The translations under genes were made by a program, and so were the position numbers. A stretch of 64,000 bases of DNA. Source: Gnetum montanum (lineage: Eukaryota > Plantae > Gnetophyta). Each line of letters begins with the position of its first letter. Within the stretch, counting starts at the first letter, position 1. Of the stretch, positions 1-64,000 are shown piece after piece. Location of the stretch: contig MNCI01000135.1 in the NCBI GenBank assembly GCA_015680685.1, forward strand, positions 269,424 to 333,423, given 5' to 3'. Under the pieces are notes generated by a model. That model had not been told where the DNA came from, made no database searches, and was given only the letters and a program-made list of their open reading frames with translations.

Positions 1-1799
1 CCAAAAAGTTGACTTTTTATTAGATATCCTAGCCAACTGATGATTCATCAAGAGGAAAAGAATTTGTTAAAAAAATATTATACAAAATACATCATCAGAA
101 ATAAAACATCCATTGTTTGAATATTTAGTCCATATAATAACTTAAAGTCAACATTGATAACTTAACTTATAAGAATAATTAATAACTTAACTTATTTCAT
201 TTTTTTATTTCAACTTGAAGATAATGTGATGTCATTCTTACCTTTCATTAGTGATCACATCAATATGGAAATAGCCAAGTGAAAATATTTCATTTTATCA
301 TGTATGCTACATATAACTTATTGCTAATAAAACTAAAGCTTTGTTTGGGTTTGAAGCCATCTCTCCAAAATCACCTCTCTCAAAAAAATTTTAAAACTAT
401 TTTGAATTCATTATTGCATTTGATTTTTTAATACCCTATTTTTATAGCTATAGTTTTACACTATTTTTGGATTATCTATTTTGAAATCTTATTGCTATGT
501 TTATTATTTAGATAAAAATGTTAAAGAATTAATACATTGTATTGACTTCTAATGTATTGACAATTACTAAAAATATTATATATGGAACATAATCTTTTAC
601 CTTGATTTCATTCATTATAGAAATTTATTTTAAAGATTTTCAATTTTCTTTCAAGATTCCTAATTAAGACATGAACCCCAAACTATATATTTATATAGTA
701 TTGTAGGTTGTACAATTATTTAAAACATCAATTTGATTTAAAATTTTCTTGTTCATTATATAATAAGCCTTCCATTCATTTTCAACATGTAGTATAATAA
801 ATTCCTATTATAATTTTGAAGCATTATAATCTCAAATATCTACATGTATCCACAACCTCAAGTTATATTTTATTTATCTAGATTTTATAATTTTTCTTAT
901 TAATGAAAAATGATAACATTGCTTTAATGCTATATAGTTGCAAAATGAACATGGTTCTTTAGTTTCATAATCTCTTAGATAAGAAATTAATTTTTTATAG
1001 AATTTTTGAGAAGCTAACATGGTTCTTTATAGAATTTCTATTAAAGATCTTGCATATTGCAAGTTCAATTCTCATTAAAGATTATCAATTTCATCAAAGC
1101 TCTTGAGCAAATCATCAAAGATCATAAAGATAAGTACAAATCTTGATTCATAAGATGATAAAGATGTTTAAAACATCAAGCTTTAGTGTTTTTCTGCCAT
1201 TTAAAGTTGCATTTACATGTATGTTTAGTTGTCACAAGTTGCCTATGCATCTTGTAGACCAGATTTCTTGATTTTTTCAATCCTTATCATATATGTAATT
1301 CAAAATTGATCTTTCTAGTGTTAAGATCTTTTAGAAGCTTTTTAATTCAAAGTAAAATGATAGAAAATTAATCAAGATTAGGCATTGAAAAAAGGAAAAA
1401 TTTCATCAATCACTTGTCATCAACCTCGATGATAGTAATCGATAAGCATTGTTGATATCTCAATTCATATTGCTCGGGTGATGTGTTGCAATATGTTTAA
1501 ATTTTTAAAATATGGAAAAGATGTTGATCTTCATCGTGTCTAGTGATTTCTAGTGATATGCTCAAATTTCATGCAAAAACAATCTATTTTCTTAGTGCTT
1601 TGGTGATCTCCAGTGATGAGTTAAAAGTGTATTAATCTACATTAATCTACCTGATCTCCAACGATATTGGCTAATTACAAATAAATTTCATGTTCATGTG
1701 TATACTTTGATGTCTGTATCATTTATTTTGATTTTATTTCAGGAACTAAAGATGTTTGGGTTTGCTTAAATGTTTTTTTGTTTAATTTTGATATCCATA

Positions 1800-3700
1800 G
1801 TATATATGCTTCATGTGATTCCCAAGAAAAAGCCTTGCATTTCTATGAACTTTACAATGGTCTTTTTGATGTTGTTTAACTAATTTGTGGAGATTTTAAG
1901 GTTAGAAAGTTCTTCATAAAGTTAGTCAAAAAATTAGTAATTGAATTGGAAAGCCATTATCTTTAGTAGGCATATTTATTGTTGTTTCTATAATTTTGTA
2001 GTCTACTCATGTTATTATTATTCATTTATGGATCCTTCTAAAAGATCATGTGATTAGTTAGAATAGATTATTATATCTTTTTTTTTTCAGAAAATAATGA
2101 TTCTCTTCATTACTTTCCTTAAGGTAATTAGGAATTATATACTTTTGACAAAAATTTTGGTGGTTTGGATTTTTTTTCAACTTATCGTAAAGGAATATTG
2201 CTTGCTACTAAATGGATTTTAAGAGCTTTTCAAGGTGATGAAAGTTGAAAATTACTTATTAGATACTGAACTAAATCTAGTTGTCTAGATAGCTCAAAAA
2301 TTTAGTTTAATACTTGATGGAAAAATTAGGTTATTATTTTTGAAGAAATTAAAATTAGGGGATTAGTTGTGCTTTAATGCATTTGGATAACTTGGCAATA
2401 GATCAATTCTTATTTGCAATGATACCCTTTGCATCATTCATGGAACTCCATTAAATGGATGTGTCTCTGTGGGCTAGTTCTTGTGGAAATACTAGTATTT
2501 TAGTTGCACTTGATTATTACCTAAAAGGTATTAAATTAAATCATAAAAGAATTCTTCATGTTGTAGGATTTTCCTCTAATGCAACCCATCCTATGTCATT
2601 AAAATGGAAATAATTTCAAGCTAAATTCAATTGAAATAAAATAGATAAGGCCTCATGTCAAACTCTTTGTGATAGGTGTTTGGTTGTTTTCTTGAGATCT
2701 TTTTCTTAAATATCATCCTCTTTTCAAGATAATTGGGTTTGCTACGATGATGTTAAGATAGCTCATTTTTCTATTGCAAAAGATTAGCAGTGGTTTGATA
2801 GATAGAAAGCTCCTTCTAATATTTTTTAATCATAAATGGAACACAAATATTGAAAATGATTAGATACAAAGGTTTAACTTATGAAAATTGGATTTCAATT
2901 GAAAGTGAAACTTTTTGCTTGGTCTTTAGTATACATAGGCCTTCCTATTGGTCATTGATTGCAACTTCTTAATTTTAATATCTAGTTTGTCTAGTTTGCT
3001 GTCACGAAGACTCTATTGAATATGTTTTTGTTTCTTGTTTTTTTGCTCAACAAGCTTTGCAATGGTGTTTTTCAATTCCTAGATTTCAAAAATTTGAAAA
3101 TTTGAAAATTCTTCTAGTTATGCCATTTATGTAGGAACAATAAATAATAATGGTACTTTAAATATTTTTGGTAATATGCTTGGGATTGATGTCCTATTTT
3201 GCATTTGGAAACACAAATGTAATGTGATATACAAGCGAGACTCTACAGTGTAGAGCTTCAATTTTGAGATGACGTTAAATCTTTATATGATCTTTGTATT
3301 TCAAGTTCATGATAAGAGAAAGAAGTATTCTATGGAAATAAATTCTTCCTTCTCTTCATTATATGCATGGAAAGATGCTCCTTGCACTATTTCCCATTTT
3401 TTTCTAGAAGAATTTTGATTTTCTATCATTTGTAATTCAAAATATTTTTTCTGGTTTGCATTGATTTATAGGAAGCCTCTTGTTAAAAGTGAAAACTTGA
3501 AAGGGTGCTTTTAACAAAGGCAAAGGCTTGATCCTTTTCATATGCCAAAGAGGATGTTTTTCAAGATTGGCTAAAAGGATGAAAGCTAGTATTGGCACTC
3601 TTAAAATTGTTGAGTTTCTATTCTTTCTTAGTCCTTTTATTGGTGTTTTGAAGCTACAATATAATGCACTTTGTGTTTGGTTATTTTGATTATGAAGTAG
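1800..3700 (+). mobile_element. Possible highly decayed LINE (L1-like) RT remnant
   Basis: Frameshifted FADD-like sequence ~2739, followed ~190 nt later by TAC ATA GGC CTT CCT ATT GGT (YIGLPIG, cf. LINE YLGLP). Confidence 0.3.
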
Positions 3701-5214
3701 TGTATCTTTGATATGGATTTACTATTTTTATTTTTTAATGAAATTTTTTTGAGGGTCTATGATAACAATCTCACCTCCCTTGTCATCCCCCTCCCCTCCA
3801 TTCCTCCCCATCCCCCACCTCGCCACATATGTATACTTGAGATTTCTAATATAATTGTTTCAATATTGCATTATTTCATCTTATCAAAAAAAAATAGAAA
3901 ATGAAAATATACTAACATTGTGGATTGACACTTATCTACACTTATCTATGCTTTCTTTACTACTTTGAGATGAGACCCTATCAAAAGTGCCTCATTTTTT
4001 GTAGCACAAAAAGGATAATCAAAGTGAACAAGGATTATACTAGTCAACTAGTTGAACTCATCTTTGGTGCTAGCACCTAGCTAGATTAGATATTATATAT
4101 ATATATCTATATGATTGAGAGTTAATATAAAAATTGAAAATGAATGCTCTAAGGATGGTATACAAGAAACTAGACTTATGCTTTAAAGACAAACAATAAG
4201 TCCAAACAAATCCCAACATTCCACTATCATCATTTCCAATGTCTGCTTGCCTTGCACAGTATCATCCAAATTTTTTTAAAGAGAAATAGTGGTATAACAA
4301 TTGAGTATTTATAGTATAAAATTTTTTAGCTGAGAGTGTGCGAGGTAAGAAATGTTGAAAATGATAGTAGTGGATTGCTATGATTTGTTTGAACTTATTA
4401 TTTATCTTTAAAGCACAAGTACATGGTCTTGTATATAGTTCTTAAAATATTCATTTTTAATTTTTATATTGACTCTTGGATATATAGATATATGTATTAT
4501 ATCTAATTTAGTTTATTATTGGCACATCTGCCTATACATCAGCCTCTTGTTTACTATTTCTCTCTTCATTCTTATAATTTGTTTATTTCTTTACTACTTT
4601 CTTTTCATTTCATGTTTTACTTTTATTAAAATCTTGCATGTCTTTATAGGTAATCATTTATTAAAGCGAGGGGATGAGACTTAATTTGGAGGTTATATTG
4701 TTGACAAAAGGTAAGGTTTTTTGCTTGACTCTTGGCTCATCATGTAGTGCTCACTTAGGAAAAACTCCAATGATGAGGTTTTGCCATGGCCTCCTAGTGT
4801 ATCCTTTGGTATATGGAGAATGAAATTGTCACACACATTTTGAAGGAATGTTTGTTTACAAAGACTATAGGTTGATTCATGCACATGTGAACTAGGATCC
4901 TATGGGATTAGTATTAGCTAATGATTATAGAAGGGTCCATCATTTAAAGACACTTTCATTAGATTTCATTATGGATGGAGATCACCTTGGCGATTAGCTT
5001 GAGAAAAATGCTTGCACTGTTCATGAAAAGTGTGTAAACTCTTCCTATAAATATGTCTCAAAAGCATTCACCAAATTTTACTTGTAGGAAAACATTCATG
5101 AATGCATGATGACAATGTTCAACACTTGTGGCTTCATGTAAGATGAGCTAATGTAGCACCCATAAATTGTTTGTCTAGATATGTGTACCCTATATTTTAA
5201 ATGAACTTTATGAT

Positions 5215-6402
5215 TAAAAAACCACCAAATCTGGGCTACTGCATCTTGACTACAAAATTTCCTAAGTGTCCGCATGAGGCCACTTTCTACAAATTTTGCT
5301 AAGTGCTAGGACTATGCTCTCCATTGCCCCAAAGTGTAGTTAGCCCAGTGAAGAGCATACTCACCTTCAAAAATAGATTTTTTGCAATTTTTCCTAAGTG
5401 TCATCATGAAGCAAGAAGTTGCAAATTTTTCTAAGTGTTGTGACTATGCTCTCCATTGCCTTAGAGCGTAGTCAACTCAGTAGAGAGCTTAGTTAACACC
5501 AAAGGGCAACTTTGCAAATTTTTCTAAGTGTCAAGTCAATAACTATCCCAACTGTCAAGTCAGTAACTTTGCCTTAGTGGAGAGTGTAGTTGGATGTAGT
5601 GTAGTGCCAACTATCCCACTACCATGTGGCATTTGATTTGCATTTTATGCTAACCCTAGGCCTATAAATAGCCCAGCCCTTGACGTTCTAGGGGTTGGCA
5701 AATTTGAAGGTGGGCAAATTTTGATTGTTCAAAAATTTGAAGGTGGAAAAATTTTTATTGTTGGAAAATTTGAAGTGCATTTGGCATTTTGGCAAGTCAA
5801 GGCATTGAAAAATTTCAAGTTAGCATTTGGCAAGGTTACACACTATCATAGCTCACTGCAGGACATCACAAACCACTACAGTCAATTGCACATTGTGGTG
5901 GCCAACCTAGCAAGCATAAATATCATGGTAGAATGTTAGTCTTCATGGCTAGACATCCCTGAGACTATGACTATGTTGTCCACTATGATTTTTGTACACT
6001 GTGTACCTTCTCATCCCTTTTGAAGTTAATTATGGTCAACCCTAGTTAGGGTGGTGTTCTATTCTCTTGCTCTTTTTCTGTGCATTTTTAGCATTTTTAC
6101 TTGCATTTTAAACATTTTACTTGTGTGTTCTGCTATTTTCATGCATAGGTATGCATTGATACCTTTGTTTTGCATTGAAACCCTTGAGTACGCTCACCCA
6201 CCATTGACATTTTTAACACCGCGAACATCACTCGACGCTTAGCATTGTTTGGCATTACATTCTATAAGTTCCTATTTAATTGACAAGACCATTCTAGGCA
6301 CCCTATCTCCACCTCTAGGAGGCCCTCATGTGGATGCGAGGTTAGGACTATACACCCATGGATCCCTTGGTATTCTAGCCATTGACATTTTTAGTCACTA
6401 TA
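5215..6402 (+). repeat. 5' LTR of element A
   Basis: Starts TAAAAAACCACCAAAT (3' LTR: TGAAACACCACCAAAT); ends CACTATA (3' LTR: CACTACA); TATA box CCTATAAATA ~5661; directly followed by the PBS. Confidence 0.92.
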
Positions 6403-6408
6403 GTTTTT

Positions 6409-6425
6409 TGGCGCTAGAAGGAGGG
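6409..6425 (+). promoter_or_regulatory. Primer binding site of A, tRNA-Asn
   Basis: TGGCGCTAGAAGGAGGG is the complement of the plant tRNA-Asn(GUU) 3' end CCCUCCUUCUAGCG-CCA. Confidence 0.9.
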
Positions 6426-6876
6426 TTGATTCATTTCTCTCTTGTAGACTCCATTGGTCATTGTCTTGCGTGCTCTCTATATCACCATCGCTAGCTTCAA
6501 GTTGGTGTAGACCCAACACCCTTGTGGACCTACCATGTGTGGTAGTAGTTGGATCTTAGGCCAATACATGCATTTTTTACCAACCGATTGGTGTAGATTA
6601 GACCCCATCATTGGTTCCCCTAGAATCCCATGTAATAATCCCAAAGCATCCATTCCTACACTTAGCTAAATTCTAGGCTCTCGATAGAGAGAGTAATTAG
6701 CTTGCAGTGTAGAAAGTGTAGTCTCCAGGCTTAGCTATTTTTCCACAGTCTTCGAAATTAGCTATTTTTTTTTTTTGCAATTTCTAGACTTAGCCATTTT
6801 TCTACAAATAGCAAAGTTAGTCATTTTCCTACTACTAGAAGCCTTTGCAATCCTCTCTTACAACTCAATTAGCACC

Positions 6877-9800
6877 ATGAATTCAAAATAGCCTTCGACA
6901 TCAATCTCAAGCACACTCACTATCTTGCCTACTCAATAAGAAAATAGGATTGACCACCTTGCCAATTCTGCCATGGTAGAGCTGAGGCAATCCTTCTAGC
7001 TACATGGCCAAGATCTAGAGTATATTACACTAAATGATGAATAGTATATCTTCATCTGTGAAAAGATCTAGGAAAGTCTATTTGTAGACCACCTAGATAT
7101 GGAAGCAAAGTGAGGTTATGATCTTGTCCACTAAAACAAACATGAGTACGTCCCTTCCTCTATTGACTTCATTTCACTTATTGAACCCTACTAGTGGATC
7201 CTAGCCCAACTCATCTGAACAAGTGACATGAAGTAGGAATGGACTATGAGAAGCCCCTACATGGGAAGGAGGATGAGTTTGAAGCTAATTCTGAGCATGG
7301 GGACTCCTTCCACATCTACTTTTAGTGGACAACCCCTAGTCTAGCCCTCCTACAGTCCCATTCACCTATCTTTCTTGTGATAATTATAGCCCTAGCATCA
7401 TCTTCCAAGTTAATGCCTATTGTAGCAACACACTAGATGCAACACATGTGTCAAGACATACTACCTCCAATTAACTTGCCCTCTGTGGCATTTTTGCAAC
7501 CTACCTAGCCATCTCTACTAGTAGCCATCATGCCTACCCAAACTTATGTTCACACTATGCATGTCTCTTAGCCTCAAACTACTCAAGCACCTTATGTCCT
7601 ACCTATTTCATTGGTACCCTCAATAGTAGTCTAACTGACACACACATGGCTAGCCCTAATCATTGTGCCCATAGCACAACCAACACAACAAGCATCTCAT
7701 GTGGTCCCATAACCTGCAGCTAGGTCATGGACCATGCAACTAGCACAATGAGTAGCACAACTAGCATAGCCCACTACAACATCCCATAACTTGGATAAGG
7801 AATTCCAACTAATTCAAACACTGATAGAAGAGGTCAAGTAGCTCAAGGCCACCTCCTCCAAAATAGTTCACATAGTGCACTTTTACTAGGATGATCTAAT
7901 AAGTCCTACTATTCCATTGTTGACTCTACCAACTAGGGTCCTGTTGCCCCAATTCACCAAGTACAATGGTGAAGGGGACCCCAATGCCCACCTGGTGATG
8001 TTCTATTTTGAGTGTGTATTATTGTAGGCATGGCCACACACCATCATATGCATTTTTGCCATGTCACTCGTTAGCAAGGCACTAGACTAGTACCAAGTAT
8101 TACCCAAGGCCTCTATCTCCTCTTTGGAGGATTTACTGAGTCAGTTTGTCATGCACTTCAAGTACAAATTAAAGCCTAAAATCATCCTTAACTAGCTCAT
8201 GCAAATCAAGCAAGGCCATTTAAAGTTAATGTAGAAATTTATCCAATGTTGGAGTGCTTCATTGAATGAAATCTGCGAGCCCATAGCAAAAACACACTTG
8301 CTAGCCATCTTCAAGGATGCAGTTAATGACTTCATCAAGTCAAAACTATACTACTTGGTCCTGTAGTCTTTGAGTCAAGCCTTTGCCCAAACCAAGAGCA
8401 TATAGGATGTGGTGGAATCTAGTATGGACCCAACCTATGTGGCCTATAAGAACTCACATGCCAAAAGGGATACTGACAAGGGGAAGCAAACTACAACCAT
8501 GGAAAATGTGGCCAATGAGGCCAAAATGGCTAATCAAAAGCCAATGACTAGGCCACCCAAGGCCTTGGCCAACAAAAAAACTGCTAGCCGTAGCATAGCA
8601 ACTAACCAAACTGCATCATCAATGACCATGGTGCAAGCAGCTTTGAGGTCCAACTTTGAGTGTAAGGATCACTCAAAGTATACCTTGCTACCCCTTACAG
8701 CTTCAAAACTATTGTACCAACTATTGAAGGCTAGATGTATTTAGTACAAGTAGATGTCTGAGGATGCTCACAAAAGACACAATAGATACTACAAGCTCCT
8801 AAGGAATCCCACATTAGTAGCCTTGAATGAGCCTCTAGTACCGAAACACTTTAGGCTAGAGAGGTTTTGCCACTATAACCAGTTGCTTGGGCATATTATT
8901 AATTTTTGCATGGCCCTATAGGATGACCTCCAATGAATGTTTGATAGAGGTGAGTTGGTACTCCATGCTACCAACCCAGTGAGGCCTCAAAACCAATCCA
9001 TGAGGGTATACAAGGATCCTCTGAACATGGATGACATATGTTACATCATCAACGCTATCAACATTATTGATAACTTGGAGCCAGTGCAACAGCCATTTGT
9101 GGTCCATGTACCCTCTAGTAGCATAGGGGCCCCCTCGGCCTCCATGAGTTTGAGGCCCCCTTTCATCATCAGAGTGCCACCTTGGGCATTTACAACACCC
9201 TTCATGGTTAGGGTTCCACAACATGTCATGTTAGCAATAGTTCAAACACCCTTTGTCATTAGGATGTTGCAACATGCTAACCCCTCACCTACCTAAGGTC
9301 TAGTGATGGGTAATGTGCCATTCCCTTCCCACCCAATAGCCAATCCTACTGGCAACACTAATAGACCATCTAGGTCACAATTTGGAAGGCCTAATAAGCA
9401 TCTAGCTGATAGGATGATTTGACAACATTAAGAGTAGAGAGCGCTCAATTTGTCCAAACTAGTCCCCCTTTTTGTAGTCCCCATGGCCAAAGCAATTAAG
9501 GAGGCCACCACTAGTAGTCCACAACCAAGAATTGGGGCCTCTACGTAGGCTAAGCCAACCAAGCCCAACTCCCCTTTGTGAGAAATTAATATTTTAGGAT
9601 GTATGGAAGAGGTCAAGGCCAACAAAATGATAGACAATAGTAAGGACTTTGTAGATGCACTAGCCCAGGTTAAGCAAGCGTTAAAGCAGAAGAACACAAC
9701 AATGAGCCTTTATGGCTTGATTATGACCTTGTCCATCCACTGTGAAGCACTAGTATGGATTTTGACCTCCATTCCTATCATGGAGGACATCCGAGCAGAT

Positions 9801-9900
9801 GAACATTTCATTCACACTATGATGCTACTCCCTACATCATAGGAATTGACCTCAACACCCCTTTCATTTCATGATGAAGTGATCAAGGTTGACCCTAAGA
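6877..9900 (+). pseudogene. gag: gag of A (many stops; boundaries approximate)
   Basis: PQFTKYNGEGDPNAHL..F..EC capsid motif ~7948; Tat-type zinc knuckle FCHYNQLLGHIINFC at 8865-8909. Confidence 0.9.
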
Positions 9901-9965
9901 AGGCTCAAGTCATAACAGCATCCATGTTCATCACTATACATTTCAGGTAGTGGATAATTCAAAGG

Positions 9966-10572
9966 GTGCACATTGACAACGAGGTTGCAACCAATTTTAT
10001 CCCATACACCATGATCAACAAGCTAGGCCTTGTTGACAAAATCAAACCAACAAAGATCACATGCCTAAAATCCTTTAGTAGGTCACACGTCATTGTCAAG
10101 GGTAGTAAGACAATAGCCTTCATGGAAGGGAAGCAATTCCTCACCACTGCTGAATTTATCATTATAGAGAAAATGCTAGGATTCAACTTAATATTGGGCA
10201 TGCCATGGTTTGCCCAATTATGGGTTGTTTTCTCTCCAATCCATCAGGAAATCCACCTTCCATACAAAGGTGGCAAGGTTATTATCCATGAGGATAACAC
10301 AACCCCTCTAGCCATTAACAATATAGACATGAAGCAAGGGTCAGAGGTGGAGTTCCCTAATTACACATATGTAGTAAAGGATGAGGATGAAACATGTGAG
10401 GCAAACACATTTGAAAGGACAAAAGAAACCAATGACCTCTCGGAGGATGCTCTGTGGGCTGAGTTGCCCTTAAACATCACAAGTGAAGGTTAAGGAGACT
10501 ATTGCATAGTAGAGTTTAGGCCCTAGGCACCACCTAATTCACACAGGATTAGGAAGCAATTGCACAACTAAG
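9966..10572 (+). pseudogene. Aspartic protease region of A
   Basis: HIDNEVATN (degenerate LIDNGS..N) ... FNLILGMPW in ORF 9966-10493. Confidence 0.88.
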
Positions 10573-10889
10573 GTATCCACTTAGCCTAAAACACACTAGG
10601 TGCCTACCTAACCTTCACTTCTACACATGATGCATTTTACCTTTTTTATTTACATTACATTTGTTTACACATTTACATTTAGCTTGAGTATTTAGATTAT
10701 GCATCATTTCACTTTGTTTACGCATTTATTTACTTTTTTTTTTATGCATTCTTCTTAGTTTACACATGTACTCATTTAGTTTACCCTTTAGTAGTTATTA
10801 GGTTAATGCATAAAAAACATTAAAATGTATATAAAATCATAAAATCTAAAATTACAAGAAATAAGAGGTGGTAGTATACTTTGCCTACC

Positions 10890-11050
10890 ATGGCCCTAAA
10901 CTGACAATGCTTTGGCTCAAAATTACCTTAAACTATTACAATGGCCTGGAATGGCCTTAAACTACCACTTGGCCTTGAATGGACTTAAACTAGCATTGGT
11001 CCTTCCACTATGGCCTTAAACTAGAATGGGGCTCATAATGGTCTAGTTAC
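10890..11050. repeat. ~30-bp tandem repeat, core TGGCCTTAAACTRG
   Basis: About 5 degenerate units; similar arrays at 19960-20440 and 35445-35590. Confidence 0.7.
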
Positions 11051-11296
11051 ACCATCATCACATAGATTTAACTCAGCATATTTAGCATATTAACTCATCA
11101 CATGATAACCATAGAAAGTGCATAGCAAATAAACACAAAACATAAAAAAAAAAGTTTACACATTACACACTACACATACCAAATACCTTCAATAAATATC
11201 ATATGAATAACAGTACATAGCATGAACAGTGTCATGTAGCAAAAATACAGCAAAAATAGTAAAAGAAAAAAAAAACACCTAGCAGTAGGGCTACAT

Positions 11297-14200
11297 TAGT
11301 TCATGCTCAAATAGTGGTTCTAGGAGGGGGTGGAGGTTCTTCCTTCCCCATCACATCACTAGGGCCCACAGCATCTCCTACTACCTATTGCCATAACCAC
11401 AACAAAATGAGCAATTAGTAAGTAAATCTATACTACACAAGCTAACTCAAAGCATGCAAACACAAACAAAAAACTAACTTGAGAGGGTCCTACATTGATG
11501 TCTTCTAGATGTAACTTTCCAAGGCCATCCTCCAAGCGTCAAAGGATCTTAGCCTTAGAAATCTATGTCTAGTCCTCCTAGCCAAAGTCAATCCCCATAA
11601 GGGTCTTTCCTTTGTCCATGGTGGTTCATGTGGGTGGCTCCATCTAGATTGTGGTAGAGGAAGCCTCTCCTCAAGGGGTGACAATCTACCTCTTAGGAGA
11701 GCCACTCACCACTGTGTGCCAAGGGAACAACTTATATGCTTGCCTTTCTCCAATCATCTCAAAAAACATCTCAAGGCAGTGGCGTTTGGTGGACTCTTCC
11801 TTGTACCATCGTAGGTATGCATCATGCTCGTGCTTATATTAGTGCTTATTTTTCTTCTGCATCTACCTCCACTGATACATCTTAGTGTTGTAATTCTTAC
11901 AATCTTGGTTCTTTTGGATGAGCAAGTCCATTTGTAACCATTACTCTATCACCTCCTAGGTGGCCTCATTCTTGCCTTTGAGAGCCAATCAATATTAAGC
12001 ATATTCTATCTCAGAGGTTCACCAAGTGCTATCTCCCTATGACCTAGACACTAGAAAGTCATATCTAGCTTGAAGATCATTGATCTTCGTATCTTGGTTG
12101 GTCACCCTCTCCTAAAGCTTGTGCATATATTTCCACAGGTGCTCATTCGAGCACTTGCAAACCCACAATGCCTTTGCATAGGAAAATATGCACTTGTTTA
12201 ATGTCTCATACATGTGATGAGACACTTTATCAATCTAAGGAGGGAGGTTAGGGAGGGCATCCACCTTGGCCACCTTTCTCGAATCCTATTGAAGCTTAGA
12301 ACCTATAGGCATGAAACAAGCAATTAATCTTAGCCACAAACTAAGCATTCAATTGGTAAAGCAACATTAAGCAAAGCAACATAGCAAACATACCAAGCTT
12401 AGAATCTACCTATTGTAAATGATCCACCATGTCCTCAACAATGTCTTCCATGAAGGAAAATTTATCAAGCATGTCTACCCATAGCTCCATGTGGTAGGTA
12501 GAAGTGGGACTACTAGTAGGAACATTTGAGGCTATAACATAATGATGTAATCATCATATAACAAAATAGCTAAAGATGCTAGAGCAAAAAAGTAATAATA
12601 GATGACAATTCAAGTTACTTACCTAGCAAGCGCTTAGGCATGAATGTATAGGGGTCACCGGGCTATACACCATCAAATAGGTAGTCAAAATCACCCCCAT
12701 TAGGATGAAGCAATCACTCCTCCTCCAACTATTGAAGGATCTCTGTTGCCTTAGGCAACTCATCTTCATGAGCCTTCCCCTTCTTGGCTTGAGAAGGTGC
12801 TTCTTCTACTATTGCATTGGTTGCTACTCTTGCAGCCCTCTCTCTAGTCTTTGCACTCAACACATATGCATAGCACATTAGTACTAGTTAATAGAATATC
12901 ATAAATGAAAATACAAAAATATAGACATACATTAATACAATAAATGCATCCAACAAGTTATGCATACTAACCTGCAACCTTTTTGTACAAGATTTGAAGC
13001 TTGATATAGATCTTCTTGCTACTTAGTCTCTTGACCTTAGGGGTAACCTCCTTCGTAGGACATGGCCTTTTAATCTTTACTTTAGATAGTCCCACCATCT
13101 CTATGATATAGTAGTATGTCTTGTTCACATCCCTAATGCCAATTGGATGACCCTCACTCGTGATATCCTATGAGTAATGTGACTATCCCATGGGACCTTT
13201 AATTATTATGGATAATGACTCATCGATATCCTCTGGGGGGTCTTGTGCCTATGTGGTCATGAACAAGTTCTTAATCTATGGTTTGGATAACTATTTGTGA
13301 TCTTTCACAACCCATTGTCCACCATCGTGCACAACCAATAGCTCTGCAAACCTTCATAGGTACCTTGCAAAGAATGCAAAGTGGACATGGGACCTTCCTT
13401 GGATGTTAAAATATAGCTTGGAGATCTCCCCATGCAAGTTGATCACTATATAGGAAGCATCATTGAACCTTGTACCCTCTAGCAACACCTCTTTCATCAT
13501 CCATTCCTACTCCACCCTAAGGATCTTTCCTTGGGAGAGCAAGTTTGAAAAGACATGAGTGCAAAAAAAGAGGCTAGAGCTCTCATACCTCAAGCATAAG
13601 CACATCCTTGATTGGTATGCCCTTGTGAGATTGAGTGACCCCCAACTTGTCCTTGATCTCCCCTCTACGGTCCACCTTCCTACTAGCATTATCAATGATT
13701 GTTGGGCCATCAGTGGAGAGTCCAAAGAGGTCAGCAAAGAAGGCCTCACTGAGGTTAAGCACTACCATCACACCACTCACTTAGATGACAAACTACCTAA
13801 TGTCATTGCTAAAGGAGTCAATGATGGTGACCATTTTGGACACCAAAATACTTGGGCTAAAGGAAAAAAATAGGTTCATTAACCCTGCATGCGTGAGCAT
13901 AGCTATCAATGCATCTAAGGCCTTGTGGCACAACCAATGCTATGCACCCTCCACATTGCCATATTTCATCCAACCAATCATGGGTCCTACACCACTCATA
14001 TGCCCTTGGGTATTAGGTAGGGTAGACCTCCAAATTAGACCCCACCTACTCAAGCATAGTTGCTTGAACATTTGGGCTAGAAGAGAACACCTCTAGGGTA
14101 GTACAGGTTAAGGCTAGAGTATTCACCTAATAATGTAGGCCCTCCTCATCAACTTTGAACTTGGCATTAAGCATGAGCAGTTAGCAATATGACATGGACA

Positions 14201-16060
14201 AATAGTAAGAAATAGATTGTGAAAGCCATGAAATCACTTACTCTCCAGCACAATAGATAGTTCTAGGTAGGTTTTGGAATAGGATGTGCACTCGTAGTGT
14301 GATAAAAATGATGTTGCTCTTATTGTAGCAACTAAACCCCATCATGTGCCATATCCTGAATAGGTACTAAGTGCTCCTAGTTCCTTTGCTTGAATCACTG
14401 GCCCCATCACTGCTAGCAATAGGCTCATCTAAGATGAACCTCAAGATGTCTTGGTTAGCCCTAGGTAGTAATGTCTCTATGCTGGCACTAGCAACCTCCA
14501 CTACTAAGTGTGACCACATCATCACACTAAATTGTTGTAGTAGGTACTCTAGGAACTCATGAGTGGTTAGCTAGAACCACACCACCTGAATACCCACTTG
14601 CATATCTAGCACAAGCATGTTAGGAACATGCTTGCTTATATAGCATAGGATGCCCATAATATTTATGATGATTAATACAAGCTTCAGTAGTACCCTGCAA
14701 CTTCCAAAGTAACAAATAGAGTGTTAGTATACAGACATGGATGCAATTCTTGCCATAAAATTATTAAGTTAAGCTAGCAAAATTAGCATAATACAATATG
14801 GATTAGCAAACAATTTCTTCATTTTGGCAATGCACCCTAGGGCCCCATGAGTATAGGACATCAACCAATACATTTGACACACCTGGTACTCACTGGGATA
14901 CAACATGTTTGCATACGATTAGCTTTTAGTTTCATGGGTCTAGTGTCATGCATGGTTTATGAAATTTTGGCAAAATCTTTTCTAACTCTGGACAACGTAG
15001 CTCAAAAAGTTGCAAAATTTTTTCTAACTCCCAACAATGCTCTCTACAAAGTATGGTCCTTAAAAAACTAACTTTTAGGGTAGATGCATTTTGTTAAACA
15101 CTTAGCATCAACTACACTTCCAAGGTGTGGAGAGTGTAGTCCTAGCTACCACCCCAATGCCTTTTGTATGCATATGCATTGCTAGACCCTGCCTCGTCAT
15201 TGCCCCTGCAAAAATGTTTTTTCTAGAAAACAAAAAAGAATAGAAAATGCACCCTAATGCTAAGTTCCCTTGTAACCCTTGAGGTTGTGCAATCATGATG
15301 CAGGGTGTAATCTCCCCCATAGATCTTACCACCAAACCATGGGGTGTAGTCACCCCATGGCCCCAGTGTTGCGTGGTGTGCCTAGCCTCTGACCTGTCCT
15401 GCAACCCAAAAAATCAAAAAAAAAAAAACTTCTTTGCCTCATGGTGGGCTACCCTTGGCCACCACCAAAACCATAATCCCTAATTTATCCTTTCTCATGC
15501 CATAAAATGAAAAATCTTATTCTAGAAAGGAAAGAAAAAGGTAGGATAAACCCTTGTAGCATCCTTATGTCACATCCCTTGCTCCATGGTAAATTTCCCT
15601 TAACTCTCGTGATGTCAAGTGTAGCCTATAGCCTCCCCACTGTGCAACCCTAAAATGACCAAATTGAAACCCCTACCTCATGTGTAGATTAAAAGAATTT
15701 TTTTTTTAAAAAAGGTTTGCAAAGCAAACCCCCACCATGTCCCTTACCCCATGGCAGGTTGTCCTTGTCTACCACTAAAGCCTAAACACTCACAAGAGAA
15801 AAATAACAAAAAATGATAAAAAAATGAGAAAAGAGGAGAGAATAGTTGGGATACCTAGCTGACACTAATCATCTCCTTTCCTTCATGCATGCCTATGGTA
15901 GGCAACCTAGTGTGTGTTCCCTCTCATCCATGTTCACTAGTCCTAGGTGTAAGCATCCACTCTGGTGTGTCATCCTCTTCCAACTATGCTCTCCACTAGC
16001 AATGTGCAATGGTAATAGCAAGAATACTCTTTGAAATTTGCATTTGAAAATTAAAAAATG
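11297..16060 (-). pseudogene. Antisense multi-exon accessory gene of A: FCP1/NIF-like domain + PMD/Transposase_32-like domain + coiled-coil
   Basis: Minus-strand introns 15854-14695, 14241-~14161, ~12971-~12850, 12622-12532, 12393-12303, 11478-11385 (GT donors, mostly intact YAG acceptors). Peptides align with those of element C. Confidence 0.8.
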
Positions 16061-16085
16061 ACAACTTACCCATGGTTAAATGCAC

Positions 16086-16093
16086 CTATATAT
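16086..16093 (-). promoter_or_regulatory. Putative TATA box of the antisense gene (ATATATAG)
   Basis: Lies ~230 bp upstream of the first minus-strand donor (15854) and just downstream of LTR-like motif half-sites at 16171-16212. Confidence 0.5.
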
Positions 16094-16513
16094 CCTCCCA
16101 GGGTCATTTAATGATCTACCAACCTAAGACTATTTTCCATACTTAGCCAAAATTTTTAACTTTTAGGTGAGAGCATAGTTGGATGAGAGCATAGTTGGGT
16201 GAAAGTGTAGTCACCTACACTTAGCGAAAATTTTTAACTTTTCATAGCCTAGTGAATGCCCAAGCAAATTTCACTTCCCAAAGGTAGGCAACCTTCCCCA
16301 GAATGGCACATTTGATGCATCCTTAGTCCGCTAAGACCTAAAATTAGCATGCATGACCTACTAAGGCCTAAAACCATCACAAGTATGGTTACCCTTCTTT
16401 ATAGCCCTTATGCATACTTAGGAAAATTTTCATTACATTGCTTTCTGTTCATTTGTGCATATTAACTTTGTTAAGATAGGTGTCGCTTAACATTTTGCTA
16501 GTTTTTTTTGTAG

Positions 16514-17770
16514 GAATATGACATGGTTATGCATGAGTAGATCCTCTCATCTCTAGTTTTTATAAGGCCTCATGGTAATATCAAGTGAGGCATTGACCTA
16601 CATTTTTCTAGACCTTCAGCCTACAACCTATGCTGAATACATAGCATTTGTAGAGGCACCACTAGACTAGCCTAACCGTCTGGTTAAGGCTCTCGATCTA
16701 GAAGTAGGGGATGTCATAGAGGATTCCCTTGTTGAGATCCCTGTGGCTACACCTAATGGTGAGGCAAAAATGCTAAAACTAAGCTCCTCAATATCCCTAA
16801 CATGCCTAAGACATTACTAAGGTGCTAAACAATAAGATCAAGGTCTTTGCATGGTCATATGAGGACATGCCAGGCCTAAACCCTTGGCTAGTTCAACACA
16901 ATATCATTCTCAATCCCTGTATTAAACCATTAAACTAGAAAGCATGCAAGGTTAGACTTGAGGTGGCATTGGTAGTCCATGATGAAATCACCAAGCTTTA
17001 CAAAGCTAGTTTCATCTAGGCTATTGACTATGTAGATTGGGTCTCCAACATTGTAGTTGTGCCAAAGAAAAATGGAAGTATATGCATTTGCATAAACTTC
17101 TAGGACCTAAACAAGACAACCATTCAAGATGACTTCCCATTACTTAGTATTGATCAACTGATTGATACCATGGCTGGACATGCCTTATTATCCTTCATGG
17201 ATGGGTTCTTGGCCTAGAACTAGATTAGGATCAACCTTGAGCACTAACTTAGTATGACCTTCATGAACCCCTGGGTACATTTTGCTCTATCATGATGCCT
17301 TTTGGACTCAAGAATGTAGGAGTAATTTATCAACACATAATGACCTACATATTTAGTGATTACATGCTAAGCCTGCTCAATGATTACGTTGATGACATTG
17401 TAGCTAAGTCCAAAGCCGCCCATAATCGTGCAAATGATGTAGACATAGTGCTTAAGCATTACTTAAAACATGATCTTAGTTTGAACCCCAAGAAGTGTAT
17501 TTTCAGCATTAGAATAGGATGGATGATTGATTTTGTAGTATTAGATGTAGGCATATGCGTAGACCTCAACAAGGTTAAGGTCATAACCAACGTAGCACCC
17601 CTAGCCAACCTTAAGGAGCTACAAGGGTTTCAAGGAAAACTACAATTTATATGTAGGTTTATTATGTGGTTAACCAATAAGTTACAACCAATGCAATATC
17701 TGCTCAAGAAAGAATTCCACTTTGAGTGGACAGCTCAATGCCAACAAGCATTTGACAACCTTAAGTAAGA
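16514..17770 (+). pseudogene. pol: Reverse transcriptase of A
   Basis: WVSNIVVVPKKNGS.CICINF.DLNK, DDFPLLSID, LSFMDGF, MPFGLKNVG, DYVDDIVAKS, LNPKKC. Confidence 0.95.
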
Positions 17771-17809
17771 GCTGGTACAACTTCCTACACTTTACCCTCT
17801 ACAAGGCGA

Positions 17810-18630
17810 TAAACCTTTCTACATCTACCTTGCCACTTTTGATACATCCATCACTTCTCTACTTTGCCAAAAGTGAGATAATGGCATAGAGGTCCTAGTT
17901 TATTACTTGAGCCATGCATTAGTAGTCCATGAAGCAAAATACAACAATGTGAAAAAGCATTACCTCGCCCTAGTCTTCTCACTAAAGAAGTGGAGGCATT
18001 TCCTTTTTTGTAGTCAAGTCAACATCATTTGCAAAAATAATGTACTATGAGTAATCACAATGAACATCTAAAAGAGTAGTCATATTACACAATGAAAAGA
18101 AATAATAGTGAAGTTTGACCTACACTACATTGTGCAATCCTCAACAAAAGGTCAAGCTATAGCTACACAACTCATGATTTCACTTGCTAATGATAAGTCA
18201 ACTATAGACCTTGAATTCTTAAATGAGCATATTAGGAGTGTTAGCCAAGTGCTTGACAACTATGAGGTACTCCTGCATTTTGATGAAGCTTCAACCTCCC
18301 AAGGAGGTAGTGCCACTACTATTATCACATTTCCCTCCAAGGAGATCTAACCCTTTACATATCATTTTGCATTCCCTTTCACTAACAACATGATGGAGTA
18401 TGAAGGTCTCCTTTGAGGTATCCTTGTAGCACATAACCTAGGGATCCAACATAGAGTGATCCAAGGCAACTCATAATTAGTGATCAAGTAGGTGATGGAG
18501 GTTTACGCCTACAAGGATCAACATTTATAGCCTTACTATGACCTGAAAAAGTACTTGCTTCAACACTTTACAACAACAGATGTCCAATATATTCCTTGAA
18601 ACAAAAATTCCATAGCTGATGCACTAACAA
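17810..18630 (+). pseudogene. RNase H followed by additional archaeal-type RNase H (aRH) of A
   Basis: RH: VYYLSHAL...KWRHF, KGQAIA. aRH: LHFDEAS, TNNMMEYEGL, IQGNS.LVI, NSIADAL. Confidence 0.88.
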
Positions 18631-18899
18631 CATTAGTGTTAAGCATTGCATCAGACATGTTCCATGCATTGCCCACCTCAATGGTAGATTCCACTATGCC
18701 TATCACACAAATCACTAACGTTGCATTCATAGCCAAAATAAGCACAACCCATGTAGGAGAATGATATGATGATAGTAAGGCATACCTTCTATAGGGTGAG
18801 CTCCACAACATTTGACTACTGCACAAAAATATGCAGTGCATAAATGTTCATGGTAGTATGTCATCATGGGTGCTGACATGCTATGTCGCAGATCCTATG

Positions 18900-19957
18900 A
18901 TGGCATACTATTAACCTATGTAAGTAATGATGAAGCATAAATAATCATTGAATAAGCCCATGAGGGAGAGTGTGGAGGTCAGATAGCATTACATGAAGCA
19001 CGATTGCATTTCAAACATCAAAATGTTCAATATGTGTCAATGGCATGCCAACTTAATGCATGTGCCACCAACTAAACTACACACAACATAGATCACGTGG
19101 CCATTCCAATGTTAGGGGTTGGACATCATCAGATCCATAATGCATACGTCCTCTATAGGGCATAGCTTCATAATAATCACAATTGAGTATTTTACCAAGT
19201 GGGTTAAGGCTATTCCCCATAGGAAGATAACATCAAAATAGGTTTGTAAATGTGTGCTTGATAACATAGTGACCCGTTTTGGTTTACCCATGAACATAGT
19301 AACAAACAACGAGCCACAATTTAGCAGTGTCGAAACTAAAGATTATTGTGAGCACTTTGGTATTAAGCATTTCTTCTTGTTGCCACATTACCATCAGGAA
19401 AATGGCCAAGTAAATGCCACTAACAAAGTTATCATCAATCTTCTAAAGAAGATGCTAAGCAATAGTAAATGACAATGGCATGAACAACTAGTTTATGCAC
19501 TTTAGGCCTACCACACAACACACTAAATGGAAATAGGTAAGACACCTTATAGCCTTGTTTATAGGTTTGAAGTAATTTTAGTACTTGGATTGTAGGTTGC
19601 ATCGCTCTAGGTGATCCTCTCGAACTTTATCGATGAAGCTTAGAATAATGAGTTGAGGATTATGGACCTCAACTTAATAGAGGAGGAGTGTATGTAGATG
19701 TTTGATCACATCGAATGGTAGCAAGAAAAGTAATGGAAAAAAAAAAACTATCACAACCAACTTCAACACCTAATCAGGAAAGGGAACATAGTCCTCAAGG
19801 CCATTTATGAACCTATGAACAAATTCTTAGCCAACTAGAAAGGGCCTTTCATAGTTACTAAGGCTTATAAAAATGGAGCATTCTAGCTTGCTGATTAAGA
19901 TGGGAATGAGTTTGCCAATCCAGTTAACTATTCATACCTAAAGTCACACTATGCCTA
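18900..19957 (+). pseudogene. Integrase of A
   Basis: HEGECGG, WPF...GLDII, EYFTKWVKA, RFGLPMNIVTNNEPQF, YHQENGQ, GPY/F module N*KGPFIV. Confidence 0.92.
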
Positions 19958-19959
19958 AC

Positions 19960-20440
19960 ATGTAGCACTACATGTTAATTCAATGGTAAGCATTCACTCA
20001 TTATGACATTAGACTGGTACACAACATTTGTCTGTTACAATGTTAAACTAGCATAGCACATCCACCACGATGCTAAACTAGCATAGCTCATTCTTGGATC
20101 ATGAGGTTAAACTAACATAATAACTCATTTTTTATGATGTTAAACTAGCATAGCACATATCTATTATGATGCTAAATTGGCATAGCATTCATTCACTACG
20201 ATGTTAAATTGGCACAACATGTTTGCCATGATGCTAAATGGGCATAGCTCATCCTTGGATCATGATGGTAAACTGGCATAATAGCTCATCTGCTATGATG
20301 TTTAATTGGCATAGCACATGTTTTCTATGATGCTAAATTGGCACAACATTCATCCGCTATGATGTTAAATTGGTATATAGTATTTTGCTAGGACTATAAA
20401 CTAGCACACCATGGTCTACCAAGACCTTAAACTAGGTTCA
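19960..20440. repeat. ~39-bp tandem array in the 3' UTR of A
   Basis: Repeated ATGATGYTAAACTRGCAYAGC units. Confidence 0.9.
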
Positions 20441-20549
20441 CCATCAATCACACATGGTTCTACAAGCAAGAGAGTGAGAATAATTCTAACTCCCCCTTCC
20501 CCCACACTCTTTTCTACACCACCTAGGTGGGGATATTGTAGTCTTAGAA

Positions 20550-21180
20550 TGGAGAACTTGTGATTGGCTTGACCTTTGGAGAACTTGCAACATTATGGCC
20601 TCCTACCATTTTGGTAGTTTTTTGAACAGTTTCCATCAGCTTAGCCTTTGGAACACTTGTAGCATTATGGTCCCCCACCATTTTGCTAATTTTTCTAGCA
20701 CTTTCCATTAGCTCAGCCTTTGGAGCACTTGTAGCATTATGGCCCCCCATCATTTTGCTAGTTTTTTGAACACTTACCATTAGCTTGGCCTTCGAAGAAG
20801 TTGCAGCATTATGAACCCCTACCATTTTGTTGGTTTTTTGAGCACTTGCCATCAGCTTGGCCTTTGGAGCACTTGCAACATTATGGCCACCTACCATTTT
20901 GCTAGGTTTTTGAACACTTGCCATCGGCTTGGCCTTTAGAGCACTTGCAACATTATGGTCCCCTGCCATTTTGCTAGTTTTTCAAGCACTTGCCATTAGC
21001 TCAACCTTGGGCACACTTGTAGCATAACCATTCCTAGGAATTTTTTTTGGCTTTTTGAACACCTTCAATTGGTACCACTTTTGGAGCATTTGTAGCATCA
21101 TTGCCCCTAGGCATTTTGCTAGTTTTCTGAACACTTGCCATCGGTTTACCCTTTGGAGAACTCACAACATCATCACCCCT
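20550..21180. repeat. 60-bp tandem array in the 3' UTR of A
   Basis: About 10 units of CCTTTGGAGCACTTGYAGCATTATGGYCCCC...TTTTGCTAGTTTTTTGAACACTTGCCATCAG; produces the 20-aa periodic ORF 20544-20969(-). Confidence 0.93.
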
Positions 21181-22138
21181 GACAATTTATTTGCATCGTA
21201 TATTTTGTGCTTTTCTTATCTTCTTAGAGTTGTGTTTTTAGGATGAAGCCCTAAGGTGGTCATGTAAAGACACATCTCATCGTAGCGGCAAGTTTCCACA
21301 TAACCCTGATGTGCATGATTATGTTAGCTGAGCCCTCAAGAGTGCACATCCTTGCTACCTTGATATGGCCTATCTACACCCATCCCTGTGTCCTGATACT
21401 CTTGCATTCCCTTGTATAGTCAAAATTGCAAACCCTTATGATACGTATGTGCTATGAACACATGGCATCCTTTGCAAGTCAAACCGTAGAACCCAAGGTA
21501 GACATAACATAAGTTATCCTATGAGGAGCCTCTATTGGCTAGTCAAAGCCTAGCCAGATGTAACACAAGTTATTTTGGGGAGGAAACACCTATCCTATAG
21601 ATGCAATGCAATTTTACAAGCATCAAAGCAAAGTCCATCCAGTGGCACATAGTCCACTCAATGGAAAGCATCTCATAGTTAGCATTTTGCAAAACCCAAA
21701 GAAGGTTCACCTTGCAGCAAAACAAAAATAAGCAAAAAAGAAAAAAAATAAAGAGAAAAGGAGAAAAAGCATGTCCCCAAGAAAATCAACAAAGCTACAA
21801 TTTCATAACTAGTCCAACCTTAAATCCATACTAACTCTCTCATGGCTACTCCAATGAAAGGTTAATGTTTCTAGAGGTAAGCCACCCTAGTGCCATGATC
21901 ATTTTTAGTCATGTTGACTCCACATCCTACATCATGACACCCTATTTCCACTTCATATCTCCTTTTATCCCTAGCATATTACCTATACCTTTTACTCCTA
22001 GCATACTACCATCCATAGCACTCTTGAGCACAATGTAATGACATCTGATTAGGTATTGAAGAGTGAAGTTGGTGCCAAGCTTGTTGTGGTGTTTTACAAT
22101 TCTTTGTCAACATCTCTCAAGCCACTCCTCTAGATGTT

Positions 22139-22152
22139 AACAAAGAGGAGCC
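22139..22152 (+). promoter_or_regulatory. Polypurine tract of A
   Basis: AACAAAGAGGAGCC immediately before the 3' LTR. Confidence 0.75.
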
Positions 22153-22154
22153 AA

Positions 22155-23697
22155 TGAAACACCACCAAATTTGTGCTACCGCATCTCAACTACAAATTTT
22201 CCTATGTGTTGGGACTATGATCTCTACTACCCTAGAGCATAGTCAGCTTAGTAGAGAGTGTAGTCAATACCAAAGGCTAGCTTTACAAATTTTTCTAAGT
22301 GTCAAGTTAATAGCTACAGATTTTTCTAAGTGCTAAGACTATGCTCTCCACTGCTTTGGAGCATAGTCAAGTGTAGTTAGCATGGAAGATCCAATTTTGC
22401 AGAAATTTTCTAAGTGTTGAGACTACACTCTCCACTGCTCTAGAGCATAGTCAAGCATAATTAACTAGAAGCTAGATTTTGCAAAAAAATTTCAAGTGTT
22501 AGGACTATGCTCACACCTAATCAGGAGCATAGTTAGCCTCCCGTGGAGAGCGTAGTTAGCACATAGCCACTCTTCTGGAAAAGTTTTCTAAGTGTTGGAC
22601 TACACTCTTCCAATGTAGAGTGTAGTTAGCTAGAACAACCTTCAAGGGCCTTCACAACATAGCATCGACACTCATCTCAGCTCCAACACACCTCCAGCAA
22701 ATGTAGTTAGCAAAAATGCATCCTTTTTATGTCCCTTTTTGGCCCCAAATTGTAACTACACTTGATCCCACTCAAGATAGTGGATAGCATAGTCCCAAAG
22801 CATAGTCTCCAAAGTTTCATTTTTTCATATACATTGCAATCTTTTCAACACATGCTCATGTAGTTGGCAGTGTAGTCATAGTCTCACAATCTCACAGAGT
22901 CGTCAGAGTACACTAGAGCATAATACCACTTGCCTCAATGAAGAGTGTAGTTGGGTGTAGCATTGTCCTAATTTTTCGACTACCATGTGGTAGCTGATTT
23001 GAATTTCATGCTAACCCTAGGCCTATAAATACCCTAGCCCTTGATTTTTTAGGGGCTAGCAAATTTGAAGGTGGGAAAATTTTGATTGTTGGAAAATTTG
23101 AAGCACATTTGGCATTTTGGAAAGTTGAGATTTAGCAAGGTTACACACCACCATAGCTCACCGTAGGACACTGCAATCCATTGCACACTATGGTCACCAA
23201 TTTGGCAGGCATAGACATCATAGTAGAATGTTAGAAATCATGGCTAGACACCCTCAAGATTGTGACTATGTTGTCCACTATGCTTGTTGTACACTGCATA
23301 CCTTCTCATTCCTTCTGAAGTTAACCATGCTCAACCCTAGTTGGGGTGGTGTTCCTTTCTCTCATTCTTTTTCTATGCATTTTTAGCATTTTTACTTGAT
23401 TTTTTGGCATTTTATATGTGTTTTCTACTATTTTCATGCATAGCTACACATTGACATCTTTGTTTTGCATTGAAACCCTTAATTATGCTCATCCCCTATT
23501 GACACCATTGACACTATGAACACTGCTTAACACTTAACATTGTTTGACATCACATTATGTAAGTCCCCATTTGATTGACAAGACTATTCTAGGCACCTTG
23601 TCTTTACCTCCAATAGGCCCTCACATGGATGCGGGGTTAGGATTGTGTGGCCATGGATCCCTCGGTATTCCAACCATTGATGTTTTTAGTCACTACA
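22155..23697 (+). repeat. 3' LTR of element A
   Basis: TG...CA ends; homologous to 5215-6402 but ~350 bp longer in the U3 repeat block; followed by the TSD. Confidence 0.93.
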
Positions 23698-24229
23698 ATG
23701 ATGTTGCACATGATTATTTTTTGGTTTTTGATTTCATCATCATATAGGAATGCCTCTGACTTTTTGATTGGTTGGAAATGGGGTTGGGATTCTCTCCTTA
23801 GAGTTGAAAGATTATCCTTCTACTAGTTTGGTTCCAAGCTAGTTTCATGATTTGAGTGTTCAGCTATTTTGTTGTTGGATCGTCTTCCCTTCATGATGAT
23901 ACTACTATTGTAATTATTAATTTAGGATTCACCCCTCTTGTTATATAAATTATAAGACTTTCCCTTAAAATTTTTTCTTTACTGTGTTCTATGATTTTTG
24001 TTGTAGATTAACTTTCTTTTATTTTTTATTTCTTTGTAAGGAATTTTTATGAGTACTTTGTGTGCTTGTTTCAATATTATTTGTTTGGTTATTATTGTGG
24101 ATCTTTTTTTATTCCTTACTTGATTGATGCTTGTCTTTTCATTTGTTCTTCCATCATTTTTTCCATGATTTTTATTTTATTATGTTTATATGTTAGTATT
24201 TTCTTTGTTTTACTAATTAATGTGGTTTA

Positions 24230-24810
24230 TAATTTTTGTTGATGTCCATTTTGCATTAATTGATAACCCATAATAGTGTTAGAGGTTATTTGTTAGTGGT
24301 TACATCTTGTAGTAGATCAATTTGATGAAATGCCATTTATTATGATTTTGACTCATATTTGTTTGTATAGCTAGACTTAGTAGTAATTAGGTTTTCCTTT
24401 ATTATCCTTTTATTTTTTATCATGCTTTTTTCTCCATGATTTTTGTTCTTGTGATTCATTGTATGTCATTTATCTGGTTTATGTTTTAGTACTTTGTATT
24501 TTTTTCATTTTGTGTAATTTTTATTTGTTATTTATTTTTTTTTAGTTACCTATTAAATCTTGGTTATTTTGTAAGTAGGTTTTAGAATTTGTTGTATTGT
24601 TGGTTTGTATATTAAATGTTATAGTTCATTCTTGTTGTGCATTAAGTGTAAATATACAAAAACATTATAGGTTGACTATTAGGGTTTACATGTTGTAGTA
24701 TATTGATTTAATGAAACTTCATTTATCATGGTTTGAACTTATTTTTTGTTGTGTAGCTAGGCTTAGTAGTTTGGGTTTTGGCTTTATTATTCTTTTATTC
24801 TTTGTCATGA
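24230..24810. repeat. Degenerate direct duplication (~385 bp period) in T-rich DNA
   Basis: TGTAGTA...TGAAA...TAGCTAGRCTTAGTAGT...CTTTATTAT block at ~24308 and ~24694. Confidence 0.7.
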
Positions 24811-24884
24811 TTTTCATCATTGATAAAACCATATAATATATAGGCTACAACATCATAGCTTTGAATAAGTCATCATAGATGTGA

Positions 24885-25504
24885 TGTAGTGGGCCATAGT
24901 CATGCCTATAAATACTAACTCATTGTTGCGTCGAAACAACAACTTTGGCTAACACTTAGTCAAATTATTGCAATTTTTTTTGTTACTTAGAGTTAGAGTT
25001 AGAGTGAATGCCCATAGTGTGGTAAACTAAAGTTGTATGAAATCTTTATTCAAGTGGATTATTCCTAGACACAATTCATGCATAGTAATAAAGATCAAGA
25101 TTATTTTTCATCATTGTAGCATATGTTTACTTTTCATCATGTTTACTTTTATCAAGTCATTTACATTTTCTAAGTCATTTTACTTTCTAATATCTCTTAG
25201 TAAGGTAGAATAAGTGTGACTAGTTTCAAGTGTAAAGTGTAATTGTTTGGTAACCCAGTAGTGAATTTGCTTGATTCACTCAATACTAATGTTACTTGGT
25301 AATCCTAGTAATAGCTGCATTAGCCTAGGACATGTACAAAAGTACTAATAAGATAGAATAAATTTATATTTTCATTGTACTTAGACATAGAATTTACAAT
25401 CATTTTTACCATATTAGCACTTAGCATGTTTGGAGCTGAACAACATTGAAATATCTCAAGGAAATTTATGGGATAAATAAAGAACCTGGTGGCCAAGATC
25501 TACA
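24885..25504 (+). repeat. LTR-like fragment of another family
   Basis: TGTAG...CTACA ends and CCTATAAATAC TATA box; no TSD found. Confidence 0.4.
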
Positions 25505-25505
25505 T

Positions 25506-28500
25506 TGTAATTTGATGGGGATTTAAAGGCAGAAATAATTGCCTTGTTTCCTCAACAAAATTCAATTTTGAGGTCATATTTTGACAAAAATCTTAAACTT
25601 ATTTTTCATGTAAGGTAAAGTTCAGAGCTTGCAAGCTATGAATTTTATCGGGTCAATGCATAAGAGTGAAAAGGCCAAAAACACTAGCAAATGTTGTAGA
25701 AAAAATCTCACACATTGGTAGCCCACATGTTGCAATTTTGGTTTATGAAAAATTCCAAATATGTTGTAATTCCAAGCCCAAAAGGTCAGAAACACTAGTA
25801 ATTCACATGCTATATATTTCAACCATCAAAAGTATTAAAAACATGACAAGGAATGTTAGAAATTTGCTAGAATCAAATCAGCAGAGAATCAGTAAATTCA
25901 TGGCCTATTTGAACCAAAATTTTCATCATTTTGAGGGCTTTTGGATCATTCAAAACTCTTCCAAAACTTAAAAATTTTTGAGCACAAAGATCTAAAGGTC
26001 CAAAGCCATTTTCCAATGTAGATCATTAGAAGCACCAAGACCCCATTGCAATACATAGATCAAGTAAATCAGATGTACTTGGAAGCATTGTAGAACATAC
26101 ACACTACCCATCCATGAGCTAAATTCTCATCATTATCTTTGTAGAAAGCCTTGAAATGATTATAGTTCCACATTTTGTACTCTCTTACCCTGTACTTATT
26201 ACAAAATTAACACAAATTATTTGTAGTCTTTTTTCATATTTTTTTATTATTTTCTACAACTATATTTGGTGTTGGCTCTATTTATTATGCATTTTCTCAC
26301 TTGTTTTCATCGATATTTCATCTCATTAATAGACTTTCAAAGTACTTAAGTGATCGGCAAGATTGTTTAAGGCATGTTAGATCCTTCCAAGGCCCATGGA
26401 TCCTAGGCTTAAAACTATTTCACACTAAGATCTTTCATTTTTTAGCACCCAAAATTTTCAATCCTGATAGTTTTTTGGCACTAGAATGATGACCTATGTT
26501 AAACTTTTCAGCCCAAAACCTATTTGAAAATTCTCTACCTATTTATCCCTTCGCCTGTTAGCATGTTTAACATATTAAAAATTATTTTTGGTTTTTTGCA
26601 ATCCTAGCATATGACATCATAGCTAGTTTCTTTCAACACTTATAAAAAGTTAAAAAAATTTATTACTATTTTTTTACAATTTCAGTGTATAGTGCTGCCC
26701 TTGGTCCCTGCATCTTACAACTCAAAAATTAATTTGTGCTATTGCAGTGCACAATGCTCCCTTGTTCCTTGCATGTTATAGTTAAAAGATTAATTTTCAC
26801 AATTGTTGTATGCACTATTCTCTCTGTTCCCTGTGTTTGCATGTTTGTAGTTTTCCTTTCTATATATACTAATGCCTAGTTGCATTTTTCTTATACATTA
26901 GAAAAAAGTAAAAAAAAAATTATTGTTGCAATTACAGTGTGTGTTATTTTTTCCATCTATGTTCTCATGTTTTAAGCTTAATTTACCTCATACATTATAC
27001 TTCACATGCTATAAACTCACATATTGCAACCCTCTATAAGCTATAGCCTCACAAGATGCACTCTCATAGGTTGAAAGTTTCATATGTTGGGAGTCTCACA
27101 AATTGGAAGCTTCAAAAATTTTCGAAAACATGAAAATATTTGCCTTATTTACACAATACCTTAGCCTTACATTGTTTATGCCTTTTTGTTGTTTAACTAT
27201 TCTACCATACAATCTTGTCCATATGGCCTCAAAACAAGAAGTTGTTTGCATTTATGATCCTAAGGATCCAACTATAATAGAGAGTAGACAATCCCTCAGG
27301 TGACTAGGATTAGGCTTGTCCTATGCAAACATTAATGAAGAATACTATGATTTTATTTGTGCAAAAATCTAAGTTGGATTGCTTATCCCATGCATGGAAT
27401 TAGAATCCAAACATTAGTTTGAGATTATTCATAGAAATAGGAAACAATATATATTTCCTCCTCATACGTGCATGTTAGCACAACTAGTGGATATAGATGA
27501 AGCAAGTAAGGTAGTTAGTTTAGAATAAATTGAAGAGAATTAGGAAGAGTTCAAAGCTGAGTACAAGCCAAATACATTCTCAGGGGATCTTTTGGAATGA
27601 TCTCTTCTAGAGGTGACCATCTCTAACTCTACATCCCCTATCTTAGTAATAAAGCAATAACCCCTTGTGGCCTTTGCAAGCTAAGTGTTATAACTTGCTT
27701 TTTTATTTGCTTCTATGTTCACCTTAATGCCTAGTACAATAACACATGAATCTCAATTAGATTCCCACCTTTTCTTCCCATTTACACCAATACATTTTGC
27801 AATCTAGTCTTGTTTTTTGTGATCATCACCAATGGTATGTTCCACATCACCTCCTTTTGTCATCCCTATGGGCTCTTCTTTAGCATCCTAGATATCCCAA
27901 GTCTCCCATACTTTCTTTGTTCCCTTCATTCTGCATGTTCTAGCTTAAACATCATTCTTCTTATTTAATCTCCCATCAATGGTGGTTACACAACCTATCT
28001 AGTCCATACCAATGCTAATTGCATGGCCTCAAGCCATTCACCCTCTTTCCTAACCATTAGCATAAACATTGTAGCCTACAAGAGCATCCCAAGATTTGGA
28101 TCAAGCCTTCTAAATGATCCAAGACTTCACCAAAGAGTTGCAGAAACTTAAAGCTAGCACTGCTTAGATGGTAGAAATTATGGATTTTTACCAAGGAAAT
28201 TCCATTAGCCCTACCATCCTATAGATAACTCTCCCTACCAGCATCCCAATACTCCACTTTACCAAATACAACTATGAGGATGATTTTAATGCTTATCTCA
28301 TTACTTTTTATTCTGAGTGCCCATTATTACAAGCCTAGCTATATATAGTGATGTACATCTTCCATATGGCTTTGACTAGGATGCCTTGGATTGATACCAT
28401 ACACTATCTAGAGGTTTCATTACCTTTCTAAATGACTTGATTACATAGTTTGTTAACCATTTCAAGTATAACTTAAAGCTTGATACAATATTAAATCAAA

Positions 28501-29464
28501 TTATGAAAGTAAAATAGGGGCCTCTTGAACCTATCTGAAAGTTCATATAGATATGGAATGCTATTCTTAATGAAATTCCCAAATCCATCTTTAAAACACA
28601 TCTTTTGGCCATCTTCAATGGGGTGTTTAATAATTTCATGAAGTTTAATCTTTTATATTTAGATCCCTGGTCACTTAGTTAGGCCTCTTCCCATACCAAA
28701 AACATAGAAGATTGCACAAAACTAGTAATGACTTAGTTTACATAGCATATAAAAACCAACACATGAGGAGGGATAGAGATAAGGGAAAATAAAATCATGT
28801 GGCCAAAGAGTGGAAGATAACACAGGGATCAAAGAAAACATAACGTAAGGCCCCTATCATAGTTCCTTAGCCATCAACATTTAGTGCTTTCACATCCAAC
28901 CCTTCAAAATGTAACTTTGAATGGAAAGCTAGGTCAAGTACACAAAGCTACCCATGAAATTATTAGAGCTTCTTAATCATTTGGTTAAGAGTAGCAAGAT
29001 CCAATATAACCAACTATCTAAGAATGCTTGTAACAGGCATGATCACTTATGTGAGATTGCAAAGCATCCAATCATAGCCACAAAAGATGATCCTCCCATG
29101 CCTAAATACTTCAAAATAAACTGATTCTATGACTACCATTAGCTTCTTGACCATGATACTGATTTTTCTTTGCCCTAAAAGATGATAGATGGTGGAGAGT
29201 TAGTTCCAAATGCATTTAAGCTAGTAGGTCCTTAAAATCAGTCCATGCAAGTGTACAAAGATCCTCTTAATGCTAATAATTATGCATTCTCTATTACCAT
29301 CTTCGATGTACATGATAAGCCTAAAACTATTAGGACATCATGTGTGGTTTAGGTACCTTCTCATCATGAATAGACTTTTAAAAGTTTAAGAATTTTGTTT
29401 GTTATAAGGATACCACCACCTATGGCTCCCAAAGAACCTTTTTTCATTTAAGTACCCCTCTACC
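25506..29464 (+). mobile_element. Element B: truncated A/C-family Tat element (5' LTR ~25506-26469, PBS 26476, gag ~27222-29464)
   Basis: U5 similar to those of A and C; degenerate PBS TGGCACTAGAATGA; gag MASKQEVVCIYDPKD..., PHFTKYN; gag stops where the C LTR begins. LTR start uncertain. Confidence 0.8.
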
Positions 29465-30920
29465 TATAAACTTGCAACTTGAAACAACACAAAGAAAATA
29501 CATGTTTCAACCTTTTCAACATTATAACCTTCACCCCTACACTCGAGGCTAGCTTTTCATTGTAAAACTGTGAAGATTGTAATCCATGAGATCCAATTTC
29601 ACATACTTTAACTTTTGAGGCTAAAAAATACCTTATAAGTTGTTATAGCCTCACTTTTCAAGTGAAAAAAGTTATATCATGTTTATATTTAGGCTTGAGA
29701 AGGCTAAAAATTCATAGGGAATTGCCAAATTTGGCATTTTCATGGGTTTTTGTTCGGTTATAGCCTTAGCTACGCTAGAAACACCTACTCCAAGCATGGA
29801 TGGTGTTGGATTTTTATTTTCCCAATAAAACCCAATGTAGTTGCCATCAAAACCTAATGTGAATGTCTCAAAGCCAATGTTGGAGTTGTGGAGGTTTCCA
29901 TCACATTGAAGTGGTTGGGGATTTCATTCTTCACACAACTTGAACATTACTACATCATTCTAATGAGGATCCCATGAATTCAGTGTAGTTCCCATGAAGA
30001 CCTGTGTGGATGGATGAAGCTTGTGTAGTTGAAAAATTTTGTTTACTATATATGGTATCCAGCATCATTTTGGTGCCTTGGAGGCATCAAAACTTACCAT
30101 AAATGGAAACTACATTGGAGGTAAAGGCATGATACACTTACACATGATTCCAATCTATTAGTAATCATGGTAGAAATTTGTAGTAAAAAATCAAAAGTCA
30201 TGTGACCTATAAAAGTCCATCTCAAATACCTTGAAGAGGTTCTTCTACTTTTGAGCTCTTAGCATCCAAAAAGCTTTTGGCAATTCTTGAGCATGAGAGC
30301 CTTTGAAAACCCCAAGCACCTATAACCTTTGAGGATTATCTGAGATGTTTGGAGAAATGTACAAATACCTAAGCACAAAGACTCTTAGCATGGTACTCCC
30401 TTTGCAACAAATGTTATTCACACACCTTACCCACCCCACCCCACACACCACCCCACCCCACCCCCCCCAATGTTGCAAATCTAGAAAAGAAACTAGTAAG
30501 TAGTTTTAGGTTTAGGAATTAGGAAGCACCTAGACCATGGAGTTGACTATAGCATGCAAACTACCAACTTCAATAGGTTTCAAACTTCATCAAAGCCACC
30601 ACATTGTACATTTAGGCACCATTTTTACACATTCCAAACTTCTTATTTTCAATATTTTATTGTAACAAAGTTTACAATTTATTTGTTATGCAAATTATTA
30701 CAATTTGATTATGTGAATTTTTTTAAGTTTTAGATCTACATTATTTTACAAGTTACCTACCCTTGTTCATACTCTTCAAGTCCCTGGGTGATTGACAAGA
30801 CCATCTAGGGTACCTTTGAACCTCTTTCTTGAAGGCCCTTGGAATCCAAGGTTAAAACTATTTCACACCTGGAATTTTCTATTTTTCAACAACTAAATTT
30901 TTTAGGTGTAATAGTTTTTC

Positions 30921-30937
30921 TAGCATTAGAAGGAGGG
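30921..30937 (+). promoter_or_regulatory. PBS of C (tRNA-Asn, degenerate)
   Basis: TAGCATTAGAAGGAGGG after the LTR end. Confidence 0.8.
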
Positions 30938-31707
30938 ATTTCATCCAAGCTCTTTGGAAAAATTTTGATTTTCCTTTCAAAACAAATTTTTCATAATTTC
31001 TAAAACTTAAAATCATCTTGAAAATTTTTGCCAAAAAAAATCAGCATTGCTACCTATTTTCTTGCAACTAACACCTAGCGTTGTCTTTCTAGGTGATTTG
31101 GATTTTTTGTTAAATTTTTATAGTAGTTTGCTAGTTTCTACAAAGCTAGCATGGTTGCTAATTAAGCCTACCTTTCTATGTTCCAAAGGACAAAGTTACT
31201 ATATTTCAACCAACCAACCAGCCTACTATGGGATTATGTAGAAAAGATAGCATTGGTCTCCCCCAAGATTCCAATGTAGCTCTCAAAAAGTCCAAGTTTA
31301 ACATTTATTTTTTTAATGAAATAATCATATTATTTTCCAAGAGAGGGTACCTTAGAATGGTATTGTAGGGCAAGATAATGATTGATTGCTTACCCCATTC
31401 CACACCCCCCTGGACTTTCTTAGTGAAACCCGCTATTGGCAAAGCCAACATAGTTGTTTTTACCAACATCAAGACTATTACATTTTTTCCAAAGTGCAAT
31501 GCACATCCTTGTCACTAGAACCTATACAGGACCTATAGTTATAGTTCCCAGTAGTTTTTAGTAAAAATCCCTCTTACACCTTATACAATTTCACTTGTTG
31601 AAATTTTTCTTACTTAATTAATTGATTACAAAATTTATTAAATCAAATTTAAATCAATGATAATTTCTTTCATCTAGTTAATAGTTTTTCCCCTGAATTT
31701 GATAGAC

Positions 31708-34700
31708 ATGGAATCTGACCAAGATGTAGTGAGGGTCTATGATCCGAAAGACACAATAGTAGTTGAGCGTAGGAAATTACTTAGATAGAGGGGTCAAAGT
31801 TCAAATTTTTTTGTTATAAATGAAGAACACTATAACTTCATTTATGCCAAAATCCAAGCTAGCATGCTCATTCCATGTGGGAAAGCTAAATCTAAATGTG
31901 AGTATGAGCTAATCCACCACAATGGAAAGGAGTACATTCCTTCCACATATGAAAAAATACTATTGAACAATACTCATAATTGCATTCTATCTCAATTGAT
32001 CGAGATGGATGAGCAAGAAGGGAAGTTGAACACAAAGAGCCAACATGAGAAATCGGACAAGTTCAAGGCTGAACCTAAACCTGACAACTTCCTAGGGAGC
32101 CTCTTCCAATAATTGGCTCCTGAAGCCATTGTAACTAATTTTCCTCTCTTGTCTCTTCCATGGGACAAGGGCATCAAACCTCTTCTCCCATTTACCCTAC
32201 CATGTCTGGGTTAGCTCCTATCACAGTGGTTCACCATGCACAATCGGTACCCTAGATAACACCCCTCTTCTCCTCTATGCCTTTCATCAAATAGCCTCAG
32301 TCTGCACAGTCATCACCCATCATCATAACCACTACACATCCATTATCTATGTTGGAAGATCCCATAGTGGGAAATCAAGTGATCCAAGGGTCACATATAC
32401 CTTTTTCCCTTTTGTGTCATAAGTGCCAACACAAACCTCCTTTTCATTATTTAACCCATCTACAACAATGATTACCCAACCTCTTCCCTCTGTGCCATAA
32501 TCCATGGTAAGGCCATAGGTCTTGCAACTTACACCACAATCATTTTTCTATATGCCATAACCTACAGGGATGCCCAAAGGCTTGGATTAGGCCTTTCACA
32601 TGATCCAGAACCTTATAGAATAGTTATGAAAGCTTAAGACTTCTACAACTCAAATAGTTAAAATAAAGGATTTCTATCAAGATAATCCTATTAGTCCTAC
32701 TATCCTGAAAATAACTCTTCCTCAAGCATTTTCATACCTCAATTTTCCAAGTATAATGGTGAAGGTGACCCCATCTCTCACCTCAATTTTTCCTATGTTC
32801 TTAATTGGGAAAGTCTTGGATTAGTACCACATATTACTAAGAGGATCTATCTTCTTACTTGAGGACCTAATATCATAGTTCATCAACCATTTCAAGTATA
32901 ACTTAAAACCCAACACAACTCTTGACCAATTAATGAAGGTCAAGTAGGGACACCTTGAGGTAGTGCAAAAATTTATACAATGATGGAATGTTCTATTGAA
33001 TGAGATTCTAGAACCTATAGCTAAAACACATATTCTCACCATCTTTAAGGGGATGGTTAACAGCTTCATTAAGTCCAAAATTTACTACCTATACCTATAG
33101 TTACTTAGCAAAGCTTTTTTGCAAACTAAGAACATAGAGGATGCTATTAAGACCAATCATGACCCTACCTACATGGCATATGAAAACCAACACATGCAAA
33201 AAAATAAGGAGAAGAGGAAAAAGAATAAGGAGAAGAGGAGGCAAAACAATGTAGCCATGGCCCCTACAATCAACAACAAACCATCAACATCAAAGGCCTC
33301 TACATTAGGTAAACCTAGGCCCAGTTTTGAAAGAAAGACTAGTCTAAGTACACTAGGTTACCCCTCAAACCTTCTAAATTTCTTGACCAATTTCCAAAGA
33401 GTGGGAGAATATAATATAAATATATGACAAAGAATGTCCATAAGAGGCATGATTGACTATGCAAGATCATAAAAAAACCCACTCTAGCAATCAAGGATGG
33501 CCCACCAATATCTAAGTACTTTAAACTTGATCGCTTTTGCCACTATCATCAACTACTACATCATGATACTAACTTCTACTTAGCCCTCAAGGGTGACTTG
33601 AAGAAAATGATAGATGATGGTGAGCTAGTTCATGATGCCTTCAACCTAGTCAAATCACAAAACCAATCTATGCAAGTTTACAAGGACCCATTGAATACCA
33701 ACAACAACCCTTACATCATAGCGACATTCAACATAAGTAACAACTCAAGACCTACATTGGAGTTCTTTGTGATTCAGGTACCTCCTTGTAATGATAGGGG
33801 CCCTTCAACTTCATTTAGTTCAAAGCATTATTTTTTTGTAAGGATATCATTGCCTATGCCTCCTAGGGAACCTTTGTGATTAGGGTGCCCCCTTTTTTCA
33901 CAACCAAAAAAACAACTACAACTAAATGTCCTCTTGCAGTGGCTAATACCATGACTTCTTAGTAACACAATAATAAGAAATAATTGATTAAACAACATAA
34001 GAAGTCTACATCAAAGTGTAAAATAAAATAAAACAATCAAGCCAAGGCATGGAAGGAGGTATTCCCATTGAAGCCCACTACCATCTCATCCATTTTCATG
34101 AGCTCTAAAACTCAAGCTACTTCAACTAGTTAACCAAGGGAGGATCCTAAGCCGCAAAGGAAGGGAAAAAAGGCTAAGCCACAACCATTAAAAAATGAAG
34201 TTTACATCTTGGGAAGCATGAACAAAGTCAAAGATAATAAGAATGAAAAATCAATGGCCAATGACAAGGACTTCCTTAAGGTGATGGAAAATTTTAAGTA
34301 GTCTTTGAAATAAAAGAACACATCTCTTAGCTTGTGTAACTTGGCAATGACTTTTGCTACACATCATAAAACATTAGTGAAGATGTTGACCTCAATTCCC
34401 TTCAATGAGAACATCCCTACTAGTGAAGAGTCCATCCATGTGGTGATGGTACCACCTTCACCAAAGGAAGAAACAAAGTCAACTACATTAGTATTTTGTG
34501 ATAGCTAGGTCAAGACCAACCCCTAGGATGGTAAGACAACCAAGGCTCCTTTCTTCATAATGAAATGTGGGGCAATATAAGGTACTTAGTGTGCATGTGG
34601 ATGATGGGACAACCACCAATATAAGGTACTTAGGTCTAATAGAACACATTTAGCATATCTCCAATTCTGCTCTTAAATTCTTTAATGGATCTAAGGAGGC

Positions 34701-35163
34701 AGTTAAAGGCTCAATCTCTTTGAACTTTGTAGCAAGGAAATAATTCCCCATAATAGCCAATTTCTTGGTGGTGGAAGAGATACCAATATTTAATCTCATC
34801 TTAGGGAGGCCTGGCTAGCTTAATTATGAGTTGTTTCCTCACCCCTTCATCAAGAAATTTACCTAGATTATTAGGGAGGTAAAATAATTATCAATCATGA
34901 TAGTGCAGCCCCCTTGGTAATTAACAACATTGACATAGAACAAGGATCTAAAGTGGACTTTCCTTCCATTGTTAATCACAAAGTTGAAAAGCCTAGTAGA
35001 GTGGAAGAGGCCTAAACAAATAACAATAGAACCATGAATGCACCATGGGAAGATCTCCCCTTCAACATGGATAGTGAGGGAACATGGAATATGGGATCAT
35101 GTAATGTAGGCCCTATAGCTTTCCTAATCTTTCAAAGGTTAGGATACATTTGCATAATTAAAT
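31708..35163 (+). pseudogene. gag: gag-protease of C
   Basis: MESDQDVVRVYDPKD, PQFSKYNGEGDP, FCHYHQLLHHDTNF knuckle, VHVDDG, FNLILGRP. Confidence 0.9.
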
Positions 35164-36059
35164 GTATGCTCCTTATGTACTTACCCTATTTCCACAATTG
35201 TATAATGCCATATCTTACTTATGTTGTCTAATTTAACCTTGTTTGCCTTTGTCTAGCTCTATTTAGCACATAACCTATGGTTTACTTGCATTTATCATTT
35301 ATGTCTTTAAGCCTTTTCTTTTTCCAAAATGTAAAACCAAGAAAATATCATAAAAATTTTAAAATCGAAAAAAAATATATAGAAATTTTAAAATATAAAA
35401 CTTAAAAAAAAAAATTTTCTCTTTTAAAATGCATGTCTTACCATCAACTAAAACTAGCAAAATAGATGACCCTACTATGGCCTAAGATTGGCAAAATGCA
35501 ACGGCTTGCCATGGCCTAAAATTGGCAAGACAATGGCCTATGAAGGCCTTAAGCTGGTGGTCCACCATGGCCTAAACTTGGCAACATTCCCACAACTTGT
35601 TTATAGCCATTACACATTAGTTGACCTTTTTGTTGGCCTACTTAATGTTGATTTTACTTTACCAAATATCGCCATATAATAGCATGATTCAACAAATATG
35701 GCCTAGCATATCCTCATAACATGAAAAAAACATAAAACACATAGAATGCATAAAACAAAAAATGCTAGAAGATATATAACAAAATTAAAATCTTAAATAA
35801 ATAATAATAATGAAAATCTCCATAAATAATAATAGTATGATACAAGTCCAATCAAGAACGAGTGTATAAAACAAACAAACAAAATTCCCAATAGCCATAG
35901 CTACAACATGTAGCAATAATGTAAGAAAAATAATAAGTGCCTCACAAATAAACCATGCCTAAGACTAGCCACAACATCATGACATAATCAAAAACAAGAA
36001 TAAATTGGAAACATGACCAAAACAAATGGAACTAGTGTACAACTGGAGGTGGGGGGGCG

Positions 36060-36061
<2 letters not shown>

Positions 36062-36091
<30 letters not shown>
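36062..36091. repeat. (GA)n microsatellite preceded by a G-run
   Basis: Directly visible in the sequence. Confidence 0.95.
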
Positions 36092-36093
<2 letters not shown>

Positions 36094-37765
36094 CTCCAAC
36101 ATCATCACCACTAAGGCCATTGGTATCACTTGGTACCTATAACATAATAACATATTTTTAATCAATAGTCAACATAATATGAAACCAAATCAAAAACTAA
36201 ACAAAGCTAAAATATAACTAATTAAAAATAAAAAAACTTGGAAAGACTTCAAAGTAGTGTCTTCTATAGGGAATCTTTGAAGACCAAACTCTAGATGATG
36301 GAGGATTTGGTCTTTAGTCATGTGAACCCAATCCACTTCCTCAAGATTAACACTAGTTAGGATGTTTCTCTCATCGATATTAGTCCATGTCAGTGGCTTC
36401 CTTGAAAATTTGGTAGTAGTCACCTCTCTAGAGGTGGTAGTTACCTAACAGGTTGGGGAATTAGCAACCACTAGAGAGCCTTTAAATCGCTTGAAGGCAT
36501 CATTTGCGTGGATATCCTTCATGACTAGTTCTAGCTTGCATCGTTTGATGAACTCCTTCTACAACCACTTAAGGTAACTCTCAAGTTTGGCCTTGTACTT
36601 TTTCTTATGGTTCTTTTGTGCCTAGCCCCACTTAAGAACACAAGCACAATAATCTCTCCACACTCTTTGGCCTTACAAGCTACTAAGTTCTACTACATTT
36701 TCTACTCTACATGGTGCTTGGCAAGAGCAACCTTATAATGAATGATGTTCCAATACTACACCCATTAAATCTCTTTGGTTCCTAATGAGTTCCTATGAGA
36801 ATCCAAAAATTCCTTACGATCCTTGAGATCTCCAATCTCCTCGACCTATTTCTTATTTTCCTTCTTCAACACTACAACACACTCCCATAGGAACTCATTG
36901 GAATGTTGGCATTTCCATAAGGTTGTTTCACATGAAAGTGCACATTCATTGGTACTTTCATACAACCATTTTGGAACATTTTTTACTTTAGGTGGTAGGT
37001 TGGGTAATTCATTGAGCTCAACATCATGTTTGAAGTTCCATCCAACCTTTGACACTACAATCAACACAACCAAACATGAATGCATTAAACCAAGTAAATA
37101 ATAAATGATAAAATGAACAAAAAAAATTTAAACCATTAAGACCATAAAATCATAAAAACAACATGAAATAAGAATACATAAACTAAAATAATTAAAGGAA
37201 AAACGAACTAAGATTCTTACCAACATTAGGAGTAATCTGTTGCAACTGATTGATCATGTCTTTGGTCATCCCTCACATGAACTCTATTTTTTCTAGAACC
37301 TTTTCCCATGATTTCATGTGAAACATGGAGGTTGAGGCATCAATCTGAGGTTTAGGAGCTACAACAAGCATGACAAAAAACTAATAGTTAAACATAGGCT
37401 TAAACATAAAACTACAAGATGTAACACATAAAATGAAAAATCATAAGTACTTGGAACATCATCCAAGATGACGATGGAAGGTTCACCTAGTGGTGAATCA
37501 CCATATATAGCATCAAAGGCATCCATGGTGGCATTGGATAGCCCCTCATCCTCATTCCATTATAGCATCTTCTCTACAAATTTCTATTCTACCTCCACTA
37601 TTGTTGCTTGGGCCACTAGTTCTTGTTATTTACCTACAAGAACAATGAAGATAATACATAGAGCCATTGAGCATATTTTTCCTAAAATCAAAACAACAAC
37701 ATACCTACATAACATGAAACATAAATACCAAATATGTAAATAGCATAACATAATTAAAATGTACC

Positions 37766-39855
37766 TATTGGTGACTATTTGGGACTAGACCACCAATGTT
37801 GGGGGCTTTTGGGTCTCGTGACCTTGGGGTCATGGGATGTGAAGGTGTTCTTCAAATAAGGTTTAGGTGCTTGCTAGTCTCTGGTAATACCAAGGCCCAG
37901 ATACCTCTAAATAGACTTCATGGTTATGAAATGAATTGAACATTAGTATGTGTTTACTATTGTGAATGTTGAAGTGGTTGGGTTGTGTATGAAACTATAA
38001 TTGGCTATCATAAAAGAAATTTAGCAAACTTTGTTAAATATTGTGAGTTGTTGAAGGTTCCTATTATGTCAAATCACTTTGTCTATATAGTTCCTATAGT
38101 ATATTAATTTTAACAAATAAAATTTCAAAAAAATGTTTGAGCACAATTATGCCAATCTACTTCTAATTATCTCCAAAGAAAAAGTTCCTCAAAAAATAGA
38201 GCGAGATACAATGGGTTTTAGAAAGAGAAAAGAAAAGAAAGTAGATTTATGTGGAATCTCAAAAATTTAAGCAACATAAATTGACATGAGAAAACACTTT
38301 GCAATAAAGCTATTCTAATTCAATCTAACTATGAATTGTCCAAACCCTCTGAGCTTAACAAGAAATTTCATAAAAGATGATCTTATTACACTACTAAAAA
38401 TGCTATGTAAATGACAAAGTACAAGCTTCTATTTTGGCTAATTAATAGTTTTCAAGAATTGCATTCAATAGAGACTTCAAAACATTTGACAATTCAAGAT
38501 TGAAATACCAAGGAAATACACTTTAAAATAATGAAGCTATTTCAGTCATCTCAAAATACCAAAGATTTTCGTAGATTTCCAATGCTCAAATAAGCAATTT
38601 CATTAAGATAGTACTATTAAAATTCTCAAGATGCTTTTCTACAATATAAGCTCTTATATGGAAAATGTTATATTATTATTATGTTTCAAATGTTATATTA
38701 TTATTATTATTTGTTTAATATCCATCCACCTACTTCTTGAGTTGATTTCCATGTGACACTTGTTTAGAATCATTTTTGTATGTGCAAGCCTTTAGGCATT
38801 CATGAATAATATCAAGAATAGAGTTGAAGAACATTGGCAACAACAATAGTTTCTTAGGTGTAATCATGCCTCCTCATCTTGCATTATTCATAGCAGATCT
38901 TTCTTTTCAATAGCTACAAATGTTTGTCAACCTCTAGAAGATCCAAAAATGCGCTGAATGTTGAGGTTTCTTGAATTAACAGTAGGGCTAATACCACCAC
39001 CATAGCGAAAGGTTTGTTTCCATGGGCTACGGTTAAGATTTTTGTTTCTACAATAGTGAAGCAAACCCTAGCATTATTCTCTTGTTATGGTTTAGTCTCA
39101 TTCCTACCTTTCATTGAAGGATTTTAATAGATCTGATGTGGTAGAGGCCCCTCAACCCTAGTGTAATGTAAATCCCTCAACATGGATCTAAAATTAGATC
39201 TGAAATTGATGCTAATCTGATGCAAATGAAAAAGAAGCTATAAGATGCCAGAGGAACATAGAGCAATGAAGGTAAAATTTAAATTCAAGATTTCAACTTT
39301 GTATTACCAAATTCATCTAAGCAGCATTTGTAAAGGAATCACTACTAATGTTGTGTTTATTGATGATGTTGAGACTACAGTGCCATCATTGGTAGGGGAG
39401 CTTCTGTAGAAATGACACTCTGCTTACTGGTATTAAGATTTGTGAGGTTACTTATATATATTATTATTATATTTTTTTTCCTTTTCTTTTTACATTTTCT
39501 TTGGTTTCTACTTATGTTAACTGTGACTGAGTTTGGGCTTGAATTTGGGTTTTCTTATATTTTGTTGGCAACCCTACCCTCAATGTATTAAAACGAAACC
39601 AACAAAAGATTGTGTTTTCTCTTTCTCTCAAGTTTCTAGTTAACATAGAGCCTATGCTTACCACTCTAGAAATTTGATAACACAATATTAAATTTCTTTG
39701 GTCCTATAGGTCTTCCAGGGTCTTCTATGTACATGAAAAATTCAAGTGGAATATTGGACTTTCAGAACATAAACAACTTAAAGATATCAAATTCATTTTC
39801 ATCCTTTGTGATAAAGTTATAAATTAAAAAAAAAATTAGCTAGGCAATGCAATAT
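37766..39855 (-). mobile_element. Insertion F: D/E-family LTR-derived fragment inside the antisense gene of C
   Basis: 37766-~38670 aligns with the D LTR (TTTAGGTGCTTGCTAGTCTCTGG...CAAGGCCCAGATACCTC); the antisense gene resumes at ~39856. Right half unexplained. Confidence 0.7.
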
Positions 39856-42800
39856 CCTACAATTAAAATCCCCCTTTTATGCTTTGATTAGTAATCAAAG
39901 CTATATCACCTGGACATGACTAATTCCAATAGTCTTCCTCTGAAATCAGAGGCACATTCTACTACTATTTCATTAAATGGTCTTATGTGACAATAGTACC
40001 TATAACCATATGATGTGCTTGACCAAGTTTAATGACAAGCCTCCTCTTAGTGGGTTGCTCAATGACTGGTGTTGTCTCTTCAACAATAGGTCTCTTCAAC
40101 TTTGCTCTAGCTACTTCGTTAGCTTCAAGCATGTAACTCCTTGGCCTTCTAAACATTCTTGTAGGAAAATTGGGGCTCTCTTCCCATGTTGTTATGGGAA
40201 GCACAAGACACACCAATAAAACTCTAAGTGGTTATAGAAAGTGATTCCCAAATGTTCTCTAGTGGGTTTTGAGCCTGAATGGTTGGAAAAATATGTTTTA
40301 CCCAAGGCTTTGAAAGTTGGGATGGACCTTGGCTTACCAATTATCCTTCCTTTTGCACCATCAAGAGCTTTGCAAACCTTTTAAGAGATGCTACAAAGAA
40401 TGCATGGTGCATGACATATCATTACAAGGTTATCCTAGAGTTTCAAGATCTTCCCCCATAGCCTAGAAGCCAAATGAGTAGTCCAGTTAAATTGAGAATT
40501 CATCATGATGACCTTTTCCATGGTCCATGCCTACTCAATGCCTAGAATATTCTTTTGTGACAATAGGTTAGGAAAATCCTAGGAGTGGGACAATGGGTAC
40601 ATCTCCTTCACCTCCATAACCTAGTAGTTATCCAAGGATAATCCAAAGTGGTCTTGAAAAGTGTTTAGCTAGTTTTCACCTCCTCCTTATAGCCTACATC
40701 TTTCCTTGGCTTGGTGAAAATCTTCATCCCCTCACAATAGACACCAAAGAGGTTATTGAAGGTAGATTCATTAATGGCCAAGATGATAGGCATACCATGA
40801 ACCTAAATGATGAATTTTTTTTCTTCTTTGTTAAAGGAGTTAATATATTCATCATATTAGGGGTAGGGATAAGTGGAATAGGGGCCATGAACAAGTAAAG
40901 CAACGTTGAGTTGATGATCCTTGCTTGGACCTCCTTAGGCACTTGAATGACCAACTAGTCCTACACTACCTCCACATTGCCCAACTTGAGGATAAGTGTC
41001 TTCTTAGCATGTCCTAAAGCAATTACAGAAATGGTGGATCATGATGTAGCCCCTACAACATAACAAAAATGACCCATTAGCTTGGGCATAGGCACATCAC
41101 ACAATACCTAAAATAATAATATCATGATAAAAATGACAAACATTAAACATAGAAATTAGAAACAACACTCATAGTCACATTGTTAAAATAAATCAAAGCC
41201 AACATTGACTAAATAACTCTCATAGAAACAATCAAAGACAACATGACTAAATAACCATACAACTAGAAAACATTAAAATTGCAAAAAAATAAAAAAAAGA
41301 AAAAAAGAAAAAAATAAGCATTCTTACTTAACCTACTTGAAGAAAGTAGTATGAGGATCCTAAGGGTTATGTGTGTCTCTATGCCAAGATCTAATTTACC
41401 CCACCACACATGGATCATTCCATTAGCCACATACCTATGTTAAGCTTTTGAATAGCATGTGGTATACTTGGAAAAGTCACCTTTGAGTTGCTACACCACT
41501 ACAAGCCTCACTTTGGGGCTTTTGTAAAAGACTTTCAATGTTGTTTGGGCCAAGGAAAAGAGCTGGTCTCTTTTGATAAACCCTTTTTCATCAACCTTAT
41601 ATTTGCAAGCATACCAATTCAAGCAAAAAATCATTAAAACCAAGTAGCCTAATGAAACTAATAAGTAAATGAAAAAAAAAAAAGATAAACTTAAAATCAT
41701 GCTTATCCTTCCACATGGTAAATAGTACCAAGAAGATTCTGAAATAGTATGTTGACATGGTGGCCAACCAGTAATGTGTTGTTGACATTATACTAGATGA
41801 ACTTTGACATGTCCCAAATCTTTAATAGCTTATGAGTGACTATAGTATATATGCCATCAAGTATTTCACCTTTAGCATGTGTTTTAGGATTATCATAAAT
41901 GAATTTGATGATCAAGCTAGCAAATCAAGGCAACAGGGTTTCTATGATGACAACCACTATGTGAGATGTTAAGTATGACCATATCATCACACTAAAGTTT
42001 TGCAATAGAGAGGCTAGAAACTCCTTCACCCTTGGCTTGAACCATAGAGAGCAACATTCCAACACCATGTGGGTAGGAGGAATGTTGGGCCTTGGTGCAT
42101 GAATGCAACACAAGAGGCTAACTAGCTTGATCACCACCAAGCTTAGCTTTAAGAAGTCCCAGCACAACCCAAAAATGACAATCAAAACCTTGCATGACCA
42201 TAATTAAAATATAAAAGTCGTTAAAAATTAAAATAATTAAAATTACAACCATAATACCAATGTTTCAATATCAAACTAAATAGTAAAGTATACCACTTAC
42301 AATCCTTAAAGCTCAAAACAAGACCTAGCAAAAATTGGGAAAAAGTCCAAACAACATAAGAACACTGATGGTAACTTCATGGTGGAAAAATACATAAAAT
42401 TACAAAAAATTTATGTAAATGGTTTGAAACCATGAGAATTAGCCTATACCAATATTTATTGTACAACAATAACAACCATAAAGTTCCAACTTGAATTTGA
42501 CAAAGTTTCCACTAAAAATCCTACTTTACGGTGACATTAGCTATAGTGAAAACTCTAAGGAGGCTAGTTAAAAAATTTTGAAAAATTTAAGTGACTATTA
42601 AAAAATAAAATAAAACCTATAAATAACCATAGGATTTTTTAAAATTGCAAAAAAATTACCAAAAATAGGCCAACATTGCCCATACAAATTGAGGGGTTTG
42701 TAGTTACAATTGTCAAAACCACAAATGTATGGGGTAGTCAACATCAATCAAAAATGACAAATTTGCACTAGAAAAATATTTTCTAACTTTAAATACTATG

Positions 42801-45800
42801 AACACAAAAAATTCAACCAACATTAACATCAATGTTATATTATCAAATTGGGAAAAAAATTCATAAAACAACCTAGAAACATTTCAAAATTTCATGAAAA
42901 ATCCAAGATTATAGAAAACTAACTACAGTAAATCACTTTAAAAAATATAAAAAAATATTGAAAATATCTAAAACATATTTCAAACCCCCCACATAGCCTT
43001 ATTCATCCCTAGGAAGCTAAGATGTAAGTAGAAAAAGTTTTTCTAAGTGTCAATGCTACCCAATTTAAAGGGGGTAAAACAACAACAAAAAAAAAGGAAA
43101 AAAAAAACCTAAAACTCATTGGGCACTAACTTACAAAAAAAAAATCATAGAAAATCAACCATAAGTCAAAATTTAGTATTTTCATAGCTAGTTTAACTAG
43201 GAATATAAATAATCCATAACTCCAAAAACCAAAATTTCAAGTTGTTTTCTTATAAAAAATAAAAAGCTGTGGTTACTTTGACAATAAAAAAACAAAAACA
43301 AAAGACCACTATCCGCTGACTTGTGGAAAAATTTGTAGAAAATTGATTGTAAGTCAAAACTAGTGGTTCATCCACTATTTTAACTATTAAACAAGATCCA
43401 GCAATCTTATGGCCTCAAAAACTAAAAATTCCTAGCCATTTTCTTATGAAAAAATAGAAAAGAGGTGCTACTTTTTCATAGGAAACAACAAAAATTACAC
43501 AAAATAGGGCCAAAAAAATTTATAACCTAACATAAATCAATCTTAAAGCCAAATCAATGCTATAAGCATTCAATCAAGATCAAAATATAGTGTAGGAATT
43601 TTTCAAAAATAAAATTCCATGTAAGTAACAAGTCAAACCAACCCCCAATGCCTAGGTTCAAAGCAAAAATAAAATGGCTACAATGGTGTACTTGGGAGTC
43701 ATAGATGAAGACCCTTCCCCCAATATGGGTTGTGGAAGATGAGAGAGACCTTTGGTAGTAGTGTCTACCTCCTTTAGAGCTTGATTTTTGTTGATAGCTT
43801 CCCTTCTCTTTGACATTCTTAATTGATAGTGCAAAACCCTTCAATGCTATTCAATCTCCTTGTAACTATGCTCCTCCCTAGTGGGTTTTGGCCAAGAAAT
43901 GCTAGGGATGGGTGGGATTGAAGCTAGGATTAATGCCAAAGCTCTTGTGATATGCACTACTTCATAGAGGAGGGTGAAGAAAATTGATTGTGGTAAAATT
44001 GTAATGTGGGAATTGTCCCCAAACTTATGCATTTTCAACCTAAACACCTTGCTTCAAATGCCCATTCTACCTACATAGTAAACTACAAGTTCAAAGGGGG
44101 AAATTTTCAATCAAATTGGGATGATGACAATTTTGGAAACTAAACACCATTTGAACTTGGGTGGGCCTCACTAGGCACCTCCCAAGCATAACATCAAAAA
44201 TCCCAATACTGTGGGATTCACAACCCATACCGACATCTATGTTGGGGTTAAGCCTTCAAAAAGCCTCAAATATATTCCCAACTTTAATTATTTCCAAAAC
44301 ATACTTCCTAACCATCCATTCATAATACATTGAAGCCAAAAACCCCCTATTCTAGAATTGAAAATTGGAGGTTACAACGTTATGAAGAAATAAACATCAA
44401 GGAAAGTCAAACCCCCTAAAAAAATTTGCTATTTTGGGTAACCATGGTATCCAAGATCTTAACAACACTAGCCAACATTATTCCAAGGGAGATAGTACTT
44501 TCCAACATTAAACAAGCCTTAAAGCAACTCCAAACTGGTCACTTCCAATCCTAAACCCTAGTTGGAGCCTTTAGTAGCTCTAGAAACTTCTAATACCCAA
44601 GAAAAAGTGTAGCAAACCACTTGTATTGGATGAACCACATTGGAAGGCATCCCAACCAACCATGCTATCCAGTGTAGTCCTAGCATGGTTCATAGGGGTT
44701 TAAACATTAGATGCCATAAATAGCCTTTCAAGTTGCATTTTTTAACCTTCACATGTTTTCAAGGTTCAAAGTCATCCCATAATGTCAAGTAACTAGGAAA
44801 AATTAGGTAAATATCCATTCTAATCTTGCAACCATACTAAGAAGAACCCCAACCATGCTAGCCAACATGGCCCTAGTGTGGCTGGATGGGGTTTGACCAC
44901 CAAATACTAGAAATGACCTTCCAAATGATGCATCTTAGCCTTCAAGCCTTCTCGAAGCCTCTAGCAATCTTAGAACACTATATAATAGGCAAAAATAAGT
45001 CAAATTTCATCCCACCCATCCTCGTCACACTAGGAAAGCCCTCATCCATGTTGGCTAGCATGGTCACAATGTGGATGCTCTATGGAAAACCAAAAATAGA
45101 TCATAGATAAGCCAAATCAACATTCCAACCCACCCTCCTAATTCCAAAACCTTACCAAAGCATTCAAAGATCACCAAACCCTAGAAATTGAATGGAAAAT
45201 AGCCAAAGTTCACCATACTCCTCCTATCTACACTAGGACTATGCTAGCTAGTGTAGTCCAAGGGCAATTAATCACACCAAGGCTTAAACAACCTTCTAAA
45301 GTAGCAAGTCTAAGATTAAATCTTGGCCATATGCATTGATAACCCTAGTAACCCAAAAAACTTAGTTGATTCATCATAAAAACTCAATAAAAGATAAAAT
45401 TCAAATGCAACCATGCTAAGGGGGATGAGAGCCATGCTATCCTACATGCCTCTAGCATGGTTGAGATTCCAAACCAGTTTTGTTAGTACCACAACACTCC
45501 AAATCATCTAGAACTTGACTCAAGATGCCCATAATCTTGCCAGAGCCCATTGAAATCATGAAATCATGGAAATTAAGGAAAAAATAACAAAGATTTATCA
45601 TACCCCCTCATCCACATTGGGAATGTACTAGCCAGTGTAGTCCATGGGGTATGATTATATTAATACTCAAACAACCTTCAAACTTGACGATTTCAAGCCT
45701 AAACCTTGGCCATGAACATAAGTAGCCTTGGGAACTGAAACAATTGGTGAATTTATCATAGGAACTCATCAAAAACTAGGAATCAAGTGTAACTATGCTA

Positions 45801-47055
45801 GGGATGTGGCTCTAGTGTAGTTAGGATTCCAAAAAGATTTTACTAGCTTTGCTTCACTTTGAATGGCCTAACACCTAATTGGGAAAGCTTAGAGTCTTGA
45901 AACTTTGGAGCTTGCTACATCTTTGTCTTATTTTGACCTTCAAAAGTCTAAATCCTATCCATCCATAATGGGACCACCTTCAACTAAGTTGGATAGTGTA
46001 GCTATGGGCTACAAGGTCTCAAAACCCACTTTTGGTCACTTATTTTGATCTCCAAATGATTAATTCACAACCCTGATGCCTCTATGCTATCTTGTGAAGC
46101 CCATAGAATATAAATTTTAATCTTGGAGTGTCACAAATTTAGTTTTACCATGGAACCACACTAGGGCCACACTAGCTAGCTTAGTCCTAGTGTGGGTGGT
46201 AGTTTTGGATTACATTTGTAATCTTAGGAAGGTTAAATAAGCATCAAAATTAATTAATATTTATCCCTAGTCCATTGCACTACCAATACAGACTATCAAG
46301 ACTCGAAAATTAACTATGATGAACCCAAAATCCCACATGTTGACATTATCCATGCTAGGGCTTATCCCACCCATGTGGGCTAGCATGGATCTAGTGTGGG
46401 TCTAGCATGGATGCTAAAGGGAGCCTCATTTTTCCCTTAAAAAACCTTAAAATGATCTCTCCAAGTGCCCAAACTCTTCCATCAACCTTACAGCTTATCA
46501 CCATGGGTTGCTAAGGCTTTAAATTGGCAAAATCTAACCTTAATTGACCAATATTAACCATGTTTTATCCCATGCTTACCATCTTGATTGGTTTGGCCTT
46601 GTTTCATTATGTTTTTTCTTGATTCAACATAATTATACATCATTGACCTTTATTTCCCTATCATATTATGTCATTGAGCTTCTTTTTTGTCATTGTAGCC
46701 TCATTTGATTCTAATTTCACAAAATTATTTTATTCTTTGGCATAATTTAACCTTAATGAACTAGGTTTTGCATCAATTAACACTATTATACATCACTGTA
46801 ACCTTGTTTTACCATCTAGAATATCATTAAATGGAGTTTAACCATCATTTGGCCTTCATTTGACCTTATGTAGCCTTTATTTTATCATATTTGTTTTTAC
46901 CTATATCTTATAACTTTTGTTGGCCTTGTTTAAATGTTGTTAGACCATGAAATAATATGTTTTGGATTATCCTTGCTTTATTACTAAATTATTTTACATT
47001 ATTTACTCATTTTATCACACATGTGACACTTAATGTGCTTATGGTTGATATGCAG

Positions 47056-47603
47056 GATTGGAGTATGGAAACCTGGAGACAAATTAGTTTACCTTTAAGC
47101 CTAATTAGACCTCATGGTATTGTTGAGCAATTCATAAATATTAATCATTTAGATCTTGAGCCTAAGAGCCCTTTTGACTAGATAGCCTTGTTACAGAAAT
47201 CTCTTGAGTGGCATGAGAATCTACTTAAAACCCTTAACCTTAAGTTTGGCGACATTATGGAAGACTCTCTAGTTGAGGTTCTTGTTATGACACATAGTGG
47301 TGAGGAGAAAATACTAAAACTAAGTTTCTCACTAAAACCTTAACAATTTCAAGACATTACCAAGGTCCTCAAAGACAACATTATTATCTTTCCTTAATCA
47401 TATGAAGATATGCTAAGTCTTGACTCTTGCTTAGTACAACATAACATCATAATCAATACTAGTATTAAGCTTGGTAGTTCATTATAAAATCATGAAGCTA
47501 TACCAAGCCATTTTCATTAGAGCTATTGATTATGTAGAATGTATATCCAACATAGTGGTAGTACCTAAGAAAAATGGGAGTGTATGTATTTGTACTAATT
47601 TTC
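47056..47603 (+). pseudogene. pol: N-terminal RT fragment of C
   Basis: GDIMEDSLVEV, SYEDMLSLD..LVQHNI, ISNIVVVPKKNGSVCICTNF, then the D LTR. Confidence 0.9.
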
Positions 47604-49344
47604 TGTTGGCAACCATTTGAGATGCGATTGCCAACGAGTTGCATCAAATAGGATTTAGGTGCTTATTGGTCTTTGGTAACACCAAGGCCCAAATACCTCC
47701 AAATAGACTTAGTAGTTAAACGTGAGTATTTTTTTGCAATTGTTAATGTTGAAATAGTTGGGTTGTGTATAAAACTATAGTTAGCTATCATGAAAGAGAT
47801 TTAGCCAATTTTGTAAAATACTATGAATTATTGAAGATTCCTATTTTTTTTATCACTTAGGTTATATGGTCCTTATAATACCTACTTACAGCAAATAAAA
47901 TTTTGCAAAAATCATTTGAGCATAACTTTACCAATCTACTCCTAATTTCCCCCAAAGAGAGAAAGTTCCACAAGGAAACTAGAAATAGAGCAAGATTCAA
48001 TGGAACGAGAAGGAAAAGAAAATAGATTTGTGTAAAAATCTCAAATATTTGAGCAAGGTAAATTGATATGAGGAAACACTTCATAATAAAGTTATCCCTA
48101 ATTCAATATCTATGAATTGTTCAAACTTTATAGGCTCAAACAATTAATTTCTTAAAGATAATTCTACTATACTACCAAAAATTGTTGCATAAACTACCAC
48201 ATATGAGTTTCTATTTTGGCTAGATAATAGTTGTCAATGATTGCATACAATAGAGCTTTCAAAGATTTGATAATTTTTGATTGAAATAATAAGGAAATAT
48301 ACTTTAAAAATCAAAAAGCTATTTTAGTCCTATCAAAATACCAAAGATTTTTTTAAAACCCTATAGACTATTGAATTTCTCAACTAGCTTGTCTATAGTA
48401 GAAGCTCTCTTACAGTAATCCTAATAGTAGCCTTAAACATTACATAAACATAAAATTTTCTATTAAATTACTCTTCAGGATTTCCAACATGAGCTCTTCT
48501 ATGGCAAATATTAATAAGAGTATACTATCAGGCAACAAAGAACTATAAAAGTGATCCAAAAATCCCAAATTTAAATTCCAAGCATATACTACCTAAACCA
48601 CTAGCTATGGAACCTAAACAAAATAAGAAAGAATGAACTCATAGGATTAAACAAAGCAACCGAAATAATATCTTTAACAAGCCATCTTCCAAATAATTTT
48701 CCAAAATGTCTTCTTGATTCTTCCCTTTCAAAAAGCCCTTTACATTCTACCCTTGAAGCCTTTTTATAGTGGCTTTAAGGTAGTTAAAATTATTATCTAG
48801 GTTGGTTATAACCACTATACCAAAAAAATTATATACTTAACATATGTGTGATAGTTACAACCACCATGGAGACTAGGAAGTTATAGTTGACAAGTACTTG
48901 GTAGTTGACAAGTACTTGGTAGTTATAACTACAATGGTAGTCAATTGTAACTACTATAGAGAAAATAGTTATGGTGGCCAAATTCCCCATTTTTTCCTAA
49001 ATAATAGCTCTCTCTTTTTTTTGAAAAAAAAAATGCATAGAGCTAAACTAATTATATTAATGGTTACATTGTCAATTAAAAAAAAAATCTCTAGAGCATA
49101 AAATTTCATAAGGTAATGTCTCTTCATACAGGAAATGCATCACATTTACTAGAAAATCACAGATCCAAAGTTTTTTATTTTTCTTGGACTTAGTAATCAA
49201 TTTAAACAAAATGTTCAACTACCAAAATCCTCCCAGCCAACACTATACATGTCTCCACTACCACTATGTCATCCATCACATTCTCTACCACCCAAATGTA
49301 GGAAGACACATCTCTATTCTCTAGTAGATCATGTGTTAGCAACA
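47604..49344 (-). repeat. 3' LTR of D
   Basis: TGTTG...CAACA ends; homologous to 56692-58410; purine-rich PPT at ~49345-49365 on the minus strand. Confidence 0.93.
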
Positions 49345-50566
49345 TTGATGCCTCATTCCTACTTGATTTGGGAAAGACAAATGAAGGTAGTGCTCCTAAG
49401 ACTTTGGCCATAACTAACCACCCATGATAGTAGAAATTCAAACTACAACACCAATGGACACACTGAGGTCTCCAGAATATTATTGACAACTACTAAGGAG
49501 CACTTGCAGTTAGCAGTGAAGGTAGCCATTACAACATTAGCCTGATGTGCATGATGCTCTTGAAACCCTTGCCATTACTTTCAAATTCCAAGAAACCCTT
49601 ATGCTCAAACTTCGCGGTCATGAAACACAACTTCAAAAATAGCCACGATGGAAGAATAATGAAATCTAATCAGCCACTAGCATCATGGATGCCATGTAAC
49701 TACAGTAGAAGTCATAGTGGTCTTAAACTTAGTAGTCATTGGATGGTTATTATTGGTGAGGATAGAGATATTGTTGATGATGCATTTGCTACCACTGTGG
49801 ATCAAAACCCTACTGTTGTATTTAGTGATGTTTCCTTGTGGTGCTTTACATCCAGCTACTACCATGGATCAAAACCCTACCACTACCATTACTTGTAGTT
49901 CTAATATCAAGGGTAAATCTAGCATGTCTTGACTTGAATCCAATAGCCTATTTTTTTCTTTCTCAAATTATTTGCACACTTATGTGTTCATTTCTTGGTA
50001 ATTGGTACTTAGGTAATCTCCTATTCTACAAATTTTGGGGTTTTTATTCAACTTATTTAATCAACTATAAAATATTTTCTAGATTCAAATTTCTAGATCA
50101 AAATTTGCTATTTTTAGTTATGAATTACACACATAGTAGATCTACTATAGGAAACTTGAATAATATGAACAACAATTTTTATATTTGCTTCATTTGATTC
50201 TTGTTTTTCAACTTGGATTTTTCATTTTAATTCTAGCTAGGTGTTGCACATCCATTTCTTGCTTGATGCCATCAAGAATGGAATTTAGGACTGATTGTAT
50301 CTCTTTAAATTTTTCCAAAATTCAAACAAACCATATAATAAACAAAATCCCTTTTTATGCACGTTCCATCAAATTGTCAAATGTGACAACATTTCTTACC
50401 CCTTTTTTTTTTTGTTCTAATATCAGCTAAGAAATAATAATTTTATTAAACATTTACATGAAAAATAGAAAATCATTTTTGAGAAAAATTTTCATTAAAC
50501 TTAAGGTTTAATAAAATAAAAACCTAATAAAAATTTAAAGAACTATACATTGGGACTTTATACAAA

Positions 50567-51055
50567 CTATTCAATGGATGAGAAGTGAATAGTTAGAATA
50601 ACTTTCTTGAGAATCTTCTTGTCTTGAACCCTTTCATATACTATTTCAGTTAAAACAAATGCATTACCTTCATCTTTGCTTTCTTCAACTATTTTTTCTT
50701 CCTTTGCATCCATTTCCTTTACATTTTTCTCCTTTGCTGATTCTTGTGGCTTATCCCAATTAGATACTTCTATATCTTGGGATACAAACGCCTCTCCCCA
50801 AGAATCATCTTGGTTAGAATTTTCTTGATTTTCTACTTGATTGTTACATTCATGAAATCTTCCCCAAACATTGGCTTCTATAGAAAGTCCACCAGTAAGA
50901 AATATGAACTCATCAGAAAGCCAAAGTAGAAATGGACTTTCTCTTGATGCTCCACAAGCTTCTGCTTTGCAATAAGCTCTTAAGACATGTTTCAAGTAGC
51001 ATCCCATTACATATGGGATAAATGGTCTTCCCATTGCTCTCTCACCAAGAACCAT
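50567..51055 (-). CDS. Extra ORF (162 aa) downstream of INT in D, unknown function, acidic/Lys-rich C-terminal half
   Basis: Open ATG ORF in the sense orientation of D; TATAAATA on the minus strand ~51195. Confidence 0.55.
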   Translation of the reverse strand: MVLGERAMGRPFIPYVMGCYLKHVLRAYCKAEACGASRESPFLLWLSDEFIFLTGGLSIEANVWGRFHECNNQVENQENSNQDDSWGEAFVSQDIEVSNWDKPQESAKEKNVKEMDAKEEKIVEESKDEGNAFVLTEIVYERVQDKKILKKVILTIHFSSIE

Positions 51056-51599
51056 CCTTTCTCAAACTTACACTCTTGCTAGTTTTCTTTACTTGTACTT
51101 TGAATTGAAAATCTCCAACAATCTGTCTCTTCTTATAGTAGTAATCAAATTTAAAATTCCCACCAAATCTTACTAACCAACTTTTCCACCTTTATTTATA
51201 TTAATTACTTTCTAATAATTATACATAAACCAATTTAAATTTTATCATTCAGTTGGAATTACTTCCCACTAAATAATTAATTAACCACCACTTTCACTTA
51301 CTCATCTCAAGTAATGATTACTTTGGACAATATGAATTTAATAATTCAACTAATATTTTTAATTAAATATCTTTAAACTCATACTTAACATGAACAAATG
51401 TTAATTTTTATTTTATTTTATTTAAAATAATAATGGAACTTACTTAACCATACGAATAGAACATATATGTCATGATTAAACATAAAACTAATTTAATACA
51501 TGCTACTACCAAGTGCATACATAATAGTTCCTACATAAAAAATTTATTATTTATAATTATATATATTCAACCACCTTATACTTAAATATATTATTATAC

Positions 51600-54500
51600 T
51601 ATGTACACATATTAATTTTTATAGAAATATTTAATTCATGGGAAATTGTCCAAAATAATGTTTTATATGTAAAACATTATATGGAAACTGAAATTTCATA
51701 CCATTAGATACTAGTTCTTCAAGTAGGCCAAAATGACTTAAGATCTGATCTTCCAAAAACTTGATTACATCTAATGTTGAACTTCTTCTTAGAGCTTTCA
51801 TTTCAGATCATTTAGTGAAGTAATCAATAGCTGTGAGAATAAACTTATGTCCAACTCTTGAAGGAGTAATTGTACCAATGAAATCTAAATCCCATTGCTG
51901 AAATGGTCTATCCACAATTACTAGTTTTAAGGGGGCTCTAGCCTTTTTAATTTTTGGTCCATGGATTTGACATTTATAACATCTTTGTATTTTCAAATAA
52001 ATATCTTGATACATACTAGGCTAATAATACCCATATTGAAGTATATGTTGCATAGTTGATTTAGGGGATTCATAAAATAAATTAGCAAGATTGTGGAATT
52101 GTTCTAAGATGAGACCAATTTGATTATTATGAACGCATTCCAACAAAACCCCTCTAAAATCATTTTTGTATAACATACCATCTTAACTATAAATTTACAT
52201 ATTTTCTTGAAGAAAGCTCTTTTTTGACTTATAGTTAAATTATTCTGGAATTCCCTTGTATTTATAAAATTTAAAAATTCATCATACCAATTTTCCTCCT
52301 GAGTATCAAGTGTACATACTTCATTTTCTCTAGCTATTAATTTGGCTAATCCCATTTCCTTAACTGTTTTACATATTTCTAATGAAAATTTGAAACCTTG
52401 AAGCTTTATAAGCCACTTTCCTCTTTTCAATCCGATTTCATTTTATCCTAAGAATTGTTTGACTATGGGTTTGATTAGCATAATATGAATTAATGAATTT
52501 TCTAGATAATATTTAAAATAATAAAGTGCTTTAATGACCTTGAATGCTTGTTTTTCCAAATCTGAATAATTTAGTTTAGAACTTTTCAACTCGATACCTA
52601 AAAAATCCAATTGGTTCATCCTACCCTTCATTTTTCTAAGTTAAGACGGTAGCAATGGAATCATTAGAAGCAAAAGAACATAGCCAAAAATCTTCCTTTA
52701 ATTTAGGTTTAGTCAAATATGGAGCTTCTTGAATAGCCCTTTTAATTTCTACTAAAGCTTTCTCTAATGTTGGTGTTTTCTTTACTTGAATGTCTTTCTT
52801 TAGCATCTATATTAAAGGTTTTAGTAATTTTGATGAATCCAGGGATAAATCTCTTAACGAAATTTATCTTTCCAAAGAAAGATCTAAGAGATTTTTTACT
52901 TTTAAGATGCTCAATATTCTGTACTGCTTGGATTCAATAATTATCTATAGCAATTCCTTTTCGACAGATCACATGGCCTAATAAACTCCCAGATTTAACT
53001 CCAAATATACACTTCTTAGGGTTTAATGAAATACCATACTCATGACATCTATCAAAAACTTGTTGGAGATGACCAATATAATCTTGTTTTCTTTTTGAAA
53101 ATATGGTAATGTCATTCAAATAAACCATAACAAATTCACAAATTAGACCTTTAAAAGCTAAATTTATTCCTTTTTGGAAAGTAGCTCCAACATTCGACAA
53201 TATAAATGGCATTCTTTGGTAAGAGAAAGTTCCCCATTTGGTGATAAATGCTATCTTATATCTATATTTTTATCTACCATGATCTGATTATAGCCTAAAA
53301 GACCATCTAAGAAAGAATATACTTGACAACTTGATACCTTAATCAACATCTCATCAACTTTAGAAAGTGGATATTTATCCTTCTCTAAAGCTTCATTCAA
53401 ATTCCTAAAGTCTACACAAAGCCTAATATTACCATTTTTCTTTCTTATTGGAACAAGGTTAGTAAGCCATGTCAAATATCAGATTGGGTATATGATTTGG
53501 GCTTATAATAACTTCTTGATTTCAACTTCCATAGCTAGTTCAAATGATGGATTGAATTTCCTTTGTTTTTACTTAACAATTTTACAACCTTCTAGTAGAG
53601 TAATTTTATGTATCATCACATCTATTCTAAAAGCTTTAAGATCATCATAAGACCAAGAAAAATTGTCTAAATTATTTTTTAGAAGCGATAATAAGTTTTT
53701 CTTGAAAACTAAATTCTTTTCCTTTGTGATATTTAACATCTTGGGCATTTCATTAGATCCAAGATTTACTTCTTCGAAAGCTTGATCATTGGAATTTTGT
53801 ATATCCTTTCTAGTAAAAAACTTTTTTTCAAACTCATGTTCATAATCAAGTACCCTTTTAGGAATAAAATTTGCCTTAGATTTTGACATTGTCTTAGGTA
53901 TGACTTGACCTTTGAATTCTTGTTTGTCTTTCATGAACCTAAGTATTTGATCATCGTCTTCAAATACCTACAAATGTTTTATGTTATCCAGTACTGATGG
54001 TTGATGTTCTTTTTCAATCATTACATGTCCATATCTTTCTATCTTTTACATATCTAATGTTAAAGCTGCTTTTACTAAGTCATCTACTATATAATTACCT
54101 TCTCTACCTATATATTCTATCTAGTAGTGTTGAAACTATTCTAACATTTTGCAAACAAGTTGTTTATAAGGTTGTAAAAATGAACTCTTCACTATGAAAT
54201 TACCTTTATCTTGTTCACAAACTAATCTTGAATCTTCCTTTATATTGATTACCTTGATTTCTTTTTCCAAATCTATTCTAGTACCAATACACAAATCTTC
54301 ATATTCAGCCTTGTTATTAGTATAAGGAAAAGACAGATGAATTGCCTTTATAATTTCTAGTGAATTGTTTCTTACTATAACTATTCCAACTCTTGCATCT
54401 TTAGAATTACATGAGCCATCAAAGTACAATTCCCATTTTTTTTCATCTTTAAATTGCTCTATTTCAAAATAATAAGTTTCTTGGAGTGTACAAATTTTAT

Positions 54501-54960
54501 TTTCAAAATCTCCTTTTTCAACCATTTTATTTTTTCCATTTGAAGTAATATTATCAATCATCAAAGGTTTACTATACACATATATTTGGTTTGGTTCTCC
54601 TTTCCAAGGTAGCCACATGTGTGAATAATCTGTTGATATGTAACCTAATAAATTTTTACTCCAACTTCTACTCAATAAGAGGCTATATGAGTTTGGTATA
54701 TCTACCACTTGAATAGTTACTCTACTTTTAACATGAGGTTTAGAAGCATTTTTTAATAGAACATTTGGTAATTGATCCATAATCTTCACTATACTCTTGT
54801 CCACTTGAACAGTCTTTTTATTTGATTTTTTAGGAATCAAACCAAGTTTCTTGCATATGGACAATGGCATTATAGTAGATGTGGCTCAAGAATCAACCAA
54901 ACAATTTTGCAGATATTTATCCTTTAACTTCATTATCAATAGAAAAGGAGGAGCTTATTT
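51600..54960 (-). pseudogene. pol: pol of D: PR, aRH, RT, RH and partial INT
   Basis: CLVDS*A / SLLLSRSW; WELYFDGS..TNNKAEYE..EDSRLV; LCVDFRNLN, FLDGLLGYNQI, VYLNDIT; YSDLEKQ; CYKCQ..WDLDFIG..IDYFTK. Confidence 0.95.
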
Positions 54961-54973
54961 ATTAGGAATACAA

Positions 54974-56565
54974 TCATAACCATGCTTTGATTTTTTCATC
55001 ATTATTAGATACATAACTTAAGTCTAATTCTCTAACTCTCCTTTTACCTTTAATAAACTCTAAAGCCTTTCTTTGTTGATCCCCTATGTGTAGTAATTGA
55101 TATATGCTAATATTGGCCTTGACACGTTTAAAATCTTCAATCAAATCATATTCCGCATCTCCAATAAAGCTTGGTTTCTTTATCCTTTTATTGAAAGGTT
55201 GACTTGAAGTGCTTTGCTCTATTTGATCTTCTTTATTCTTATTTTTCTCTCTTCTACTTGGCTCAAAAGCTTTTCCTTTAGTATATGGATCAACAATAAT
55301 GTTTGGAGGTCTAGAAGTATTTAGTCTTTCATTCAATCTTAGATTATATCCATTTTCATCATTGTTATTACACTCCTCTTCCAAGGATATATCTTCTTCA
55401 GAACTTGATATAGAGGAAGTATCATTAGACTCAAAATTAGAAGATTTGCTTACATAATGAACACTAGATAGCTCATTATCAAATTCAATATTAAGAAAAT
55501 TAGACACAACAAGGTCACTATCATCATCATCTTCTACTAACTTAGTGTCTTGATATTTATGCTTTCGATTTTTCTTTTCTTCCTTGATATTAACTCTTGC
55601 CAAGGCTTTATCTAGTTTTACTAATTTTTTGGACATATCTCACATTAATTTTCCTTTTTCAAATTCTCTTGCTTTAGGTTCTTGCTATGTTTTAATATGA
55701 GATGGGCCTAGTAAATCTTTAAACTAAGAAAAATATTGCATAGGAATCATAACTTTTTCTTCTTCTTTTTGAGTTATAGCAATCTCTTCATGATTCAAGT
55801 TTAACTATTTTTCTAACTGTATAGCCTCATTAAAGTAGTCATTTATTGTAGTTAAGTTCAAAATTCTTCTTAACAAAATTGAAATGTTTGGATTGACAGC
55901 ATTTCATTTGATGGCCTATATTGTCTTTGAAACAGCCCACAAATTCATTGAAATTTGATGTTAAAATCTCTAATTGATTCTTTGACTCCTTACTTAGCCT
56001 GTATTAGCCCAGAATATAGTTGTTGTTGATCTAAATGATCACCAAATTAGGCTAAGAAGAGACTTTTCATATCATCCCAACTTGTAATGCTATTGCTTGG
56101 CAAGTTTGAGTACCAAATCTAAGCCAAATCCTTTAGATTTGCTACAAATAATCTACAAGCTTGATCTTAGTGTTGAACATTTGCATGAGCTAAAGCTAAC
56201 TCAAACATGTGAATATAATCTTCAACTAAATAAATTTTTCTAGGAATAAAAGGCTTAGGAAAATATTTTAAAACTTCTTTAGGAATATCATTATAGTTTT
56301 AAAACCCTAATGGTGTGAATCTTTACCAAGGATTTTCCATCTTATTCCTTTGGATTTTTGAACTCTTACAGTTCTTAGATCTTCTCTTATAAACTAAGAA
56401 ACCAGATAGAAGGGGAGATCTTCTCAACATTCGAGTCTTTAATCCACTACTTGTTTCAAACTCAAAAACTTTCTTTTGTTCTTCTTCTGATCAAGAATCA
56501 GTCTTATAATCAAGAAGTTCCTTTGAATATTTGAAATCTTCCAAACTATCAATCTTTTTGGTCAT
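54974..56565 (-). pseudogene. gag: gag of D
   Basis: Closely matches gag of E (ALAHANVQH.DQACRLFV..L...W). Confidence 0.9.
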
Positions 56566-56667
56566 GAATTGAAAATAGAATCTAGTTTCTTAAGGCTTTA
56601 TAGTAACAAATAATTGTTGGTATGCTAGAACTATCAAGCTTATGAACATTGAGGATAAATTTTTAGG

Positions 56668-56684
56668 CCCTCCTTTTAGTGCCA
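56668..56684 (-). promoter_or_regulatory. PBS of D (tRNA-Asn)
   Basis: Reverse complement TGGCACTAAAAGGAGGG next to the 5' LTR. Confidence 0.85.
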
Positions 56685-56691
56685 AAAGGAC

Positions 56692-58410
56692 TATTGGCAA
56701 CCATTTTGGATGTAACTACTAATGAGTTGCCTCAAATAGGATTTAGGTGCTTGCTGGTCTCTGGCAACAACAAGGCCTAGATAACTCAAAATAGACTCAG
56801 TAATTAAATGTGAATATGTGTTTGCTATTGCAAATGTTGAAATAGTTGGATTGCATATAAAACTGTAGTTAGCTATCATGAAAGATATTCAGCCAACTTT
56901 GTAAAATACTATGAATTATTAGAGATTCCTATTTTATTTGATCACTTAGTATATACGGTCCTTATAATACCTACTTGCAACAAATAAAATTGTGCAAAAA
57001 TCATTCGAGCACAACTCTATCAATCTACACCTAATTTCCCCTAGAGAGAGAAAGTTCCACAAGGAAACTAGAAATAGAGCAAGATTCAATGGAAAGAGAG
57101 AAAAGAAAGCTAATTTATGTAAAAATCTCAAATATTTAAGCAAGGTAAATTGATATGAGGAAATAGTTCACAATAAAGTTATCCCTAATTTAACATCTAT
57201 GAATTGTTCAAACTTTATAGGCTCAAACAAGCAATTTCTTAAAGACAATTCTATTATACTACCAAAAATTACTACATATACTACCACATACGAGTCTCTA
57301 TTTTGGCTAGATAATAGTTGTCAACAATTGCATACAATAGAGCTTTCAAATATTTGACAATTTTTTATTGAAATACCAAGGGAATATATTTTAAAAATTA
57401 AAAGCTATTTCAATCCTATCAAAATACCAAAGATTCTTTTAAACCCCTCTAGACTATTGAATTGCTGAACTGGCTTGTCTATAGTAGAGGCTCTCTTACA
57501 ACAAACCTAATAGCAACCTTAAACATTACATAATAATAAAATTTTCTATTAAATTTCTCTTGCGATTTTCCAACATAAGTTCTTCTATGGCAAATATTAA
57601 TAAGAGTCTACTATCAGGAAACAAAGAACTATAAAAGTGATCCAAAAATCCCAAATTTAATTGCCAAGCATAATACTACCTAAACCACTAGCTATGCAGC
57701 CTAAACAAAACAAGAAAGAATGAACTCACAGGATTAAACAAAGTAGCCTAAATAATATCTATAGCAAGTCATCTTCTAAGCAATTTTCCAAAATGTCCTC
57801 TTAATTCTTCCCCTTCAAAAAGCCCTTTACATTCTATCCTTGAAGCCTTTTTATAGTGGCTTCAAGTAGTTAAAATTATTATCTAGGTTGGTTGTAACCA
57901 CTATACAAAAAAAATTCTATACTTGACATATGTGTGGTAGTTACAACCACCATGGACACTAGGAAGCTATAGTTGATAAGTACCTAGTAGTTACATCCAT
58001 AATGGTAGTTAATTGTAACTACTATAGAGAAAATAGTTATGGTGGCCAAATGCCCCATTTTCCCCTAAATAATAGCTCTCTCTCTTTTAAAAAACATGCA
58101 TAGAGAAAAACTAATTATATTAATGGTTCTACTATCAATTTAAAAAAAAATCTCTAAAGCATGAAATTTCATAAGGTAATGTCTCTTCGTATGGAAAATG
58201 CAACCACATTTACCAAAAAATTACAGACCTAAAGTTTTTCTTTTTTTCTTGGACTTAGTAATCAATTTAAACAAAACATTCAACCACCAAAACCCTCCCA
58301 GCTAGCATTGTACATGTCCTCCACTACTATTGCATCATCCATTGTGTTCTCTACCACCCAACTATAGGGAGACATGTTTCTATCCTCTAGTAGATCATGT
58401 GTCAACAACA
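56692..58410 (-). repeat. 5' LTR of D
   Basis: Homologous to 47604-49344 and adjacent to the PBS. Confidence 0.93.
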
Positions 58411-60485
58411 TTGTGTTGGCACATTTTGGCCATTTCATGGAACAACAAAACAAGACACTCGCAAAAGGAAATATTTTAGATAACTAATCTATTTTGAGAC
58501 CTCTGGAAAAATATGAAAAATGCTAAAAAAAAAACTGGAAAGGTCTCAAATTAAAAAAATCTGAGATTGATGTTGTTGCACAGGATAAAAGAAGAAGTGG
58601 TTAGAATCGGGTTTTTACTATATTGTACAAATTTAATTTTTCCTTCACTGACAGACCTATAAAATCAAGCCACTGATCCATACTACATCGCAAAAAGGTT
58701 ACAGTGGAAAGAAAGATTGTAGAAATAGGGTTTGGTGAAAGGTTTTGGAGTGTAGTTGTGACAGTATGTCAAGGAACTCGAGCTGATATTGCTACCAGTG
58801 CCATGTTCAATCCACAGGCCACACGGCTATAGCACAGACCCATGTTGCCCCTTTTGTAAGACATCATTTCTAGTTTCCTACGTAGAAGATGCGCAGTTAA
58901 ATTTCGCATAACAGTAGGAAAATTGCAGATAGTAGAGTTCAATCACATGCTTTCAGGATCCTCTACAGGACCAGTAACCACCAGAAAAGTCCACATTATT
59001 GATCTGTTCTTGTTTGCCGCTTTCTTTGATATTTCCTTATCCTAGACAAACATAAAATTGGAGAGTGTCAATGGATAATGACCAAACATGACTGCAATGA
59101 AAAGGGCTTTGGTTCCAGTTGGTTCCATGCATCTGCAACCTGGAACGCGGTGTTTTCTACTATGCTTCTGTACAAATGCAATTCCATGGGACGTACACAA
59201 GGTTTTTGATATACTATTTCTGCAGAACCATAAATATACTTCTTCACTGCAGTAGCAGCAATCCACAAGCTAAGAACCAAACAAGGATTTACCGATGAGG
59301 TTATTCCTGCTGTAACAGTTAACCTACTATACCTTGAAGGAACCTGCATAGCTCTAGATCAATGTTATGATTTGCTCAGCTACGAATTCTTCATTGTACA
59401 ACACAGAATAAACAAGCAAGCGGCAATAGGCCCATCATATTTGCACCAGCGGTTTTTTAATCAAGTCATGAATCATGGAAGTTTCAACACAAAAAATATC
59501 CAGATTCCAATAATTATGATACATAACCTACCTGTAGCATTCCAAGAGTTGCAACTCTGGGTATAAAGATTTTGAAGAAATTCGCCCCTCCTGGTCACAA
59601 ATAGACAGTGCTTTGCCTACAAAGTGGCCATGATGTCCCAATGAAATGAAGTAATGATTGAAGCTCCGAACCGGATGAGATCTTCACAACAAAAGGTTCT
59701 TCTATTGAACATTCCAAGCCTAACAAATCATATAGCGATCATAAAAGAGACTGACAACTTCTTGGATTCAAAAGAGCCACTTGCCTAGGCCTTATTTTGT
59801 GGTAGCGGATGGGGTGGAAACAACACTAAGGATTGATGAAATGAAAATGTTGAAGTTAATAGGATAGATGCATGTTTTTAAACATAGAACAAAGACAACG
59901 TAGACAAAACCAGTGGCCAAAAGTGAAGCCAATCTACAACAAACGCCAAAGAAACACAAATGGGCATTGCCTGTACATAGCAGCATCTCGATGGCAATGG
60001 TTAAAGACTGATGCCTGGGACAAAGGGTTCAGGAGAATTCCATTAACAAAAATTTTATATTTTGGATAAGTACAAATAATAAATTCATCATTGGAGATTG
60101 TGAGAGAAATAACGTGCCTGCATCCAGTGGCACCGTTGCTGGTTATACACTTAACCAAGGAGACCTGCACCATTAACGGTTACCATTTTGGTGGATGCTA
60201 GAATTGCAATGAATTTTTTATCCGCGAAGATGAAGGTAACATCAACACGTTACCTCCTTTGGTTAAAACAAGCCAAAGCTGATGCCACTGCTGATGCCTG
60301 CTATTATGACGGTCCTGTTAGAAAAAAATGGAGACAACATTGTTTCAGATGTCAAATGCAGCTACAACCACTTGTTTTTTTGTTTAAAATAATATGAGAA
60401 ATTCAAGGAAGAAGGAATAAAGAAACATAGGACAGAACTGTCATAAGCTCTGCATCAATGATACCTTGGGTTTCACAATGGCAAG
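58411..60485 (-). other. Non-TE island with spliced-transcript signatures (host gene fragment or lncRNA)
   Basis: CpG retained. Minus-strand sites AAG|GTATCA ~60464, TAACAG| ~60315, GAG|GTAACG ~60253, GTGCAG| ~60165, CAG|GTAGGT ~59531, ATGCAG| ~59344. No recognisable protein. Confidence 0.5.
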
Positions 60486-63400
60486 TGTTGTTATGGATAC
60501 AACTATTTTAAGAAAGGTTCCCTCAACCATTATCCAAAACTATAGCATAGAGAAATTAAATTAAAATTAATCAATTAAGACATACATAGTGTTAGAGATA
60601 CTTTGACAATATTGCATTGAAAAAGAGAAAAGAAATTTTTGGGATATTTGTGTAACTAAAAGGGGGCATTTAGATAATATTCATTTTATGATAATTATAG
60701 CTAATGCTAAATTACTTTCATGAGAATTACTAGGGCTTAATGATATTTAGTAATTAAAATCCTAAATAAAATAATTAAAATAAATTCGGAATCTTGGATT
60801 TATTTTAAAAATTTATTATATAGGCTATTGCTTTTAAAAAAAATATTTGTAATATTTACACATGCTAATGTTAGCATGATTTTCTCCTAACTTTATGTAC
60901 AAGTTACAACTTCCTAACTTGTTGGGCAAGTTATAACTTTCTTACTTGGGAGAGAAGTTAGCTAAGATATTTTGGAATACCTAACTACCTTTTGAACCCT
61001 ATAAAAAGGCTTCAAGGCTTAAAAGAAGAAAAAACTATTAGCTCTCACTTGGAGACACACTTTGGGTCTTGGGAAGAGCATTGTAAAGAAGGAATTGTGA
61101 AAGATTGCTTGTAAGATGATTTGCTAAAGACAACATTTCAACCTCTTTGTCATAGTCCTATGAGTTGTGCTTATTTCTTTTTATTTTGTTTAAATTTTTT
61201 AGCTAGTGGTTTAGATAGTATCATGCTTGGCAAGTAATTTTGGGATTTTTAGATTGCTTTTATTGTTCTTGTTGCATAATAGAAGATTTCTATTAAAATT
61301 TTTCCATAGAAGCGCTTGTGTTTGAAAGCCCTAAGAGCATTTTAGTAGTAAATTTTATTATTGTGCAATGTATAAGAACCACTATTGAGATTTTTGTAAG
61401 AGAGCCTCTTCTTGTAGTCAAGCCGTTGAACGATTCAATAGTCAAGAGGGTTCAAAAATTCTTTGGTATTTTGATAGGACCAGAATAGCTTCTTTTATCT
61501 TTAAAGTGAATCTCCGTGGTATTTTAATAACAAATTGTCAAGTATTTTGAAGGTTCTGTTGAATGCAATTGTTGACATCCATTATCTAGCCAAAATGGAA
61601 TCTCGTATGTGATAGTTTACACAACAATTTCTTAGTAGCATAGAGGATTGTCTTGAAGAAATTACTTATTTGAGCCTTGGAAGTTTGAAAAATTTGTAGT
61701 TATTGAATTTGGGATAGCTTTATTGTGATGTGTTTACTCGTATCATTTTACCTTGTTTAAATATTTTAGGTCTTAACACAAATCTTCTTTCTTTTCTATC
61801 TATTTTCATTAAATCTCACTCTATTTCTAGTTTTCTTGTGGAACTATCTCTTTCTCTGGGGAAAATTAAAAGTAGATTCGTAGAGTTATGCTCAAATGTT
61901 TCTACAAAAATTTATTTTTTACAAGTAGGTATTATAAGGACTGCATAGACTAGGCAATTAAACAAAATAGGAATTCGCAACAACTCACAGTACTTGGCAA
62001 AGTTGGCCGAATCTCTTTAAGATAAGTCATTTGTAGTTTACACACAATGCAATCATTTCATTTTTCACAACCACACACTGCAACAGCACACACACATACT
62101 CACATTAACTACTGAGTGTATTTGGAGGTATCTGGGCCTTGGTGTTGCCAGAGATCAGCAAGCACCTAAATCCTGTTCGAGGACACACCATTGGCGGTCA
62201 CATCCCAAACGGTCGCCAACAGTTCTTTTGGTGCTAGAAGGAGGGCTAAAAATTTAGCCTCTAATTTCATAAGCCTTATAATTTTAGCACATCAACCATT
62301 CTTTGTTACTAGAAAGGCTTAAGAAATTAGATACTATTTTCAGTTCATGATCAAGAAGATTGATAGTTTGGAAAATTTAAAAGTTTCAAAAGATATTCTA
62401 GATTCTAAGACTGATTCTTCATTAGAAAAAGGACAAAAGAAAGTTTTTGAATTGGGAACAAGTAGTGGAGTGAAAACTAGAAGATCAAGAAGATCACCCA
62501 TTATATCTAGTTTATTGATTCATAAGAGAGGATCTAGAAAGTCTAAAAGTTTAACTATCCAAAGGAATAGGATGGCAAATCCTTGGCAAAGAGTTACACC
62601 ATTAAGATTTCAAAATTACATTGATATTCCTAAGGTAGTTTACAAATATTTTCCTGAGCCTTTCATTCTTGGAAAAGCTTATTTAGCTGAAGAATGTATT
62701 CATATGTTTGAGTTAGCTTTAGCTCATGCAAATATTCAACATCAAGATCAAGCTTGTAGGTTGTTTGTATCAAATTTAAAGGATATGACTCAGATTTGGT
62801 ATTTGAACATACCAAGTAATAGTATTACAAGTTGGGATGACATGAAGAATCTTTTCTTGGCCCAGTTTGGTAATCAATTAGATCAACAACAACTATACTG
62901 TGGGTTGATACAAGCTAAGCAAGGAGTTAAAGAGTCAATTTGAGATTTTAACATAAAGTTTCAACGAATTTTTGTACTCTTTCAAAGACAATATAGACCA
63001 TTAGAAGAAATTCTTAAAGAAAATTATCGTAAGGCTATCAACACCAACATCTCAATTTGGTTAAGAAAAACTCCAAACTTAACTACACTAAATGACTACT
63101 TTAGTGAAGCTATACAATTAGAAAAATATTTGAACTTGAATCCTGAAGGAAATATTACAATTCAAAAAAGAGAAGAAATAGTTATGATTCCTACACAAGA
63201 TTTTGCTCAATTTAAAGCTTTACTAGGTCCATCTCATGTTAAGATAGAGCAAGAACATGAAAGAGTAGAATCTAAAATAGGACAATTAATGAGAGATATG
63301 TCTAACAAGATAGTGAAGCTTGAAAAAGCCTTGGCAAGAGTTAATATCAAGGAAGAAAGGAAAAATAGAAAGCATAAACATCAAGACACTAAGTTAGCAG

Positions 63401-64000
63401 AAGATGAGGGTGAAAGTGATCTTAATATGTCCAACTTTCTTGATATTGAATCTGATAATGAGTTATCTAGTGTTCATTATGTAAGTAAATCTTCTAGCAA
63501 TGGATCTAGCAATACTTCTTCTCTATCAAGTTCTGAAGAAGATATGTCTTCAAATGAAGAATGTAATAACAATGAGGAAAATGGATATAATCTCCGATCA
63601 AAAGAAAGATTAACTACTTCTAGATCCCCAAATGTTATTACTGATCCATCTACTAAGAGAAAAGCTTTTAAGCTGAGTAGAAGTGATAAGAATAAAGGTA
63701 AAGACAATCAAGTGGAGAAAAGCACTCCAAATCAGTCTTTTAATAAATAGATAAGAAAACCAAGCTTTATTGGTGATGGAGAGTATGATTTGATTGAAGA
63801 CCTTAAACATGTCAAAGACAATATTAGCTTTTATCAGTTGCTTCAAATAGGAGATCAACAAAGAAAGGCTTTAGAGTTCATTAAAGGTAAAAGGAGAGTT
63901 AAAGAATTAGAGTTAAGTTATGTGTCTAATACTGATGAGAAATTAAATACCTCGTATGATAAGGAAGCTCCTCATTTCCTTTTGAAAATGAAATTAAAGG
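60486..64000 (+). mobile_element. Element E: D-family Tat element (5' LTR, PBS, gag), runs off the window
   Basis: LTR 60486-62221 (TGTTG...CAACA, about the same length as the D LTRs); PBS TGGTGCTAGAAGGAGGG at 62229-62245. Confidence 0.92.
62347..64000 (+). pseudogene. gag: gag of E (in-frame stops at ~62941 and ~63748)
   Basis: Retrotrans_gag-like QACRLFVSNLKD..QIWY..IP.NSITSWDDMKNLFL.QF. Confidence 0.92.

Follow-up and report, generated by a model that had tools for sequence, protein, structure and literature searches.

Why should the protease (PR) and reverse transcriptase (RT) regions of an LTR retrotransposon be separated by almost 6 kb of DNA that reads as a gene on the opposite strand? 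This question is raised by a locus in the window analysed here, a 64,000-nucleotide stretch of the Gnetum montanum genome (contig MNCI01000135.1, positions 269,424 to 333,423). The initial annotation had proposed that the element carries an antisense, intron-containing gene inside its own PR-RT intron. Comparison of two copies at the sequence level supports a coding gene with several introns on the antisense strand, within a predicted intron of this kind. It is likely that the family of this decayed Tat-clade Ty3 element carried such a gene there.

The element in question (element A, 5215-23697) is an old Tat-clade Ty3 element with the domain order PR-RT-RH-aRH-INT (RNase H, RH; additional RNase H, aRH; integrase, INT). 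Its parts are the following.

5210..5214, no strand: left target-site duplication ATGAT, the 5-mer being repeated at 23698-23702
5215..6402, plus strand: 5' LTR, pairs with the 3' LTR
6409..6425, plus strand: primer-binding site TGGCGCTAGAAGGAGGG, read from the sequence
6960..9230 (ends approximate), plus strand: gag relic, 49-53% amino acid identity to gag of element B
9480..10571, plus strand: protease region, up to where the Gag-PR frame ends (stop 10569-10571)
10548..16513, plus strand: PR-RT intron of the sense strand as predicted by the A/B comparison, 5966 nt long and in phase 0
16514..18640, plus strand: linker, RT, RH and aRH (Pfam matches)
18951..19959, plus strand: integrase (Pfam rve 4e-8)
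22155..23697, plus strand: 3' LTR, pairs with the 5' LTR

As in Tat-clade Ty3/gypsy elements, PR, RT, RH and INT follow one another within the LTRs, and the target-site duplication is of 5 bp. The LTRs are 82% identical over 768 aligned nt (K2P 0.215). Pfam matches in pol (RVT_1 2e-8, RT_RNaseH_2 2e-21, RVT_3 1e-9) include an archaeal-type aRH (RVT_3, E 1.3e-9) between RH and INT, an arrangement which is not diagnostic of Ogre, since it is common to Retand and the gymnosperm Tat J/K. The Pfam scan gave no match in the gag relic or at the protease, which was named by its sequence and position. We take the primer-binding site TGGCGCTAGAAGGAGGG at 6409 to be of the tRNA-Asn type; similar sites are found at 26476 and 30921. 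In an RT/RH tree of 61 of the 78 matches, element A, on a long branch (1.46), belongs to a 34-row clade (100/99) with aRH-bearing angiosperm matches, consistent with the Tat grouping; the tree contains no labelled references and leaves the fork toward Ogre unsplit for this element. A PR-aRH-RT element, of a kind known from gymnosperms, is also present in the window.

A second copy (element B) of the same layout, with gag at 31.7k and RT at 47.1k, lies in the same window.

31750..35137, plus strand: gag and protease relic, by homology to element A
35138..47055, plus strand: predicted PR-RT intron in phase 0, with both GT and AG intact
36060..42158, minus strand: antisense gene homologous to that of A, from exon and intron comparison
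41706, 41336, 39999, 37450, 37220, 36237, minus strand: antisense introns, from alignment to A and splice sites
47056..47602, plus strand: linker and start of RT, interrupted by another LTR at 47603

The two elements have diverged to synonymous saturation (pS 0.73 in gag-pol, 0.75 in the antisense gene). The PR-RT intron of B has been enlarged by at least one nested insertion, and intron 3 of its antisense gene contains a nested insertion.

In both elements a conserved stop ends the Gag-PR frame seven codons into the predicted sense intron (A reads ...PNSHR before the donor and IRKQLHN up to the stop, B ...PNLSK and VRIHLHN), and homologous frames resume downstream of the acceptor (EYDMV...IRPHG in A, DWSME...IRPHG in B). 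Donor, acceptor and read-through stop are homologous between the two. A spliced intron parting GAG-PROT from RT is a mark of the Ogre lineage, and the predicted sites, phase and stop in the DNA of both copies would fit one. Another donor candidate, AAG/GTATCC near 10573, was rejected, being downstream of the stop and in the wrong phase for the acceptor; B indicates 10548. It might be argued that the antisense gene is real but that sense transcripts keep the region unspliced, pol being expressed in some other way, such as from a separate promoter. A 6-kb intron would far exceed the Ogre average of 274 bp (PMC6317226), and the donor position in A reads AT, which is non-canonical. In B, however, the donor GT and the AG join both frames in phase 0, the same acceptor is seen in A, together with a T run (TTTTTTTTGTAG), and coding homology breaks off and restarts exactly at the predicted sites, so we consider the absence of sense splicing improbable.

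The antisense gene of element A, from its 5' end, was read as follows.

16085..16092, minus strand: candidate TATA box TATATAGG, in A only
15855..15931, minus strand: candidate first coding exon, in A only, ATG to donor, phase 2, two stops
14695..15854, minus strand: candidate intron 1, 1160 nt, from the sequence of A
14242..14694, minus strand: NIF-like exon, 40% amino acid identity to B 42164-41709 (tblastn E 6e-30)
14161..14241, minus strand: intron 2, 81 nt (104 nt in B), phase 2
12972..14160, minus strand: large middle exon, frameshifted, 30-50% amino acid identity to B in five segments
12884..12971, minus strand: intron 3, phase 1, candidate acceptor
12623..12883, minus strand: weakly conserved exon, A/B score 29, within the shuffle range
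12532..12622, minus strand: intron 4, 91 nt (92 nt in B), phase 1, GT-AG in A and B
12394..12531, minus strand: 138-nt exon, equal length in B, 39% amino acid identity to B
12303..12393, minus strand: intron 5, 91 nt (166 nt in B), phase 1, GT-AG in A and B
11479..12302, minus strand: 824-nt exon, likely coiled coil, 33-35% amino acid identity to B
11385..11478, minus strand: intron 6, 94 nt (101 nt in B), phase 0, GT-AG in A and B
11307..11384, minus strand: last coding exon, proline run and then stop, from the reading of A

All six GT donors reported by the initial annotation (GTATCC 15854, GTAAGT 14241, GTTAGT 12971, GTAAGT 12622, GTATGT 12393, GTTAGT 11478) are in place, and the three short introns it described measure 91, 91 and 94 nt, with TAG acceptors, high T (0.46-0.50) and low GC content (0.25-0.34). 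The three peptides it quoted occur in the minus-strand translation, and TATATAGG is present at 16092. The proposed six-intron structure is borne out in B for the predicted introns 2-6, all five of which agree in position and phase, with canonical dinucleotides at nine of ten splice sites in A and eight of ten in B. The candidate TATA box, exon 1 and intron 1 of A were searched for in B and no counterpart was found; the 5' segment is not alignable between the copies, and the middle of candidate intron 1 (15144-15777) is near single-copy. Intron 2 has the acceptor CAA in both elements, and intron 3 of A may be 88 nt long, if it ends at a TAG, or about 110 nt, if its acceptor is placed as in B. 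Where A lacks the corresponding stretch, element B contains an additional, seventh GT-AG intron of phase 1 (41336-41053, 284 nt). The phases in A chain correctly (2, 2, 1, 1, 1, 0), giving the anticipated spliced ORF a single frame, which decay has broken: stops are numerous in this relic gene, and its frame shifts at least three times.

Presence of the segment in other copies had been set as a test of the proposal, and the homologous gene in element B (35138-47055) indicates that the antisense gene of A is more than a chance reading. The exons of the two copies, both relics and the only ones readable in full, show about 37% protein identity. With the best of nine frame pairs taken in each comparison, ten of 11 exon segments exceeded the best of 200 shuffles, one of them marginally (36 vs 35), and segment 12860-12624 did not; the minus-strand score was higher than the plus-strand score in nine of the 11. 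The pN/pS ratio of 0.52 (95% 0.46-0.58; 622 codons in nine of the 11 segments) points to purifying selection on the minus strand; the opposite-strand control gave 0.91 and gag-pol 0.37. A codon-blind DNA alignment of eight of the 11 segments revealed differences of 0.45, 0.34 and 0.62 at codon positions 1, 2 and 3 (third versus first, p 1e-9). No A/B alignment of the four comparable introns rose above shuffles (z 0.0-0.8), whereas the exons aligned (z 4.6-26.4).

These observations bear on how the gene came to reside in the element. A separate mobile element, for instance an intron-bearing DNA transposon gene, or a host gene could have entered the ancestral PR-RT intron once and been amplified there as a passenger of no use to the retrotransposon. 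The introns and the NIF-like domain do suggest a cellular or DNA-transposon origin, MULE PMDs are relatives of the PMD cargo found in Tat elements (PMC4408406), and constraint is weaker on the antisense gene than on gag-pol (pN 0.39 vs 0.27). Yet a passenger would be expected to decay neutrally, and here codon structure and intron phases have been held despite saturated synonymous sites and unalignable introns. Nor did self-comparison of 10548-16513 reveal an LTR pair or the TIRs that had been named as signs of a later insertion; the repeats found there (24-nt direct, 19-nt inverted) are both internal, and old termini may have decayed. We therefore assign little probability to a mere passenger, which may account for the origin of the gene, not for its upkeep.

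Read depth in genomic DNA places the segment among repeated sequences. In run X1 the summed contig depth of 10706-15143 was 1052-3434, against about 5.5 for exact-match contigs, and was within the range of gag (880-9215); three further runs were alike, so that the segment has high depth in four DNA runs under three species labels. Intron 5 is kept in diverged DNA copies (six contig records). RT-RH reached 12,379-18,845 in X1, several-fold above the segment, and many relatives may therefore be without it or too diverged to map. That one independent multi-copy element inserted twice into the PR-RT spacer, separately in the lineages of A and B, is very improbable: with only two copies fully read and the 5' part of the segment unalignable between them it can be conceived, but slot and orientation are identical, synonymous distances are alike (0.75 for the cargo and 0.73 for gag-pol, a weak argument since both are saturated), the AT-rich stretch from the antisense stop to the sense donor retains weak homology (E 2e-5 to 3e-6), and one diverged contig (about 83% alike) spans protease through the intron start. 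Placement of the antisense gene in the PR-RT intron is supported as a family feature, as opposed to a later private insertion. Both the exons and the predicted positions of the introns have been retained in the nearby, distantly related copy, so that a nested unit of two genes is likely to be what moved in this family.

Another question is what the antisense gene encoded. The NIF-like domain proposed initially is weakly supported and stands as a lead: PF03031 was the sole Pfam match of the B piece (E 0.0094; 16.1 bits, below the gathering score of 21.8; profile positions 37-88 of 160), and the scan of the A piece gave no match. The NIF-like part matched TIGR02245 with E 0.071, and in the Atlas its first match had a value of 0.86 and all ten of the best named matches were NIF. 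The catalytic motif of NIF/FCP1-like phosphatases is DxDx(T/V); at its expected place, located by eye in decayed copies, element A has INIMGIL and element B has IKLVSLL, and the PF03031 match in B leaves this region out. A test for the HAD fold yielded a model built from two sequences with pLDDT 47.8, and the PDB sequence search returned nothing below E 0.05, its matches being at chance level. The coiled-coil piece of B had a weak coiled-coil Pfam match (E 0.099), and the protein of B ends with ...PAPPPPVVH. The PMD/Transposase_32 label was not upheld: single-frame pieces of A and B gave no match to PF10536 or PF20167 at E <= 10, in a search made less sensitive by frameshifts and decay, which may have hidden a remote relation. 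The large middle exon matched no known family in the scans. HMMER against 1.84 billion representatives found no homolog of the middle or C-terminal part at E <= 0.001 (the query is decayed, one third being out of frame). Homologs were likewise absent among the candidates of word searches with the middle piece (155) and two NIF-like exons (88), among the pattern matches of two metagenome scans (29 and 407, 0 confirmed) and from an Atlas search with a 65-residue middle stretch.

Antisense accessory ORFs of Tat elements and the Ogre intron were already known, separately. The new part is the position inside the PR-RT intron, and our literature search turned up no report of an antisense gene with introns at that site. 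Spliced antisense genes of LTR elements are less rare than the initial annotation implied; deltaretroviruses possess them, HBZ being an example. The brtn of fungal Boty elements is an antisense gene in an LTR retroelement as well (named in PMC7264820 and PMC8365987). Neither brtn nor HBZ occupies a sense intron; they are found at the 3' end or between pol and the 3' LTR, and their proteins are unrelated to the one considered here. The PMD and coiled-coil ORFs of Tat III/IV/V, Retand TRP28 and Grande gene23 are likewise conserved, mostly antisense and often coiled coil. In PMC4408406, PMC7264820 and PMC11963269 such genes are described as open reading frames 3' of integrase or 5' of gag, whereas the present one is placed between PR and RT, with a NIF-like part and a total of six or seven predicted introns; the antisense pieces of A and B gave no PMD or TRP28 match. 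Ogre resembles element A in the RH-aRH-INT order, the 5-bp duplication, Gag-PR ending at a stop and the in-frame pre-RT intron, which in A is a predicted one. It differs in its dominant primer-binding site (tRNA-Arg, 89%, REXdb, against the presumed tRNA-Asn), in its spacer, for which no gene is reported, against 5966 nt with a gene, and in its extra PMD ORF, which is 3' antisense or 5' sense. Gymnosperm Tat J/K clusters have the same 'retroviral' RH-aRH-INT order (PMC13468544), a likeness of domain order; the main text of that paper makes no mention of an intron, antisense or an eORF. An orchid Ogre-sister likewise fixed a domain of cellular origin, an AlkB demethylase, as an accessory gene, but as a separate additional ORF beside a single Gag-Pol ORF, and with shown activity of this other domain (PMC9289625).

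If the family did carry a nested antisense gene, the LTR would drive a full-length sense RNA which, unspliced, would yield Gag-PR up to the intronic stop and, by analogy with Ogre, be the genome that is reverse transcribed. Splicing at the phase-0 sites would put Gag-PR-RT-RH-aRH-INT into one frame. Antisense RNA may start from an internal promoter in the part of the intron closest to RT; it would contain six or seven introns, all short and of the GT-AG type, and its product of about 1000 residues would comprise the NIF-like domain, a middle part and the coiled coil. From how splicing works, antisense introns, being CT-AC on the genomic RNA, would be expected to survive replication. We tentatively suggest that the protein was a nuclear accessory factor for anti-silencing or transcription support, its NIF-like part probably being an inactive phosphoprotein-binding module.

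In a single LTR retrotransposon, one stretch of DNA would then maintain introns in either orientation: the sense intron would have to persist in the RNA that is packaged but be spliced out to produce Pol, and the six or seven antisense introns would go unrecognised in the genomic RNA. The known locations of Tat accessory genes would be extended to a third, with a domain type absent from REXdb's extra-ORF domain table. It is conceivable, though the odds are rather against it, that the elements represent a widespread, overlooked non-angiosperm Tat lineage, in which an Ogre-type intron controls Pol output and also harbours a spliced antisense gene. Its protein, some 1000 residues long, would include a CTD-phosphatase-like domain that was captured, and would let the element steer host transcription or silencing. 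If this is true, surveys for long open frames flanking the polyprotein would miss such nested genes by design.

The decisive sequence evidence for a putative gene on the minus strand of element A, within the predicted sense intron between protease (PR) and reverse transcriptase (RT), is a second, diverged Tat element, B, in the same window. The main features of the two elements are:

5215-23697, plus strand: element A, a decayed Tat-clade Ty3 retrotransposon, with the 5-bp target duplication ATGAT on each flank
31750-33900, plus strand: gag of element B (translated search)
up to 35137, plus strand: protease of element B (translated search)
from 47056, plus strand: RT of element B (translated search)

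Element A has a primer-binding site at 6409 and carries, in plus-strand order, gag, protease, a 6-kb gap, RT, RNase H (RH), additional RNase H (aRH) and integrase (INT). Its LTRs share only 82% identity across 768 aligned nt (K2P 0.215), thus the element is old. Strong depletion of CG and CAG/CTG (O/E 0.13, 0.37, 0.46) is consistent with the abundance of TAG stops. The best database matches to RT-RH show 30-41% identity, and a tree including the 61 of 78 matches with sufficient overlap grouped it, with good support, with Tat elements that carry aRH. Its branch there is long, and the tree gives no finer placement. RH-aRH-INT elements are known from conifers II, Ginkgo, gnetophytes and ferns, according to the accessible text of PMC13468544. 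Just past the integrase lie nested shorter tandem repeats (20001-20377, a 161-bp pair composed of ~30-bp units), and further 3' a 72-bp tandem array (20484-21188, minus strand), open for 145 codons, encoding 24-residue units with abundant K, A, S and M, with high depth in all four DNA runs and no Pfam match; it may be another antisense ORF, in the slot usual for Tat elements, or nothing more than a repeat. Upstream of the element, an inverted repeat (4097-4497; 143-nt arms, 78% complementary) is possibly a MITE relic.

The initial annotation had described the antisense gene in A, and its observation is real: all donors, the three introns of 91-94 nt and the quoted peptides lie where it had placed them. 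The exon phases chain as 2, 2, 1, 1, 1, 0 into ~1000 codons, interrupted by stops and frameshifts. Since no piece of this gene matches Pfam, evidence from A alone is weak. Element B, however, carries the segment as well: between its protease and RT, translated search gave minus-strand matches to the A exons in preserved order. Ten of 11 exon segments exceeded 200 shuffles (one of these only marginally), and the minus-strand score was higher than the plus-strand one in nine of the 11. The TATA-like word is present in A as claimed, but nothing upstream of the NIF-like exon is alignable between A and B, which leaves A as the sole source for the candidate TATA box, exon 1 and intron 1.

Selection is evident on the antisense reading. 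Protein identity between A and B is 37% for the antisense gene versus 51% for gag-pol, with synonymous sites saturated in both (pS 0.75 and 0.73). Over nine segments, without the two weakest, pN/pS was 0.52 (0.46-0.58), against 0.91 when identical columns were read on the opposite strand. Because protein-guided alignment favours low pN/pS, a codon-blind DNA alignment of eight segments was also made; differences were 0.45, 0.34 and 0.62 at codon positions 1, 2 and 3 (third versus first, p 1e-9). Introns 2-6 have matching positions and phases, and a 138-nt exon is equal in length in both elements. The four introns compared (A/B 81/104, 91/92, 91/166 and 94/101 nt) did not align above shuffles, whereas the exons do. 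Splice dinucleotides are canonical in 9/10 cases in A and 8/10 in B. Against this, the intron-2 acceptor is CAA in both, the intron-3 acceptor of A is not at the position seen in B, and the stretch with a seventh intron in B is absent from A. An insertion at ~37797-39991, 7 nt inside intron 3 of B and related to LTRs at 47603 and 56691, has no matching target duplication that we could see.

The sense intron is predicted in B from donor AAG/GTTAGG at 35138 to acceptor TGCAG at 47055; at the matching position (10548) A reads AGG/ATTAGG, with a T-run acceptor at 16513. Both predicted joins are in phase 0, with homologous flanking frames; without splicing the frames would continue seven codons to a stop (IRKQLHN in A, VRIHLHN in B). 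Other elements surround this pair. A third relic of the group, C (25900-29500), has gag and a primer-binding site at 26476 resembling that of A, and stops before protease, at the start of B. A PR-aRH-RT LTR element (47603-58413; TatI/TatII or 'copia-like' Tat type) breaks the B RT, and a related copy in opposite orientation (61086-64000) continues past the window end; the PR-aRH-RT order points to a host outside the angiosperms.

Contigs from four DNA runs (one species label twice, two others once) were compared at 80% likeness, and segment 10706-15143 is clearly repeated. In run X1, which may come from the source sample itself, its summed depth, which does not equal copy number, was 1052-3434, compared with ~5.5 for contigs matching exactly and 880-9215 across gag; profiles in the three other runs were alike. 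Among the 32 matches listed, six diverged contigs (~80-83% alike) span intron 5, one spans protease and the intron start, and none spans the RT-side acceptor. As RT-RH depth is several-fold above that of the segment, the gene may be missing from many relatives. Candidate intron 1 has a near single-copy stretch at its centre (15144-15777); two other species labels each have a single contig matching this stretch at ~91%, which suggests that A inserted before those labels split.

Regarding the encoded protein, three signals from copy B, each weak but in agreement, point to a NIF-like first conserved exon (PF03031, Pfam E 0.0094, below cut-off; TIGR02245, E 0.071; Atlas score 0.86, NIF-like), as had been proposed for A. 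Neither copy has aspartates at what we take, by eye, to be the place of the catalytic-aspartate motif, which favours an inactive module over an enzyme. The PMD/Transposase_32-like domain proposed for the middle part is unsupported, as that part gave no family and no homolog, and a coiled coil is plausible from one weak match. Our best guess, a tentative one, would be a nuclear accessory role, by analogy with the PMD-coiled-coil ORFs of Tat elements themselves (PMC4408406), VANC anti-silencing proteins, which resemble MAIN (PMC13547354), and the demethylase of an orchid element (PMC9289625), as far as the accessible texts describe them.

Antisense extra ORFs are frequent in Tat elements, and the accessible parts of PMC4408406, PMC7264820 and PMC11963269 report them downstream of pol or upstream of gag. 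In the accessible literature we found no description of a gene within the PR-RT intron, nor of any LTR element with a NIF domain. A motif, ACTATGCTCTC, is present in the 5' repeated stretch of each LTR (5311, 5443, 22338). It recurs in both orientations around the candidate promoter of the antisense gene (15983, 16179, 16195), and could be a regulatory site common to LTRs and promoter. The observed layout would imply three RNAs: an unspliced genome and Gag-PR message, a spliced Pol message and a spliced antisense message. The antisense introns would survive replication because genomic RNA is the other strand. A possible benefit of the intronic site would be a Pol message without complement to the antisense RNA; the simpler reading is that the intron is a slot tolerant of cargo. 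Under the three-RNA scheme, packaging of the spliced RNA would delete the antisense gene, which predicts either that this RNA is excluded or that copies lacking exactly the intron exist.

Follow-up and report, generated by a model that had tools for sequence, protein, structure and literature searches.

The locus described here raises the question whether a multi-exon gene that lies reversed inside LTR retrotransposons is a selected, inherited part of the element family or passive cargo. The window, a stretch of 64,000 nucleotides from Gnetum montanum, is AT-rich, strongly depleted of CpG and CHG, and packed with decayed Ty3/gypsy elements. Two of these, here named A and C, are classified by their sequence as old, diverged and decayed Tat-type LTR retrotransposons, and each carries on the minus strand a collinear predicted gene, about 1000 codons long and with predicted introns. 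The first-pass annotation had proposed that this gene was a selected, vertically inherited component of the family. A further element, D, interrupts C; it is a Tat element with an additional RNase H (aRH) placed before the reverse transcriptase (RT), a layout that in the accessible portions of PMC10508981 and PMC13468544 has so far been reported only from gymnosperms and clubmosses. An Rfam search returned no matches.

Element A represents one complete insertion, in which target site duplication (TSD), LTRs, primer binding site (PBS), gag-protease and pol are all present:

5215..6402, plus strand: 5' LTR of A (TSD ATGAT at 5210-5214)
6409..6425, plus strand: primer binding site of A
6790..10488 (start approximate), plus strand: gag and protease of A, decayed
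10489..16611, plus strand: spacer between protease and RT of A, 6,123 nt, candidate sense intron
11307..15931, minus strand: antisense gene of A (exons 15931-15855, 14694-14242, 14160-12972, 12850-12623, 12531-12394, 12302-11479, 11384-11307)
16612..19955, plus strand: pol of A with RT, RH, aRH and integrase, in this order
22155..23697, plus strand: 3' LTR of A, 17 copies of the motif RACTAYRCT (TSD ATGAT at 23698-23702)

The LTR pair of A, whose ends were read from the flanks, is identical in 916 of 1106 aligned columns (83%). Pfam matches in pol follow the order RVT_1, RT_RNaseH, RVT_3 and rve, so that the extra RNase H expected of a Tat element is present; the accompanying LTRs, PBS and 5-bp TSD are found in A, while C shows a PBS-like site only. 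We take the PBS of A to resemble the 3' end of tRNA-Asn; the primer site of Ogre elements corresponds to tRNA-Arg. The best database matches reach 34-42% identity and are mostly angiosperm polyproteins, most of them with the aRH family PF13456. The order RT-RH-aRH-integrase (INT) in A is the retrovirus-like Tat layout, and according to PMC10508981 and PMC13468544, as far as their text is accessible, both Tat layouts co-occur in Ginkgo, cupressophytes, gnetophytes and clubmosses. A is set apart from TatIII by its aRH, which precedes the integrase, and by the internal position of its antisense gene. Between pol and the 3' LTR, where Retand elements have an antisense TRP28 ORF, A contains tandem repeats and only a repeat-derived ORF; its gene precedes the RT, and the gene pieces gave no match to PF04195.

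Within the window, neither pol of C beyond D nor a 3' LTR of C was found, and gag/pol of A and C are only 53% identical. The features of C are as follows:

30921..30937, plus strand: PBS-like site of C, 3 mismatches to that of A
31700..35079 (start approximate), plus strand: gag and protease of C, decayed, aligning to gag-protease of A
35080..47152, plus strand: spacer between protease and RT of C, 12,073 nt, candidate sense intron whose junctions are not fixed
36032..36136, minus strand: exon 7, ending in poly-Pro and a stop (10 of 1000 shuffles score as well)
36238..37054, minus strand: exon 6, LPNLPP block and charged C-terminal region (z 8.8 and 13.5)
37221..37358, minus strand: exon 5 (z 8.8 versus shuffles)
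37451..37633, minus strand: exon 4, acidic, weakly similar to A
37797..39573 (ends approximate), unstranded: solo LTR of another family inside intron 3 (72-76% to the LTRs at 47.6, 56.7 and 61.5 kb)
40000..41052, minus strand: exon 3b, middle domain ending in a basic stretch, several frameshifts
41053..41434, minus strand: intron-like block of C, GT..AG, T-rich, 382 nt, absent from A
41435..41602, minus strand: exon 3a, similar to A
41707..42159, minus strand: exon 2, predicted FCP1/NIF-type HAD phosphatase-like domain without catalytic aspartates
43692..43816, minus strand: exon 1 (ATG, 41 codons and 2 nt; 125 nt), weakly supported, phase 2, GT donor
47153..47602, plus strand: start of pol/RT of C, cut by element D

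The modelled exons sum to about 995 codons in A and 1015 in C, with a few ends off by one, and both gene copies are broken by stops and frameshifts. The peptides quoted in the first-pass annotation were recovered letter by letter (for C in the frames at 37007 and 40379, for A in those at 12255 and 13353). Its statement that the peptides align although the DNA differs was borne out by a collinear minus-strand tblastx chain of C against A, for example with 40% identity over 155 aa (42182-41718 versus 14717-14253), 50% over 60 aa, 39% over 57 aa and 31% over 146 aa, while blastn was nearly empty, with just two short matches (54 and 69 nt) at E < 0.01.

Introns had been described as sitting at equivalent positions with unalignable sequences. 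Six junction pairs match, with identical phases in A and C (2, 2, 1, 1, 1 and 0), a compatibility that is partly built in because the junctions were chosen with the reading frames in view. Since raw identities of the gapped exon and intron alignments are alike (0.53-0.66), only the comparison with shuffled sequences is informative. The coding blocks reached z 3.3-14.3 (200 shuffles each, none of which attained the observed score), whereas the introns were barely above shuffles, with z 1.0-2.1 for the four short introns tested, which are T-rich and GC-poor, and z 2.0 for the 3' part of intron 1. Exons are thus better conserved than introns, the reverse of what the earlier reading had named as evidence against itself; the 3' flank of the gene gives z 6.9 too. 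Splice dinucleotides are canonical at 19 of 24 sites and non-canonical at five: GT donors occur at all six introns in A and at five of six in C, the donor of intron 4 in C being placed one base before the initially modelled cut, and AG acceptors at four of six in each copy.

The 5' end of the gene is less clear. Exon 1 of C (43816-43692) had been proposed to be in phase with exon 2, and phase 2 indeed fits, but the exon-2 acceptor of C is non-canonical (CTG). Exon 1 of C is not significantly similar to the candidate exon 1 of A (158 of 1000 shuffles as good; DNA unalignable). The similarity of exon 4 is weak as well, with 69 of 1000 shuffles scoring equally. The extra block of C at 41434-41053 sits where A has a frameshift. 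Among RNA reads mapped to A, none was spliced at the predicted introns or across the spacer; in two oligo-dT runs, depth over the gene did not exceed about 1.4 for any bin on either strand. RNA joints in a third run (X10) connect A-tracts and were treated as priming artefacts.

Codon analysis of the gene covered nine blocks with 685 codons, leaving out exons 1, 4 and 7 and unalignable parts; the copies share 35% amino-acid identity over these codons. Identity at codon positions 1, 2 and 3 is 0.54, 0.66 and 0.38, the same order (2>1>3) as in gag/pol, where seven blocks with 544 codons gave 0.66, 0.81 and 0.47. With pN of 0.40 and a saturated pS of 0.75, pN/pS amounts to 0.53 (bootstrap 0.47-0.59), compared with 0.35 (0.30-0.41) for gag/pol, whose lower pN (0.25) indicates that it evolves more slowly than the gene. 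As pS is at saturation, the Jukes-Cantor dN/dS of 0.11 was not relied on. Post-insertion decay adds equally to both classes of sites, so that pN/pS in the active lineage was probably lower. Of the six frames, the modelled one gives the highest BLOSUM sum (987, against 503 for the runner-up) and the fewest stops, while the other five show pN/pS of 0.62-1.26 and more stops. Coding on the sense strand was rejected, the mirror frame scoring 503 versus 987 with the wrong position pattern, and chance similarity of AT-rich DNA was ruled out by the shuffle comparison together with the codon analysis. Position pattern, best frame and a pN/pS between the two copies that lies at 0.53, not near 1 as had been named against selection, show purifying selection on the encoded protein and support the claim that the gene was selected.

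In the modelled frame, 27 and 14 of 685 codons are stops, as are 11 and 14 of 544 in gag/pol. Stops are about as rare as in gag/pol, which suggests that the gene decayed about as late. Stop positions common to A and C number five in the gene and two in gag/pol, and were counted against the explanation preferred here. The saturation of synonymous sites in both the gene and gag/pol is compatible with joint inheritance and gives no date. One DNA run, possibly the very source of the window, yielded 41,214 contig records on 8 kb of A, of which 23,280 were less than 90% alike, and all 30 bins were covered. Summed depth, which is not copy number, ranged from 841 to 4722 in the bins of exons 2-6 and from 6 to 193 in the core of intron 1, with 1040 and 5723 in the protease and up to 36,830 in the RT. 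These records show that many diverged relatives extend across the gene. Together with its identical place in two such distant elements, and with A being one insertion, this supports the view that the gene belongs to the family.

What the gene may encode is seen best in exon 2, predicted to be an FCP1/NIF-type domain without catalytic aspartates. The Pfam model NIF matched it weakly (E 0.009, below the family cut-off). A profile of five host NIF domains, two of which came from proteins found with an exon-2 query, matched among 858 six-frame chunks only exon 2 of A and C (E 5.8e-11 and 4.8e-10; best reversed control 0.35). HMMER with a two-copy exon-2 profile returned four matches in 1.84 billion proteins, two NIF proteins (one from Sphagnum) and two repeat proteins, the latter being dropped; no closer element-borne relative was found in this search. 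Both copies retain the scaffold motifs but have lost the aspartates of motifs I and IV to residues that differ between them: the host D-x-N-G of motif I reads N-I-M-G in A and K-L-V-S in C, and neither has kept the host DD pair. This loss exceeds the expected post-insertion decay (about 10% per site), for which reason exon 2 is read as a putative pseudo-phosphatase; an active phosphatase was rejected in view of the replaced aspartates.

Further searches with exon 2 and its kin added little: a word-indexed protein search with exon 2 of C confirmed none of 507 candidates, a search for long NIF relatives (3 of 7990 scored) gave none with a fused transposon domain (weak evidence of absence), a PDB sequence search gave nothing meaningful, and metagenome scans produced 407 and 104 pattern matches, none confirmed. 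The middle domain in exon 3 presumably resembles the plant mobile domain (PMD, PF10536), a likeness noted by eye; short, decayed pieces of it gave no Pfam match, PF10536 included, and two stop-free pieces gave no usable match in the ESM atlas, where leads to bacterial HerA were rejected with scores under 0.9. An AlphaFold model from the two-sequence alignment was set aside (pLDDT 51.7, pTM 0.27). The C-terminal part of the protein is charged and a basic stretch ends the middle domain; no DNA-binding domain was identified in the gene product.

The reversed gene is confined to the interval that separates protease from RT; the proteins of the two elements cease to be similar at 10488 (A) and 35079 (C), and similarity sets in again at 16612 and 47153. 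The spacer ends are homologous between the elements (z 6.3 and 4.3). At its 5' end in A, the sequence AAG/GTTAAG provides a GT donor overlapping the stop codon of gag-protease, where C has GA instead of GT; an AG acceptor is found at the equivalent place in both and is phase-compatible. Another donor and acceptor, likewise aligned between the elements, are located 80-95 nt within the spacer; an ATG follows this acceptor, and the phases of this second pair are mutually incompatible. The spacer thus looks like an Ogre-type sense intron whose ends are not fixed. Given the missing GT in C and the unfitting phases of the second pair, pol might instead start on its own, and it is possible that it is separately started rather than reached by splicing.

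Two regions 5' of exon 2 share a motif with the LTRs of A:

15110..16212, unstranded: intron 1 and upstream region of the A gene, 6 copies of RACTAYRCT, one perfect dyad (15110-15141)
43864..45822, unstranded: region upstream of the C antisense gene, 7 copies of RACTAYRCT, one perfect dyad (45791-45822)

RACTAYRCT, defined post hoc from the regions in which it was then counted, has 42 matches in the window versus 4.05 expected, and its 32-bp dyad form has 8 versus 0.97. The LTRs of A hold 22 copies (5 and 17) and the regions 5' of exon 2 hold 6 in A and 7 in C; exons have 0-1, pol of A has none, and the LTR-like region of C has only one. The central YR would fit a decayed CpG. That it recurs in the LTRs of A as well as ahead of the gene suggests common control.

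From these observations we derive a working model. Splicing acts on the transcribed strand, so that a gene in reverse orientation keeps its introns in the element RNA, from which they are copied back intact. With high confidence, the introns of the antisense gene would therefore be invisible to splicing in the full-length RNA template of reverse transcription and would survive each round of retrotransposition. With moderate confidence, the spacer would be an enlarged Ogre-type sense intron, unspliced RNA serving for Gag-protease and as genome and spliced RNA for Pol; a gene in the region skipped for Pol production would impose no cost on the polyprotein. That intron retention by reversal, an Ogre-type spacer intron and some accessory regulatory role hold together is, in our judgement, fairly probable. 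More tentatively, and slightly short of an even chance, the gene would have a promoter of its own where the spacer borders pol, and the encoded protein would work at the motif arrays so that the LTR and this promoter stay active despite host silencing, much as VANC acts for VANDAL DNA transposons. In such a protein the dead phosphatase could bind phospho-proteins or act as a decoy, next to the PMD-resembling middle domain and the basic stretch. The gene product was likely a nuclear accessory regulator of the element, acting in trans; that it countered silencing at the motifs is the version we favour, but one we hold just as tentatively and that leans on analogy with VANC (PMC5735166) and with host PMD-phosphatase pairs (PMC5418596), both as described in the accessible text. 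The fullest version is rather doubtful: a gymnosperm Tat lineage would use an Ogre-type intron as cargo bay for a spliced antisense pseudo-phosphatase-PMD gene, whose protein recognises the dyad in its own LTR and promoter and so forms a self-amplifying anti-silencing circuit, possibly with an independent pairing of PMD and phosphatase fold.

The main rival to the anti-silencing step is a role in RNA export or integration. An element-borne, selected protein might bring the integration complex into the nucleus or direct it to chromatin, or might serve in Rev-like export of unspliced RNA, with the motif bound by a host factor. A spacer of 6-12 kb demands a balance of spliced and unspliced RNA, the gene product has no identified DNA-binding domain, and such functions have been proposed for antisense ORFs in the part of PMC7264820 at hand; yet the motif in LTRs and upstream of the gene fits a shared regulator, and host PMD proteins act in silencing (PMC5418596, accessible part), so that we regard this role as unlikely. 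The same source, PMC7264820, raises for antisense ORFs the idea that the main product is an antisense RNA which tunes the element through double-stranded RNA, with protein conservation being secondary. In one stranded run a single strand does account for most reads of exons 3-6, but these derive from other copies, and reads of the RT share the bias. As codon-position pattern and pN/pS require selection at the protein level, this explanation appears very improbable.

There remains the passive-cargo reading, in which the gene came from a DNA transposon (MULE, CACTA or Helitron type) or from the host, landed in the spacer, and had been under selection only before its capture. The intron-rich structure does suggest an origin at the DNA level, PMD genes move among MULEs, Gypsy elements and host genes (PMC5418596, accessible part), and the higher pN of the gene compared with gag/pol would suit this reading. 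Nevertheless, the gene occupies the same site in both elements although their synonymous divergence is saturated, its density of stops resembles that of gag/pol, the spacer ends are homologous, no inverted repeat joins them among the pairs listed (all 24 of A and 25 of 152 of C), and the region upstream of the gene bears the LTR motif. We consider passive cargo quite improbable and retain the selected, element-borne gene as the preferred explanation.

The comparison with known systems follows the accessible text of the papers cited. Closest in layout are Ogre elements, which like A have the aRH between RH and INT and whose gag-protease is set apart from RT-RH-INT by a non-coding region (PMC6317226; PMC4408406); this region was shown experimentally to be spliced from a subset of transcripts (PMC6317226). 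Ogre has been reported from angiosperms (PMC6317226; PMC4408406), and its spacer averages 274 bp, with no gene described in the available part of PMC6317226, in contrast to the spacers of A and C, which are far longer and contain the antisense multi-exon gene. TatIII (lineage V) shares with A and C an antisense accessory ORF in a Tat element, there of PMD type (PMC4408406), here with a likeness seen by eye. In the text available from PMC4408406, however, the TatIII ORFs lie at the 3' end, are plain ORFs without a phosphatase-like domain, and go with an aRH after INT. The TRP28 ORFs of Retand and gene23 of maize Grande are likewise antisense, family-wide and proposed regulators, gene23 having its own promoter, and tandem repeats between pol and the 3' LTR are common to Retand/Grande elements and A (PMC11963269; PMC7264820). 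A parallel for a host enzyme domain fixed in a Tat family comes from Ogre-related elements of orchids that carry an ORF for an AlkB demethylase, but there the enzyme is active, the ORF single and gag-pol continuous (PMC9289625).

Outside the Tat clade, brtn of Botrytis Boty is also an antisense extra gene in a Ty3/gypsy element, although in a fungal chromovirus, 3' of pol and with an unrelated protein. It is reportedly multi-exon and spliced. VANC of VANDAL resembles our model as an element-encoded accessory protein whose short target motifs are repeated in non-coding regions (PMC5735166), and short motifs, here found post hoc, cluster in non-coding regions in the present case too. VANDAL is a DNA transposon, and binding and demethylation have been demonstrated for VANC (PMC5735166), whereas the A/C system is known from sequence alone. 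Arabidopsis MAIN/MAIL1 with PP7L, and the PMD-phosphatase fusion MAIL3, likewise combine PMD-type and phosphatase-type domains in transposon control (PMC5418596; PMC7156037). Unlike A and C, with an element-borne domain of HAD/NIF type and a PMD likeness seen by eye, these are host genes. The phosphatases associated with MAIN/MAIL belong to the PPP family.

In the accessible literature, antisense extra ORFs of Tat elements are located 3' of pol (PMC7264820; PMC11963269; PMC4408406) and extra ORFs are classed solely as 5' or 3' of the polyprotein (PMC6317226). A full-text literature search, covering mostly non-subscription papers without supplements, gave neither an extra gene between protease and RT nor a NIF domain in an LTR element. 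According to the part of PMC7264820 at hand, it is still an open question what antisense extra ORFs do for plant LTR retrotransposons, and a search for antisense and spliced transcripts is called for. With a captured domain that can be recognised, a candidate DNA target and its unusual location, the gene of the A/C family makes the regulator hypothesis testable, and it would provide a natural case of an intron-keeping gene nested within the polyprotein region of a retroelement. The predicted gene of A and C stands apart from the known Tat antisense accessory genes by its position, its predicted introns, its phosphatase-like domain and the motif it shares with the LTRs.

Across the whole window, observed/expected ratios are 0.13 for CpG and 0.34 for CHG. 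This depletion is the mark of heavy decay driven by methylation; such decay would explain the majority of stops and of non-canonical splice sites. The following features are discussed below.

13040-12985, minus: Lys/Arg-rich stretch, exon 3 end, antisense gene of A
40080-40030, minus: Lys/Arg-rich stretch, exon 3 end, antisense gene of C
26300-29500: element B, gag fragment akin to A and C plus LTR-end-like stretch
47603-58412, minus: element D, with LTRs, PBS and additional RNase H before RT
56684-56668, minus: PBS of D
61086-64000, plus: second D-family element, with LTR, PBS (62229-62245) and gag-like ORFs

Both Lys/Arg-rich stretches, in the complete Tat-type element A and its diverged relative C, resemble, by eye, a bipartite nuclear localisation signal. 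Between integrase and 3' LTR (19990-21190), A carries two tandem-repeat arrays, one with a unit of about 72 nt (20.55-21.19 kb); a minus-strand 145-aa ORF in this region is repeat-derived. Upstream of C's antisense gene, 44852-46402 holds direct and inverted repeats (direct: 45144-45421 vs 45529-45803, 67%) with many RACTAYRCT motifs and variants.

Downstream of B's gag fragment, no protease, antisense gene or pol was seen. A MITE-like, self-complementary stretch of 430 nt (73%) lies at 4081-4511. The second D-family element, beginning at 61086, continues past the window edge. Directly after D, 58414-60200 has raised GC content and a 110-aa frame (59234-59566); compared with A's pol, it shows no similarity.

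Insertion of D, whose LTRs (47603-49347 and 56691-58413) are 87% identical, has broken up the RT of C; the flanks form no clear TSD. As the additional RNase H precedes RT in D vs its position between RH and integrase in A, both Tat layouts are present together in one 64-kb window. Going by PMC10508981, such co-occurrence suggests that the DNA comes from a gymnosperm other than Pinales or Cycas, or from a clubmoss.
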